Shown: one piece after another, positions 1 through 64,000 of the stretch
Layout: each line of letters starts with the position of its first letter
How positions within the stretch are numbered: the stretch's first letter is position 1
Assembly: GCA_041690395.1 (NCBI GenBank)
Contig: JAWLHJ010000004.1
Location: 305,365 to 369,364, forward strand
Source: Longimicrobiales bacterium
GTDB lineage: Bacteria > Gemmatimonadota > Gemmatimonadetes > Longimicrobiales > Gaopeijiaceae
Reading direction: 5' to 3'
DNA length: 64,000 nt
The notes under the pieces: generated by a model
The model's database searches: none
Seen by the model: only the letters and a program-made list of their open reading frames with translations
Told to the model about the DNA's origin: nothing
Made by a program: the position numbers and the translations under genes

Positions 1-600
1 CTCCTGAACCTCCTCGGTGCCCCGCTGGATGCCCTCGGGGCCGGCCACGTAGACCTGGGGCCGCTCGTCGTCGTCCTTCGGCGGCTCGGGATCCGGGTTC
101 GAGGCCGGCAGGAGCAGGTCGAGGAGGCGCTCGACCACGCGAGCCTCCGCGATGTCCTGTACCTCGTACTCGCGGTCCGCCCGCACCAGGTTGATGGCGA
201 TGTCGACGAGATCCCGGATCATGGACTCCACGTCGCGCCCGACGTACCCGACCTCGGTGAACTTGGAGGCCTCGACCTTCAGGAAAGGCGCCCCCGCGAG
301 CCGTGCCAGCCGGCGGGCGATCTCGGTCTTTCCGACGCCGGTCGGACCGATGAGGATCAGGTTGTTCGGGATGATCTCCTGACGCATCTCCTCATCGACG
401 CGCTGCCTGCGCCACCGATTGCGGAGCACGATCGCCACGGCCTTCTTGGCGGCACTCTGACCGACGATGTACTTGTCGAGCTCGGCGACGATCTGCCGCG
501 GGGTCAGCTCGTCGAGCCACGCCTCCACGTCCTCCGGGTTGTCCGAGGTCTGCGCCGGCGGTTCCGGAGGCGTCCCCTTCTCAACGATCTCTATGCTCAT
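1..600 (-). CDS. hslU: ATP-dependent protease ATPase subunit HslU (N-terminal part; runs off the window edge)
   Basis: Manual translation from ATG at 600 (ATGA overlap with the hslV stop): [32 protein letters not shown], Walker [36 protein letters not shown]. Confidence 0.97.
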
Positions 601-1160
601 CCCGCTCCCTCCCCTTCATCGCCGAGTTCGAGCACGACGATGTCCTTGTTCGTATAGATGCAGATGTCCCCGGCGATCTCGAGCGCTTTGCGGACGATGT
701 CCCTGGCGACCAGGTCCGAGTTGTCCTTCAACGCCCGCGCGGCGGCGAGCGCGTACGAGCCGCCCGAGCCGATCGCGATGACGTCGTCGTCCGGCTCGAT
801 CACGTCGCCGGTGCCGCTCACGAGGAACAGATGGTCGTCGTCGGCGACGGCGAGCAGGGCGTCGAGCTTCCTCAGGTACCGGTCCAGACGCCAATCCTTC
901 GCCAGCTCCACGACCGCGCGCGTCAGATTGCCCGGGTAGCGCTCCAGCTTCTCCTCGAGCTTCTCGAAGAGTGTGAAGGCATCGGCCACCGCCCCGGCGA
1001 AGCCCGCGATGATCCGGCCGTCCTTCAACAGCCGGACCTTCCGGGCGGAGCCCTTCACCACGGTATCTCCCATGGTGACCTGGCCGTCGCCGCCCATGGC
1101 GACCCGTCCGTGCTTCCGGACGGCGAGGACGGTGGTGGCTCGAACATCGGGCAGCGGCAT
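597..1160 (-). CDS. hslV: ATP-dependent protease peptidase subunit HslV
   Basis: TTVLAVR N-terminal Thr nucleophile, GDGQVT, GFAG..ADAFTL, IGSGG; start placed at ATG 1160 (track ORF begins 1223). Confidence 0.96.
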
Positions 1161-1330
1161 GAGGCGGTTCGCTCCTGACGGCTGGAAAGGTATGGAAAGC
1201 GGTGAGAACACGAGGTCGGCCACGCGGAACGCAGGCTCCTTCGCGGGGGCTCCGAATCTAACGGCAACGCTGCCGATATGGCAGGCGGCGAGAGAATCGC
1301 CCCAGGCCCGGTGGGCTTCGTCTCGCAGCC

Positions 1331-2254
1331 TCAGTCCGACCGGGGATGGGCGTCCCGGTAGACGCGGAGCAGCCGCTCCTTCGTCGTATGCGTGTAGATC
1401 TGCGTGGTCGAGAGGGACACGTGCCCGAGGAGCTCCTTCACGGCGAGGAGGTCCGCGCCCGCCTCCAGGAGGTGGGTGGCGAAGGAGTGCCGGAGGGAGT
1501 GGGTGGAAAGCCCGTGCGCCGCGGACACCGTCTCCAACGCGTCGTGGACCGACTGCTGGATCGACCGGCGCGAGAGCCGACGTCCCGCGGCGTTCACCAG
1601 GAGCGCGTCCGTCCCGGATTCGACCACCTCCGCCCGCCGGGGGAGATACCGATCGATGGCGTTCAGGGCGGCCTCCGTCACCGGCACGATCCGCTCCTTC
1701 CGTCCCTTGCCCAGCACCCGCACCTGCCGCCGTCCCCGCTCGATGTCCGGGAGGTCGATGCCGTGCAGCTCGGCCAGCCGGAGGCCGCTCCCGTACAGGA
1801 GCTCGAGCACGACCAGGTCACGCGTGCCCTTGAGCGTGTTCTCGGCCGCCCGGAGCTCTACCGCCTCGAGAACGGCGCGAGCGTCCGGCTCGGCCAGATG
1901 TCCGGGCAGGCGCTTCTCCGTCTTCGGCGTCCGGACGGCCCGGGTGGGGTCCGCCGGGATCCGGTCCTCGAGGTGCAGGAACTTGAAGAACGTCCGCGCC
2001 GCGGAGAGCTTTCGCGCGGCCGTCCGGCGGGAGAGGCCTCGCCGCTCACACCAGCCCAGGAATCCCCGGACGGCGAGCCGGTCGATCTCCGGGTCGTCCC
2101 AGTGCCACTCCGACCCTCCGAGGTAGTCGGACAGGAACGTCTCGAGCTGCCCGAGGTCGCGCGCGTACGCTTCGACCGTGTGCGGCGAGAGGCCCCGCTC
2201 GTCCTCGAGGTGGCCCAGGAAGTCGGCCAGCTCAGGACGCGGTGACGTGGCCAT
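1331..2254 (-). CDS. xerC: Tyrosine recombinase XerC/XerD family
   Basis: [45 protein letters not shown]; conserved topA-trmFO-xerC-hslVU order. Confidence 0.9.
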
Positions 2255-2263
2255 CCCGTGCGG

Positions 2264-3628
2264 CTACGCGCCCGGTGTCGCGGTCACGGCCACCGGAGCG
2301 CGGGTCTCGAGGCCGTGCTCGGACATCCAGGAGAGAAAGTCCGCCTGGGCCCGCTCGGCGAGCATCTCCCGCTTGCGACGCTTGTCCTTCACCCGCCGGT
2401 CGAGTGGATCGACCAGGCCCCAGTTCGAGTTCATCGGCTGGAAGTGTCCCGGCCGGGCGTCCCGCAGATACCGGTACAGCCCGCCCAGCATCGTCGTGGG
2501 CGGCGGCACCACGGGGTCGAGACCGTCGAGGATGCGGGCCAGATTCACGCCGGCCAGGATGCCGCTCGCCGCCGACTCCGTGTACCCCTCCACCCCGGTC
2601 AGCTGGCCCGCGAAGATCAGATCGGGCCGGTCCTTCAACGAGCCGTGGGCGCTCAAGCGCTCGGGGAAGTTGAGATAGCTGTTGCGGTGGATGGAGCCCC
2701 ACCGCAGGAACTCGGCGTCGCCCAGCCCGGGGATCTGCGTGAAGATCCGCTTCTGCTCTCCGATGCGGAGCCGCGTCTGGAAGCCGACCATGTTCCACAT
2801 CTGGCCGGCGCGGTCCTCGCGCCGGAGCTGGACCACGGCGTGCGGACGCTCTCCGGTGCGCGGATCCACCAGGCCGATGGGCTTCATGGGTCCGAAGCGC
2901 AGGGTATCCACCCCGCGCGACGCCATGACCTCGATCGGGAGGCATCCCTCGAAATAGGGCACGGCGTCCCAGTCATGACCCGCGTGCGCCTCGCCTCCCA
3001 CGACGGCTTCGATGAAGCGCGTGTACTCCTCCTCGGACATCGGGCAGTTCAGGTAGTCGGCGTCCTCGTCGAAACGACCGGCCGCGAAGACGATGTCGTC
3101 GTCCAGGCTGTCCCGGTGCACGATGGGGGCGATCGCGTCGAAGAAAGCGAGCCCGCCGTCGCCCAGCGCCTCTCCGATGCGCTCGCCGAGACCTTCGGAC
3201 GTCAGCGGTCCCGTGGCCACGATGGCCGGCCCCTCGGGTAGCCGCGTGCACTCCTCGCGCACGACCTCGATGGACGGCGACGACGTGACCGCCTCGGTCA
3301 TGGCCTCGGCGAAGAGATGCCGATCGACGGCCAGCGCCGAGCCGGCCGCGACCTTCGTCCGGTCCGCCGCGCGCAGGAGGAGCGAGCCCAGGGCGCGCAT
3401 CTCGCGCTTGAGCTGACCGTGGGCGTTCTCCGGCCCCTCGCTCTTGAACGAGTTCGTGCACACGAGCTCGCCGAGCCGGTCGGTCTGGTGCGCCGGCGTG
3501 GCACGAACGGGCCGCATCTCGACCAGGCGGACGGCGTACCCGCGGTCGGCCAGCTGGAGAGCGGCCTCACACCCCGCGAGGCCGCCTCCGACGACGGTCA
3601 CCCGTGCGTCGGGTCCGGCGCCGCTCAC
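2264..3628 (-). CDS. trmFO: tRNA (uracil-5-)-methyltransferase TrmFO/Gid
   Basis: VVGGGLAGCEAA, ELVCTNSF, YFEGCLPIE, FGPMKPIGL, FAGQLTGVEGYTES; GTG start at 3628 overlaps the topA stop. Confidence 0.96.
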   Translation of the reverse strand: MSGAGPDARVTVVGGGLAGCEAALQLADRGYAVRLVEMRPVRATPAHQTDRLGELVCTNSFKSEGPENAHGQLKREMRALGSLLLRAADRTKVAAGSALAVDRHLFAEAMTEAVTSSPSIEVVREECTRLPEGPAIVATGPLTSEGLGERIGEALGDGGLAFFDAIAPIVHRDSLDDDIVFAAGRFDEDADYLNCPMSEEEYTRFIEAVVGGEAHAGHDWDAVPYFEGCLPIEVMASRGVDTLRFGPMKPIGLVDPRTGERPHAVVQLRREDRAGQMWNMVGFQTRLRIGEQKRIFTQIPGLGDAEFLRWGSIHRNSYLNFPERLSAHGSLKDRPDLIFAGQLTGVEGYTESAASGILAGVNLARILDGLDPVVPPPTTMLGGLYRYLRDARPGHFQPMNSNWGLVDPLDRRVKDKRRKREMLAERAQADFLSWMSEHGLETRAPVAVTATPGA

Positions 3629-6150
3629 GACTTCTTCTTTCCTCGCCCGCCCTTCTTCGCGGGCTTGCGACCGCCTCTCTTGGCGCCGCGTCGGCCGCGA
3701 CCGCCGCCCTTGGCCGCCTTCTCGTCGATGAGCTGTACGGCGGTCTCGAGATCGACGTCCTCCGGCTCGGTCCCCTTGGGGAGCGTCGCGTTCACGTCGC
3801 CGTCGGTCACGTAGGGGCCGTATCGGCCCCCGTGGACGGTGAGGTCGGCCCCGGTCGTCGGGTGCTTCCCGAGCTCCTTGAGGGGGACCCGCTTGCCCGA
3901 CTTCTTCGCCTCGATGAGCTCCGAGGCCTTCTCGATGCTCACGTTCCAGAGCGCGTCGTGGTTCGGCAGACTCGCGAAGATCTTCCCGCGCCGCACGAAC
4001 GGTCCGAAGCGGCCGATGCCCGCCACGATCTCCTCGCCCGTCTTGGGATCCTCGCCCACGGTCCGGGGCAGCTCGAGCAGCTTGACCGCGTAGGCGAGGT
4101 CCACGTCCGCCGGCTGCATGCCGTCCGGCAGGCTCACCCGCTTCGGCTTCGCGTCCTCCTTCTCGGCGTCCATCTCCACGTACGGACCGTACGGACCGAC
4201 CTTGAGACGGACGTCGCGACCGGTGTCGGGGTGCTCGCCCAGCTCCTCGCCTTCCGGGTTGATGCCGTCCAGGGAGCGCGTGCTCTTGCACTCCGGGTAT
4301 CCGGAGCACCCGAGGAAGCGCCCGAACTTGTTCCACCGGACGAGCATCGGACGGCCGCACTTGTCGCAGACCTCGCCCTCGGCCGCGAGGATCTCCTTGA
4401 TGATCTCGTCCGAGTTCGTCTCGCCCGCCTCGATGCGCTCCAGGAAGCCCGGGTAGAACCCGCCGAGCAGGTTGCGCCACTCGACCTCGCCCTCCTCGAC
4501 CCGGTCGAGCTCCGTCTCCATCCGGCTCGTGAACTCGACGTCGAAGATGTTCGGGAAGAGGCGCACCAGCAGCTTCGCCACGACCTCACCCAGGTCCGTG
4601 GGCTGGAAGCGGCGCTTCTCGAGCTCGACATAGCCGCGGTCGACGATGACCGAGATGATGCTCGCGTAGGTGGACGGCCGGCCGATGCCGAGCTTCTCGA
4701 GCTCCTTGACGAGGCTCGCCTCGGAGAAGCGGGGCGGCGGCTGCGTGAAGTGCTGCCTGGGCTCGATCGACTCGAGGTCGCTGGTGTCCCCCTCCTCGAG
4801 CTCGGGAAGCGGATCCATGTCGTCGAACTGACGCGCGTCCCCTTCCTCGGTGGCCTCCTGGTAGAGCTTCGTGAAGCCCGGGAACTTCAGGATCGAGCCG
4901 GTGGACCGGAACAGGTAGGCGACCCCGGACTCCGCCCGCAGATCGAAGTCGATGGTCGTCGTGTCGTAGACGGCCGGCGGCATCTGGCTGGCGACGAAGC
5001 GGAGCCAGATGAGCTCGTACATCCGGGCCTGGTCGGGCTCCAGATAGCGGGACGCTTCCGTCGGGTCGATGGTCACATCGGTCGGACGGATGGCTTCGTG
5101 CGCGTCCTGCGCGGCCGGCGTGTTCCCGCCGCCGTAGAGGTTCGGCGACTTCGGCACGTAGCTGCTGCCGAACTTCTCGCCGATCCAGTCGCGGGCCTGT
5201 CCGACGGCGGTGGGCGACACACGGGTGGAGTCGGTACGCATGTAGGTGATCAGACCGATCTGACCCCGACCGCCGATCTCCTGACCCTCGTAGAGTCGTT
5301 GGGCCGTCGACATCGTGCGCCGGGCCGAGAAGCGGAGGCGCTTCGCCGCTTCCTGCTGCAGCGTCGACGTCGTGAACGGCGCCGACGGATTCTTCCGGCG
5401 CTCGCTCCGCTTGACCTCGGTGACCGCGAACGGCAGCGGCTCGACGTCGGCGAGCACCTTCTTCGCGGCTTCCTCGTCCCCCAGCGTGAACGACTTCCCG
5501 TCGATCTGGTGGAGCTTCGCCGTGAAGCCGATCTCCTGAGCCTTCAGGTGCGCCGTGATCGACCAGTACTCTTCCTGGACGAACGCCCGGATCTCGTCTT
5601 CGCGCTCGCAGATGAGGCGCAAGGCCACGGTCTGGACACGTCCGGCCGAGAGCCCGGGGCGGATCGGCTTCCAGAGCATGGGGCTCACCTGATAGCCGAC
5701 GAGCCGGTCCAGGATGCGGCGGGCCTGCTGGGCCTCGATCTTCTTCAGATCGAGGGGGCCCGGATGCTTCAGGGCCTCCTGCACCGCGCCCTTGGTGATC
5801 TCCCGGAACGTCACGCGCTCGAAGCGGGTGCTGTCCTTCTCGTAGCCGAGCTGTTCGGCGACGTGGTAGGCGATCGCCTCGCCCTCACGGTCCGGGTCCG
5901 TCGCGAGAATGATCCGGTCGGCGTTCTTCGCCTTCTTCTTGAGATCCGTGATGATCTTTCCCTTGCCACGGATCGTCACGTACTTGGGCTCGAAGCCGTG
6001 CTCGACGTCGACCCCCAGCTCCTTCGGGGGCAGATCCCGGACGTGCCCGACGGACGCGGCCACCTCGTACCCCTTCCCGAGGTACTTTCCGATGGTCCGG
6101 GCCTTCGCCGGGGACTCCACGATCACGAGGTTCTTTTCGGCGTCGCTCAT
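3625..6150 (-). CDS. topA: DNA topoisomerase I
   Basis: LVIVESPAKA, ATDPDREGEAI, SAGRVQT, LITYMRTDS, GIGRPSTY; Zn ribbon CDKC..CSGYPEC; Lys-rich tail. Confidence 0.98.
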   Translation of the reverse strand: MSDAEKNLVIVESPAKARTIGKYLGKGYEVAASVGHVRDLPPKELGVDVEHGFEPKYVTIRGKGKIITDLKKKAKNADRIILATDPDREGEAIAYHVAEQLGYEKDSTRFERVTFREITKGAVQEALKHPGPLDLKKIEAQQARRILDRLVGYQVSPMLWKPIRPGLSAGRVQTVALRLICEREDEIRAFVQEEYWSITAHLKAQEIGFTAKLHQIDGKSFTLGDEEAAKKVLADVEPLPFAVTEVKRSERRKNPSAPFTTSTLQQEAAKRLRFSARRTMSTAQRLYEGQEIGGRGQIGLITYMRTDSTRVSPTAVGQARDWIGEKFGSSYVPKSPNLYGGGNTPAAQDAHEAIRPTDVTIDPTEASRYLEPDQARMYELIWLRFVASQMPPAVYDTTTIDFDLRAESGVAYLFRSTGSILKFPGFTKLYQEATEEGDARQFDDMDPLPELEEGDTSDLESIEPRQHFTQPPPRFSEASLVKELEKLGIGRPSTYASIISVIVDRGYVELEKRRFQPTDLGEVVAKLLVRLFPNIFDVEFTSRMETELDRVEEGEVEWRNLLGGFYPGFLERIEAGETNSDEIIKEILAAEGEVCDKCGRPMLVRWNKFGRFLGCSGYPECKSTRSLDGINPEGEELGEHPDTGRDVRLKVGPYGPYVEMDAEKEDAKPKRVSLPDGMQPADVDLAYAVKLLELPRTVGEDPKTGEEIVAGIGRFGPFVRRGKIFASLPNHDALWNVSIEKASELIEAKKSGKRVPLKELGKHPTTGADLTVHGGRYGPYVTDGDVNATLPKGTEPEDVDLETAVQLIDEKAAKGGGRGRRGAKRGGRKPAKKGGRGKKKS

Positions 6151-6160
6151 CAACGACCTA

Positions 6161-6727
6161 TCAAGCCTTGCTGCGAGGAACTTCAGGGTACTTCCGTCCG
6201 AGGATCCCGAGGATCTCGGACGTGACATCTTCTACGGAGCGGCGGTCCGTGTCCACCACACCGCCCGCTCGACTGTAGCGCGGCTCTCGCTCCGCGAGAA
6301 GCCGGCGGGCGCGTCCCAGGGGGTCGTCTCCCGCCAGCAGCGGTCGGGTTCCGGGCCTCGCCGAAGCGCGGCGCACCGCCTCTTCGGCCGAGACGCGTAG
6401 CCAGAAGGTCTCGGTTCCCGCCGGTGCTTCGTCAAGTCGTCCGGGAACCGCGCCCCACCCTCCGCCCGCGGCCAACACGACCTCGTCCCGCCCCAGCAAC
6501 CGTCGTCCCACGCGGGCCTCGAGCTCCCGGAACGCGGCCTCTCCGACCGTCTCGAAGATCTCGGGCACGGTCATGCCCGCGGCCGCAGCCACCTCGTCGT
6601 CGAAATCGACGAAGCGCCATCGCAGCGCGCTCGCGACTCGCCGCCCGACGCTCGACTTACCGGCTCCCATGAAGCCGACCAGCAGGACCCGGCGCAGCCG
6701 GGCAGGCGCGTCGGGGTCACCGCTCAC
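6161..6727 (-). CDS. aroK: Shikimate kinase
   Basis: LVGFMGAGKSSVG, FVDFD, GEAAFRELE, GGG, RPLL; GTG start overlapping the end of aroC. Confidence 0.92.
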   Translation of the reverse strand: MSGDPDAPARLRRVLLVGFMGAGKSSVGRRVASALRWRFVDFDDEVAAAAGMTVPEIFETVGEAAFRELEARVGRRLLGRDEVVLAAGGGWGAVPGRLDEAPAGTETFWLRVSAEEAVRRASARPGTRPLLAGDDPLGRARRLLAEREPRYSRAGGVVDTDRRSVEDVTSEILGILGRKYPEVPRSKA

Positions 6728-7922
6728 CGAAGCCGCGCTCTTCCAGATGCGTGACGTACCCGTCGAAGTTCCGGCGGATCTCGGCGAGCGAGTCTCCCCC
6801 GAACTTCTCGAGGAACGCATCGGCCAGCACCAGCGCCACCATCGCCTCGCCGACGACCCCGGCCGCCGGCACGGCGCACACGTCGCTCCGCTCGACCGCG
6901 GCGTCACCCTCCGACCCGTCCCGCATGTCGACGCTCGGCAGCCGGCTGCGGAGGGTGGCGATGGGCTTCATCGCGCCGCGAACCAGCAGCGGCTGGCCGG
7001 TGGTCACGCCTCCCTCCAGCCCTCCTGCCCGGTTCGAAGCCCGCCCGAACCCACCGGCCCGGGCGTTCTCCGGCGCGCGGACGATCGGATCGTGCACCCG
7101 CGAGCCCGGTCGTGCCGAGCCCTCGAAGCCGATCCCGATCTCCACGCCCTTCACGGCCTGGATGGACACCACCGCACCCGCCAGCCGCCCGTCCAACTTG
7201 CGGTCCCACGAGACGTGGCTCCCCAGCCCGACCGGCAGGCCGGTCGCGACGACCTCGAAGACGCCACCGAGCGTGTCCCCCCGCTCCTTCGCCGCGTCGA
7301 TCTCGGCCATCATGCGGTCGGCCGCCGCGGCGTCCAGGCAGCGCACGGGGTTGGCGTCGGTGACCGTGTTGAGATCCGTCGGGACCTCCTCGACGTCGGC
7401 GCGCACGTCGCCGATGGACAGGATATGGCTCCCGATCTCGATGCCGAACTCCCCGAGCAGCCGCTTCGCGACGGCCCCGGCCGCCACCCGGGCGGCGGTC
7501 TCCCGGGCGCTGGCGCGCTCGAGCACGTCGCGCACGTCGCGCCGGTCGTACTTCAACGCGCCCGCGAGGTCGGCGTGCCCGGGCCTCGGCAGGTAATGGG
7601 GCCGCAGCGCCTTCGGGTTCACGTCCTCCGGCGGGGCCTCGTGGGCCATCGCCGTGGTCCAGTTATCCCAATCGCGGTTCCAGATGGCCATCGCGATGGG
7701 CGATCCCAGGGTCTCACCCAGGCGTACGCCCGAGATCAGATCCGCCCGGTCCGACTCGATCTGCATCCGTCGGCCCCGGCCGTACCCACCCTGGCGGCGA
7801 GAGAGCTCCGGATCGACGTCCCGTTCCATGGAGAGGGGGACGCCGGCCGGCATCCCCTCGACCAGCGTGATGAGGCCTCGGCCGTGCGACTCGCCGGCCG
7901 TATGGAAAGTGAAGCGCTTCAT
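6717..7922 (-). CDS. aroC: Chorismate synthase
   Basis: TAGESHG, RRQGGYGRG.R, PRPGHAD, ERASARETAARVA, SNRAGGLEGG, MKPIATL, ERSD. Confidence 0.98.
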   Translation of the reverse strand: MKRFTFHTAGESHGRGLITLVEGMPAGVPLSMERDVDPELSRRQGGYGRGRRMQIESDRADLISGVRLGETLGSPIAMAIWNRDWDNWTTAMAHEAPPEDVNPKALRPHYLPRPGHADLAGALKYDRRDVRDVLERASARETAARVAAGAVAKRLLGEFGIEIGSHILSIGDVRADVEEVPTDLNTVTDANPVRCLDAAAADRMMAEIDAAKERGDTLGGVFEVVATGLPVGLGSHVSWDRKLDGRLAGAVVSIQAVKGVEIGIGFEGSARPGSRVHDPIVRAPENARAGGFGRASNRAGGLEGGVTTGQPLLVRGAMKPIATLRSRLPSVDMRDGSEGDAAVERSDVCAVPAAGVVGEAMVALVLADAFLEKFGGDSLAEIRRNFDGYVTHLEERGFGER

Positions 7923-7972
7923 GTCGTTCTCTGATTCACTGGGGACTCCCGCCGAGTATGGCGGCGCGAGGC

Positions 7973-7978
7973 ATTATA
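7973..7978 (-). promoter_or_regulatory. Candidate sigma70 -10 element (TATAAT) for aroC
   Basis: Minus strand reads GGTTATAATG about 50 nt upstream of the aroC ATG; no clear -35 seen. Confidence 0.45.
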
Positions 7979-8055
7979 ACCAAACGGGATAACCGAACGG
8001 GCCGGCCCGCCGCTCATGCGGCGAACCGGCCCGGTCGGGTCGCTGTGACGAACCC

Positions 8056-8086
8056 GGCGGAGGGGGCGCCGAAGCGCCCCCTCGCC
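8056..8086 (-). terminator. GC-rich hairpin just after the pilQ stop
   Basis: Stem GAGGGGGCGC/GCGCCCCCTC with a cUUCGg loop on the minus strand; no U-tract. Confidence 0.55.
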
Positions 8087-8089
8087 ACT

Positions 8090-9808
8090 TCAGCGCGTCG
8101 AGCTGCGGACGATGTGCGGCGTGACCAGGATGATCAGGTCCTGCTGGGTCTCCTGGTAACGCCGGACGCGGAAGAGCGCACCCACGAACGGAAGGTCCAT
8201 CAGCACCGGAATCCCGGTCCGCACCTCGTTCCGCTCGTTCTGGGTCAGACCACCGATGACGACCGTCTCCCCGTCTCGCACCAGCACGCGCGTCTGGGCG
8301 CGCTGGGTCCGGAAGATGAAGCCCGCATCGGAATCGGCGAGCTCCGCGGCCGAACGCTCCGCCTCGAGCTCGAGGAGGATCTGATTGCCGTTGGTCACGT
8401 GCGGCGTCGCCCGCAGGATGATACCGGTCTCCTGCTGCTCGACCTGTGCCGTCGGGAACTGGCCACCGCCGGCTCCCCCGCCTGCGTCGATCGTCCGGAT
8501 CGGCGTGAGCTCACCGACGTGGATCTCCGCCTGCTGGTTGTCGAGCGTCGTGATCTGAGGCTCGGCATGGACGTCACTGATGTTCACCGACGAAAGCGCG
8601 TCGATGAAGTTGATCAGCGTGTGACGGCCGATCACCAGCGAGGTGAGGAACTGGATGCTGGGCGAGACCACGCGCGAGTTCGCGTTGCCGAGCGCCGCGA
8701 TGGAGCTGCCCCCCAGCGAGACGACCGACGTCCCCTGCTCGACCGGGTCGAGCGTGCCGTCACCGTCCGTGTCCGCGAAGCCCGACGAAAGCTGATTGAA
8801 CTGGTTCCCCTCGGTGTCCTTGAGCTCGTACGTCACACCCAGCTCGTTGAGCGCCGAGCGGTCGACGAAGATGATCTTCGCGCTGATGGACACCTGCGGC
8901 GTCTCCACGTCGAGCTGCTGCAGGAGCTCGGTGACCGCGTCCTGGACGCGCTCGATGTCCGACACGATGAGCGTGTTGGTTCCGAGTCCCACCGTCACCT
9001 GGCCACGGGCGGACAGCAGCGGCTGGATCGCGGTCTGCAGCTCCGTGGCGGTCGCGAACGAGATGCGGTGCGCCTGCGTCAGGATCGGCTCGATCGACTC
9101 GCGATCGTTCAGGTCGGTGATGTTGTCGACCCGGATGATGCCGTACTCGTCCTCTTCGGCCCGCAGCCCCTGGGTCGCGAGGATCGAGTTCAGGGCGACG
9201 TCCCACGGACGGTCGTTGATGGTGGCCGTCACGAAGCCGGTCACGTTCGACCCGGGCACGATCGACTTCCCACTGAAGGCCGCGAAGGCCTGCAACACGT
9301 CGTTGATGGGAGCCGCCGTCCACGTCATCGAGATCCGCTCGGCCTGCGCCTGCTGCGGGACCTGGGCCGCCATGGCCGTCGGACGCGCCAGCTCGGCCAT
9401 GCTCCGGGCGCTCACCGAGCCACCGGAAGACCAGGGCTCGAACGCGCCGCCCGGGTTGTCCAGGGTGATGAGCAGACCGGCCTCGGTCGGCACCGCCGTG
9501 TACCCGAGCTCCTGATCGAGCTCGAACACGACGCGCACGACGTCGTCCGAGTACTGGCTGCTCCGGACCGCCCGGATGCCGCCCCGGTCGATGGAGGTGT
9601 AGTTCTCGAGGGGAAGCGCGTGCCGTGAGCCCAGGAAGTCCACGACCAGACGGTGCGGGCCCTCCATGGTGAACTCACGGTAATCGACGTCCCCGTCGAC
9701 GGCGATCAGAACGCTCGTGCCAGTAGCCATCGGAGTGATCGTCACCTCGGTGACGGGTCCTCCGAAGGCCAGGAGCGCTCCCGCCCACAGAGCGAACATC
9801 GACGTCAT
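8090..9808 (-). CDS. pilQ: Type IV pilus secretin with AMIN domain
   Basis: AMIN-like HRLVVDF..VRVVFEL, N domains (PWDVALNSIL, TNTLIV.D), secretin LDVETPQVSISAKI, P.ITTLDNQ.A.I.VG, GIPVLMDLPFVGALFR. Confidence 0.93.
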   Translation of the reverse strand: MTSMFALWAGALLAFGGPVTEVTITPMATGTSVLIAVDGDVDYREFTMEGPHRLVVDFLGSRHALPLENYTSIDRGGIRAVRSSQYSDDVVRVVFELDQELGYTAVPTEAGLLITLDNPGGAFEPWSSGGSVSARSMAELARPTAMAAQVPQQAQAERISMTWTAAPINDVLQAFAAFSGKSIVPGSNVTGFVTATINDRPWDVALNSILATQGLRAEEDEYGIIRVDNITDLNDRESIEPILTQAHRISFATATELQTAIQPLLSARGQVTVGLGTNTLIVSDIERVQDAVTELLQQLDVETPQVSISAKIIFVDRSALNELGVTYELKDTEGNQFNQLSSGFADTDGDGTLDPVEQGTSVVSLGGSSIAALGNANSRVVSPSIQFLTSLVIGRHTLINFIDALSSVNISDVHAEPQITTLDNQQAEIHVGELTPIRTIDAGGGAGGGQFPTAQVEQQETGIILRATPHVTNGNQILLELEAERSAAELADSDAGFIFRTQRAQTRVLVRDGETVVIGGLTQNERNEVRTGIPVLMDLPFVGALFRVRRYQETQQDLIILVTPHIVRSSTR

Positions 9809-10311
9809 TAGGTGCCTCCCTCGCGCCGGGAATTGAATACCAGGGTACGTCGGTCCATGAGACCGAACTCTTCTACGTCCACCACCACCCGCTCGGGGTG
9901 GATCTCCACGATCGTCACGTTTCCGATGCGCTGTCCGACGCGCAGGTAAAACGCGTCTCCGTCCACCGGCGACACCGTCCCGTCCTCGGCCACCGAAACG
10001 CCGCCCGTGCTCAGCACGGCGACGCTCGCCGAGGGCGTCTGCGAATACATGATCCCGATCACGCTCAGCTGCTCGAATCGCGGGCCGGAGCTGTCGTCGT
10101 CCAGCGCCACGAACGGATTCGGGCGCGTGAACGACGGGTACTGGAACACTTCGCGCTCGAACACGAGCTCCGTTTCTTCGGCGGGCGGAGGAGCCTGGGC
10201 TCCTCCCGGCGCGGGCGCCTGAGCACGGGCCGAGCCCGGGATCGCGACGATCGCGGCGGCGAGGGCGAGCGCGACGAGCGCGCGGGATTCACTCATGATC
10301 ATCCTCTTCAC
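9808..10311 (-). CDS. PilP-like pilus alignment protein
   Basis: Lies between pilO and pilQ; RPNPF motif and 'LRVGQRIGNVTIVEI' beta domain; start GTG 10311 or ATG 10302/10296. Confidence 0.7.
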   Translation of the reverse strand: MKRMIMSESRALVALALAAAIVAIPGSARAQAPAPGGAQAPPPAEETELVFEREVFQYPSFTRPNPFVALDDDSSGPRFEQLSVIGIMYSQTPSASVAVLSTGGVSVAEDGTVSPVDGDAFYLRVGQRIGNVTIVEIHPERVVVDVEEFGLMDRRTLVFNSRREGGT

Positions 10312-10916
10312 CCTCCTTCGGGTCCGGGCGCCGGAGCGGCGTTCGGATCGGGAAGGACGTAGGTCTGGATCCGGAACTGGGCCTGCACGGGCGCTTCCAT
10401 GTCCGGGAACAGGTTCGGCTGCTGGAACAGCTGCAGGTCGAGCTCGATCGGCGTCACGATCCGCGAGAGGCTCGCGATGTCGGTCAGGAAACGCGCCACG
10501 CCGTGGTACTCGCCGACGACGGCCATGCTGTACGTGGACTGGTCGTAGTACGTGCCCGGCTGACGGGGCTCGGGGACCATACGCTGGAGCTCGACGCCAC
10601 GCTGTCGCGCCTGATTGGCGATGTCGTCCGCGAGGATGGCCACCTCCTCGGCCGCCGGAATCAACTGCTCGAGCCGGGCCACGTGCCGCTCGTAGAGCGC
10701 CATGCGTTCCTCGAGGTCGCCCCCTCCCTGCGCGGCGAGCACGGAAGCGCGGCGGTTCTGGGTCTCGAGCGCTTCGAGCCGGTCCCCCATCTCCTGGTTC
10801 TCCGCCTCCCTGGGCGCCAGGTAGTACATCCGGAACGGCACGATGAGCAGCAGCGCCAGAATGCCGGCGACCATCCAGTTGCGCTGGGTCGGGTCGGTAG
10901 GGTTGTACCAAGCCAT
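10308..10916 (-). CDS. pilO: Type IVa pilus biogenesis protein PilO
   Basis: TM plus coiled coil, LIP...EV, G.YHGVARFLTDIASLSRIV. Confidence 0.88.
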   Translation of the reverse strand: MAWYNPTDPTQRNWMVAGILALLLIVPFRMYYLAPREAENQEMGDRLEALETQNRRASVLAAQGGGDLEERMALYERHVARLEQLIPAAEEVAILADDIANQARQRGVELQRMVPEPRQPGTYYDQSTYSMAVVGEYHGVARFLTDIASLSRIVTPIELDLQLFQQPNLFPDMEAPVQAQFRIQTYVLPDPNAAPAPGPEGG

Positions 10917-10918
10917 GC

Positions 10919-11644
10919 TTAGTTCCCTCCCGACGCGGGGGCCGCGGTCTGGGTCGAGAGCGAGCCGTCGAACAGTGGCACGGTCTGGAGCTCCTCGATC
11001 GGCGGCGTGTCGTAGGTCATCAGCAGCTCGAAGACGTACACCAGGTCCTCGGCGTTCGCCTCGGACGGGACCTGCTCCGCACGGTCCATCTGCACGGCGC
11101 GGAGGAACTCGGAAGCCTCGAGCCGACGCATGAAGTTCGTGATCGCGTAGATGCTCCCGGCACGCCCGTTCACTCTGACCTGCACAGGGTCGCCGCCGGC
11201 GTACACGACCTCACGCAGCCAAGTGTAGTCCGGTACCGCCGCCGCGACCTCGTCGAGGATATGCGGCCAGACGTAACGTCCTTGGTCGATCTCCTGGATG
11301 ATCGCGACGCGCTGTGCGATGGAATCGTTGCGCGCCGTGAGCAGATTCGTCCGCTCGATGAGATCGGCGAAGCGCGTCGAGTCCTGGACTTCTTCTTCGA
11401 TGCGCACCTGGAGCTCTTCCCGTGTACCGTTCACGCCCGAGTACGCCCAGAAGATGTATCCGATGGCAATGCTGAGCGCGACCGCGAAGAAGGCCATGTA
11501 GGGGTCGACCGCGGAGCCTCCTCCGCCGCCTCGACCACCACTGCCGCCGCCACGGAGTCCCTTGAACGCGGCCACGAGGCCGGCGAGCGGGCCTCCGCCG
11601 GACGCGCCCTTCTTACCGCCGGGTAGGAGATTGACTTCGATCAC
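10919..11644 (-). CDS. pilN: Type IVa pilus biogenesis protein PilN
   Basis: IEVNLLP PilM-binding motif, TM, coiled coil, VPDYTWL, FMRRLE.S; GTG start. Confidence 0.9.
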   Translation of the reverse strand: MIEVNLLPGGKKGASGGGPLAGLVAAFKGLRGGGSGGRGGGGGSAVDPYMAFFAVALSIAIGYIFWAYSGVNGTREELQVRIEEEVQDSTRFADLIERTNLLTARNDSIAQRVAIIQEIDQGRYVWPHILDEVAAAVPDYTWLREVVYAGGDPVQVRVNGRAGSIYAITNFMRRLEASEFLRAVQMDRAEQVPSEANAEDLVYVFELLMTYDTPPIEELQTVPLFDGSLSTQTAAPASGGN

Positions 11645-11662
11645 GGCTCGGCCGTCCTCGTC

Positions 11663-12697
11663 CTAGGCGCGAAGTGCCAGCCCGAGCGGCAACAGCAGCA
11701 TCGGGGCAGCTTCGTCGATGGAGAAACCGCTCGCCGCGTTCGGCTGTACCGGGACGCGTTCGAACGGGTTCACGAGCTCCGTTTCCACGTTCATGCGCTG
11801 TCCGAGGGCACGGGCCATCCCGGGAATCCGGGCGCCCCCGCCGCTCAGGAAGATGCGCCCCACCGAGGCCCCGTCGTCGCGGGTCATCAGGAAGGCGCTC
11901 GCGCGCTCGATGCCGACCGCCACTTCCTCGGCCGACTGGCTGACGAAGATGTCCAGGTCGTCGATCATCTCACGGGCCTGCACCACGTCCTCGGCCTGCT
12001 CGGCGGTGAGACCGCGCTCACGCTGCAGGTCCTCACGGATCTTCCGCGACCCGAACGAGATGTCCCGGGTCAGGATCGGCACACCGTCCTCGAGGATGTT
12101 CACGTTGGTCGTCTCGTGACCGACGTTGACCAGCGCGATGATCCCGTCCCGGTGATCCGGGTAGTTGTGCTCGAAAGCGTTGTGGAGCGCGAACGCGTCG
12201 ACGTCGATGACCCGAGACGAGACACCCGCGTCCTGGAGCAGCGCCACCTTGTTGTCCACCAGCTCCCGCTTCGCCGCCACGAGGAGGACCTCCATCTGGA
12301 GACCGTCGTCGTGCGGGTTCAGGATCTGGAAGTCCAACTCGACGCTCTTGATGTCGAAAGGAACATGCTGCTCGGCCTCCCACCGGATGACCTCACGCGC
12401 GTCGGATTCCTTCATCCGGTCCATCTGGATCTTCTTGATGATCACGTCGTGGCCGCCGACAGCGGTCACCACGTCGACCCCCTTCAGCCCCGTCTCCTGG
12501 AAGAGCCCGCGCACCGTATCCGCGACGAGACCGTAGTCCATGATCTCGCCTTCGACGATGGCGTCGGGGAGGAGCTGCCGCATGGCGACACGAACCACCT
12601 CGGGCTGGTCGCCCGAGTGATCGACCTCCACCACCTTGACGAAGCCGGAGCCTATGTCGAGGCCGATGGAGGAGCGTTTACGTCCGAAGAGGCCCAT
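11663..12697 (-). CDS. pilM: Type IVa pilus assembly protein PilM
   Basis: IGLDIGSGFVKVVE, EAEQHVPF, VLLVAAK, IDVDAFAL, FLSGGGA, LGLALR. Confidence 0.95.
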   Translation of the reverse strand: MGLFGRKRSSIGLDIGSGFVKVVEVDHSGDQPEVVRVAMRQLLPDAIVEGEIMDYGLVADTVRGLFQETGLKGVDVVTAVGGHDVIIKKIQMDRMKESDAREVIRWEAEQHVPFDIKSVELDFQILNPHDDGLQMEVLLVAAKRELVDNKVALLQDAGVSSRVIDVDAFALHNAFEHNYPDHRDGIIALVNVGHETTNVNILEDGVPILTRDISFGSRKIREDLQRERGLTAEQAEDVVQAREMIDDLDIFVSQSAEEVAVGIERASAFLMTRDDGASVGRIFLSGGGARIPGMARALGQRMNVETELVNPFERVPVQPNAASGFSIDEAAPMLLLPLGLALRA

Positions 12698-12754
12698 GCG
12701 CCGCCTTCATGCAAGGGAGTGGGGAAAGAGATTTTCCCGTGAAAAGTCGAGTCC

Positions 12755-12784
12755 AGCTTACCATCGAAAGTCGAGCCTTGTCAA
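12755..12784 (-). promoter_or_regulatory. sigma70-type promoter of pilMNOPQ
   Basis: Minus strand TTGACA (12784-12779), 18-nt spacer ending in TGG, then TAAGCT (12760-12755), i.e. an extended -10. Confidence 0.65.
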
Positions 12785-12843
12785 GAAGAAATTGGCTTCC
12801 TGTCCCATTCGAATATTTGGTAAACATTTGACGTCATCTTGAG

Positions 12844-12884
12844 CGTGAAAGGCCGGTCGCGCAAGGGCACGACCGGCCTTCACG
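12844..12884 (-). terminator. Intrinsic terminator after minor-pilin operon 1
   Basis: AAGGCCGGTCG/CGACCGGCCTT stem; short T run on the minus strand, directly after the stop at 12888. Confidence 0.65.
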
Positions 12885-12887
12885 ATG

Positions 12888-14048
12888 TCAATTCAGGACC
12901 GCGGAGAGGTCGATCCAGCTGCGGTGCTCCAGGGGCCTGGCCCGAGAGAGCGAAGCGTTGTTGAGGATCGCTCGCTGCACGCCGCACGACGAGTACTGGA
13001 TGGTCGACCCGCCGACATATCCCTGCATGTCCATGTCCAGGTTCGACGCCATGACGGCGCCGACGATCCGGTTTCCAGAGCCCTGGGTCTCGAAGGTGCC
13101 CTGGACGATGATGATCCCGTAGAAGACGAAGCTTCCTCGGAGGTCCAACGTGCCGTCCACAAGTAGAATGCCCTGGCCGACCCCGCCGGACTGAATCGTC
13201 AGGGTGGGACCAGGGTGATACATGAGCGGGAAGTACGAACCACACGGATCGGTGGGATTCTCCGGGTCACCCCAGTTGGCGAGCACAGTCTCGTCACAAC
13301 GCCCGGAGCCGTCCAACACCGGCCCCGTGCTGTTGATGTTCGATCCCGCCGACGTGAGATCCTTGCCCTCGAGCTGGGCGAGATCGGAGAGTTCGTCCCA
13401 GTCCAGGTCTCCGAACTGCGTGAAGGTCTCATCCACGATCGTGGCGTCCTCCGCTGCAGGAGGGGTGCCAAGGATCTCGCCGCCGCCGGACGTACTCACC
13501 TGCGACACGTCGTTCGTCACCACGCCGGGCTTATTGGTAACCCCGCTGCAATAGGCCCCCCATCCGGTCGGGGCCGCATCATCACCGAGAATCGACGCGC
13601 TACCCTTCACGGACACCTTCCCCCGGGTCGTGAGCGCGCCCGGTGGATCGATGTCGGCGTAGATGAGACGGGTCACGATCCCGATGTTCCGCGTCGCTCC
13701 GCCCCAGGCCTCGCCCTGGGTGATCTCCCCCGTAGCGTCCAGATAATAGATCACGTTGTTGGTGTTCGTGATGTTCACCGTCCAGATGCCGACATCGGTC
13801 GTATCGACGATGGTCGTGTCTCCCCACATCGGAATGTTGCCGAGCTGGTAGCCGTTCCAGTTCGCCATCACCTCGTTCGAGCCGGCCTGAGCGACGTTGA
13901 CCGCCATGTTCGCGTAGTTGCTGGCCACGCCGATCCGCAGCTCCTGGCGGGCCATGTAGAAGCCCGCGGAGACCAGGGCGGCCATGATCACCAGCGCGCC
14001 GATGGCGGCCGGCATCGCAAAGCCTCGTCTGTCCATATGTGTTTTCAT
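12888..14048 (-). CDS. PilX-like minor pilin with large C-terminal beta domain (set 1)
   Basis: RRG|FAMPAAIGALVIM prepilin-like N-terminus without E5 (PilX/GspK trait); C-terminal GQGILLVDG.L...FYGIIIV.G. Confidence 0.72.
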   Translation of the reverse strand: MKTHMDRRGFAMPAAIGALVIMAALVSAGFYMARQELRIGVASNYANMAVNVAQAGSNEVMANWNGYQLGNIPMWGDTTIVDTTDVGIWTVNITNTNNVIYYLDATGEITQGEAWGGATRNIGIVTRLIYADIDPPGALTTRGKVSVKGSASILGDDAAPTGWGAYCSGVTNKPGVVTNDVSQVSTSGGGEILGTPPAAEDATIVDETFTQFGDLDWDELSDLAQLEGKDLTSAGSNINSTGPVLDGSGRCDETVLANWGDPENPTDPCGSYFPLMYHPGPTLTIQSGGVGQGILLVDGTLDLRGSFVFYGIIIVQGTFETQGSGNRIVGAVMASNLDMDMQGYVGGSTIQYSSCGVQRAILNNASLSRARPLEHRSWIDLSAVLN

Positions 14049-14100
14049 GATGGCTCCTCGCCCACGCGGCCATGGTACGGCCGGCCGGGCCTCGTCCTGG

Positions 14101-14916
14101 TCAGTTGCGCGTGTAGATCCACATGTCCAGCGAATCGGAGACCATGTCTCCCCCCGGACCCATGACTCGCTCTCCCGTCCGGATCCGAACCTCGATCTGC
14201 CGTACGTCGGTCGGAGTCGACGTGATGTTGCCGAGGGCGTCACGATAGATGAACTGCAACCCATCGGTCCCGGGATAGCGGAGAGGACCCGCGATCGGCG
14301 TGCCGTCCCGCGTCAGGTAAGGCGTGGTCGGGTACAGCCAGAGCCCCGTCCCATAGGTGAAGTACTGGTAGGCACGAACGGGCGCTCCGACACGAACCGT
14401 GTCGTTGACGAAAAGCCCGCCGGCCGTATCCACTTCGAGATCCATCGCCGGGCGACCGAGACATGTCACGGTATTGTCGACGTCGACGAGACCGACCCGG
14501 AGCCACCTATCGTCGCTTCCCGTAGCCTCACGATTGTCCGCGAATACGAGAACCGTGTCGTCGGCGACCGCGAAATCATCACCCGAATTGTCGAGCACCC
14601 GAATCCGGGGGGGGCTGGCGGTCGGACCCACATCGATTTCGCATGCGATGCCGAACTTGCGCATCAAGCGGACCCGCAGGTTCGACGGACCCATCGAGAG
14701 AATGTCACCGTCCGCCGGACTCAACTCCCTGAGCTCGTTGAACATCACCTCGATAGCCATTCGGCTGGCCTGCTGCCCCTCGATGGCGGCACTCTGCGCG
14801 GTGAAGGTCCTCTGATTGGTGATCAGCACTTGAAGCGCTGCCGAGAGGACGATGACACCGAGGACCGACACGACGATCAGCTCGACGAGTGTGAAGCCGT
14901 CACGATTCCTGGTCAT
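14101..14916 (-). CDS. PilW-like minor pilin (set 1)
   Basis: RDG|FTLVELIVV class III signal, ELR motif after helix 1, C-terminal TRN. Confidence 0.78.
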   Translation of the reverse strand: MTRNRDGFTLVELIVVSVLGVIVLSAALQVLITNQRTFTAQSAAIEGQQASRMAIEVMFNELRELSPADGDILSMGPSNLRVRLMRKFGIACEIDVGPTASPPRIRVLDNSGDDFAVADDTVLVFADNREATGSDDRWLRVGLVDVDNTVTCLGRPAMDLEVDTAGGLFVNDTVRVGAPVRAYQYFTYGTGLWLYPTTPYLTRDGTPIAGPLRYPGTDGLQFIYRDALGNITSTPTDVRQIEVRIRTGERVMGPGGDMVSDSLDMWIYTRN

Positions 14917-14919
14917 CGT

Positions 14920-15321
14920 CTATTGCCTCAGAATGCGGAAGACGAACGTGTCGGCTACGGCTGGCGCGAGGTTGCCCATACCGCCCGGGCTCAGACCCGG
15001 CCCGACGGTGACCACGGTCAGGATCTTCGACTGCGGACCGTCATCCTCGGCGTCCCAATTCACCGCGAAGATGCCAACGGAATCTGAGCCGTCCACCACG
15101 TTGTCGTACGGGAGCGACTGAAGCCGATCGATGATCGTCTGCGAAGCGAACGTTCGCTCCGTGAGCAGGTCGCCGAGCGTGACTGTCCGCACGAGGTAGC
15201 CCGTGGAGCCGGCGAGGCCCAGGAGCCCAATGGTCAGGATGACGATGGCGATGATGATCTCGACCATCGTGAACCCGGCTCGGGCATGCGTCGGCACGGC
15301 CGGCGAAACAGTGTCATTCAC
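14920..15321 (-). CDS. PilV-like minor pilin (set 1)
   Basis: RAG|FTMVEIIIAIVILTIGLLGL; start uncertain (GTG 15321). Confidence 0.75.
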   Translation of the reverse strand: MNDTVSPAVPTHARAGFTMVEIIIAIVILTIGLLGLAGSTGYLVRTVTLGDLLTERTFASQTIIDRLQSLPYDNVVDGSDSVGIFAVNWDAEDDGPQSKILTVVTVGPGLSPGGMGNLAPAVADTFVFRILRQ

Positions 15322-15329
15322 GGAGCGGC

Positions 15330-15794
15330 TCACTGGTTGAGCAGGAGCTGGCCCAAGGGCATGGCCCACAGGTTGGTCACCTCGGCGCCCTGATGGAAGT
15401 GCAGGCGCATCAGGGTGCCGGGCGTGCTGCAACTGAGATCGGCGTACCCGCGCGGGCTGAAACAGATCGTGTATTCGGTCAAGCTGCTCGGCAGTGAGAT
15501 CCTCATGTCCAGATTCTCGTCGCCGAAGCGGATGATCTCCAGGATGTCCCCGTCGTCCTCGATCCACACGGAATCCCCCGTCACGTCCGCATGCAACATG
15601 ACGTTCCGGCCCTTCTCGATGCCATGTACCCGCGCCCGGTAGTGGATCGCGGCGTATGTCGTCTGAGCCCCGCGGACCGCGATGCGGGTCTGTGCGCCAC
15701 TGATCTGATTCAGCGCGATCGTCGTCAGGATGCTCCCGATGACGATAGCGATGATCAGCTCGATCATCGTGAAGCCGGTGCGCGTGCGGTACAT
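15330..15794 (-). CDS. FimT/GspH-like minor pilin (set 1)
   Basis: RTG|FTMIELIIAIVIG, ARVHGI, I.FSPRG.A. Confidence 0.78.
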   Translation of the reverse strand: MYRTRTGFTMIELIIAIVIGSILTTIALNQISGAQTRIAVRGAQTTYAAIHYRARVHGIEKGRNVMLHADVTGDSVWIEDDGDILEIIRFGDENLDMRISLPSSLTEYTICFSPRGYADLSCSTPGTLMRLHFHQGAEVTNLWAMPLGQLLLNQ

Positions 15795-15842
15795 GATGCC
15801 GGGGTAGCTCAGTGTTCGGGGGGTGTGCCGACTCTGTATGGA

Positions 15843-15857
15843 CCAAGTTCCGTGCCA
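15843..15857 (-). promoter_or_regulatory. Candidate sigma54 -24/-12 promoter for minor-pilin set 1
   Basis: Minus strand TGGCAC-GGAAC-TTGG (consensus TGGCAC-N5-TTGC; one mismatch at -12), about 50 nt upstream of the ATG. Confidence 0.6.
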
Positions 15858-16187
15858 GAGGTGCGGGGTATGCGGGGATGGGACACTCGGGGCCCGCTCT
15901 CGCCCGGCAACGGCGTGGCTACGGTAATTTGGGCGCAATATCGGGTGCGGAGCCGTCCGAGGCAAAGGATTCCGAGAGCCACCTTTTACCGGGATCGGCA
16001 AGGAGTTCCGGCGGCGGGGTGGTCGTGGGGACGATCCGTGTGACGGACGCGGGCGCGCGCACTCCCCGCTTTGAAGGGGGGGCGGCATGGCGTATGCTCT
16101 GCTCTCGATCGACGCTACCACGCCTCACCCACGGCCTCGCCGCCCCCGCGGGCGCGTACCGTCCGAGACTGTCATGGATCGCGCAAA

Positions 16188-19100
16188 GTGAGACAGAGAC
16201 CCGCACTTTACATCGCTTTCGTCGTGTCCGGGATGGCCGGGCTCGTGTACGAAGTCCTGTGGAGCCGATACCTGGCCCTCTTCGTCGGACACGGCGCCTT
16301 CGCCCAGGTGCTGGTCCTCTCCGTCTACCTCGGAGGGATGGCGGTCGGCGCCTTGGCCGTGTCCGACATCTCGCGCAAGCTCGACCGGCCCCTTCTGGGA
16401 TATGCTGCGCTGGAAGTGGCTCTCGCCGCCTTCGGGCTGCTCTTTCACCCGATGTACCAAGCCGTGACGGGGCTCGGGTACGACGTGATCTTCCCCGCCC
16501 TTGCCGATCCGAATCTGGCCGGCGCGGTCCGCTGGGGGCTGGCCGGAATCATCATCCTCCCTCAGGCGATGCTGCTCGGCGCCACCTTCCCGCTCATGGC
16601 CGCGGGCCTCGTGCGTATGGCTCCGGACAGACCGGGCGGCGGCGTCGCCACCGCGTATCTGCTCAACACCCTGGGTGGAGCGGCCGGAGTCCTCGTGGCC
16701 GGATTCCTCCTCATCGGCTGGTTCGGCTTCGCGGGCACCTCGGTGGCCGCCGCGACCCTGAATCTCCTCGCGGCCGGGCTGGTCTGGAGCTCCGTGCGGG
16801 GATTCGCGGGCCCCTCGCTCGCTGCACCGGTCGACCGCGAGAAGGACGGTGCAGCCCCTCCCGAAGCACGTGCGCTCAGCCTCGTGCTCCTGCCGGTGGC
16901 GTTCGGGACGGCGCTCGCGTCGTTCGCGTACGAGATCGGTTGGATCCGCATGCTTTCGCTCCTGCTCGGGAGCGCCACGCATGCCTTTGAGTTGATGCTG
17001 TCGGCGTTCATCCTCGGGCTCGCGATCGGAGCGTGGCTCGTCCGCGGCGCTGCCGACCGTTCGCGGGAGCCCATCGCGGCGCTCGGCTGGGTCCAGGTCG
17101 CCATGGGGCTGGCGGCGCTGATGTCGATCCCGGTGTACGGGTCCTCGTTCGATCTCGTCGCCGCCATGGTCGAGGGTACCAGCGGTCGTCCCGGTGGATA
17201 CGCGCTCTTCAACATCGGGCGCTACACGCTCGCGATGACCGTCATGCTTCCAGCGACCGTCCTCGCGGGCATGACCCTTCCGCTGCTCACGGCGGCCCTG
17301 CTGCGCGCCGGGGCCGGCGAGCGAGCGATCGGCCGGGTGTACGCGGTCAATACCGTGGGCGCGGTTTCCGGCTCGGTCCTGGCCGGGCTGGTCCTGCTCC
17401 CCATCCTCGGCTTGAAGGGCCTGCTCGTGGCGGGCGCCGGGCTCGACACCCTCCTGGGCCTGTGGCTCCTCGCCTGGTCGGCCCGGATGGCCCGTGCCCA
17501 TGGGGCGAGCCCGGCTCCGGGCGGATTCGCCCGTTGGGGGCGAAGGGTCGTCGTTCCGGCGGGCGCGTGCCTGATCGCGTTCACCGGGGTCGGGCTCGGC
17601 GTCGACCTCGACCGGGTGGTCATCACGAGCGGCGTGTTCCGCGACGCGTTGGTCCCGGAGGCGTCGTCCCGGACGATGCTCTACTACCAGGACGGTAGGA
17701 CAGCGACGGTATCGGCGCACGTCGGGGCGGAGGAAGGCGTCACGGTACTGTCGACCAACGGGAAGCCCGACGCTTCGGTCGGACCCCTCTGGCGGATCGA
17801 GGGACGTGACACCATCCCCGAGACACCGATCCCGAGCGGCAGCGACTTCTCGACGCAGATGCTTTCTGGGGTCGTCGGGCTCGGGCACCGACCCGACGGC
17901 GGGTTGGTGGCGAACGTCGGACACGGCTCCGGCATCACGGGCGCGACGCTGCTCACGAGTGAAGACGTCGACCGGCTGGTCACGGTCGAGATCGAGCCGT
18001 TCATGGTCGAAGCCTCACTCGTCTTTCTTCCCCTGAACGAGGCCGTGTTCGCGGATCCGCGCTCCAGCTTCGTGTTCGACGACGCCAAGTCGTTCTTCTC
18101 GTACAGCCGCGAGCGTTTCGACCTGATCGTCACGGAGCCCAGCAACCCATGGGTGAGCGGCACCGCGTCGCTCTTCACGAGGGAGTTCTACGACCAGGTC
18201 GGGGACTTTCTCGCGGACGACGGTGTGCTCGTCCAGTGGATGCAGCTCTACGAGCTGACCGACGAGCTCTTCCTGACCGTGCTCGCCGCGCTGGATACGG
18301 CGTTCGAAGCCTACCGGGTCTACCTGGTGGGCGACGCCGACCTCGCGATCGTGGCTTCCCGGCGCGGGCCCCTTCCCACCCCCGACTGGTCGGTCGCGTC
18401 TTCACCCGCGATGAGGTCATTCACTGCCGGCATTCCCGAGATCAGGCCGGCGCACTTGGAGTCCTTGGCCCTCTTCGACGAATCGACACTCCGTCCGTTG
18501 CTCGACCGTGGGCTCCCGGCGAACTCGGACTTCGATCCGATCCTCGACCTCGGTGCCGAGCGCGCTCGGTTCGATCGGGCCTTCGCCCACGGTGCGTTCA
18601 GCTTCGCGACCAGCCCCCTGGACCTGGCGCGGCTCCTCAGAGAGGAGGCCCGTCCGCCGATTCCCCACACGCCGCCGCCCGCTCGCGGCCCCATCTCGCT
18701 GGTGCGAACCGAGCGCGGAGCCTGGCTGAGGGAGGCCATCGGCGAGGGCGGCGCGTACGCTCCGGACGCCTTCCCGGAGTGGACGGAGGCCCTGATCCAC
18801 TTGCAGACCTTCCTCTTTCTGAGCTCCGGTGACGCACAGCTCGGGTCGTGGGACACCTGGGGCGAGGGCTTCAGCCGGGCCGCGGGCGACCTGCACTGGG
18901 GCACGACCGGGTGGGCCGACACGACCTTCTACCGAGCCGCGCGGAGCTTCCTCGACCGGTCCGATGCCCCTGCCGAGGCGCGGGCCGTCGTCGATCTGCA
19001 CGAGGCGGTGTCGCTCCTCGACTGGGGGAGGGCGGCTGGCGCTGCAGACCTGCTCGTCGATCGCGTCGCCGCCGGAGAGCGTTGGGTGCCTCCGGCTACC

Positions 19101-19253
19101 CTGCTGGACGCAGCCGTGCTCGCCTATCTCCGTGTCGATCGGCCCGAGGCCGCGCGTAACGCGCTCGAGGCGCTGGCGCATGGCACGGGTCGCCCGGCAG
19201 GTCATCTGCGTCACCGTGTGCTCGACGCCTGGATCGCGGACGCGGGTGGATAG
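16188..19253 (+). CDS. Fused MFS-like membrane domain (about 13 TM) / spermidine-synthase-fold SAM-dependent transferase with helical C-terminus
   Basis: Two 6-TM repeats (YEVLW / YEIGW; LNTLGG / VNTVGA), then NGKPDAS, VGHGSGIT, VEIEP, DDAKSF, DLIVTEPSNPWVSG, SLFTREFY, QWMQLYE; start GTG 16188 (track 16071). Confidence 0.85.
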   Translation: MRQRPALYIAFVVSGMAGLVYEVLWSRYLALFVGHGAFAQVLVLSVYLGGMAVGALAVSDISRKLDRPLLGYAALEVALAAFGLLFHPMYQAVTGLGYDVIFPALADPNLAGAVRWGLAGIIILPQAMLLGATFPLMAAGLVRMAPDRPGGGVATAYLLNTLGGAAGVLVAGFLLIGWFGFAGTSVAAATLNLLAAGLVWSSVRGFAGPSLAAPVDREKDGAAPPEARALSLVLLPVAFGTALASFAYEIGWIRMLSLLLGSATHAFELMLSAFILGLAIGAWLVRGAADRSREPIAALGWVQVAMGLAALMSIPVYGSSFDLVAAMVEGTSGRPGGYALFNIGRYTLAMTVMLPATVLAGMTLPLLTAALLRAGAGERAIGRVYAVNTVGAVSGSVLAGLVLLPILGLKGLLVAGAGLDTLLGLWLLAWSARMARAHGASPAPGGFARWGRRVVVPAGACLIAFTGVGLGVDLDRVVITSGVFRDALVPEASSRTMLYYQDGRTATVSAHVGAEEGVTVLSTNGKPDASVGPLWRIEGRDTIPETPIPSGSDFSTQMLSGVVGLGHRPDGGLVANVGHGSGITGATLLTSEDVDRLVTVEIEPFMVEASLVFLPLNEAVFADPRSSFVFDDAKSFFSYSRERFDLIVTEPSNPWVSGTASLFTREFYDQVGDFLADDGVLVQWMQLYELTDELFLTVLAALDTAFEAYRVYLVGDADLAIVASRRGPLPTPDWSVASSPAMRSFTAGIPEIRPAHLESLALFDESTLRPLLDRGLPANSDFDPILDLGAERARFDRAFAHGAFSFATSPLDLARLLREEARPPIPHTPPPARGPISLVRTERGAWLREAIGEGGAYAPDAFPEWTEALIHLQTFLFLSSGDAQLGSWDTWGEGFSRAAGDLHWGTTGWADTTFYRAARSFLDRSDAPAEARAVVDLHEAVSLLDWGRAAGAADLLVDRVAAGERWVPPATLLDAAVLAYLRVDRPEAARNALEALAHGTGRPAGHLRHRVLDAWIADAGG

Positions 19254-19275
19254 CGCCCTTCCGGAGCCCGTTCCA

Positions 19276-20343
19276 TCACGGGCTGACCGGTGGAAGTCGC
19301 GGCACCGGCGTCGGTGACGGCATCCACTCGGTCGCACCGGCGCGCAAGGCTCGCGCCGCCCAGCATGCCGAGCCCCGCACGGTCGCGCCGGCGCCGACGA
19401 TCAACCCGCCGTCCGCCACGACCATCCCATGGAGCTCACTGCGGTCCTCGAGCGTGACGACGCCGCTGGCCACCACCATGCCGTAGAGGCGTGCGTCGCC
19501 GGACAGTTGCAGGTCCCCGTCGACCACCAGCATGGCCTGTCCGGATCCACCGGCGACGTGGAGCGTATCCGCGGTACGGCGGACGGCGATGTGCGCCCCA
19601 CACGGACCGGTCGGCCGCTCCGGGTCCCCCCAGTTCCACGGCTCGTCGGTCGAGCACACGCCGGCCCACTCGCTCGGGAACGGTACGCCCGTTCCAGCGA
19701 TCCCGACCGACGTCCCGGCCACCAGATCCTCGAAGCTCAGGAGACCGAGCGCGGCCGCAGACCCATCGGCCCCCGTCGCCACGGCGTCGGGAACGACACC
19801 CTCGAACGCGGGCCCGACCTCCGGATCGCAGGTCGCGGCATCGAGCGGTGCCTCCGCCAGCCCGAACCCGAGCCGGTCGATGCTGCCGTCGATCCGTACC
19901 AGGGCACCCTGGCCCACCGTCACGACCGCGCCCAGGGCCCGTATCCGGCTTACCGGATCCAACCACCAGAGGAGCAGCCCCGAGGTCCCGATGCGCCGGG
20001 AGCCGCCATCCAGCGCCGCCCGCTCGAGCCACCAGCTCTCGGGGCCGACGCGCCTCACACGGAGCGGTTGCCAGGCGGGGTCGGTCGGCTCGACGCCTTC
20101 CGCTTGGCCCCCGACCGCGGCAACGTCCCAGATAGGCAGGCGCATAAGGTCGCTGTCGAGGCCAGCCGCCAGGGCCTCGTCCCTCCGGGCCCGGAGAGCC
20201 GCCTTATCCTCGAGGGCTCCAGCGTACGCGCGGGAGGCGTTCAGCTCTGCACGCGCGACCAGCAGGGTGCCGTGCGCGAGCGCGGTGGCGGTGAGGAGCA
20301 GTAGCACGACCGCAAGCATGGCCGCCCCTCGCCTCCCCCTCAC
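19276..20343 (-). CDS. PilX-like minor pilin (set 2)
   Basis: RRG|AAMLAVVLLL; paralogous to 12888..14048 (NWGDPE.PT.PCG, GQAMLVVDGDL...LYGMVV); GTGA overlap. Confidence 0.65.
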   Translation of the reverse strand: MRGRRGAAMLAVVLLLLTATALAHGTLLVARAELNASRAYAGALEDKAALRARRDEALAAGLDSDLMRLPIWDVAAVGGQAEGVEPTDPAWQPLRVRRVGPESWWLERAALDGGSRRIGTSGLLLWWLDPVSRIRALGAVVTVGQGALVRIDGSIDRLGFGLAEAPLDAATCDPEVGPAFEGVVPDAVATGADGSAAALGLLSFEDLVAGTSVGIAGTGVPFPSEWAGVCSTDEPWNWGDPERPTGPCGAHIAVRRTADTLHVAGGSGQAMLVVDGDLQLSGDARLYGMVVASGVVTLEDRSELHGMVVADGGLIVGAGATVRGSACWAARALRAGATEWMPSPTPVPRLPPVSP

Positions 20344-21077
20344 GGCGCCCCCCCGCCGAGCGGTACACGCCACCGGCGTAGCGGACCCGGCCCGGTTCCG
20401 GTGATGGCTCCGGGGACCGCCCCGACCCGCCACACGAGCTCGGCACTCAGCCGTCCGTCCGCCAGGCCCCAGCCACTCTCCCGTTCAAACAGCTCGGGCG
20501 TAAGGGGCTGTCGGCCACCGGCACCGCGCCGGTAGCGGAGCGCCCGCCCGGACAGGGAATACGCTCCCCGCTCGAACACTCGTGCCAGCACGCCCCCTGG
20601 CGGAAACGCTCCGCCGAGCTCGAGGGCAAGGCCTCCCTCCAAGAGCGCGCCCCAACAGGTGGACGGACCCTCGGCGACACCCGTCAGGGCAAGCACGGCC
20701 CTGGCCCCGTCGGCGTAGACGACCTCGATCGAGTCCTTGGTCGGATCCGGGCGCCGGTAGCCGCCGTACGATACGACGAGGCGCTCCGGAGCCTCGTGCT
20801 CGCCGCAGACCAGTCCCGTTCCCCGGTACGCGCGCAGCGCCAGCGAGTCGTCAGCCACGGCCCAGTCGACACCGGCGCGGCCAGCGGCCGTCTCGGCCCG
20901 CAGCAACGCCCCGGTGAGGCGCACCGCTGACAGGGCGTCGGCCCGCTCCATGGCCCGCGCGTGAGCGAGGCGGGTCCGACCGACCGCGGCCATGCCCGCC
21001 TGCATGAGAAGGAGCCCGAGGAGGAGGGCCACCAACGTCTCGACCAGCGTGGCGCCGCCTACCTGCCGCCCGGTCAC
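20340..21077 (-). CDS. PilW-like minor pilin (set 2)
   Basis: GG|ATLVETLVALLLG divergent class III signal; GTGA overlap with the upstream gene. Confidence 0.62.
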   Translation of the reverse strand: MTGRQVGGATLVETLVALLLGLLLMQAGMAAVGRTRLAHARAMERADALSAVRLTGALLRAETAAGRAGVDWAVADDSLALRAYRGTGLVCGEHEAPERLVVSYGGYRRPDPTKDSIEVVYADGARAVLALTGVAEGPSTCWGALLEGGLALELGGAFPPGGVLARVFERGAYSLSGRALRYRRGAGGRQPLTPELFERESGWGLADGRLSAELVWRVGAVPGAITGTGPGPLRRWRVPLGGGAP

Positions 21078-21388
21078 GGGCGCGCCGCCTCGAGCCGGAC
21101 GAGGGTATCGCCGTGCGCGTCGGTGGCGACCACGACCGCCCGGCCTGGATCCAAAGCGGCCTCCCACCGCACGACTCCGCCCGGGAAGGAGTCCACGCCC
21201 GGACCCATGAAGCCGTGCGCTTCCAACGAATCGGCCGCCATGGCCGTCGCCGCGGCGGCCCGGGTCGTCAGCTCGGCCTCAGTCAGCGTGCGGGCGGCGA
21301 GCAACAGGGTGCCCACCACGCCCAGTACGCCGATCTCGAGGAGAACCAGCGCGACGACCACCTCGATCAGCGTGAAGCCCCGGCTCAT
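21074..21388 (-). CDS. PilV-like minor pilin (set 2)
   Basis: MSRG|FTLIEVVVALVLLEIGVLG. Confidence 0.75.
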   Translation of the reverse strand: MSRGFTLIEVVVALVLLEIGVLGVVGTLLLAARTLTEAELTTRAAAATAMAADSLEAHGFMGPGVDSFPGGVVRWEAALDPGRAVVVATDAHGDTLVRLEAARP

Positions 21389-21807
21389 TCACGCCTCACA
21401 CGTCCGAACGACGAGATGATCAGGCGTGTCCGGGACGATCCGGCCACCAACTCGATCGTCTCGTTCGCGAACACGCCGATGCCGAGCCCGTTGAACGGGA
21501 TCTCGGTGCGGTCGCGTCCGGCTCCCAAGGTCAGCCGGACCCCACCGTCACCGGGCACCGTCGAGCGAAACGTCGTCGAATCGCCCACGGCGATCCGGAT
21601 CTCGCCGTCCGCACTCAGGTGGAGGCTCGCCGCGCCCGCGCGCACGGCCTCGGTCCGCGTCCGGTGCAGCGCCGCCACGATCTCCTCGCGCGCGGTGAGC
21701 ACCTCCATGCGATCACCGAACCGGCTCGCGGCCGGCACGACCGCCGTCGACGCGGTGGCGAGCAGCGCGAGCGTCGCCGTCATCTCCAGGAGTGTGTACC
21801 CGTTCAT
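21385..21807 (-). CDS. FimT/GspH-like minor pilin (set 2)
   Basis: MNG|YTLLEM, TRTEAV, F.GLG, C-terminal IISSFGRVR. Confidence 0.72.
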   Translation of the reverse strand: MNGYTLLEMTATLALLATASTAVVPAASRFGDRMEVLTAREEIVAALHRTRTEAVRAGAASLHLSADGEIRIAVGDSTTFRSTVPGDGGVRLTLGAGRDRTEIPFNGLGIGVFANETIELVAGSSRTRLIISSFGRVRRE

Positions 21808-21861
21808 GCCCTCGACGATGGTCCCGGGACCGGGACGAGGGCATGGCGCTACGGGCCGTGC

Positions 21862-23216
<1,355 letters not shown>

Positions 23217-23220
<4 letters not shown>

Positions 23221-24329
23221 GTCGCCTCCGGGCGGGCGTCCGGGCCAGGGGTCTTTGCGGCTGGAAGCCTAATAGTAAAGCGTGCGCCCGCTTCTGGCGC
23301 GTTCGCCGCTTCGATGCGCCCTCCCATCCCCTCGACCAACCGTGCGCAGATCGAGAGTCCGAGCCCGGTCCCGCGGCCGGGCTCCTTGGTGCTGAAGAAC
23401 GGATCGAAGATCTGTTCGAGGTCGTCCTCGGGAATGCCCGGACCCGTGTCGGTAACGTCGATGATCGCCACCCGCTCGGCCAGGAACACGGGGTCGACGC
23501 CGCGTCCACCGTCGTCCCGCGAGATCCGGCGCCGATGCATGTAGTTCACGCCCGGCGGGTCGTCCTCGCGACGTGTCGGGAGATCCGCGACTTCGCCACG
23601 CGCGGCATAAGCCCTGACCCGGATGATCCTCCGAGGAGACGATTCCATCGCGTCGAGCGCGTTCAGGAGGAGGTTGACGAGTACCTGCTCCATCCGGTGC
23701 GCGTTCATGAGCACGTCCGGGGTGTCCGGTGCGACGTACCAGTGGGTCTCGACGTCGGAGAGCTTTCCCTGATGGTCGAGCAGCCGCCGGACCCGGGCGA
23801 CAACCGCACCGATCGCCTCGGGGGCCAGCCCCTCCTCTCTGGGTCGCGCATAGTTGAGGAGGCTCTTCACGATCCGGTCGATGCGCTCGGCCTCTTCCCG
23901 AATCGAGTCGAGGATCTCCGGCTCCGCCTCGCCCTTCCGGGCTCGAGCCCTGGCCACGTCGACGTAGCCCATGATGGCCCCGAGCGGGTTGCCCACCTCG
24001 TGGGCGATGCCGGCGGCGAGGGTCCCGACCGACGCGAGCCGCGCGGCACGCACGATCTCGGCACGGGCTTCGACCAGCTCCCGGTTGGTCCGGTCCAGTG
24101 AGGCGACGTTGCGCTCGAGGAGCTCGCGGTCCGGCGCCATCCAGCGACGGGCCAGCCAGGTCAGGCCGAGGGCACCGCAGACCACGCCCACGACAGCGAG
24201 CAGGATGGCCGGTATCGAAGCGCCCGGCCGGGCGAGGTGGAATCCGAGCGCGAGGAGGAGGAGAGAGATCGCGGCGGAGGCCGCGACGAACGCCCGGGAT
24301 GCCGGCGGACCGGCGGGGGTGGTGATCAG
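23217..24329 (-). CDS. Sensor histidine kinase with two TM helices and almost no extracytoplasmic domain
   Basis: H-box LAAGIAHEVGNPL, QVLVNLLLNA.DA, DTGPGI, IFDPFFSTK, GTGLGL; the frame stays open upstream of the track start (24191) to a CTG at 24329. Confidence 0.88.
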
Positions 24330-24712
24330 TAGTTGCAGGTGATCATGCTCTCCACGGTCGCCGGGCTGACCTGCGTGGCGTTTCCGTGATAGAGCGCGCA
24401 GGTGACGGACGGGAGGCCTGTGTGGACCGCGGACGCGGACCAGCCCTGCCCCGTCGCTTCACCGATGGTGACCGTGACGCCGTCCGAGCGGGTGAACCCC
24501 AGCGCATCCTGATCGGTCGAGTAGGTGAAGTTCGCGTTGTGATAGACTTCCTGCAGGCTGGCCAGGTTCCGGAGATCGGCGGTCATCGCGGATACGAAAG
24601 CCCGCTCACGTGTCGCCGAGAACTTGGGAATCGCGATCGAGGCCAGGATCCCGATGATGACGACGACGATCAGGAGCTCGATCAGGGTGAAGCCTTCGCG
24701 CTTGGTGGACAT
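24326..24712 (-). CDS. Type IVa major-type pilin, copy 2
   Basis: REG|FTLIELLIVVVIIGILASIAIPKF; C-terminal Cys pair. Confidence 0.92.
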   Translation of the reverse strand: MSTKREGFTLIELLIVVVIIGILASIAIPKFSATRERAFVSAMTADLRNLASLQEVYHNANFTYSTDQDALGFTRSDGVTVTIGEATGQGWSASAVHTGLPSVTCALYHGNATQVSPATVESMITCNY

Positions 24713-24770
24713 GAGGTCACCTCGAGTGAGCGAGTCTTCCGGATCGGTTCGAGAGAAGGTTGAGGAGGGG

Positions 24771-24815
24771 GCGGGTGGCCGGCCCGGGCCCGGAGGCCCG
24801 GACCGGCCCTTCCGC
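24771..24815 (-). terminator. Long GC hairpin between the two pilin genes
   Basis: GGCCGG.CCGGGCC-CGGA-GGCCCGG.CCGGCC stem; no U-tract, so possibly an mRNA-stabilising or attenuating structure. Confidence 0.5.
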
Positions 24816-24864
24816 TTCAGTCACACCCGCACCGTAATGCGGGGCCCTGCTACATCATGGTTCG

Positions 24865-25266
24865 TTACGGCGTGCAAGCGAGCTCGCCGGACTGCGCCGG
24901 CGACCCGAGCAGGGTCGGCGCAGAGGCAAAGTCGCCGTAGAAGATGCCGCAGCCCTCGGTGGTCGTAAGCGCGTCGTGGGTCGCCTGAGCCTGCCAACCG
25001 GTATTCGACGGCGCGGCGGGGAAGGTGACGTTCACGCCCTCGGACGAAACGAAGCCGAGGTTGGTGGTGTTGCTGGTGTAGGTATAGTGGTCCGAGTAGT
25101 AGATCTCCTGCTGGCTAGCCAGGTTCTTCAGGTCGGACTTCATCGCGGCGAAGTAAGCCCGCTCACGCGTGGCGGAGAACTTCGGAATGGCGATGGCCGC
25201 CAGGATGCCGATGATCACGACCACGATCAACAGCTCGATGAGGGTGAAACCCTTGTTGTCCCGCAT
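24865..25266 (-). CDS. pilA: Type IVa major pilin
   Basis: MRDNKG|FTLIELLIVVVIIGILAAIAIPKF; GGAG RBS; sigma54 promoter upstream; C-terminal Cys pair. Confidence 0.9.
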   Translation of the reverse strand: MRDNKGFTLIELLIVVVIIGILAAIAIPKFSATRERAYFAAMKSDLKNLASQQEIYYSDHYTYTSNTTNLGFVSSEGVNVTFPAAPSNTGWQAQATHDALTTTEGCGIFYGDFASAPTLLGSPAQSGELACTP

Positions 25267-25316
25267 TGGAATGCTCCAGGTGTGAAGTGAAACCGGGTTG
25301 TGCGACCAAGATATGG

Positions 25317-25331
25317 GCAAGCTCTGTTCCA
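25317..25331 (-). promoter_or_regulatory. sigma54 -24/-12 promoter of the pilin genes
   Basis: Minus strand TGGAAC-AGAGC-TTGC (GG-N10-GC), about 50 nt upstream of pilA; AT-rich tract upstream at about 25350-25374. Confidence 0.75.
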
Positions 25332-25474
25332 CCTGTGCCACGCACGACATAAGCTACTGCAATAAAACGTGTTAAGGCGCTCTCGACAGCCCAGCCCCAT
25401 GACGTCTGCCAGCGCTCTATCTGGGATTCTGCAAGGCGCCATGCCTTGTGCGATACTGTGCAGTACCGAGACGC

Positions 25475-27403
25475 TCAGTCGCCGTCAGGCGGCTTCGGCC
25501 GGCTCGGCTCGGCTCCAAAGTCGTAGACGAGGAGCGAATCGAGGCTTGTTCGTCCTGATGCGGTCGAGACGGTCGCCCGGGCCGAATCGAGTGCAGCCTG
25601 CATCGCCGCATCGTCACCGGCCCGCCGCGCGACCCAGGCGTCGTAGATCCAACGCTGCCAGAACTGAGCGACGGCGCTACGCTCGTCCGCCCGAGCACGC
25701 ACCTCGGCGGCCTCTTCCCAAGCCCCCCGGGCAGCGAGTGCCCACGCGAGCACGTGTAGCCGTGCGGCGTCTGTGCCCGATCCCTGAACGGCGAGTGCCA
25801 CCCGTGCGTAGCGCTCGGCCTCGCGAGGGTTCCCGAGCTCCGCGTGGATCCCTGCCCGAATCCCGTATGCAAGCGGATGATCGGGCCGTTCGCGGGTGGC
25901 GATCGCGAGAAGTCGGTCCGCGCTCTCCGGTCGTTCGAGATTCACCAGGGTCTGTGCCACGTGGACCAGCAGGCCGTAGTGTGTTCCTACGAGGTTGATC
26001 GCCGCCCGATAGGCGAACAGCCCCTGGCTGATCTGCCCCTGTCGGATGAAGTGGTCACCCAGGGACCATTGGGCCCTTCCCGAATACGGATGGTCCCGCA
26101 TCAACACCGCGAAGACCGTGTTATGGGTCCGCCAGTCGGGATTCCGCGTCCAGGTGCGGACGGACCCGGCGAGGAGCACCACCAGAAGCACGGCGGGAGC
26201 CATCCTGGGCCGATCTCGCGCCATCCGAACGAAGAGCCACCCCACGGCGGCCGCGAGCCCGGCCGATGGGAGGTAGAGCGTTCGCTCCGCCAAGATCACG
26301 CCAGTGAGAAAGAGAGTGTTCGAGATCGGCGAGATAGCGATCAGGAACCAGACGATCCCGAACGCCGCCACTCTGGCGGAGCGTGACCCAGGTCCGAGAT
26401 CGGCGCGCCGCCAGGCGAACCATGTGCCAAGGAGGACCACGAGTCCGAGCACCACGCCCGTCACGTTGGTCGCGTTCCAACCGAGGGAGACCGGGATGAC
26501 GTTGGGCGTGTAGTCGGACGAGAGGTCCAGCGGGAAGACCCAAAGCCGCACATAGTGAGTCCAGACCTCCCCGAGTGTCCAAATCTTGGGCACTTCGTAG
26601 AGAAGATCGAAACCGGCCGGCCCGATCGGCGCGCCAGCCCCCTGAAGGACCGTGGCCCGCGCCGTCAGCATGCTCACCGCAACGACGAGCATCACGAAAT
26701 AGACGCGCCAGCGCCGGGCGACGTAGGCCTGAAGCTCTCGGAATCCGATGCGCTCCTGGGCCGCGTCGACCAAGAACACGAGTCCGGCGAGCGTCACCGC
26801 CCCCTCCTTCGCGCCGAAGCCGACCGCGTACAGAACCCCGACGGCCAGCGCGCGTCGCCATCCTGTGCGAGGTCCGCTCCCGAGGTGGATGGCGAGGGCA
26901 GCGAGCACAGCGAGGGCCGCCGTGATCTCGGCCTGACCGACCACGTTGGCTACCGCCTCCGTGTGCACCGGGTGAACGGCGAAGACCAACCCCGCCACGA
27001 ACGCGATGCCGAGCGTCATGAGGCGAGCGAGAACCAGGACCAGGAGGCCCGAGACGGCCGCGTGAAGTGCGACGTTGACGAGATGGAACGGAAGTGGCGA
27101 TCCACCGCCGATCAAATACTGCAGTCCGAACAGTCCTGTCGTTACCGGCCGCCAGAGCGCGAGCTCTGGGCCCGCGGGGCCCGGCCAGTAGGGGGCCAGC
27201 AAGGCACCTGGAAGCCGGTCCCAGCTCTGGATGGTCGGGTTCCTCTCGATGATCGAAACGTCATCGTATGCGAAGCCGTTGAGCAGCGAGTTCGCAAAGA
27301 CGACTACCGCGACTCCGACGACAATCAGAACAGCTCGCCGAAGGGTTAGGGCGCGCAGCCAACCGGCAAACGCCCGCTCCGTCATCCGCATCGAGTCCCT
27401 CAC
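25475..27403 (-). CDS. TMTC/DUF1736-like GT-C membrane glycosyltransferase with C-terminal TPRs
   Basis: F.YDD...I..NP, WRP.T, FHLVN..LH, FAVHPVHTEAVANVVG.AE, KE, AER.LYLPS, RN.DW, TPR-like helices. Confidence 0.82.
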   Translation of the reverse strand: MRDSMRMTERAFAGWLRALTLRRAVLIVVGVAVVVFANSLLNGFAYDDVSIIERNPTIQSWDRLPGALLAPYWPGPAGPELALWRPVTTGLFGLQYLIGGGSPLPFHLVNVALHAAVSGLLVLVLARLMTLGIAFVAGLVFAVHPVHTEAVANVVGQAEITAALAVLAALAIHLGSGPRTGWRRALAVGVLYAVGFGAKEGAVTLAGLVFLVDAAQERIGFRELQAYVARRWRVYFVMLVVAVSMLTARATVLQGAGAPIGPAGFDLLYEVPKIWTLGEVWTHYVRLWVFPLDLSSDYTPNVIPVSLGWNATNVTGVVLGLVVLLGTWFAWRRADLGPGSRSARVAAFGIVWFLIAISPISNTLFLTGVILAERTLYLPSAGLAAAVGWLFVRMARDRPRMAPAVLLVVLLAGSVRTWTRNPDWRTHNTVFAVLMRDHPYSGRAQWSLGDHFIRQGQISQGLFAYRAAINLVGTHYGLLVHVAQTLVNLERPESADRLLAIATRERPDHPLAYGIRAGIHAELGNPREAERYARVALAVQGSGTDAARLHVLAWALAARGAWEEAAEVRARADERSAVAQFWQRWIYDAWVARRAGDDAAMQAALDSARATVSTASGRTSLDSLLVYDFGAEPSRPKPPDGD

Positions 27404-29538
27404 GGGGCCACCAAGCCAGCCAAAGCAGCGTCTGAGCCGATATCCGGACTCCAGATCAATCGCTCCCCCTCGAGGTACGGCATCGCGCGGGGAGCGCCGT
27501 CGGGCGTCGTCGAGGCCAGAAGGTACGGCGTCCGCTCTGGGAAGGCCTCCATTACCGCCCGATTGCGGCGGGGGCCAAGATCACGCACATACATCGCCCG
27601 GTCGCCGGTCTCCAAGCCCGGCAACTCCCCCTTGAGTAGCAGGGGAGCCAACGAGACCATCCCGAACCGGTCCGCCTGGAGATGCCGCGCGCATTCGGGG
27701 GTCAGTCGCTCCCCTGGGACCATCCGGACGTTGAGTGCCATGCTGGGAACCGGTCTCTGGCGAACGCCGGGCGCCGTGCCGGGCTCCTGACGGAGATCGA
27801 TCACCGGCAGTTCAGCCACCCCATAATCACTCCGGGCGGCTGCGGCTCGCGCCTCCGCGTACTCGTGCACCCGGCAAGTCGAGTTCCGGCGCAGCACCGA
27901 GACGATGGTGTCCGATCGCATACCGCCCTCTCCCTGGAGGACTGCACTCATACGCTCGTACCAGCCGGCGTGGACGAAAACCAGGGCCCCGTCCGCCCCC
28001 ATCTCCTCGATCGTGGGCGGCGTGATTCGGCCCAAGGTCTCCTCGGTCCACCTATGACTCTCCACCAACCGGGGAACGCCCCACGTCACGGCGACGACCA
28101 GCGCCAAAGCGGCCGACCAGACAGCGGTGTCCGGCCCTCGCCACGAAACGCTCGCGAACCGCGAGGCCGTTTCCTGCTGAGGGGGGCGGCGTGTGAGGTG
28201 AACGGTCCCGAGGACTCCCAGAGCAAGCCAGGCCGGCGCGCCTTCGTAGATCATACGGGTCGTGTGGAACCAGTATCCGGCGTTAGCGATCAGGGGCAAC
28301 GTGGCCCACATGACAAGGAAACCGGCTCCGCGGGGCAATGTCCGCGCGGAGAGGAGGTACAGCCCGACGACCGCGGTAAGGGGAACCGGCGTCTCGAGGA
28401 AGCGGATGCCGATCTCGAGGAAGTCGGTGGAGGTGAAGCCCAACGCCTCGGCAGGGCCATAGGGGGCGCCCCATGGGTCCATGTGGAAGCCGAGCCCGTG
28501 TCGATCACCGTATGCCGCTGAATAGCCCAACGTCAACGGATCGCCGAACAGCCGCTGGTTGTACCATCCGAGGAAGAGGGCGAAGGGCATCCCCCCCATG
28601 GCCGTGGCGAAGCATCGGCGCGCCAGACCATGAACACCGAACTCGGGCCGAGCCGGGATCCAGATGCCGAGCGTGAAGAGGGTGCCCAGAGCCACTCCTT
28701 GCAGAGGGCGGGACATGACGGCGAGTCCGATCGCCACGCCGGCGAGCACGGCCCAGGAGGCGGATCCGTCGCGGGCCCTCAGGGAACTATAGAGCGCCAG
28801 AGTCAGAAAGAGGCCCGCCGTGAGATGGCTGAGCGCTCCGCCCCCCAGAAGGACGACGAAGGGGCTGATCGCAAACAGAAGCGCAGCCAATCGAGCCTCG
28901 GTATCTCGCTCGGGGAGGAGCCGCGGCAACGACAGCACCAGCAGGAACGCCGTAGCGGCCACGCAGAACGGGCCCAGCAGGCCCGGCACGCCCAGGCGGA
29001 CGAGCAGGGCCATCACCACAAGATGAGATGGTGGGTATTGGGAGACCCAGCCCTCCTCCACCATGAGCGTGTTGGGGAACAACCAGGCAGCCGGCGTGGC
29101 TGGAAGCGGTCCCGCCAGCCGGCCTGCGGCCAGATACCGGGCATGCACCATCGACGCGATTTCGTCGACGTTGGTGTAGTGCCCCTCGTATAGGATCGTC
29201 CACGCCAGGAACGCGAGGCCACCCGCCAAACCGGCCGCCAGGAGACCCAGGGCCGGCCGTGACGGTGCCCGGGCGGCCTTCGCAAGGCTTTCCACCCACC
29301 CACGGATCCGATCCGCGGGCAGGAACCACGCGAGAACGGCACCGGCGAGGACGATCGTGATCGTGCCCCAGAGCGCCAGATCGAGGTTGAGCTCGCCGAA
29401 TAGAAAGCTGGCCTCCCGGAACGAGCTTCCCCCTGCCGAGCCTCCCAGGATCCGATAGATCGGAAGGAACGCCAGGGCCAGGAACACAGCTCCCAACCCC
29501 CGTCGCACCACCGTCGTCGCGCGGGCCAGCCCGCTCAT
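27400..29538 (-). CDS. GT-C (ArnT/PMT-like) polytopic glycosyltransferase
   Basis: DE motif after TM (NVDE...MVHARYLAAG), SQYPP, LLFAISP, RP, YN..LFGDPL..GY; large C-terminal soluble domain; ATGA overlap. Confidence 0.68.
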   Translation of the reverse strand: MSGLARATTVVRRGLGAVFLALAFLPIYRILGGSAGGSSFREASFLFGELNLDLALWGTITIVLAGAVLAWFLPADRIRGWVESLAKAARAPSRPALGLLAAGLAGGLAFLAWTILYEGHYTNVDEIASMVHARYLAAGRLAGPLPATPAAWLFPNTLMVEEGWVSQYPPSHLVVMALLVRLGVPGLLGPFCVAATAFLLVLSLPRLLPERDTEARLAALLFAISPFVVLLGGGALSHLTAGLFLTLALYSSLRARDGSASWAVLAGVAIGLAVMSRPLQGVALGTLFTLGIWIPARPEFGVHGLARRCFATAMGGMPFALFLGWYNQRLFGDPLTLGYSAAYGDRHGLGFHMDPWGAPYGPAEALGFTSTDFLEIGIRFLETPVPLTAVVGLYLLSARTLPRGAGFLVMWATLPLIANAGYWFHTTRMIYEGAPAWLALGVLGTVHLTRRPPQQETASRFASVSWRGPDTAVWSAALALVVAVTWGVPRLVESHRWTEETLGRITPPTIEEMGADGALVFVHAGWYERMSAVLQGEGGMRSDTIVSVLRRNSTCRVHEYAEARAAAARSDYGVAELPVIDLRQEPGTAPGVRQRPVPSMALNVRMVPGERLTPECARHLQADRFGMVSLAPLLLKGELPGLETGDRAMYVRDLGPRRNRAVMEAFPERTPYLLASTTPDGAPRAMPYLEGERLIWSPDIGSDAALAGLVAP

Positions 29539-31667
29539 ACGGTGGCGCCTCGCGACTCCATCGTCCCACTCCGGCGCGCGAGCCAGAACACGACCAGATA
29601 GGCTGCCACCGCTCCGAGGCTCAGCATCCGCAGGCCCACGGCCATCGACGTGAACTCCAGAAGGCCGCCGGCCACGGCGCCCAGGAGGTTCCACCCGAAG
29701 GCCACCCCGACAGACTCCCGCGTCCGAAAGCGGAGGGCGAAGCATGCCGCCGCGAAGAAGATGGGCGTGCCCACCAGAAGCACGGAAAGAGCCAAGCGGA
29801 GCGGGACCGGGTGGCCTACGAGAGCGCCCGTCGGTACGACGAACGTCACCAGGAGCGACGCCACGAGGCCCACGGCGGCGGTCCGGAAGCCCATCGGCTT
29901 GAGCTCCATCAAAACGGTCCCCACCAGAATCATGGCAAGGATGGAGCCGAACACCACCGCGCTGGTGACCCATGTCGCGCCCCACACCAGGCTCATGGCC
30001 GTGATGAACTTGGTCTCGATGACGAGGAACGCGACGCCGAAGAGGAACATCTCCCAGTCGGCGCCTCCACTGCGCCCGAAGGCACGACGCATGTCCGGTG
30101 ACGCGAAGAGCACGGCCAGGACCGAGAGGGCCATGAAGACCGCCATGAGGGACAGGTAGAAACCACTCACCCCGGGCCCCGGAAGATAGAGGTAGGGCCA
30201 GTCGTCGGTGGGCATGCGCCCCACACCGACGGCACGTGCATCCTCCCCGGACACTCGGGTGAGGATCGGCCCGGCGTCCGAAACGTCTTCGAACGCCGGC
30301 CCCGTCATGTAGACGTAGTTGAACATCATCCAGTCGTCCGCCGCGACGAGAGGAGGCTCCCCGAAAGCAGACTCCAGAACAGCGGTGAGGTGCCGGTGGA
30401 TGTGTTCTTCCCCACCCACCATGAAGTACATGACGAGGCCCCCATCGGGGGCGAGGCGGCTCCGAGCCGCGTCTATTGCCTCCCTGGTGTACACGAAGTT
30501 GTCCAGCCGTACGTTCGAGAGCGCGGACAGTCGTGTCATGGAATCCAGCGTCCCGAACACCACCAGGTCGTACAACTCATCCGTGTCGTTCAAGTGTGAC
30601 CGGGCGTCCGTGTTGAGCACCGTCACCCGCGGAGAGCTGTATGGGTCGTCGGGATGGAGCTCGCGTCCGATACGTTGGATGATCGGGTCGATCTCGACCG
30701 CGTGAATCTCCGCCGCTCCCTCGTCGAGTAGGGTTGCAACGTCGTTGCCCGTCCCGGCACCCAGTACGAGAACTTTCCCGAGAGGTCGGTCCAGGAGTCG
30801 GTACGGGAGGTGGTATCCGTCACGTGTTTTCTGAAGCGGGTCGTTCCGCGGTCGCCCCAGTGAGTCCGCAGCCGCCACACCGAAGGCGAGCTGATGAAAC
30901 GATCCGTTCGTGTATACCCCGATGCCCTCCCCATCCCCATGCCATTGGCGCACGGAGAGCGAATAGTACGGACTGTAGATCTGGCCGCGCTCCGACCCGC
31001 TGACCAGAACCAGCAGCAAGACCATGAAGCCGGCGTACGCCAGCCCTGTTCGTCGTCCCCGTACGAAGAGGACGGCCGCGACCGCACCGAACAGAGCGAA
31101 CCAAACGGCAGGGAAGGTCCTTGTGAAGGAGGCTACGGCGAAGCCGATCACGCCGAGGAGTGAACCAACCAGATCGATGGAGTAGCCCCACAGTGCGCTG
31201 GACTGAGCGCGAAAGACGTCGAGACGTTGCGCGATCAGCTGTCCCAGTGGCACGAAAGAGACGGCGCTCAGGACGAAGAGCACGACGAGCGGCAGGCGCA
31301 CTCCGTCCACCACAGGGGCTCCTGGCCCGAGGTCGAAGTAAAGAAGCCACAGATGCTCACCCACCCCATTGTCGGTGAAGGCGATCCCGCTCATCAGCAC
31401 AGCGGCCGACACGACCGCGATGAGAGCCGGCGGCCATACCCACAGGAGAGAGCGACCGTGGGAGCGCAGCGCCCCGACGCCCAGGCCCAGGAACGCGCTG
31501 ATGAGGATCAAGTTCGGGAAGTATGCGACTACCCGAACCTGTACCGGGAGCCATCTGATGAGGGCCAATTCCTGGAACAGGACGACGAACGATGCAGCGA
31601 GAAGCTGGAGGCCCGCGAGACGAAGGGACACTCCCCCGCTCGGCCCCGTCTGGGTCTCCTGGCTCAC
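29535..31667 (-). CDS. Polytopic membrane protein with central spermidine-synthase-fold SAM domain (7 TM - domain - 6/7 TM)
   Basis: [75 protein letters not shown] start overlaps the GT2 stop. Confidence 0.82.
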
Positions 31668-32512
31668 GCCGGATGTCCTGTCTCGGCACTGGACGATCGT
31701 CCATCCGGCCGCGCCGGCCCCCGCCCCTCCCACGGATCCACCTCGGGTACCGTCCACCGCGGCACCCGCGGCGGGAACACGTTGTACTTGAAGATCGCCC
31801 AGAGCGCCGACACCCCGTCCTTCCAGCCGATCTTCTTGCCCTCGGCGTAGGAGCGTCCGTGGTAGCTGATCGGGAGCTCGTAGATGCGGGCTCCGGCCTG
31901 GGCCAGGCGTGCGGTGAGCTCGGGCTCGATACCGAACCGGTTCGCGGACAGGGGGAGGCTCTGGAGGAGCTCCCGCCTGACCATTTTGTAGCACGTCTCC
32001 ATGTCGGTCAGGTTCAGGTCCGTGAACATGTTCGACATGAGGGTGAGCACGCGGTTCCCGATGGAGTGCCAGAAGAGGAGCACCCGGTGCGGGCCGCCGA
32101 GGAAGCGCGAGCCGTACACGGCATCGGCCTTGCCACTCAGAATGGGTTCGAGCAGGTAGGGGAGCTCGTACGGGTCGTACTCGAGGTCGGCGTCCTGCAC
32201 GACGACCACATCCCCCCTGGCGTGCTGGAAACCGGTCCGGAGCGCCGCCCCCTTCCCCTGGTTCCGCTCGTGCATGACGAGCCGGTCGATCAGACTCCCT
32301 TCGAGGGTCGGCAGGAGGTCACGCGTTCCGTCGGTGGAACCGTCGTCGACGACGATCACCTCGAGCCGGAGCGGGACCTCGCGGACTCGCTCCAGGAGCT
32401 GCTCGACGGTCTCCCTCTCGTTGAAGACCGGAATCACGACACTCACCCGCACGGAGTCCCATGCGAGCGGCTCGTGCGGAAGCGCGTCCGGACCTAGGGG
32501 TCTGCTATCCAT
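31664..32512 (-). CDS. GT2 glycosyltransferase, DPM1-like polyprenol-phosphate sugar synthase
   Basis: [63 protein letters not shown]. Confidence 0.9.
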
Positions 32513-32583
32513 GGATGACTCGATCTCGTTCAGGGTCGGGGTCGGAGTCAGGCACGGCCGCGGGGGCCGGCGCTCGAGCGGCG

Positions 32584-33957
32584 TCAGTCGCCGACACCAT
32601 AGCGGTTGAGCTTACGGTACAGCGTGGACGGATCGATGCCCAGCACCTCGGCGGCGCGCGTCTTGTTCCCGCCCTCCGCCTGGAGCACCCAGAGGATGTA
32701 GGCCTGCTCGATCGTCTCCATGGTGGGATTCGCCGGTGCCTCGTCGTTCTGGACGAGCCTGGGCGTGGGACGCTCGCGCACCCGGGTCGGAAGCTCCTCG
32801 GGGCGGATCTTCTGCCCGGACACCACGACGGCGGCCCGCTCCAGCGCGTTCTGTAGCTCACGCACGTTGCCGGGCCAGTCGTACTCGGTCATCACGCGAA
32901 GCGCGTCCTCCGTGAGCTCCAGCGGCTTCTTCCGCTCCCGCTGCACCGCTTCCTGCTCCAGGAAGAACCTCGCCAGGAGGGGGATGTCGTCCTGACGCTG
33001 GCGGAGCGGCGGAAGATGGAGCTGGATGACGTTGAGCCGATAGTAGAGGTCGCTCCGGAACGCCCCCCGCTCGATCTCGGCCTCGAGGTCCCGGTTGGTG
33101 GCAGCCACGATCCGGACGTCCACGGGCACGGCTTTCGTCGCCCCGACGGGGATGACCTCCCGCTCCTGGATCGCGCGGAGGAGCTTCACCTGGATGGCTG
33201 GCGACATCTCGCCGATCTCGTCCATGAAGAACGTGCCGCCCTCGGCGGCCACCAGGAGCCCGTCCTTGTCCTTCACGGCGCCGGTGAACGACCCCTTCAC
33301 GTGACCGAACAGCTCGCTCTCGAGCAGGCTCTCCGGCAGCGCGCCGCAGTTGATGGAGAGGAACGCGTGGTCCGACCGGTGTGAGGTGGCGTGGATGTAG
33401 CGCGCCAGCACCTCCTTACCCGTGCCGCTCTCTCCCGAGATGAGCACGGTGGAGTCGGTCGTGGCGACGGTTTCCGCGAGCTCGATGACTTCCTCGAACG
33501 CCGGCGCCGACCCGATGGGACGCTCCGCCCGGCCCGCCGACCGCTCGCCGATCTCCTTCTTCAGGGCCCGGTTCTCGGCCTTCAGCTGCCGGGTCTCGAC
33601 GGCCCGCCCGCAGAGCGCCAGGAGCTCGTCGTTCGAGAACGGCTTCTGAAGGTAGTAGTAGGCGCCCTCGTTCACGGCCCGAACGGCCGACTGGAGCGAG
33701 GCCTGGGCCGTCATGAGGATCACCGGCAGCTCGGGGTCGATCTCGCGCGCGGCGGCGAGCACCTCGAGTCCGGTCTTGCCGGGCATGCGGATGTCCGTCA
33801 GCACGAGGTCCGGCTTCTCCGCCTCCAACGCGTCGATCGCCTTCTGCCCCGAATCGGCCACCGACACCCGGTACCCCTCCCCACGGAAGAGGACCTGGAG
33901 CGTGTCCAGGATCGACGTCTCGTCGTCCACCAGCAACAGCTTCGGTCCTTCGCTCAC
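32584..33957 (-). CDS. sigma54-dependent response regulator, PilR-like no. 1
   Basis: REC (VDDE, TDIRMP), [40 protein letters not shown] overlap with the kinase. Confidence 0.93.
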
Positions 33958-35624
33958 ACGCCGTCTCCCCATTCACCTTCCGGAATCCCCGGAAGGAAGA
34001 TCACGAATTGCGCTCCACCCTCGATGCCCCGCTCGACGAACACCACCCCAGAATGGGCCTCGACCGCCCGATGGACCAGCGCCAGCCCCAGCCCGCTCCC
34101 TCCCTTCCTCGTCGAGAAGAACGGGTCGAAGATACGCGCTTCGATCTCCGGCGGGATCCCGGGGCCGGAGTCGCGGACGGCGAGCCGGACCGGGTTTCGG
34201 ATGTTGACCCCCCTCGGCGTGTGCCGGTAGCGCTCGTCCTCCAGGGACACCACGACCTTTCCGTCGGGCCCGGCGTGCTGTGCCGCGTTCAGGACCAGAT
34301 TCAGGAGCGCCCGGTGCAGAAGGTCCGGGTCGCCCAGGACCGGGACGATGTCCTCGTCGACTTCCGTCTCGAGCGTGACGCCCTCCAGATCCGGGTGCTG
34401 CCTGGCCACCGCCACGCAGTCGAGCACCAGCGACCGGAGCTCGACCCTTTCCTTCGCGCCGAGCCGGACGCCCGAGTAATCGAGGAACTCCGACAGCAGA
34501 CGGCTCAGCCGGTCCGACTCGGTGATCACCAGCCGGCGCAGCAGGGCGCGGTCGTCGGGCCCGAGACGCTCGCCGCCGAGCTGCTCGATGGCGCTCCGGA
34601 TCGAAGCCAACGGGTTCTTGATCTCGTGCGCCAGCGAGGCGGACAGCGCGGCCACGGCCTCGAGGCGTTCCGTGCGCAGGTTCAGCTCGTCGATACGCTC
34701 GAGGTCGGTGACGTCCTCGAAGATGGCCGTCATGGACGGCGGCCGATCGTCCCCACGGTCGAGAAGCGCGGTGCTGATGCCGAGGCGCACGAGCTCGCTG
34801 CCGCGGTGCACGGTCGCCCGTGAGCGGGTGCGGGTGCGACGGTCGCCGAGGGCGCGAGCCAGCGTCTCACCCATCTCCGGAGACTCCTCCTGGATCGTAA
34901 GAAGCACGGGCTCCCCGAGGCGGTCGGCCAGATCCAGCCCGAGCAACGCCTCCGCGGCGGGGTTCACGTACACCAGCCGCCCGTCTCCGTCGAGTGTGAG
35001 CACTCCGGTCGAGAGGTGGGCGAGGATGTCGCTCGTGTCGAGCCGGAGCTGCTCGAGCTGCGACGCGACGACCCCGAGGGCCTGCCCGGCGCGCCTCAGC
35101 CGGTCTCCGAGCAGCCCGGTGATGAGGGCCACCATGGCGAACAGGCCGATCCGGAGCGCAACTTCGAGGGTGAACTCGCTCTGGTGGCCCCAGGCGAGAT
35201 CCGCGAAGTAAACGATGCTCGCGAGCGCACCGATCAGCACACCGCCGGGCAGCGGCAGCAGGAGGGCGCCCGCGCTGATGACCAGGATGTAGAGCGGAGC
35301 GAAGCTGCTCTCGGGCCCGCCGGTGACGTGGACCACTCCGGTGACGAGCAGGACGTCGAGCACGACCTGGCCGTACCGGAACGCCTCTCCGGGCTCGCGC
35401 CGCAGCAAGTGCGTGTACCAGAAGGAGGCGGCGGTCACGACCAGCGCCACGAGGAACATGACGGTCGCGACGAGGGTGTCCGCGGGCGCCGCGTCCGCCC
35501 AGGCGAACAGGGCTCCCGCCAGGATTCCGGACACGAGCGTGAGGCGCCCGACGTACAGCCACCGGAAGATGTCGGCTCGGAGGAACGCCTCCTCGGGCGC
35601 ACCCAGCCACGCCGCTCGCATCAT
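33954..35624 (-). CDS. PilS-like sensor kinase (about 6 TM, PAS, HisKA, HATPase)
   Basis: D...VTGVVHVTGG.ES.F..LY PilS-type membrane motif, PAS (VNPAAE), LAHEIKNPL, DSGPGI, GSGLGL. Confidence 0.88.
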   Translation of the reverse strand: MMRAAWLGAPEEAFLRADIFRWLYVGRLTLVSGILAGALFAWADAAPADTLVATVMFLVALVVTAASFWYTHLLRREPGEAFRYGQVVLDVLLVTGVVHVTGGPESSFAPLYILVISAGALLLPLPGGVLIGALASIVYFADLAWGHQSEFTLEVALRIGLFAMVALITGLLGDRLRRAGQALGVVASQLEQLRLDTSDILAHLSTGVLTLDGDGRLVYVNPAAEALLGLDLADRLGEPVLLTIQEESPEMGETLARALGDRRTRTRSRATVHRGSELVRLGISTALLDRGDDRPPSMTAIFEDVTDLERIDELNLRTERLEAVAALSASLAHEIKNPLASIRSAIEQLGGERLGPDDRALLRRLVITESDRLSRLLSEFLDYSGVRLGAKERVELRSLVLDCVAVARQHPDLEGVTLETEVDEDIVPVLGDPDLLHRALLNLVLNAAQHAGPDGKVVVSLEDERYRHTPRGVNIRNPVRLAVRDSGPGIPPEIEARIFDPFFSTRKGGSGLGLALVHRAVEAHSGVVFVERGIEGGAQFVIFLPGIPEGEWGDGV

Positions 35625-36259
35625 GGGCGCGGGATCTCGCGGAACACTCCGGGGAGCATGTATCCGCTCCCCCCCAGCCGACCGACCGGTCGGAGTCGCT
35701 CGGGATCGATGCCGTATCCGTCGGGAGGCGTGAGCTCCGGGTCGAGCAGGATGCCGACGACCTCGGCGATGATCAGGGTGTTCCTGGAGCCGGTGAGATC
35801 CACTTCCTTGCGGACCTCACATTCGAGCACGGCCGGGCACCCCGCGACATAAGGAGCGTTCACGCGGCCGGACGGCACCGCTTCCAACCCGGCCAGCGCG
35901 AACTCGTCCACGCCGGGCGCGACCTCGGCCGACGTCGCGTTCATGGCTTCGAGCTGTGACTCGGTCACCACGTTCACGCAGAGCGCGCCGGTGGCCCGAA
36001 CGTTGACCAGGGTATCCTTCGGATGGTCACCTCTCGATCCGATCGAGATGCCGACCAACGCCGGGGTCGCGGACAGGGCCGCATAGTAGCTGAAGGGCGC
36101 CAGGTTCGCCGAGCCCGCCTCGTTCCAGGTCGATGCCCACCCGATCGGGCGGGGCACGACGAGTGACGTGAGCAGGCGGTAGCGGTCGCGGCCGGAGAGG
36201 TCGCCCGGGCCGATGGCTACCGGCGGCTCGGACGCCGCCGGACCACCGTGTTCAGCCAC
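35621..36259 (-). CDS. Flavin reductase-like FMN-binding protein
   Basis: VVPRPIGWAST, NLAPFS, KDTL.N, GRLGG..Y. Confidence 0.9.
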   Translation of the reverse strand: MAEHGGPAASEPPVAIGPGDLSGRDRYRLLTSLVVPRPIGWASTWNEAGSANLAPFSYYAALSATPALVGISIGSRGDHPKDTLVNVRATGALCVNVVTESQLEAMNATSAEVAPGVDEFALAGLEAVPSGRVNAPYVAGCPAVLECEVRKEVDLTGSRNTLIIAEVVGILLDPELTPPDGYGIDPERLRPVGRLGGSGYMLPGVFREIPRP

Positions 36260-36989
36260 CGAGGGGCACGTCGATCACCTGGCCGGCATAGATGCTGTTG
36301 CCGTCGATTCCGTTGACGGCCTTGATCTCGTCGACGGTCGTCCCGTGCTGACGAGCGATCTCCCAGAGCGAATCGCCCGGCTCGATGGTGTAGGCGAAGC
36401 GGTCGGCCATGCGCGTCGTCTCACGGGCCAGCAGGTTGCCGACATACGAGGCGTACTGCTGCGGGAAGAGCGCGACGTGATAGTGGCGCGGATACCGCTC
36501 GAGGGTCACGTCGAGCACCCCGCCCCGCTCGAGACTCAGCAGGACGTCCTCCAACCAGGCCCGGCAACGGCGGTCTCCGCTGTAACGGAGGTCGATGGCC
36601 ATCCCGGTCGGATGGACCGAGCGGGCGGAGGCGTTGCGGGGCTGGCGCGTGCTCGGACGGGTCAGGCTCGTGACGACGAGCTGCTCGCCGCACGCCGCGC
36701 GGTACTGCCGGCCGAGGCGCTCGAGGAACAGCGCGACCTCGGGCCGAGCATACGGGAACGACACCGCGTGGAGCGTGAAATCCTCGGTCGGGCGCACAGG
36801 CACGAGCCAACCCTGCTCCGCGAAGTACCGGACGCGGTCGGCCGTGTCGATGTAGCTGTAGTCGTGCGCGCGGGCCATCCGGTTCTGGATGTCGAGCGAC
36901 CTGGGGGAACCGCGCAATGACTGGGCCTCCGCCAGTCCCGGAGCGAAGCCCACGAGGAAGAGCGTCAGCGCGGCGGAAATCCTTCTCAT
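36252..36989 (-). CDS. Secreted DUF5715/peptidase-M15-like protein with C-terminal LysM
   Basis: Signal peptide (AEA|Q), VTSLTR, SVHPTGMAID (HxxxxxxD), HYH, LysM Y.I.PGDSLWEIARQHGTTV..I..VN. Confidence 0.8.
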   Translation of the reverse strand: MRRISAALTLFLVGFAPGLAEAQSLRGSPRSLDIQNRMARAHDYSYIDTADRVRYFAEQGWLVPVRPTEDFTLHAVSFPYARPEVALFLERLGRQYRAACGEQLVVTSLTRPSTRQPRNASARSVHPTGMAIDLRYSGDRRCRAWLEDVLLSLERGGVLDVTLERYPRHYHVALFPQQYASYVGNLLARETTRMADRFAYTIEPGDSLWEIARQHGTTVDEIKAVNGIDGNSIYAGQVIDVPLGG

Positions 36990-37055
36990 CGCACCCATCG
37001 AGAAACGTAGCGTTGAAGGGTCGGCGTGCATGCGGCTCGGTTGGAGCCACAGTTA

Positions 37056-37069
37056 TAAACATATGTTTA
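37056..37069. promoter_or_regulatory. Perfect 14-bp AT-rich palindrome, candidate operator
   Basis: TAAACATATGTTTA, about 70 nt upstream of the LysM peptidase start. Confidence 0.55.
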
Positions 37070-37092
37070 GCGCGCCGCAAGCGATGTCTTCA

Positions 37093-37146
37093 GGGGGCTG
37101 CCCGCGCCCCCGGCGCGACGGGGGCCGACCGGGGGCGGGGAGCTCC
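37093..37146 (-). terminator. GC hairpin after sod
   Basis: GCCCCCGG/CCGGGGGC core with flanking pairing, just past the sod stop. Confidence 0.45.
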
Positions 37147-37154
37147 GGGTGGGA

Positions 37155-37775
37155 TCAGCCGCGAGCGTCCGCGTACCTTTTCCCTACCACGTCCCAGTTC
37201 ACGACGTTCCACCACGCGCTGAGGTAGTCGGGGCGTCGGTTCTGGTAGTGGAGGTAATACGCATGCTCCCAGACATCGACCCCGAGGATCGGCTGGAGGC
37301 CCTGCGACAGAGGCGAGTCCTGATTCGCGGTCGACAGCACCCTGAGGCCGCCGTTCCCGTCCACGGCGAGCCAGCCCCAGCCGGATCCGAACTGCCCGCC
37401 GGCCGCACCCTGGAGCTTCTCCTTGAAGTCGTCGAACGACCCGAAGGCCCCGTCGATGGCCTTCGCGAGGTCGCCGCCGGGCTTCTTCGCGCCACCAGGA
37501 CGCATGATGTCCCAGAAGAGCGCATGGTTCACGTATCCACCACCGTTGTTCCGAACCGCGGTGCGGATCGCTTCCGGCAGTGCCGCGAGGTCGGACACGA
37601 GCGCCTCGGCGGACTTCCCGTGGAGATCCGGATGCCCCTCGAGCGCGCTATTCAGCTTGCTCGTGTAGCCGGCGTGGTGCTTGCCGTGGTGAATTTCCAT
37701 CGTGCGCGCGTCGATGTGCGGCTCGAGCGCGTCGAATGCGTATCCGAGCTCGGGCAGCGCGAATGGGTAGCCCAT
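37155..37775 (-). CDS. sodA: Superoxide dismutase, probably Mn-type
   Basis: HHGKHH, NNGGG..NH (Mn-type GG), [16 protein letters not shown]. Confidence 0.93.
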
Positions 37776-37863
37776 AGAGCGTGACTCCTTGTATGGATCG
37801 TCAAGCAGGATTCGAACGGGCCACGGGACCCCGCGGACATGCCACCGTAGGGGGCCGTCCGCT

Positions 37864-39282
37864 ATGTTGGTCGCGCGGGCCGCAGACCTGGATCTTACCC
37901 CGCTGGACGGCTTACGGCAAACCGAGGCGCAACCGATCGACACCTCCCCGAACCCCAAGCAACCCGCGGCGTCCCGGGGATCGACGCGCCGGATTCTGCA
38001 CGTCGATTGCGACGCCTTCTTCGTCCAGGTGGCGCGGCTCGAGGACCCCGAGGGAGCCGGGAAGGCCAGCCTCCTCATCGTGGGCGGGTCGCCTTCCGGC
38101 CGCGGGGTGGTCACGTCGGCCTCGTACGAGGCGCGCGCGTACGGGGTCCGGTCGGCCATGCCGACCGGGCAGGCCCTCCGGCTCTGTCCGAACGCCACCG
38201 TCGTGTCGGTCCCGCGCGGCGCCGTGGGCACCAGGAGCCGATCGGTCCGGCACGCGCTCGAGGATCTGGCTCCCGTGGTCGAGGCCGCTTCCGTCGACGA
38301 GTTCTACCTGGATCTGACCGGGACCGAGCGCCTCTTCAAGGGCGAGTCGTTGACGGACACGGCCGACCGCATCCGGCGCACCGTCCTGGAGCGCACCGAG
38401 ATCTCGACCTCGGTGGGCGGTGGCTCCAACCGCCTGATCGCGAAGCTCGCCACGTCCCGGGCCAAGCCCGCCGGCGTGCACATCGTCGCGGCGGGCGCGG
38501 AGGCCGCGTTCATGGCGGAGCTCGAGTTGGGCGCCATCCCGGGCGTCGGCCCCGCGCTCCTCGCCGAGCTCGAGAAGCGCGGCCTGCGCACGGTCCGTCA
38601 GGCGCTCGACGTCGGGCCCGAGTGGCTCGAGCGGTGGCTCGGAGCTTCGCGCGGCGCCTGGCTCCACGCTCGTCTCCAGGGCATCGGGAACGACGAGGTC
38701 GACCCGGAGCGCGAGCGGAAGTCCATTTCGTCGGAGCGGACGTTCCACAGGGACATCGACGAAGACGAAGCGCTGGAGTTGTGGCTCCTCAGGCTCGTCG
38801 AGAGCCTTGGGCACACGCTCCGGGAGAAGGGCCTCAGAACCCGCACGGTGACCGTCAAGCTGAAGGACTTCGACTTTCGCGTCCGCTCGCGCGCGCACAC
38901 GCTACCCGAGCCCGTAGAGTCGGACCGAGCCATCCGCGACACCGCCCACCCCCTGCTCCGCGACCTGCGACGCGACCGGCCCGTTCCGGCCCGCCTCCTC
39001 GGGGTCGGGCTAGGCGGGCTCGAGGCCGGTGACGGCCCCCGGCAGCTCGCCCTCTTCGACGAGGTCGCGGGTCCCGGAGAAACCGACCGCGAGCGGGAGC
39101 TCTCGCGTGCCGTGGACCGGGTGAGGGAACGCTTCGGGCGCGACGCCGTGGCCGCCGCGCGACTGGCCGCGAGCACGAGGACACGGCGTGAGCGCGACTC
39201 CGAGGACCCACCACCTCCCGCCGGCGAAAGGCAGGGCTCCAGCAACGAAGGCGAACGACCGGGAGAACGCACCGATGGATGA
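37864..39282 (+). CDS. dinB: DNA polymerase IV
   Basis: [50 protein letters not shown], clamp motif QLALF; start uncertain. Confidence 0.93.
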
Positions 39283-40099
39283 CGACCGCATCCGATACCT
39301 CGACCACATCTGGCCCGCGGACCGAGCCCCGGTCCTGATCGGCATGGTCCACCTCGCGCCCCTCCCCGGCGCGCCCCGGTCGAGGGATGCGCTCGCCGAC
39401 GTCACGCGTCGGGCCGTGGCCGACGCCGCGGCTCTGGAGCGCGCCGGGTTCGACGGACTCATCGTCGAGAACTACGGAGACGTCCCCTTCCACCCGGGCG
39501 AGGTGCCTCCGGTGACGGTCGCGGCCATGACGCGCATCGTGTCCGCGGTTCTCGACGTAGTGTCGGTCCCGGTCGGCGTGAACGTGCTCCGCAACGACGC
39601 CGGGGCCGCCCTCTCCATCGCGGCCGCCACGGGCGCGGCGTTCGTACGGGTGAACGTCCATTCCGGATCCATGTGGACGGACCAGGGGCTCCTCACCGGC
39701 GCGGCCCATGACACGCTCAGGCTACGCGCGGCGCTCGGCACGGACACGGCGATTCTCGCGGACGTGCACGTCAAGCACGCCGTGCCCCCACCCGGCACGA
39801 CCATCGATCAGGCCGCCGCCGACGCCTGGCACCGCGGCCTCGCCGACGGCCTGATCGTGTCCGGCTCGGGCACGGGCCTCCAGACCGACCACCGTGACGT
39901 CGAGGCGGTCGCCGGAGCCGTGCCCGACGCGCCGGTCTTCCTCGGGAGCGGGGTGACAGCGGAGACGGCCGGCACGCTCCCCACGGCCGCTCGAGGCGCG
40001 ATCGTGGGGACCGCCGTCATGCACGGGGGCGTTGCCGGCTCAGGCGTCGACGAAGGCCGGGCCGAGGCGCTCGTACGTGCCGCTCACCCGGCGCGCTGA
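39275..40099 (+). CDS. BtpA/SgcQ family TIM-barrel protein
   Basis: IGMVHLAPLPGAP, VENYGDVPF, GVNVLRND, ADVHVKHA, VSG.GTG, GSGVT. Confidence 0.92.
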   Translation: MDDDRIRYLDHIWPADRAPVLIGMVHLAPLPGAPRSRDALADVTRRAVADAAALERAGFDGLIVENYGDVPFHPGEVPPVTVAAMTRIVSAVLDVVSVPVGVNVLRNDAGAALSIAAATGAAFVRVNVHSGSMWTDQGLLTGAAHDTLRLRAALGTDTAILADVHVKHAVPPPGTTIDQAAADAWHRGLADGLIVSGSGTGLQTDHRDVEAVAGAVPDAPVFLGSGVTAETAGTLPTAARGAIVGTAVMHGGVAGSGVDEGRAEALVRAAHPAR

Positions 40100-40166
40100 C
40101 TGCGCCTGCGCCACGCCCGCTGCCCATTCGTACGCCCTCAGGCTTCTCCCGAGCACAGCGCTGGTA

Positions 40167-41927
40167 TCAGCGCGCCCCTCTCGCCGCCGCCTTCGCCGCC
40201 TTCCGCTTCTCCCCTAGCGCGAGCCAGGGCTTACGCTCGAAGTAGCTGTTCGTCTCCTCGACCACCTTCGGCGCGAGCAGGATGAGCGCCAGCAGGTTCG
40301 GAATGATCACGATGGCGAGCGCTACGTCACCGAGTGCCCAGACGACGGCGAGCGGCACCACCGCGCCGAAGTAGTGCATGAGCACGAAGATCAGCTTGTA
40401 CGGCAGTACGGCCCCACCCCCGAACAGATAGTTCGCGCAGCGGTCCCCGTAGTAGCTCCAGGCGATCGAGGTCGAGACCGCGAAGAGCAGCACCGCGACC
40501 AGCACGATGTAGTGCCCCCAGTCGCCCAACGGTGACAGACCCGTGCGGAAGGCGTTCATGGTCATGGGCGCACCGTTCTCCACCGCGTCTCCGTACAGCG
40601 CCGTGTAGCGCGTCCCGTCCTCGGCCACGGCGAAGCCTCCTTCGGTCCCCCGTCGCGGATAGACGACGCCCTCGAACGGCACGGTCTGCCCGGGATCGAC
40701 ATAGAGCTCCTCGACCATGGCTTCGCGCCAGGAAACGAGCGGAGCGCCCGGCCCCACGTCCGCGTGGCGCCCGTCGACGATGACGAGCTCCTCCGGGGGC
40801 TCGACGAAGGTGTACCGGTTCTCCTCCGCGAGCGCCGAGTAGACGATGTCGCCCCGGTCGAGCGTGATCTCGGTCGGGAAGCGCGCGGTATGCGCGTTCG
40901 TCATGATGATGACGAGCCCCGTCATGGAGCAGATCACGATGGTGTCGATGAAGGGCTCGAGGAGGGCGACCACGCCCTCCGACACCGGCTCCTCGGTCTT
41001 CGCCGCCGCGTGCGCGATCGGCGCCGAGCCCTGACCCGCCTCGTTGCTGAACAAGCCGCGCCGAACGCCCCACATAAGCGTCACGACGAAGGCGCCCGCA
41101 CCCATGCCCGCCACGCCGGCCGTCGGGTTGAAGGCCTCGCGGAAGATGATGAGGATGGCCGGCACCAGCTGGTCGAGGTTGAGCCCGATGATCGTGAGCG
41201 CGCCGGCCACGTAGATCGCCGCCATCAGGGGCGCCAGGAACGCGGTGACCTTCCCGATGCGCTTGATGCCCCCGAGGATGACGCCACCCACCACGGCCGC
41301 GGTGACGAGCCCGGTGGCCCAGGGCGGGAACGCGAAGGTCGACTGCATCGTATCCGCGACGGTGTTCGCCTGCACCGCGTTTCCGGTCAGGAACGCCGTG
41401 AAGCCGAGCATGACCGCGAAGAAGACCGCCAGCGGCTTCCAGGCCGGGCCGAGCCCCCGCTCGATGTAGTACATCGGGCCGCCCGCGACGGCGCCTTCCC
41501 ACTTCTTCTCCCCGGCCGAGGTGTCCACCTGTCGGAAGCGTTGCGCGAGCGTCACCTCGGAGAACTTGGTCGCCATGCCGACGAACGCCGTGACCCACAT
41601 CCAGAAGAGCGCGCCGGGACCGCCCCAGTGGATCGCGATCGCCACGCCGGCGATGTTGCCGATCCCGACCGTGGCCGAAAGCGCCGTGGTGAGGGCCTGG
41701 AAGTGCGAGACGTCACCCGGATCGTCCGGATCGTCGTACTTCCCCGTCGTGACCGCGAAGCCGTGGGCCAACCGCCGCAGCTGTATGAAGCCGGTGCGGA
41801 CCGTGAGATAGAAGCCCGTTCCGAGCAGAAGGATCACCATGAACGGGATGTTCTCCCCGCCGATGGAGATGCCGATCTCGATCACGTAGGTGTTCAGGAA
41901 ATCGACGACGCTCTGCAGCCAGGTCAT
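40167..41927 (-). CDS. Alanine/glycine:cation symporter (AGCS)
   Basis: SHFQAL.TALSATVGIGNIAGVA, GGPGALFWMW, GGPMYYI, RGLFSNEAGQGSAPIAH, FIDT. Confidence 0.95.
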   Translation of the reverse strand: MTWLQSVVDFLNTYVIEIGISIGGENIPFMVILLLGTGFYLTVRTGFIQLRRLAHGFAVTTGKYDDPDDPGDVSHFQALTTALSATVGIGNIAGVAIAIHWGGPGALFWMWVTAFVGMATKFSEVTLAQRFRQVDTSAGEKKWEGAVAGGPMYYIERGLGPAWKPLAVFFAVMLGFTAFLTGNAVQANTVADTMQSTFAFPPWATGLVTAAVVGGVILGGIKRIGKVTAFLAPLMAAIYVAGALTIIGLNLDQLVPAILIIFREAFNPTAGVAGMGAGAFVVTLMWGVRRGLFSNEAGQGSAPIAHAAAKTEEPVSEGVVALLEPFIDTIVICSMTGLVIIMTNAHTARFPTEITLDRGDIVYSALAEENRYTFVEPPEELVIVDGRHADVGPGAPLVSWREAMVEELYVDPGQTVPFEGVVYPRRGTEGGFAVAEDGTRYTALYGDAVENGAPMTMNAFRTGLSPLGDWGHYIVLVAVLLFAVSTSIAWSYYGDRCANYLFGGGAVLPYKLIFVLMHYFGAVVPLAVVWALGDVALAIVIIPNLLALILLAPKVVEETNSYFERKPWLALGEKRKAAKAAARGAR

Positions 41928-42034
41928 GGACGCGTCCGAGTTGGAGCCAGGGAGTCACTCGCGATCCGCCCGCTTTCCCGCGGAGGCCCGCTTCCGGCCC
42001 GCGAGAGCGGGGCCCGGATTCGAAGGGACGAACA

Positions 42035-42079
42035 ATGCCCCCGTCCCGCGCTCCGGGCAAGGAAGCGGGACGGGGGCAT
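42035..42079 (-). terminator. Hairpin after the desaturase
   Basis: Perfect 15-bp stem ATGCCCCCGTCCCGC/GCGGGACGGGGGCAT followed by TGTT on the minus strand. Confidence 0.65.
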
Positions 42080-42116
42080 CGGGACTACTGCGGCTCCGAG
42101 TGGAGCCGGTCAGCGG

Positions 42117-43274
42117 TCAGGCGTTCGCGAGCGCCGAATCGTAGAGGTGCCGCGCGACGGCCTCCGCGAGCATCTCGTGCGCGCGGTTCACGATCAGGTC
42201 GAGCGAGCCGGTCTCCTGGAACATCTCTTCGGCCTTTTCCCGCAACTCGGGGATGGTCGGGAGGTGCGGCATCGACAGCTCGGCCAACCGCTTCTCGGCC
42301 TGTCCGCGAGCCTGACGCGCACGGGCTTGGAGGTCCTCGAGGACGTGGGACTCGTCCCACGCGTCACGCACCGAATGCGCGATCTGCTCGACGCGGAACG
42401 CGCCGGCGAGGTCGCCCGCGACCTTCTCGAGCACCTTGCGCCCGATCGGCTTCTCACCGCGCACGATCTCGGGCGGCGGCGAGCGGAGGTCCCAGACCAG
42501 CCGGAACCACGACATCACCTTGAGCGCGTAGTAGGACAGGTCGACCTCGTACCAACGGAAGCCCTGGCGCGTCGAGCTCTGGTAGTGGTGATGGTTGTTG
42601 TGCCACCCCTCGCCCAGGGTGATCAGGGCGAGCCAGAAGTTGTTCCGCGAGTCGTCGCCCGTCAGATACCGCTGCGAGCCGTGCACGTGCGCCAGCGAGT
42701 TGATGAAGAACGTGCCGTGGTAGAGCGCCACCGTGCTCCAGAAGAAGCCGACGACGAGCATGGTCCAGCCGCCCCACAGGAAGAGGGCCACCCCGAGCAT
42801 GATGGCCGGGATGTAGTTGGTCTTGTTGAGCCACACCAACTCGGGATACTTGGTGAGGTCCTTCACCGTCCCGTAATCCGGCTTCCAGTTGTTGTGGTTG
42901 AAGATCCAGCCCACATGCGAGTACAGGAAGCCCTGGTGGCGTGGGGAGTGCACGTCCTGCTCGGTATCCGAGTACAGGTGATGATGCCTGTGCACGGCGG
43001 CCCACCAGATCACCCCGCGCTGGGCGGACGTCTGCCCGATGAGCGCGATGATGAACTGCATGACCCGGCTCGTCTTGTAGGACCGGTGGCTGAAGTACCT
43101 ATGGTACCCCGCCGTGATGCCCCACATGCGGATGACGTAAAGCGCGACGGCGACCCAAACGGCCGTCCAGGTGACCCCGGTCCAGATCGCGCCCAGACAT
43201 GCCAGGTGCACCAGGATGAATGGAATCGTCGCGGGGTAGACGATGTCGTCGTGCGGGGCGTGGCTATGGCTCAC
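42117..43274 (-). CDS. Delta-9-type acyl-CoA/lipid desaturase with C-terminal helical extension
   Basis: His boxes HRYFSH, HRHHH, GEGWHNNHH; INSLAH. Confidence 0.92.
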   Translation of the reverse strand: MSHSHAPHDDIVYPATIPFILVHLACLGAIWTGVTWTAVWVAVALYVIRMWGITAGYHRYFSHRSYKTSRVMQFIIALIGQTSAQRGVIWWAAVHRHHHLYSDTEQDVHSPRHQGFLYSHVGWIFNHNNWKPDYGTVKDLTKYPELVWLNKTNYIPAIMLGVALFLWGGWTMLVVGFFWSTVALYHGTFFINSLAHVHGSQRYLTGDDSRNNFWLALITLGEGWHNNHHHYQSSTRQGFRWYEVDLSYYALKVMSWFRLVWDLRSPPPEIVRGEKPIGRKVLEKVAGDLAGAFRVEQIAHSVRDAWDESHVLEDLQARARQARGQAEKRLAELSMPHLPTIPELREKAEEMFQETGSLDLIVNRAHEMLAEAVARHLYDSALANA

Positions 43275-43380
43275 TCGGTACTGCTCCAGATCGGGTCCGT
43301 ATGTAGTTCACGGGTACTTTGAAGTTAACGGACCGGGGATGCAGGACCAAGCATGGGGGTTGTCCGCACCGAAGGGTGTC

Positions 43381-43410
43381 ATATATTCATATTCGAATCG
43401 ATGAATACAT
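43381..43410. promoter_or_regulatory. Inverted repeat overlapping the ArsR-methyltransferase start, candidate autoregulatory operator
   Basis: TATTCAT-N10-ATGAATA (43384-43407) in an AT-rich island. Confidence 0.6.
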
Positions 43411-44368
43411 TGACGCCCCCACCCATCCTGGACCATCTGAACGCGCTCGGCGACGAGACGCGGGTCCGTATCCTCGCGTTGCTCGACCGTAGCGAGTTCA
43501 CGGTCGGGGAGCTCGGCGCGGTTCTGCAGATCGCCCAACCGTCCGTGAGCCGGCACCTGAAGACGCTGGCCGACGAGGGGTGGGTGGAGGCGCGCCAGGA
43601 CGGACGGCTCCGCCACTACCGTTTCTCGGCCGGCATCGACGATTCCGCGCGGGACCTCTGGTCGATCGTGCGCGCGCGGCTCGGCACAAATGGTCCTTAT
43701 GCGGCCGACGGTGAGCGGGCGGCCGCGGTGCTGCACGACCGACGGCTGCGCTCCGCCGAGTTCTTCGCGCGTGCCGCGGAGCGCTGGGACGGCCTCCGCG
43801 AGGAGCTGTTCGGGCGCGACGTCCGCTTCGCTCCCCTGCTCGGCCTGCTCGACCCCGACTGGACCGTCGGTGATCTCGGCACAGGGACGGGCGCGCTCGC
43901 CCGCCTCGTGGCGCCGTTCGTCGAGCGCGTCGTCGGCGTCGATCGCTCCGAGGAGATGCTCGAGGCCGCCCGCCATCGCCTCGAAGGGCTGGAGAACGTG
44001 GAGCTCCGGAGCGGATCGCTCGAGGAGTTGCCCATCGAGAACGGAGAGCTCGACATCGCGCTCCTGTCGCTCGTGCTCCACTACGTCGTCGATCCGCCCC
44101 ACGTGCTCGCCGAGGTCCGGCGCGCGCTGAGGCCCGGTGGGCGCGTCGTGCTGCTCGAGATGCGCCTCCACGAGCGGGGCGTCGGCTATGCCGAGGAGAT
44201 GGGTCACGTATGGCCCGGCTTCGAGCCGGGCCGCCTCGACGGGTGGCTGGCCGATGCCGGCTTCGGCGGCATCCGCACGAACCTGCTCGCGCCCGACCCG
44301 TCGGCGAGCGGGCCCCTGTTGTTCCTCACGACCGCTTCCGTATCCACCAAGAAAGGAAGGACATCCAC

Positions 44369-44372
<4 letters not shown>
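43401..44372 (+). CDS. sahR: ArsR HTH plus SAM-methyltransferase-domain regulator (SahR/SamR type)
   Basis: [21 protein letters not shown] ArsR domain; DLGTGTG, GVD.SEEML, LVLHY; ATGA-coupled to ahcY. Confidence 0.82.
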
Positions 44373-45859
<1,487 letters not shown>

Positions 45860-45932
45860 GCCGGTGACGTACCGGCAAGCGCGCCCGAGGGTGCGGCGTG
45901 CCGATGCGGCGGGTCTTCCGGACCCGGTGAAT

Positions 45933-45981
45933 GCGAAATGGGGGGGCGGCGTCCGAGAGGGCGCCGTCCCCTTCTTTTCGC
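45933..45981 (+). terminator. Intrinsic terminator after ahcY
   Basis: GGGGGCGGCGTCC-GAGA-GGGCGCCGTCCCC followed by TTCTTTT. Confidence 0.75.
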
Positions 45982-46183
45982 CGACTGGGCTGATCGGTAG
46001 TCGCCGGTAGGGGAGATCCCCTACACGCGGCGTCGACCTTCTCCCGCCACCGCCGGAGCCCGGTGCGAGCCATCTTTTTGTCGTGGGGGGCGTTGCCCTC
46101 CACCTGATCAAGAAGACTACGCCCCGCCGGTCGGGTATCGATCCCGACGCCCGCCTCCGGGACGGTCGAAGGAGGTCGATGCG

Positions 46184-46705
46184 ATGCGCAGCACGAGATC
46201 AATCGCGTGGACGGCCGGAGTGGCCGTCCTTCTCGCGCTCCCGGACATGGCGACGGCTCAGGATCCGGCCGTGGTTCAGCAGCAGATGCAGGAACAGGTG
46301 CAGCGGATGCAGGAGCATGCCCGTCAGCTGACCCAGGCGATGGATCAGATGGCGAACGTGCAGCAGCGCGCTCACCAGATCGAACAGCAGCTCGTTCGTG
46401 AGATGGAACAGCACCGGCTGCAGCGGGACGTCGACGTCCAGGTGGCCGAGCGGTTGCGTTACGAGGAGCGCCTTCGGGAGATGGCGCATTCCATGAACGT
46501 GGGCGCCCAGGAGATGCACCGTGCGATGGAGCAGCTCCGAAACATGGCGGAGCAGGCCGAAGCCCCCTTCCGTGGCAACATGGAGCAGGAGGTCGAGCGG
46601 CTCCGGAACCACTGGGAGTCGATGACCGGCTCCATGGAAGAAGGGCTCAGGCTCCTCGAGCGGTTGAGGGATCGGGTCCAGGCATCGGCGCCGACAGGCG
46701 GCTGA
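46184..46705 (+). CDS. Secreted Met/Gln/His-rich all-helical protein
   Basis: AGGAGG RBS, signal peptide ATA|Q, heptad-like pattern. Confidence 0.75.
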   Translation: MRSTRSIAWTAGVAVLLALPDMATAQDPAVVQQQMQEQVQRMQEHARQLTQAMDQMANVQQRAHQIEQQLVREMEQHRLQRDVDVQVAERLRYEERLREMAHSMNVGAQEMHRAMEQLRNMAEQAEAPFRGNMEQEVERLRNHWESMTGSMEEGLRLLERLRDRVQASAPTGG

Positions 46706-46712
46706 GGCTGCC

Positions 46713-47648
46713 ATGAGACCCGAGGCACCCTCGGGCGGCGCCGCGTGGTGGCGCTCGGTCGTGGCCGGGCTGGTCCTGGCCGCGGCCGGCGCTCCCGGCC
46801 TGCCGTGGAGCCCCGAGCCCCTGCTCGGCCAGACCGTCCGCTATTCGGGGTCGGTCAGCTACTCGACCGGCTCCTACCTGTTCGCGGAGCGTACCCATTC
46901 GTTCTGGCTGTCGAACGGGCTCAGCGTCCGCGGCCCGAAGCTCAGCGCATCGGCTACGCTTCCACTGATCCTGCAGAACAGCGGCGTCGTGAGCGTGGTG
47001 GGCGGACAGCCGGTGCCGACGGGGGGCCAGGGCAGCGGTGTGGTGGGTCGGCGGGCGGGTGACGGAACGATCGGCACGAGGCGAGGGGGCGGTAGTGGTG
47101 CGGGTGGAGGCATGCTCCCGACCGACTCCGTGGTCGTGTTCCGTGACCAGTACGCCCTGGAGGTCGGCGATCCATCCCTGCGCCTCGGCTATGACGCGTA
47201 CTCGGGTTTCGGGTTCTTGAGATCGGTCTCGCTCAGCCTCGGGACCAAAGCCCCCCTGCGCGGCCTGGAGTCCGGCGTCGGAACCGGCGAGTGGGATGTC
47301 GGGGCGGGCGCATCCGTCGCCATGGGCGTGGGGAGCACCTGGTTCTTCCTGGACGGCGCACACTGGTGGTTCGGCGACCTCCCGGAGCTCGAGCTCGAGG
47401 ACGGTGTGCTGTATTCCGCCGGTGTTTCCCGGCTCTTCGGTGAGAGCGGAACGTCATTGATCGCGAGCATCTCCGGGAGCAGCCGGATCGTGCCGACGGC
47501 GGCCGCTCCCCTTAGTGTATCTTTGGGCCTGTCACGATTCCTGGACCGGGGGCGGTCCCTCTCGCTCGGCCTGACGGCCGGGCTGAGCGAAGCGTCCCCT
47601 GACCTGTCGGCCTATTTCGGATGGAGTCTTCCCGTGGGAGGATCATGA
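46713..47648 (+). CDS. Putative outer-membrane beta-barrel protein
   Basis: Signal-like N-terminus, alternating amphipathic strands rich in aromatics and Gly, VGD..L.LGY and GTGEWD motifs, terminal AYFGWSL strand. Confidence 0.6.
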   Translation: MRPEAPSGGAAWWRSVVAGLVLAAAGAPGLPWSPEPLLGQTVRYSGSVSYSTGSYLFAERTHSFWLSNGLSVRGPKLSASATLPLILQNSGVVSVVGGQPVPTGGQGSGVVGRRAGDGTIGTRRGGGSGAGGGMLPTDSVVVFRDQYALEVGDPSLRLGYDAYSGFGFLRSVSLSLGTKAPLRGLESGVGTGEWDVGAGASVAMGVGSTWFFLDGAHWWFGDLPELELEDGVLYSAGVSRLFGESGTSLIASISGSSRIVPTAAAPLSVSLGLSRFLDRGRSLSLGLTAGLSEASPDLSAYFGWSLPVGGS

Positions 47649-48808
47649 CGATGAGCACGACGCGCGTACCGCGGCCCCACCCCCCCGGCGTGCTCGGGGC
47701 GGGACTGTTGCTCACGGCGCTCCTGGCGGGCCCGGCCAGCGCCCAGGTGGGTGAGGGCCCCTGGCCGCCCACGGACTACGCTTCGATGAACGGTGAGGAG
47801 CTCTACCGCGAAGCGTGCGCCGGATGCCACGGCCCCGACGGCACCGGTATGCCGTCGTCCGCGGTGGGCTTCCTGATCCCGCTGCCGGACTTCACCGATT
47901 GCAGCTTCGCGACGCGTGAGCCCGATTCGGATTGGCTGGCGGTCGCGCACGACGGCGGCCCGACGCGGGGCTTCGACCCGCTCATGCCGGCCATCGGCGG
48001 CGTGCTCACCGTCGAACAGCTGCAGCTCGCCCTGGACCACATCCGCACGATGTGCACCGATGACAGCTGGCCCCGTGGCGAGCTCAACCTGCCCCGGGCG
48101 ATGGTGACGGAGAAGGCGTATCCCGAGGACGAAGCGGTCTTTACGTACGGCGCCTCCCTCGACGGGCCGGGCGTGCACACGGGCGAATTCGTCTATGAGA
48201 AGCGGTTCGGGGCCCGGAACCAGATCGAGTTCGTGGTGCCGTTCTCGTATCGGTCCCGAGGGGACGGCGCTTCGTGGCAAGGAGGGCTCGGCGATCTCGT
48301 CGTGGGCGTCAAGCGCGCATTCTACCATAGCATGGAGAAGGGATCGATCTTCAGCGCGGCGGCCGAGATCAAGCTTCCGACGGGTGACTACGAGAGTGGC
48401 TTCGGTGCGGGCACGCCGGTGTTCGAGACCTTCGCCTCCTACGGACACAGCCTGCCCGCCGACGCGTTCCTGCAGCTCCAGGGCGTCTACGAGCGCCCCT
48501 TCGACACGGACCGGGCCGGTGATGAGGCCGCCCTCCGTTTGGTCCTCGGAAAGAGCTTCACCCAGGGTGCGTGGGGGCGGACCTGGAGTCCGATGGTCGA
48601 GGTCCTGTCGAGCCGCGAGCTCGAGGACGGCGCGACGATCCACTGGGACGTGGTGCCGCAGTTCCAGGTGACGCTCAATACCCGGCAGCACGTGATGGCG
48701 AACCTGGCGGTGAGGGTGCCGGTCAACGACACGGCCACCCGCGAGCCCACGCTGCTCGTCTACATCCTGTTGGACTGGTTCGACGGCGGATTCTTCGAGG
48801 GATGGTAA
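47645..48808 (+). CDS. Monoheme cytochrome c fused to a putative outer-membrane beta-barrel
   Basis: Signal peptide ASA|Q, LY...CAGCHG..G.G, distal MP; C-terminal strands with GLGD....K and KLPTG; aromatic end FFEGW. Confidence 0.75.
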   Translation: MTMSTTRVPRPHPPGVLGAGLLLTALLAGPASAQVGEGPWPPTDYASMNGEELYREACAGCHGPDGTGMPSSAVGFLIPLPDFTDCSFATREPDSDWLAVAHDGGPTRGFDPLMPAIGGVLTVEQLQLALDHIRTMCTDDSWPRGELNLPRAMVTEKAYPEDEAVFTYGASLDGPGVHTGEFVYEKRFGARNQIEFVVPFSYRSRGDGASWQGGLGDLVVGVKRAFYHSMEKGSIFSAAAEIKLPTGDYESGFGAGTPVFETFASYGHSLPADAFLQLQGVYERPFDTDRAGDEAALRLVLGKSFTQGAWGRTWSPMVEVLSSRELEDGATIHWDVVPQFQVTLNTRQHVMANLAVRVPVNDTATREPTLLVYILLDWFDGGFFEGW

Positions 48809-48810
48809 CC

Positions 48811-50484
48811 ATGCGCATCATGACCTATACGGCATCGCTGACCGCGCTCCTCAGCGTGGGGTACGTGGTGGGCGACCTGTTCGCCCAGACGGCGTCTACC
48901 CCGTTCGAGCCGTCGTCCCAGGAAGCCCTCGCCGCGCACGGCGGCGCCGTGCGCCTCTTCGAGACGAGCGATATGTGCCTCGCCTGCCACAACGGCGTCA
49001 CCACCGCGCTCGGCGAGGACATCTCCATCGGGTTCGACTGGCGGGCCTCGATGATGGCCAACGCCGCCCGCGACCCGTACTGGCAGGCGGCGGTACGCCG
49101 TGAGATCACGGACCACCCCGGTGCACGGGAGGCCATCGAGGACAAATGCTCCACGTGCCACATGCCCATCGCGCGGTACTCGGCCCACCTGACCGGGGGC
49201 ATGGGTGAGGTGTTCGGGAGCCTCCCGCGGTACGGCGCGGACCCGCAGCTCGCCGCCGATGCGCTCGACGGCGTGTCGTGCTCCGTGTGCCATCAGATTG
49301 CAGACTCGAACCTGGGCTCACCGGAGAGCTTCACCGGGGGCTTCGAGGTCGACGAGCGCACGGCGACGGGCGAGCGCACCATCTACGGTCCCTTCGAAGT
49401 CGATGACGGGCGGGTGCGCCTCATGCAGTCCGCGTCCGGCTTCCGGCCCGAAGAGTCGCCCCACATCCAGTCGTCCGAGCTGTGCGCGTCCTGCCACACA
49501 CTCTACACGCACTCGCTCGACGAGGACGGGAACGAGATCGCCGAGCTCCCCGAGCAGGTCCCGTATCTGGAGTGGCTCCACAGCGATTACCGCGAGGACC
49601 AGAGCTGCCAGTCCTGCCACATGCCCGTCGTCCAGGGGGAGGCCCCGGTGACCAGCGTGCTCGGACAGCCTCGCACCGAGGTGTCCCGGCACGTCTTCCG
49701 GGGCGGCAACTTCTTCATGCTCAGGATGCTGAACCGGTACCGGAACGAGCTCGGGGTCACGGCCCTTCCCCAGGAGCTCGACGCCGCGGCGACACGGACG
49801 GTGGAACACCTCCGCTCCAGCACCGCGCGGATCCGTGTCGACGAGCCCCGTCGCACCGACGGGGGCGTCGCCTTCGACGTGATCGTCGACAACCTGGCCG
49901 GGCACAAGCTGCCCACCGCCTACCCGTCGCGGCGGGCCTGGCTGCACGTGACGGTGAGTGACTCGTCCGGACGGGTGGTCTTCGAGTCCGGCGCGCTCCG
50001 GCCCGACGGCTCCATCGTCGGGAACGACGCGGACGCGGATGCGGACGCCTTCGAGCCGCACTACACCGTCGTGCGCGCGGCCGACGAGGTCCAGATCTAC
50101 GAGTCGGTCCTGGGCGATCCGTCCGGAACGCCGACCACGGGCCTCCTCACCGCGATCAACTACCTGAAGGACAACCGGATCCTGCCGACGGGCTTCGACA
50201 AGGCCACCGCTGATCCGGACATCGCCGTCCGGGGGTCCGCGTTCGACGACGGCGACTTCGTCGGGGGCTCGGACCGGACGCGTTACGAGCTCGACGTCCC
50301 GGGGTCGACCGGCCCGCTCACGGTGGAGGTGTCGCTCTGGTACCAGCCCATCGGCTACCGATGGGCACGCAACCTCGACGACTATACCGATCACTTCGAG
50401 CCGGAGCGGTTCGTGCGGTACTACGACAGCATGGCCGAAGGGTCGGGTGTGCGGATCACGGGAGCGGTGGCAGAGGTGCGATGA
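48811..50484 (+). CDS. Pentaheme cytochrome c with C-terminal beta-sandwich
   Basis: Five CxxCH motifs: CLACH, CSTCH, CSVCH, CASCH, CQSCH; signal/anchor at the N-terminus; NLAGHKLPT. Confidence 0.88.
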   Translation: MRIMTYTASLTALLSVGYVVGDLFAQTASTPFEPSSQEALAAHGGAVRLFETSDMCLACHNGVTTALGEDISIGFDWRASMMANAARDPYWQAAVRREITDHPGAREAIEDKCSTCHMPIARYSAHLTGGMGEVFGSLPRYGADPQLAADALDGVSCSVCHQIADSNLGSPESFTGGFEVDERTATGERTIYGPFEVDDGRVRLMQSASGFRPEESPHIQSSELCASCHTLYTHSLDEDGNEIAELPEQVPYLEWLHSDYREDQSCQSCHMPVVQGEAPVTSVLGQPRTEVSRHVFRGGNFFMLRMLNRYRNELGVTALPQELDAAATRTVEHLRSSTARIRVDEPRRTDGGVAFDVIVDNLAGHKLPTAYPSRRAWLHVTVSDSSGRVVFESGALRPDGSIVGNDADADADAFEPHYTVVRAADEVQIYESVLGDPSGTPTTGLLTAINYLKDNRILPTGFDKATADPDIAVRGSAFDDGDFVGGSDRTRYELDVPGSTGPLTVEVSLWYQPIGYRWARNLDDYTDHFEPERFVRYYDSMAEGSGVRITGAVAEVR

Positions 50485-50500
50485 CCGGCGCCTGGCCGGC

Positions 50501-50525
50501 CCGGTAGGGGCTCCCCTCCTACCGG
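50501..50525. terminator. Hairpin between the convergent cytochrome operons
   Basis: CCGGTAGG...CCTACCGG, overlapping the minus-strand stop. Confidence 0.4.
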
Positions 50526-50950
50526 AGCGCGGCCAGGTACGCCACCAGAGCGCCGAGATCCCCCTCGGTCATCTCCGCGAACTCCGTCTTGGCTCGCGCC
50601 ACCGAGGGGCTCAGCGAGCCTCGCACCGCGTCGTCCGCGACGACGAACGCATGGATCTCCTCGGGGGTGAGCCGGGAGCCCACGCCGTCGAGCGGGCTCC
50701 GGGGGCTCCCCTCACCCGCGACCCGATGGCACCGGAGGCACCCCTGCTCTTCGAAGACCGCCCGCCCGCGCCGGAGCTCCGCAGGGTCCGGAGGCACGTC
50801 CGGCGGAGGCACGACCGGTGCCGCTTCGGTAGCGGCGGGCGTAGCGTCGGGGACGGGGCCCGTGTTCTGCCGTTCGGCGAACAGCGCCGCCAACCCCACC
50901 ACGAAGACGCCGATCCCCAGCGCGTACCAGCGTGCGATGCGTTCCCTCAT
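50519..50950 (-). CDS. Membrane-anchored monoheme cytochrome c
   Basis: N-terminal TM, Pro-rich linker, GRAVF...CLRCH, LDGVGSR, LVAYL. Confidence 0.85.
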   Translation of the reverse strand: MRERIARWYALGIGVFVVGLAALFAERQNTGPVPDATPAATEAAPVVPPPDVPPDPAELRRGRAVFEEQGCLRCHRVAGEGSPRSPLDGVGSRLTPEEIHAFVVADDAVRGSLSPSVARAKTEFAEMTEGDLGALVAYLAALR

Positions 50951-50965
50951 GATTCGGCCATGGCG

Positions 50966-52288
50966 CTACGCCATCTGGAAGAGCTCGGAGTGAATGCGCC
51001 GGAGGGGCACGCCGGCCTCGAGGAGGGCGTCCTGGGCCATGTCCGTCAACGGCTGCGGACCGCACATGAAGCACAGCGCTCCGTCGGGAAGCTCGGATAG
51101 GGCCTCGCGAACGAGCTCCGGCGTGGGCCACCCCACCGCGCCGTCCCACCCCTCGTGGGGCTCCTCGAAGACATGGTGCACGCGGAGGTCCATGCGCGCC
51201 TCGAGCTCCTTCAGGTCGTCCCGGAGCGGCGTCGCGTCCCAGGCACGGGTCCCGTAGACGAGACGCACGGGCCGCTCGTCACCCCGGTCGGCCATAGCCC
51301 GCAGCATACCCACCATGGGCGCGATCCCCACCCCACCGGCGATCATGAGGAAGCCGGGCGCCGACGGGTGACGATCCACGGTGAAGATGCCGTGCGGACC
51401 ATCGACATAGGCCACGGTTCCGACCTCCGTCTCCCCGATGGTGCCGGTGAAGTCCCCGAGCTCCTTGATGGTGAACTCGAGCGCCGGAGCGTCCTCCGCG
51501 CTCCCGGAGATCGAGAACGGATGCTCCTGCGCACGCAGGGGGGAGCGGCCCAGGGAGATCCAAACGAACTGACCCGGAGCGAAACGGAATCCCTCATGGC
51601 CCTCCGGCTCGAGGCGCAGCCGCCAGCACCGTCCTGGTTCCGCGCTGACCTCCGCGACGCGGTAGGGACGCGCCATCAGGGCGATGGGCTTCATCACCCG
51701 CACGTAGGCCACGATGGCGATGAGGGACCCCAGGACGAAGTCCAGCACGATCCTGGTCCAGAAGAGGCCCGAGTGATATCCGACACCCACCACGTGTACG
51801 AACGCGAGGGCCATACCCGCGACCGCCAGCACGATATGGGCGACGCGCCAACGGTCGTAGGAGATGCCGAAGGTCTTCCGCCAGAGCGAGGAGGCCACGA
51901 GCACGACGAAGATGGCGAGGGCCACGCGGCCCGCCGTCATGTGGAAGGGCGCGTCCCCCGGCCAGAACGGCTCCAGAGTGCGCGGATAGGCCACGCGGAG
52001 GATGGCGTAGTGCGCGACGACCAGCAGAAGCCCGACGACGGCCAGCCAGCGGTGGAGCATGTACAGCACATCCATGCCGAACGGGGCCGTTGCCCGCCGG
52101 AATCGGGCCGTCAGCCAGAACTGTCCACCCATGAGGGCCAACGCCCCGAATCCGAGCCCCATGGAGAAGTCGAACCACCACCCTGCGCCCCGAGCGACGA
52201 CGAGGCCGCTCCCGAGCACGACGAGAGGCGCGGCGATCAGTGCCCCGTAGGCGAACGACCAGAGGAGGCCTGGAACACGGCCCTTCAT
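50966..52288 (-). CDS. Ferric-reductase-like TM domain plus FAD/NAD(P)H FNR domain (NOX-like flavocytochrome b)
   Basis: Paired His in TMs (LHRW..AHY; AHIV..VHV), PGQF, HPFSISG, DGPHG, IAGGVGIAP, CGP, ELF. Confidence 0.9.
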   Translation of the reverse strand: MKGRVPGLLWSFAYGALIAAPLVVLGSGLVVARGAGWWFDFSMGLGFGALALMGGQFWLTARFRRATAPFGMDVLYMLHRWLAVVGLLLVVAHYAILRVAYPRTLEPFWPGDAPFHMTAGRVALAIFVVLVASSLWRKTFGISYDRWRVAHIVLAVAGMALAFVHVVGVGYHSGLFWTRIVLDFVLGSLIAIVAYVRVMKPIALMARPYRVAEVSAEPGRCWRLRLEPEGHEGFRFAPGQFVWISLGRSPLRAQEHPFSISGSAEDAPALEFTIKELGDFTGTIGETEVGTVAYVDGPHGIFTVDRHPSAPGFLMIAGGVGIAPMVGMLRAMADRGDERPVRLVYGTRAWDATPLRDDLKELEARMDLRVHHVFEEPHEGWDGAVGWPTPELVREALSELPDGALCFMCGPQPLTDMAQDALLEAGVPLRRIHSELFQMA

Positions 52289-55059
52289 CCGAGCCCCGTC
52301 CCGCGTCGGCGCTGCCAGGCCTTGTCCAGCTCACCACCCAGGATGACGGTGGCGCCCACGCCCACCACGATGCCCCACTGAGCCGGGTCGAGCGGCACGG
52401 TCCGGAAGACGGTCTGCAGTGGCCCCCAGTACAGCACCGCGATCTGCGCCAGGAGCGCCGCGGACAAGCTCACGAACAGGAAGCGGTTGGAGAACGGCGG
52501 CACACGGAGGATCGACCGCTCGAGCGACCGACAGTTGAAGACGTGGAAGAACTGGAAGACCACCATCTGGGTCATCGCCATGGTTCGCGCCGTGTCGAGA
52601 TCTCCGGTGGCCTCCATCGTCCACCAGAACGTGCCGAGGGTACCGGCGGCCAGGACGACACCGACACCGCCCAAACGCTCGAGCAACCTCCACGGGAGGA
52701 TGCCCTCTCCACGGGGTCTCGGCTTCTTGCTCAGGAGACCCGGCTCACCCGGCTCCACGGCCAGCGCGATGTCCTGCAATCCGTTGGTCACGAGGTTGAT
52801 CCAGAGGATCTGTGCAGCCACGAACGGAAGCGGCCATCCCGCGGCCAGAGCGACGAGAATGGTGATGACCTCCCCCACCGCGGTGGAGAGCAGGAAGAAG
52901 GTGACCTTCCGGATGTTGGCGAAGACCACGCGCCCTTCCTCCACCGCCGCGCGGATGGTGGCGAAGTTGTCGTCCTGCAGGACCATGTCGGACGCTTCGC
53001 GAGCCACGTCGGTTCCGGTGATACCCATGGCGATCCCGAGGTGAGCGGCCCGGAGCGCCGGGGCGTCGTTGACGCCGTCCCCGGTCACCGCGACCACTTC
53101 GCCCCGGATCCGCAGCCGCTCGACGATGCGCAGCTTGTGCTCCGGGGCCACGCGGGCGAAGACGCGCACGCCCTCGTCGAGCACACGGTCCAACTCCTCG
53201 TCGGAGAGCTCGGCGAGCTCCGCGCCTTCGACCGCGCGACTGTCGGACCGGGCCAGCCCCAGCTGCACGCCGATGGCGAGTGCCGTGGCGAGGTGGTCGC
53301 CGGTGAGCATCATGACCGCTACGCCCGCGCCCTGCACGGCGGCGACCGCGTCGATGGCCTCGGGCCTCACCGGATCCTCCATGCCCTGGAGCCCGCAGAA
53401 CACGAAGCCGTCCTCCGTCGCCTCGGCCCCCAACGCCGACTCCGTGGTGTCACGGTACGCCATGGCCAGAACCCTCAGCCCCTCACCTGCCAGATCATGC
53501 GCGGCCTTCCGTATCTCGCGCTCCCGCCCGCGGTCCAGCGAGGCCGTCCCGTCCTCACCCGACACGGCGATGCACCGGGCGAGGACCGCCTCCGGCGCCC
53601 CCTTCATGTAGATCCGGAATCCCTCACCGAACCGCACGAGCGTCGCCATGAACTGCAGCTCGGGCTCGAACGGAAGCAGGTCGAGCTCGGGAAAGAGCTC
53701 CCGCTCGGACTTCGGCGCGATACCGGCCTTGGCCGCGGCCACCAACAGGGCGACCTCCGTGGGATCGCCCAGGGGATTTCCATCGTCTCCGACGATGCGC
53801 GCATCCGCTTCGCTGGCGAGCACACCGGCACGCAGCGTCTCCAGTAGAGGCGGGCGATCGTCGGCGTTCACCGGCTCCCCGTCGGCCTGGATCCCCCCTT
53901 CCGCATCGTATCCCACGCCCGTGACGTCGAAGCGCGCCCCCGACGTCCAGATGGTCCGCACGGTCATCTCGTTCCGCGTGAGGGTCCCCGTCTTGTCCGA
54001 GGCGATGACCGTCGTGCTGCCCAGCGTTTCCACCGCCGGGAGCCTGCGGACGATTGCCTTGCGCGCCGCCATCCTGCGGACGCCCACGGCGAGGGTGACC
54101 GTCAGCACCACCGGAAGACCCTCGGGAATCGCAGACACCGCCAGGGCCACCGTCGTCATGAAGACCTCGGCCCACCCCAGGCCACGGAGGAAGCCGAGCA
54201 CCGCGGCGACCAGCGACAGCCCGACCAGGGCAATCCCCACCCGCTTCCCGAAGTCATGCACGCTGACCTGGAGCGGGCTCCGGACCTCGCCCGCCTGCTG
54301 GACGGCCTCGGCGATCCGGCCCACCTCGGTGCGGCCGCCGGTGAGGACCACCAGGCCGCGCCCCCTTCCCCGCGTCACCATCGTCGCGCCGAACGCCATG
54401 TTGATCTGGTCGCCGGCCACGGGGGTGCCCTCGAGCTCCGCCTGTGGATCCTTGCGCACCGGGACGGACTCACCGGTGAGCATGGACTCGTCGACCTCCA
54501 GGTCCACGGACCGGAGCAAGCGCAGATCCGCCGGCACCCGGGCTCCGGACGCCAGAAGCACCACATCTCCCGGGACGAGGTCCTCCGCGGCCACTTGCCG
54601 AACTTCTCCGTCCCGGAGCACCTCGGCCTTGGGCGCGCTCAGACGGGCCAGCGCCAGCATGGCCTGACGCGCCTTGAACTCCTGCACGAACCCGATCAAG
54701 GCGTTGAGGAGCACCACCACCAGGATGACCGCGGCATCGACGTAATCGTCCAGGGCGATGGTGACGGCCGCCGCTACCAGGAGGATATAGATGAGGGGAT
54801 CACGGAACTGGTGGATCGCCAGCGACCACCACGGCTCCACCTCTTCCACACGGATCGTGTTGGGGCCGTAGCGCCCTAGACGGGCCCGGGCTTCCTCCGA
54901 GCCAAGCCCGTCGGCAGTGCTCTCCAGCCGCAGGGTGGCCTCGTCGGACCGGAGGGACCACCAGGGTGTGGGCTCCGCGTCACCGGCCTGACCGGTCGCG
55001 CCAGCCCCTTCGGGCGCGGAGGGCCCTTCGTCTGGGGACCTGAGGGACCGGTTCGGCAC
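52285..55059 (-). CDS. P-type II cation (Ca2+-like) transporting ATPase
   Basis: LTGES, IPEGLP, SDKTGTLT, KGAPE, LTGD, GDGVNDAPAL, QILWINLVT; start uncertain (GTG 55059). Confidence 0.93.
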   Translation of the reverse strand: MPNRSLRSPDEGPSAPEGAGATGQAGDAEPTPWWSLRSDEATLRLESTADGLGSEEARARLGRYGPNTIRVEEVEPWWSLAIHQFRDPLIYILLVAAAVTIALDDYVDAAVILVVVLLNALIGFVQEFKARQAMLALARLSAPKAEVLRDGEVRQVAAEDLVPGDVVLLASGARVPADLRLLRSVDLEVDESMLTGESVPVRKDPQAELEGTPVAGDQINMAFGATMVTRGRGRGLVVLTGGRTEVGRIAEAVQQAGEVRSPLQVSVHDFGKRVGIALVGLSLVAAVLGFLRGLGWAEVFMTTVALAVSAIPEGLPVVLTVTLAVGVRRMAARKAIVRRLPAVETLGSTTVIASDKTGTLTRNEMTVRTIWTSGARFDVTGVGYDAEGGIQADGEPVNADDRPPLLETLRAGVLASEADARIVGDDGNPLGDPTEVALLVAAAKAGIAPKSERELFPELDLLPFEPELQFMATLVRFGEGFRIYMKGAPEAVLARCIAVSGEDGTASLDRGREREIRKAAHDLAGEGLRVLAMAYRDTTESALGAEATEDGFVFCGLQGMEDPVRPEAIDAVAAVQGAGVAVMMLTGDHLATALAIGVQLGLARSDSRAVEGAELAELSDEELDRVLDEGVRVFARVAPEHKLRIVERLRIRGEVVAVTGDGVNDAPALRAAHLGIAMGITGTDVAREASDMVLQDDNFATIRAAVEEGRVVFANIRKVTFFLLSTAVGEVITILVALAAGWPLPFVAAQILWINLVTNGLQDIALAVEPGEPGLLSKKPRPRGEGILPWRLLERLGGVGVVLAAGTLGTFWWTMEATGDLDTARTMAMTQMVVFQFFHVFNCRSLERSILRVPPFSNRFLFVSLSAALLAQIAVLYWGPLQTVFRTVPLDPAQWGIVVGVGATVILGGELDKAWQRRRGTGLG

Positions 55060-55190
55060 GAAGTCAGCCTGGGAAAGGAACGAGCGTCGGGGCGGGCGGA
55101 GGGTCCGAATCACGCTAGCGACGGAAGGGATCGGCGGCAACGAGGGGGGGCGGGCAACAGATGGCCGACCGGTCAGACCGGATGCCGTGG

Positions 55191-55218
55191 TTGACACGAT
55201 TTTAGGACGACCTAATAT
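55191..55218 (+). promoter_or_regulatory. sigma70 promoter of the TonB receptor operon
   Basis: TTGACA-N16-TAATAT. Confidence 0.7.
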
Positions 55219-55240
55219 TTCTATTTGAGGCCGTCCTAAA
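55201..55240. promoter_or_regulatory. Tandem DtxR/MntR-family-like operator boxes
   Basis: TTAGG-ACGA-CCTAA (55202-55215) and TGAGG-CCGT-CCTAA (55226-55239), overlapping and following the promoter. Confidence 0.75.
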
Positions 55241-55258
55241 CCATGCAGGTATCCTCTC

Positions 55259-57478
55259 ATGCCCATGCATGCTTCCTTGTTGATCCCGACGCTGATTATC
55301 GGCTTCGCGCTCCCACCCTCAGGCCTGCGCGCCGCTCAGGACGCCGAGGTGGGGCACGCCCTGGCCGGCCGGGTGGTCGACGAGGCGGGCGCTCCCGTCG
55401 CCTTCGCGGAGGCCTCGCTCGCGGGCCGCCAGGGCTCGGCGCTGGCGGACCGGACCGGCCTGTTCCAGCTACGGGGGCTCCCCGTGGGCGGGCACCGGCT
55501 CGTCGTGTCCGCCACGGGCTACGCCACCACAGAGCACGAGGTCGACGTTCCGGCGGGCGCGCCCGCGACCATCGTGCTCAGGACGGACCCGGTCGCTCTC
55601 GAAGCGCTGACCGTGACCGGCACGATGCAGCGGACCTCGGTTGCCGAGTCCCCGGTCAAGATCGACGTCGTGCCCGGTCGTGTGCTCCAGCGCAACGCGA
55701 CGAACAACCTCACGGAGGCAATCCAGTACGTGAACGGCCTCTATACCCAGATCGACTGCGGCGTCTGCTACACGAACAGCATTCGGATCAACGGGATGGA
55801 GGGTCCCTATACCGCGGTCCTGATCGACGGGATGCCGCTGATGAGCGCGCTCGCTTCCGTATACGGACTCAACGGTCTGAACCCGGCGCTCATCGAACAG
55901 ATCGAGATCGTGAAGGGACCGGCCTCGACGCTGTACGGCTCCGAGGCGATGGCGGGGGTGATCAACGTGATCACCAAGGACCCCCGCTTCGCCCCGAAGC
56001 TCTCGGTCGATGCCCGCGCCACGTCGGATGCGGAGGGGAACCTGGACGGCGCCGTGGCCTCGGAGCCCGGAGACGTGAGCGGTTTCGTCAGCGGCAACGT
56101 GGCGTACAACCAGAGGTTCGTGGACGAAAACGGCGACGGGTTCACGGACTTCCCCCTGACCCGGCGCGCGGTCGTGTTCGCCAAGGTCGATAGATCCATG
56201 GACGGGATGCGGCGCGGAGGCCTGAGCGCCCGTTATCTCTGGGAGGATCGCTTCGGAGGCGTCGAGGCGTGGACTCCCGCCGACCGCGGAAGCGACCAGG
56301 TCTACGGCGAGTCGATCGTCACGCGACGGGCCGAGCTCATCGGCTCCTGGACCCCGGAGTGGAGCCCAGGGCTGCGGGTCGAAGGGTCGTACACGTGGCA
56401 CGACCAGCGGAGCCATTACGGCGACGCCTCGTTCGATGCCACCCAGCACGTCGGCTTCGCGAACGTGCTCCTCACGCGGCGCGTCGGGGCGCACGCGCTG
56501 CTCTTCGGCGCCACGACCCGGCTCGAGTCGTACGACGACGACACGCCCGCGACGCCGAGCGCCGACCGGCGCTGGGTGCCGGGTCTCTTCGTTCAGGACG
56601 AGGTACGGTTCGGGGGTGGCTCCACGGTGCTCGCGGGGGCACGAGTCGATCGCTACGGAGCGCACGGCCTCGTGGTCTCGCCTCGCCTGGCCCTCAAGTG
56701 GGAGCCCCTCGAGCACACGGCCCTCCGCCTGAACGCCGGCACCGGATTCCGGGCGGTCCATCTCTTCACCGAGGACCATGCCGCCCTCACGGGGTCCCGC
56801 GAGGTCATCATCGCGTCCGAGCTCGAGCCCGAGCGGTCGAGGAGCGTCACGCTGAACGTGAACCAGGTCGTCGAGTTCGGGCCGAACCCGATGATGATCG
56901 ACCTGGACCTGTTCCATACGCGCTTCAGCAACAAGATCGTCCCCGACTACGACGTCGACCCTCGGTGGATCGTGTACGACAACCTCGGGGGACACGCGGT
57001 GAGCCGGGGCATCTCGCTGTCGCTGAACCAGAACGTGGACTTCGACCGCTTCCTCTACTCGGTGGGCGTCACGTTCCAGGACGTCTTCACCGAGCGCGGC
57101 GGGACGCGGGAGGACGAGTTCTTCGCGCCGAGCACGCGCGCCGTTCTGGGCGCCACCTACAACGCGCGAGACCTGCCGTTCTCGCTCGATTACACCGGGT
57201 CCGTGACAGGGCCGATGCGGCTGCCGAGCTACGCGGCTCCGTTCGAGAGACCCGAGCGCTCAGCGACGTATTCGGTTCACAACCTGCAGGGCACGTGGCG
57301 GCTCGAGAACGGCACCCAGCTCTACCTGGGCGTGAAGAACCTGCTCGACTTCGTGCAGCCGAGCGCGCTCGTGAATCCGGCGGAGCCATTCAGCGACAGC
57401 TTCGACACGGCCTACGTATACGGGCCGCTGCGGGGTCGGCACCTCATGCTCGGGGTCCGCTACGGGCTTGCGCGATGA
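55259..57478 (+). CDS. TonB-dependent receptor with N-terminal beta-sandwich and CxxC-containing plug
   Basis: LTVTG TonB-box-like segment, CGVC, IRING, VLIDG.P, IEIVKGPASTLYGSEAMAGVINVIT, GVKNLLD, GVRY. Confidence 0.93.
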   Translation: MPMHASLLIPTLIIGFALPPSGLRAAQDAEVGHALAGRVVDEAGAPVAFAEASLAGRQGSALADRTGLFQLRGLPVGGHRLVVSATGYATTEHEVDVPAGAPATIVLRTDPVALEALTVTGTMQRTSVAESPVKIDVVPGRVLQRNATNNLTEAIQYVNGLYTQIDCGVCYTNSIRINGMEGPYTAVLIDGMPLMSALASVYGLNGLNPALIEQIEIVKGPASTLYGSEAMAGVINVITKDPRFAPKLSVDARATSDAEGNLDGAVASEPGDVSGFVSGNVAYNQRFVDENGDGFTDFPLTRRAVVFAKVDRSMDGMRRGGLSARYLWEDRFGGVEAWTPADRGSDQVYGESIVTRRAELIGSWTPEWSPGLRVEGSYTWHDQRSHYGDASFDATQHVGFANVLLTRRVGAHALLFGATTRLESYDDDTPATPSADRRWVPGLFVQDEVRFGGGSTVLAGARVDRYGAHGLVVSPRLALKWEPLEHTALRLNAGTGFRAVHLFTEDHAALTGSREVIIASELEPERSRSVTLNVNQVVEFGPNPMMIDLDLFHTRFSNKIVPDYDVDPRWIVYDNLGGHAVSRGISLSLNQNVDFDRFLYSVGVTFQDVFTERGGTREDEFFAPSTRAVLGATYNARDLPFSLDYTGSVTGPMRLPSYAAPFERPERSATYSVHNLQGTWRLENGTQLYLGVKNLLDFVQPSALVNPAEPFSDSFDTAYVYGPLRGRHLMLGVRYGLAR

Positions 57479-58071
57479 GGCGAGCCGCCTCCCTCCTGCC
57501 GCTGTCGCTCGCGGAATGCCCGACCCGGTTCATGGCCGTGGTCCTGGTGGCCCTTGGCGCGGCGTCGACCCTCGGGCCCGAGTCCGTCGATGGCCAGACG
57601 TCATCCTCCGGGATCGACGCCACGATCGACACCGCGCTCGTCACGTTCGGCGACGCGGACTACTCGTGGAAGATCCGGCCAATGGAGGGCGCCACCACGA
57701 CACTCGGGTCATTCCAGGGCGAAGTCCTCTTCATCAACCTGTGGGCGTCGTGGTGCGCGCCGTGCGTGCGCGAGCTCGCGAGCATCGAGCGGCTTCGTGA
57801 GCGACTCCGGGACACGGACGTGCGCTTCCTGATCGTGGCGGCCGAAGGAGAGCGGCCCGTCCGACGGTTCCTGCGTCGGTACGGCTATGACCTCCCCTTC
57901 TACCTAGAGGTATCCCGCATGCCCGCGACCTTCGGGCTCCGTGGGCTCCCCACCACCTGGGTCATCGACCGCGACGGGCACATCGTCCTGCTTCGACATG
58001 GCGAAGCGGTGTGGGACACGGACGAGGTGGAGGCCCTTCTACGGCGGGTCCGGGAGACAGACTCGCTCTAG
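57475..58071 (+). CDS. TlpA-family thiol-disulfide oxidoreductase
   Basis: [30 protein letters not shown] overlap with the receptor. Confidence 0.9.
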
Positions 58072-58092
58072 ATCTGGATCAATTCCAAATCT
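58070..58092. promoter_or_regulatory. Candidate FurA/PerR-type operator
   Basis: AGATCTGGA-TCAAT-TCCAAATCT (8/9 inverted match), 16 nt upstream of the fur ATG. Confidence 0.6.
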
Positions 58093-58108
58093 CAGGCTAT
58101 CTTGTCGC

Positions 58109-60821
<2,713 letters not shown>

Positions 60822-60847
60822 TCACCGGCGGAGTGGTACAGGAGGGT

Positions 60848-60888
60848 CGAAGAGGGCGTCCCGGTCGGCGATCGGGGCGCCCTTTTCG
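60848..60888 (+). terminator. Intrinsic terminator after katG
   Basis: GAGGGCGTCCCGGTC-GGC-GATCGGGGCGCCCTTTT. Confidence 0.75.
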
Positions 60889-60985
60889 ATTACGAGAGTG
60901 CAGGCCTCATTCCTGGCACGATGGCGCACCGAGCGGTACGCGCGCCATCCTGATCGGCATGGATTCACCCGAACGGAGGCCACGG

Positions 60986-61732
60986 ATGAGTGAGCTCGCC
61001 TGGATCGTCGCCGGCGGCGTCGCCATGACGGCGATCGCCCTCGTCGGAAGCATTACGCTCCTCGTGCGGCCTTCGACGTTGGAGCGGCTCCTCCTCCCCC
61101 TCGTGGGCCTGGCGGCCGGCTCGCTCCTCGGCGGAGCGCTGTTCCACATGCTGCCCGAGGCGCTCGCTCGGGCGGAGAACGCCATGGGTCCGTGGGTCTG
61201 GGCCGCAGTCGGATTCACCTCGTTCTACGCGTTGGAACAGTTCATCCACGGCCACCACCGGCACCGTGACGCGGCGGCCGGGCGCGAGCCCGTCACGTAT
61301 CTCATCCTGGTCGCGGACGGTCTGCACAACTTCCTCGGGGGCCTCGCCGTCGCGAGCGCATTCCTCGTCGACATCCCCCTGGGGATCACGACGTGGCTGG
61401 TGGCGGCCGCGCATGAGGTGCCGCAGGAGCTGGGCGACTTCGGAGTTCTCGTGCACGGAGGATGGAGCCGCGGCCAGGCCCTTCTCGCGAACGTCCTCTC
61501 CGGCTCGACGTTCCTCGTCGGCGGACTCATCGCGTACATGGCGTCGCGATCGTTCGACGTGGCGTTCCTGCTCCCGTTCGCGGCGGGCAACTTCCTCTAC
61601 ATCGCGGCGGCCGACCTCGTCCCCGAGACCAATCGACCGCGAGGGACGGCGAGCGATTCCGTGGCCACGCTCGGGGCATTCCTCCTCGGCCTGGCGCTCC
61701 TGTACGTGCTCGCGATCGGCGTGAGGGGTTGA
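60986..61732 (+). CDS. ZIP-family divalent metal transporter
   Basis: AAGSLLGGALFHMLPE, His loop HGHHRH, DGLHNF.GG, HEVPQELGDF, GNFLYIAAADL.PE. Confidence 0.92.
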   Translation: MSELAWIVAGGVAMTAIALVGSITLLVRPSTLERLLLPLVGLAAGSLLGGALFHMLPEALARAENAMGPWVWAAVGFTSFYALEQFIHGHHRHRDAAAGREPVTYLILVADGLHNFLGGLAVASAFLVDIPLGITTWLVAAAHEVPQELGDFGVLVHGGWSRGQALLANVLSGSTFLVGGLIAYMASRSFDVAFLLPFAAGNFLYIAAADLVPETNRPRGTASDSVATLGAFLLGLALLYVLAIGVRG

Positions 61733-61961
61733 ACGGACCGACCAAACGTTCCTTCCCTGACCTTCCGGGGCGAGCCAACACCTCCCATTATGAGACGTCG
61801 TGGCTCGCCCCTCGAGAGGCCACGCTCACTGGTTGTCGGATGGGACTTGCACGCGCTTCACCCCCTGGGCACCGCAGCTAGGCCGGACGGGATGACCGCT
61901 GATGGGACAACATGTCCCATGCACGCCAGGGCGGGCCGACCCACTGTAGACCGGAGGACCG

Positions 61962-64000
61962 ATGGGAACCGATGGCCGATGGGGCGACCGGAGCGCGGAG
62001 CGACACCACATGGTCGAGCACCAGCTCGCGCGCCGAGGGATCCGCGACAACCGCGTGCTGGATGCCATGCGCACGGTGCCGAGGGAGCGATTCGTCGGGG
62101 GGGACATGTCCGAGTTCGCCTACGACGACACACCCCTTCCCATCGAGGAGGGGCAGACGATCTCCCAGCCCTACATCGTGGCGGTCATGCTCGAGGCGCT
62201 GCAACTCCGCCCGGACGACCGGGTCCTCGAAGTCGGGGCCGGGTCGGGATACGCCGCCGCCGTGCTTGGCCGAATCGTGGCCCAGGTCTGGGCGATCGAG
62301 CGCTACCGGGCGCTCGCCGAGCGAGCGAGAAGGCGCACGGCCGAGCTGGGTTACGACAACGTCGAGATCGCGGCCGGTGACGGGACGCTCGGTTGGGGTG
62401 AGCACGCCCCGTTCGACGCGATCGTGGTGGCCGCCGGCGGGCCCGAGGTGCCGAAGCCCCTGCTCGACCAACTCGCGATCGGAGGGCGCCTCGTGATCCC
62501 GGTGGGCGTGGAGGCCCGGGCGCAGGAGCTGGTTCGCGTGACTCGCGTCGCCGAGCACGAATACGTCGAGGATCGTCTCGGCCGGGTGCAGTTCGTTCCC
62601 CTGATCGGGAGCGCGGGCTGGGCGATCGACGCCGGCGCGGAAGTGCGCCACCGCGCCGCGCGCCCGCTCCGGATCGCCACCGAGGACGGAGAGGAGGTCA
62701 GCGCGCTGATCGCCCAGCACTGTGCCCCGTTCGGTGCGCTCGAGCAGGCTGACCTCGCACCGCTCCTCGAACGGATCGGCGACGCGCGCATCGTGATGAT
62801 CGGGGAGGCCACGCACGGCACGTCCGAATTCTACCGCATGCGCGCCCGCATCACGCAGGCGCTCATCGAGGAGAAGGGATTCAACATCGTCGCCATCGAG
62901 GGCGACTGGCCCGACGTCGCGGCCCTCGACGCGCACGTTCGTCCAGAGGCGCGCAGGCCGCCCCCGGGACCTGCCTTTCAGCGCTTCCCCGCCTGGATGT
63001 GGCGGAACGAGGAGACCCGCGCCTTCGTGGACTGGCTTCGCCAGCACAACCAGGAGAGCTCGGACACGGCCCACCAGGTCGGGATGTACGGACTCGATCT
63101 GTATAGCCTGAACGCCTCGATCCGGGCAGTGCTCCGATTCCTCGACGAGGTCGACCCCGAGGCGGCCGAGTCCGCGCGCGTCCGATATGGGTGTTTCAGC
63201 CCATGGGAACTCGATCCCGCGGTGTATGGCCGGGCGGCCGCGGCTGGGCGCCTCGATGGCTGCGAGGAAGAGGTCCTCGATGTCCTCGACGAGCTGTTGA
63301 CGAGGCGTCTCGACTATGAGCTGCACGACGGTGCGAGCGTGTTCGACGCCGAGCGCAACGCCGTCGTTGTCCGCGAAGCCGAGCGCTACTACAGGGTCAT
63401 GTACCGGGGTTCCCGCGAGTCCTGGAACCTGCGAGACGCCCACATGTTCGACGTGCTCTCGGCGACGATGGAACATCGCGGTCCCGACGCGCGTGCCGTG
63501 GTCTGGGCCCACAACTCGCACGTGGGCGACGCGCGCGCGACGGAGATGGGTCAGCGCGGCGAGCACAACATCGGGCAGCTCGTGCGCGAGTCGTATGGTG
63601 AGGCGGCGTACAACATCGGATTCGGGACGCACCGCGGGACTGTGGCCGCGGCCGACGACTGGGACGGACCGATGCGGGTCATGCAGGTCCGTCCCTCCCA
63701 CCCGGACAGCTACGAGCGTCTCTGCCACGGCGCCGCCGTCGGGAACTTCATGCTCCCGCTCCGGCATCCCGCCGTGCCAGAGATCCGCCGGGCGCTGCTC
63801 GAGCCACGGTTGGAGCGCGCGATCGGAGTCGTGTACCGGCCGAGCACGGAGCTCGTCAGCCACTACTTCCAGGCGGTCCTTCCCGTCCAGTTCGACGAGC
63901 TGATTTGGTTCGAAGAGAGTAACGCGGTGCGCCCCCTGCCCGAGCGCGTCGTCGGCTCCAGGAGAGACGAAGATGTGCCCGAGACTTATCCGTTCGCCCT
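61962..64000 (+). CDS. Protein-L-isoaspartate O-methyltransferase fused to an erythromycin-esterase-family domain (stop beyond the window)
   Basis: Manual translation from ATG 61962 (GGAGG RBS): VLDAMRTVPRERF, GQTISQPYIVA, VLEVGAGSGY, FVPLIG; then IGEATHGTSEFY, IEGDWPD, WMWRN, GLDLYS, WNLRD.HM, WAHNSHVGD, ETYPFA. Confidence 0.9.
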   Translation, partial: MGTDGRWGDRSAERHHMVEHQLARRGIRDNRVLDAMRTVPRERFVGGDMSEFAYDDTPLPIEEGQTISQPYIVAVMLEALQLRPDDRVLEVGAGSGYAAAVLGRIVAQVWAIERYRALAERARRRTAELGYDNVEIAAGDGTLGWGEHAPFDAIVVAAGGPEVPKPLLDQLAIGGRLVIPVGVEARAQELVRVTRVAEHEYVEDRLGRVQFVPLIGSAGWAIDAGAEVRHRAARPLRIATEDGEEVSALIAQHCAPFGALEQADLAPLLERIGDARIVMIGEATHGTSEFYRMRARITQALIEEKGFNIVAIEGDWPDVAALDAHVRPEARRPPPGPAFQRFPAWMWRNEETRAFVDWLRQHNQESSDTAHQVGMYGLDLYSLNASIRAVLRFLDEVDPEAAESARVRYGCFSPWELDPAVYGRAAAAGRLDGCEEEVLDVLDELLTRRLDYELHDGASVFDAERNAVVVREAERYYRVMYRGSRESWNLRDAHMFDVLSATMEHRGPDARAVVWAHNSHVGDARATEMGQRGEHNIGQLVRESYGEAAYNIGFGTHRGTVAAADDWDGPMRVMQVRPSHPDSYERLCHGAAVGNFMLPLRHPAVPEIRRALLEPRLERAIGVVYRPSTELVSHYFQAVLPVQFDELIWFEESNAVRPLPERVVGSRRDEDVPETYPFA

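Follow-up and report, generated by a model that had tools for sequence, protein, structure and literature searches.

Two membrane-fused SAM-fold proteins of a bacterial pilus locus as candidate periplasm-facing methyltransferases

Two proteins encoded by a pilus locus in a 64,000-nucleotide stretch of Longimicrobiales DNA (the window), termed A and B here, each join a predicted MFS-fold membrane domain to a spermidine-synthase-like SAM domain, and are best read, with a probability of roughly 0.55, as SAM-dependent methyltransferases that face the periplasm and receive SAM through their own MFS parts. The catalytic domain would lie on the periplasmic face of the membrane domain of the same chain; that membrane domain would pass SAM out of the cytoplasm and perhaps SAH back; and the enzyme would then carry out methylation, likely of a pilus-protein amine in the case of A and possibly of a sugar built by a GT-C glycosyltransferase in the case of B. 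The elements of this reading differ in strength: an MFS fold with an outward-facing enzyme domain is very probable on the predicted models, methyl transfer is the likely form of SAM chemistry, cofactor transport via the MFS part is somewhat favoured, a pilus protein as the target of A falls just short of an even bet, and a glycan as the target of B is a tentative suggestion. A broader proposal, in which single-chain machines for SAM export and SAH recovery bring methylation into the periplasm, with the A clade acting on type IVa and Flp pilins in several phyla and B serving as a swappable methylator of GT-C-built glycans, is rather doubtful.

A sequence check found both to be real genes that carry the motifs described earlier. 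Gene A, an open frame of 1021 amino acids (16188..19253, plus strand), is flanked on either side by a minor-pilin set on the opposite strand, which is where the first-pass annotation had placed it, and no promoter or terminator consensus was found around it. The set at 12888..15794 (minus strand), comprising three genes with a prepilin N-methyl motif, stands upstream of pilMNOPQ; its largest gene has been called PilX-like, a label given by position only. The set at 19276..21807 (minus strand) includes a GspH/FimT-like gene (21385-21807), its other labels resting on position and similarity. Also on the minus strand are two major-pilin-like genes (24326-24712 and 24865-25266); a TMTC-like GT-C candidate (25475..27403), a multi-pass membrane protein with TPR repeats that was labelled from its architecture and from homologues with PMT_2 matches; a candidate GT-C glycosyltransferase (27400..29538; PMT_2 26.8 bits, cut-off 26.1); gene B (29535..31667; 710 amino acids); a GT2 gene resembling polyprenyl-phosphate-sugar synthases (31664..32512); and, at the head of the cassette, a PilR-like sigma-54 regulator and a PilS-like kinase (32584..35624; 6TM_PilS 44.4 bits). 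Gene B overlaps by 4 nucleotides both the stop of the upstream GT2 gene (GTGA) and the start of the downstream GT-C gene (ATGA), in keeping with the earlier claim that it is translationally coupled within a glycosyltransferase operon. A gene with a PilD N-terminal domain is present separately in the source genome.

The AlphaFold2 model of A (pLDDT 93.8, pTM 0.91) runs from a 12-helix MFS fold through a 13th helix to a spermidine-synthase fold and a helical C-terminal domain, the 13 membrane helices ahead of the SAM domain agreeing with the number of hydrophobic segments first estimated by eye. The MFS part (residues 1-438; 16188..17501, plus strand) matches the structures of VMAT2 (9kqa; Z 27.8, rmsd 4.1, 366 aligned) and NorA (28vj; Z 26.9). 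Helix 13 (residues 454-472; 17547..17603), with a mean hydropathy of 1.96 and values above 1.2 in 98% of 113 aligned rows, follows the basic loop ARWGRR (residue 448) and is predicted to bring the enzyme domain to the outer side of the membrane. That domain (residues 472-798; 17601..18581; Z 27.2 to 1uir, rmsd 3.9, 285 aligned) contains GHGSG (17919-17933, residue 578) and EPSNP (18135-18149, residue 650), while the all-helical C-terminal domain of the model (18582..19250) could be placed in no family and returned unnamed clusters only in atlas searches, with a best score of 0.90. In profile searches gene A matches NF037959 at 65.3 bits (cut-off 40).

The corresponding model of B (pLDDT 90.8, pTM 0.92) contains seven helices, a SAM domain and seven further helices; the segments first counted ahead of the SAM domain are indeed there, but those that follow it had been overlooked, so that B is a 7+7 rather than a 7-helix protein. 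Its two helix halves jointly rebuild a single MFS fold (Z 24.4, rmsd 3.9, 317 aligned over residues 14-709), around a SAM domain at residues 226-501 (30165..30992, minus strand; Z 20.5 to 1uir). The basic loop RGRR (residue 203) and the motifs GAGTG (30747-30761, residue 303) and GTLDS (30540-30554, residue 372) are present as described. Gene B scores 24.6 bits against PF01564 (cut-off 22.9), and gives no match to NF037959 at E<=0.001.

The first-pass annotation had made enrichment of homologues near pilin or glycosylation genes a condition of its reading, and for A such enrichment is seen beside pilus genes. In an IQ-TREE run on genome-derived rows, with metagenome rows left out, pilus genes lie near 23 of the 48 rows of the A clade (SH-aLRT 97) as against 1 of 76 in sister clades outside it. 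The rows of the clade include kin and are not independent, and the tree comes with a warning that long branches converge on the group next to Flp genes; the background of pilus proximity in the source genome is 2.6%. The pilus labels of loci L113 and L281, which lack a family match, were judged false, and L113 was relabelled for this tally; another tally, of 43/87, still includes both. Gene A is found next to pilus genes in at least eight different gene arrangements, spread over more than one phylum. In family f10 it immediately precedes pilin, and three genomes from the phylum to which G152 belongs have it in the same position before a Flp pilin. Most pilus-linked A loci have no GT-C gene within 6 kb, and the neighbours of A thus favour the pilin protein over a glycan. 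Since pilin occurs in 132 of 151 genomes of the phylum, a full close A in 30 and a B match in 15, neither A nor B is needed for pili; the unpublished genomes G056, G801 and G096 enter only such tallies (among them those of close A, AdoMet decarboxylase, pilin, B and congeners), and no claim on a single locus depends on them. A search at 1e-80 of 301 genomes around G151 gave no match and is uninformative, as the genomes displayed were small and included no positive.

For B the corresponding enrichment is weak. Pilus markers near its relatives are rare (4/73 and 0/13 loci, or 4/86), and GT-C genes are modestly frequent, at 11/73 loci against a background of 1.7%, a figure that is inflated because the GT-C markers derive from the very loci being counted, and that stands after allowing for L006, whose GT-C label reflects TPR only, and for L049, whose GT87 neighbour was missed by a length filter; 7 of 80 B loci have no called protein of at least 600 amino acids. 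B and its adjacent GT-C gene are absent from this junction in five congeners, and these two genes, together with the TMTC-like gene, display atypical codon use (3rd percentile); the place of B here looks like a recent insertion together with the GT-C gene. A phosphoethanolamine-to-phosphocholine reading was considered and rejected, because no EptA-type N-terminal domain was found in the source genome (controls positive in 2/14).

The missing junction genes and the codon use would suit an account in which the chemistry is as proposed above, but the genes came to the pilus locus as hitch-hikers in a hot spot of gene exchange and act on envelope molecules in general. The 25 of 48 A-clade rows that lie away from pilus genes (two of them cut by contig ends) point the same way, as does a comparison of linked and control pilins that gave no signature, inspection having found no residue in the pilins of A-linked loci that is missing from those of genomes without a close A. 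This account is possible, and what argues against it is the retention of A in the pilus locus through so many arrangements and across phyla, while the sister clades provide a single case.

The MFS-like helical bundles reported at first are borne out by the 2 x 6 helix folds of both predicted models. The Pfam MFS profile gave no MFS_1 match at E<=0.01 in A or B, and PF07690 is carried by 2 of 120 A homologues among the matches listed; the MFS structural matches, at identities of 8-16%, include the lipid flippase LtaA and no SAM carrier. The matches listed by a Foldseek search against the PDB were all spermidine synthases, and it is therefore uninformative on the membrane part. Lysine and arginine are more abundant in predicted inner than outer loops in every aligned homologue (113/113 rows for A; 120/120 close and 133/133 diverse rows for B), in agreement with the extracytoplasmic SAM domains that had been proposed, and the structural match of B to spermidine synthase starts at residue 96, within the outer loop that joins helix 3 to helix 4.

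At E<=0.001, from about 7990 scored candidates each, A has 4607 homologues and B 1803, so the fusions are not products of chance; at E<=1e-30, the matches to B amount to 1082 clusters built at 50% identity. Helices 7-13 and the enzyme of A are homologous to helices 1-7 and the enzyme of B (HHalign 96.8%), which indicates that the remaining half of the MFS fold joined this shared unit at its N-terminal end in A and at its C-terminal end in B. Conservation of the membrane part equals that of the enzyme (38% of columns at >=90% in both), with buried polar residues Y157, N160, R254 and N388 of A kept at 98-100% across 76 distant rows, and E33, R38, E551 and N660 of B at 97-100%. The source genome holds two further NF037959 members away from the A locus, and four family members of differing builds occur within one genome. 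That variety, the full MFS folds and the match to LtaA might instead indicate a protein that is mainly a transporter (an importer of SAH, MTA, SAM or an amine, or a flippase) with a SAM-fold cap or sensor, or an MFS domain that only anchors the enzyme or presents its substrate while SAM arrives otherwise; the authors who described the fungal methyltransferase NHMT, in the accessible text of their paper, leave the role of its membrane part open (PMC10349129). Such explanations are rather unlikely: the invariant polar residues that surround the acceptor side in the enzyme domain of A (N524, G525, D553, E650, Q683, W684 and E689) fit catalysis, and an importer provides no reason for the recurrent siting of A beside pilins.

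With regard to the chemistry, the acid of the SAM site is kept (E601 of A in 100% of rows, E/D325 of B in 99%), and the spermidine-synthase fold itself is present in both predicted models. The D-x-x-D motif after beta-4, which has a role in spermidine synthases, is replaced by E-P-S-N in A and G-T-L-D in B. The Asp/Glu of GxG(D/E)G, a published criterion for spermidine synthases (PMC10349129), is replaced by S581 in A, in 99% of 113 rows, and by T306 in B, where the five commonest residues of 133 rows are T, S, A, M and G. AdoMet decarboxylase (PF02675, TIGR03330) was not found in the source genome, which is 98.3% complete (controls positive in 7/14; a PF01536 search had no positive control), nor among 269 neighbour representatives. 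With both proteins devoid of the dcSAM-selecting acid and no such decarboxylase found, spermidine synthesis by A or B is unlikely, as the first-pass annotation had concluded. The acid E650 of A stands where spermidine synthases carry their amine-activating aspartate, and its retention favours N-methylation; B has a glycine there, and its acceptor probably differs from that of A.

Without the dcSAM-selecting acid the site can accept intact SAM, which by itself leaves undecided which carbon is attacked. The outward SAM-using domain could accordingly act on an acceptor other than a polyamine and add to it a 3-amino-3-carboxypropyl group (+101) or, given dcSAM, an aminopropyl group (+57), a suggestion that draws on the closest solved folds being aminopropyltransferases, on the catalytic acid of A, and on an AdoMet-decarboxylase-like gene in 17 of the 30 genomes that hold a close orthologue of A (the other 13 giving no match). 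It is nonetheless improbable, since the dcSAM version lacks a decarboxylase in the source genome, and two characterised examples with this fold and no such acid (NHMT and a METTL13 domain) are methyltransferases (PMC10349129). That A and B are ordinary cytoplasm-facing spermidine synthases, as their names in Pfam and NCBIfam would have it, is very hard to sustain against scores far under the curated SpeE cut-offs (TIGR00417, 58 against 249.6; NF002956, 127 and 27 against 472), the missing acid and decarboxylase, and the predicted outward topology.

Bacterial SAM chemistry is taken to be cytoplasmic, and a fused transporter and enzyme would account for the methylation of exported proteins and of glycans assembled in the periplasm. 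Such a machine would be a candidate type for orphan marks, for example the C-terminal lysine trimethylation reported for a Synechocystis pilin (PMC7076178), and would suggest a function for the membrane part of the fungal NHMT. The annotation of thousands of proteins would be corrected, and the locus offers two builds of the machine together with a concrete substrate candidate for one of them.

Among known systems, A belongs to a catalogued and uncharacterised NCBIfam family, NF037959 ('fused MFS/spermidine synthase'), of which B is not a match; polyamine synthesis, as implied by the name of the family, finds no support in the motifs or the genome, and no prior description of a bacterial member or characterisation of the family was found in a search of openly accessible article texts. 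SpeE and related aminopropyltransferases (PF01564; 1uir, 1inl) share the fold, the SAM-ribose acid and the glycine loop, and differ from A and B in the dcSAM-selecting acid, the motif after beta-4, the membrane fusion and the predicted outer location. The PilD prepilin peptidase and N-methylase is likewise a SAM-dependent pilin methylating enzyme, but it acts at the cytoplasmic face on the new pilin N-terminus. AT3 acyltransferases follow a similar design, their membrane domain delivering an activated group from the cytoplasm to a target beyond it, although the group is acyl and the fold unrelated (PMC9558356). GoSAMT1-3 (candidate SAM transporters of the Golgi) and SAMT-1 of C. elegans are MFS proteins proposed to supply SAM for luminal methylation (bioRxiv 10.1101/2021.07.06.451061; PMC6422873), and resemble A and B in that proposed role, while being stand-alone MFS_5 proteins of putative transport function. 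The closest worked-out precedent is NHMT (Aspergillus nidulans AN4663), in which seven membrane helices precede a spermidine-synthase-like domain without the GxG(D/E)G acid, and which methylates secreted proteins in the ER after signal cleavage and requires its membrane part; in the accessible text no good structural match is given for the seven helices and transport is not proposed (PMC10349129). A and B share with it a 6+1 helix and enzyme unit and, on their predicted models, an odd helix count, an outer spermidine-synthase-like domain and a non-acidic glycine loop, a likeness of architecture; the fungal enzyme is eukaryotic and has seven helices only, whereas the models of A and B both show all 12 helices of an MFS fold.

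Gene A (16188-19253, + strand, 1021 aa) and gene B (29535-31667, - strand, 710 aa) lie in a type IV pilus cluster containing pilMNOPQ, two minor-pilin sets, two pilins and a glycosyltransferase-bearing cassette; the sequence observations of the first-pass annotation on both genes were confirmed, including every motif that it quoted. A is flanked by the two minor-pilin sets, and B occupies a cassette ordered PilS-PilR-GT2-B-GT-C-TMTC-like-pilin, where its four-base overlap with each neighbour (GT2 and GT-C) bears out the proposed translational coupling (minor-pilin names and 'TMTC-like' are labels assigned here from position, motif and architecture). Named homologues of both proteins come from Gemmatimonadota, including Longimicrobiales. 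Also in the window, a gene pair encoding an ArsR/methyltransferase regulator and adenosylhomocysteinase (ahcY; 43401-45856) lies 12 kb from B, and a pair of the same kind lies approximately 1.5 kb from a B homologue at locus L358; a protein joining a protein-L-isoaspartate methyltransferase to an erythromycin-esterase-like domain, the latter scoring below the EreB cut-off (62010-63998), runs off the window end.

We consider A and B to be outward-facing methyltransferases supplied via their own MFS domain, with a probability of roughly 0.55. Confident AlphaFold2 models, built from alignments of 113 (A) and 120 (B) sequences, agreed with the MFS-like bundles proposed earlier: residues 1-438 of the A model match MFS transporters over their whole length (Z 27.8, rmsd 4.1, 366 aligned) and are followed by a thirteenth helix, beyond which come the enzyme domain, of spermidine-synthase fold (Z 27.2), and a helical tail that matched no known family in an atlas search, while the B model places its enzyme domain between two sets of seven helices that jointly match such transporters (Z 24.4, rmsd 3.9, 317 aligned, residues 14-709). 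Since helices 7-13 plus enzyme of A align with helices 1-7 plus enzyme of B (profile probability 96.8%), the two share a core in which six helices and one crossing helix lead into the enzyme, and this core is extended to a full MFS by two different routes. The same genome encodes elsewhere, on C6, a 492-aa, seven-helix member of NHMT-like build (240958-242433, also fetched as L155:1309-2787; NF037959, 210 bits), which might require a dimer for a full MFS, and a 779-aa member with about 14 hydrophobic segments by rough scan (62455-64791). Clusters of approximately 490-530 aa similar to B residues 10-500 may be naturally occurring half-forms that lack the second half of the membrane part, and A orthologues split into two or three called pieces at L359:9758-12809 and L236 reflect frameshift or assembly error.

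With helix bounds taken from the predicted models, mean K+R content was 17.4 in inner and 7.8 in outer loops of A (inner exceeding outer in 113/113 rows), and 16.4 against 6.1 across the eight inner and seven outer loops of 133 diverse B homologues (133/133). MFS proteins have both termini inside the cell; together with this bias, that orientation places the enzyme domains of both proteins outside the cytoplasm, as had been proposed, albeit as a prediction from models. The match of the B model to spermidine synthase begins at residue 96, in outer loop 3-4, which suggests that its enzyme domain packs against the outer face.

SAM transport through the fused MFS part would complete such an arrangement. 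Columns at least 90% conserved make up 38% of the MFS part and of the enzyme alike in A, and near-invariant polar residues are found within helices 1, 5, 7 and 11, both in A (Y157, N160, R254 and N388, 98-100% in 76 distant rows) and in B (E33, R38, E551 and N660, 97-100%). In MFS proteins these helices line the cavity. Judged by sequence, a conserved acid and arginine would suit SAM, and other solutes as well. Candidate Golgi SAM carriers of plants and worms are MFS proteins (bioRxiv 10.1101/2021.07.06.451061; PMC6422873).

Likeness to the fungal N-terminal histidine methyltransferase (NHMT) and the METTL13 domain points to methyl transfer as the probable chemistry, and the SAM-ribose acid is retained in both proteins; alternatively, they may transfer the aminocarboxypropyl group from intact SAM. 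In alignment with Thermotoga spermidine synthase, S581 of A (99% conserved) falls on the glycine-loop aspartate, and E650 (100%) and N653 on the first and second aspartates of DSTDP; in B the loop position is T/S/A/M/G, a glycine lies opposite E650, and D375 is invariant. The glycine-loop acid is required for dcSAM binding by spermidine synthases, according to the NHMT study (PMC10349129). AdoMet decarboxylase was not found in the genome itself (98.3% complete; controls positive in 7/14), and none turned up in a set of 269 cluster representatives covering genes up to two positions away from family members; by hand count, 17 of 30 genomes with a close A gave a match and 13 did not. Spermidine synthesis is therefore unlikely, given the missing loop acid and the decarboxylase searches, and the earlier contention that these are not polyamine synthases was upheld. 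In Geobacter, GSU2502, annotated as a spermidine synthase, is listed as down-regulated along with the adjacent omcS and omcT in a table of PMC10599522.

The proposed enrichment of homologues near pilus genes held for the A clade and is weak for B. Genes in fetched loci were called with our own script and pilus genes marked within 6 kb, against a background of 2.6% in the genome itself. In an IQ-TREE phylogeny of 124 genome-derived rows, 23 of 48 members of the A clade (SH-aLRT 97) were pilus-linked vs 1 of 76 outside, kin not being independent and two linked rows (L125, L127) having PilS/PilR as sole markers; a FastTree analysis including metagenome rows gave 43/87 vs 1/76, counted before two false pilus labels were removed. 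Counting against the link, half of the clade is without pilus linkage, and long branches join at the Flp group. The closest metagenomic orthologues keep the place between minor-pilin sets (pilus marker in 21/23), which counts as one ancestral event. Further arrangements include A divergent from pilA; after PilR, in the slot of B (L122, L127); adjoining a TMTC-like gene (L137); after minor pilins (L131); convergent with a pilin (L301); directly upstream of a pilin in seven of nine loci of one family (f10), the other two being cut by contig ends; and directly upstream of a Flp-type pilin, known by motif, in three genomes of the phylum of G152 (L307, L310:10081-10344 and L312). GT-C genes lie near just 5 of 87 A-clade rows, and the association of A is thus with pilins, not glycans. 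Also against a pilus link, comparison of pilins at A-linked loci with controls revealed no signature residue, and among 151 genomes of the phylum, pilins occurred in 132 and a close A in 30.

Among 73 B loci from many phyla, a pilus marker lay within 6 kb in four, and none was present in 13 further loci (12 from the same phylum, one acidobacterial); a GT-C gene lay within 6 kb in 11 of the 73 after manual correction, against a background of 1.7%, a contrast inflated by markers drawn from these same loci. In five congeners, GT2 directly abuts the TMTC-like gene, B and GT-C both being absent (confirmed by gene calls in one), and B, GT-C and the TMTC-like gene (together 25475-31667) display a GC3 of 0.79-0.80 vs 0.889 +/- 0.041 genome-wide, with codon adaptation at the 3rd percentile. 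Because of this absence and atypical codon use, B looks like a recent passenger in a variable glycosylation cassette; that it is coupled to GT2 and GT-C points, if weakly, to a glycan as a plausible target. In one other genome of the family, B lies outside the cassette, 3.4 kb from PilS. The PilR-pilA slot of relatives (L178-L197) holds varying GT2, GT-C and TPR genes, and at an acidobacterial locus (L326:5179-12422) A-like and B-like genes are mutually divergent and adjoin a TPR-bearing GT-C-like gene.

The first-pass interpretation, that A and B are periplasm-facing SAM methyltransferases with a built-in transporter acting on pilin or its glycan, was thus supported in part. Literature searches within openly accessible main texts found neither an account of any bacterial member nor one of how SAM would be supplied to the periplasm. 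A belongs by score to the catalogued, functionally unstudied 'fused MFS/spermidine synthase' family (NF037959) and B does not, and neither is a SpeE. Both would be a bacterial variant of the NHMT kind, resembling the fungal enzyme (PMC10349129) in their way of working.
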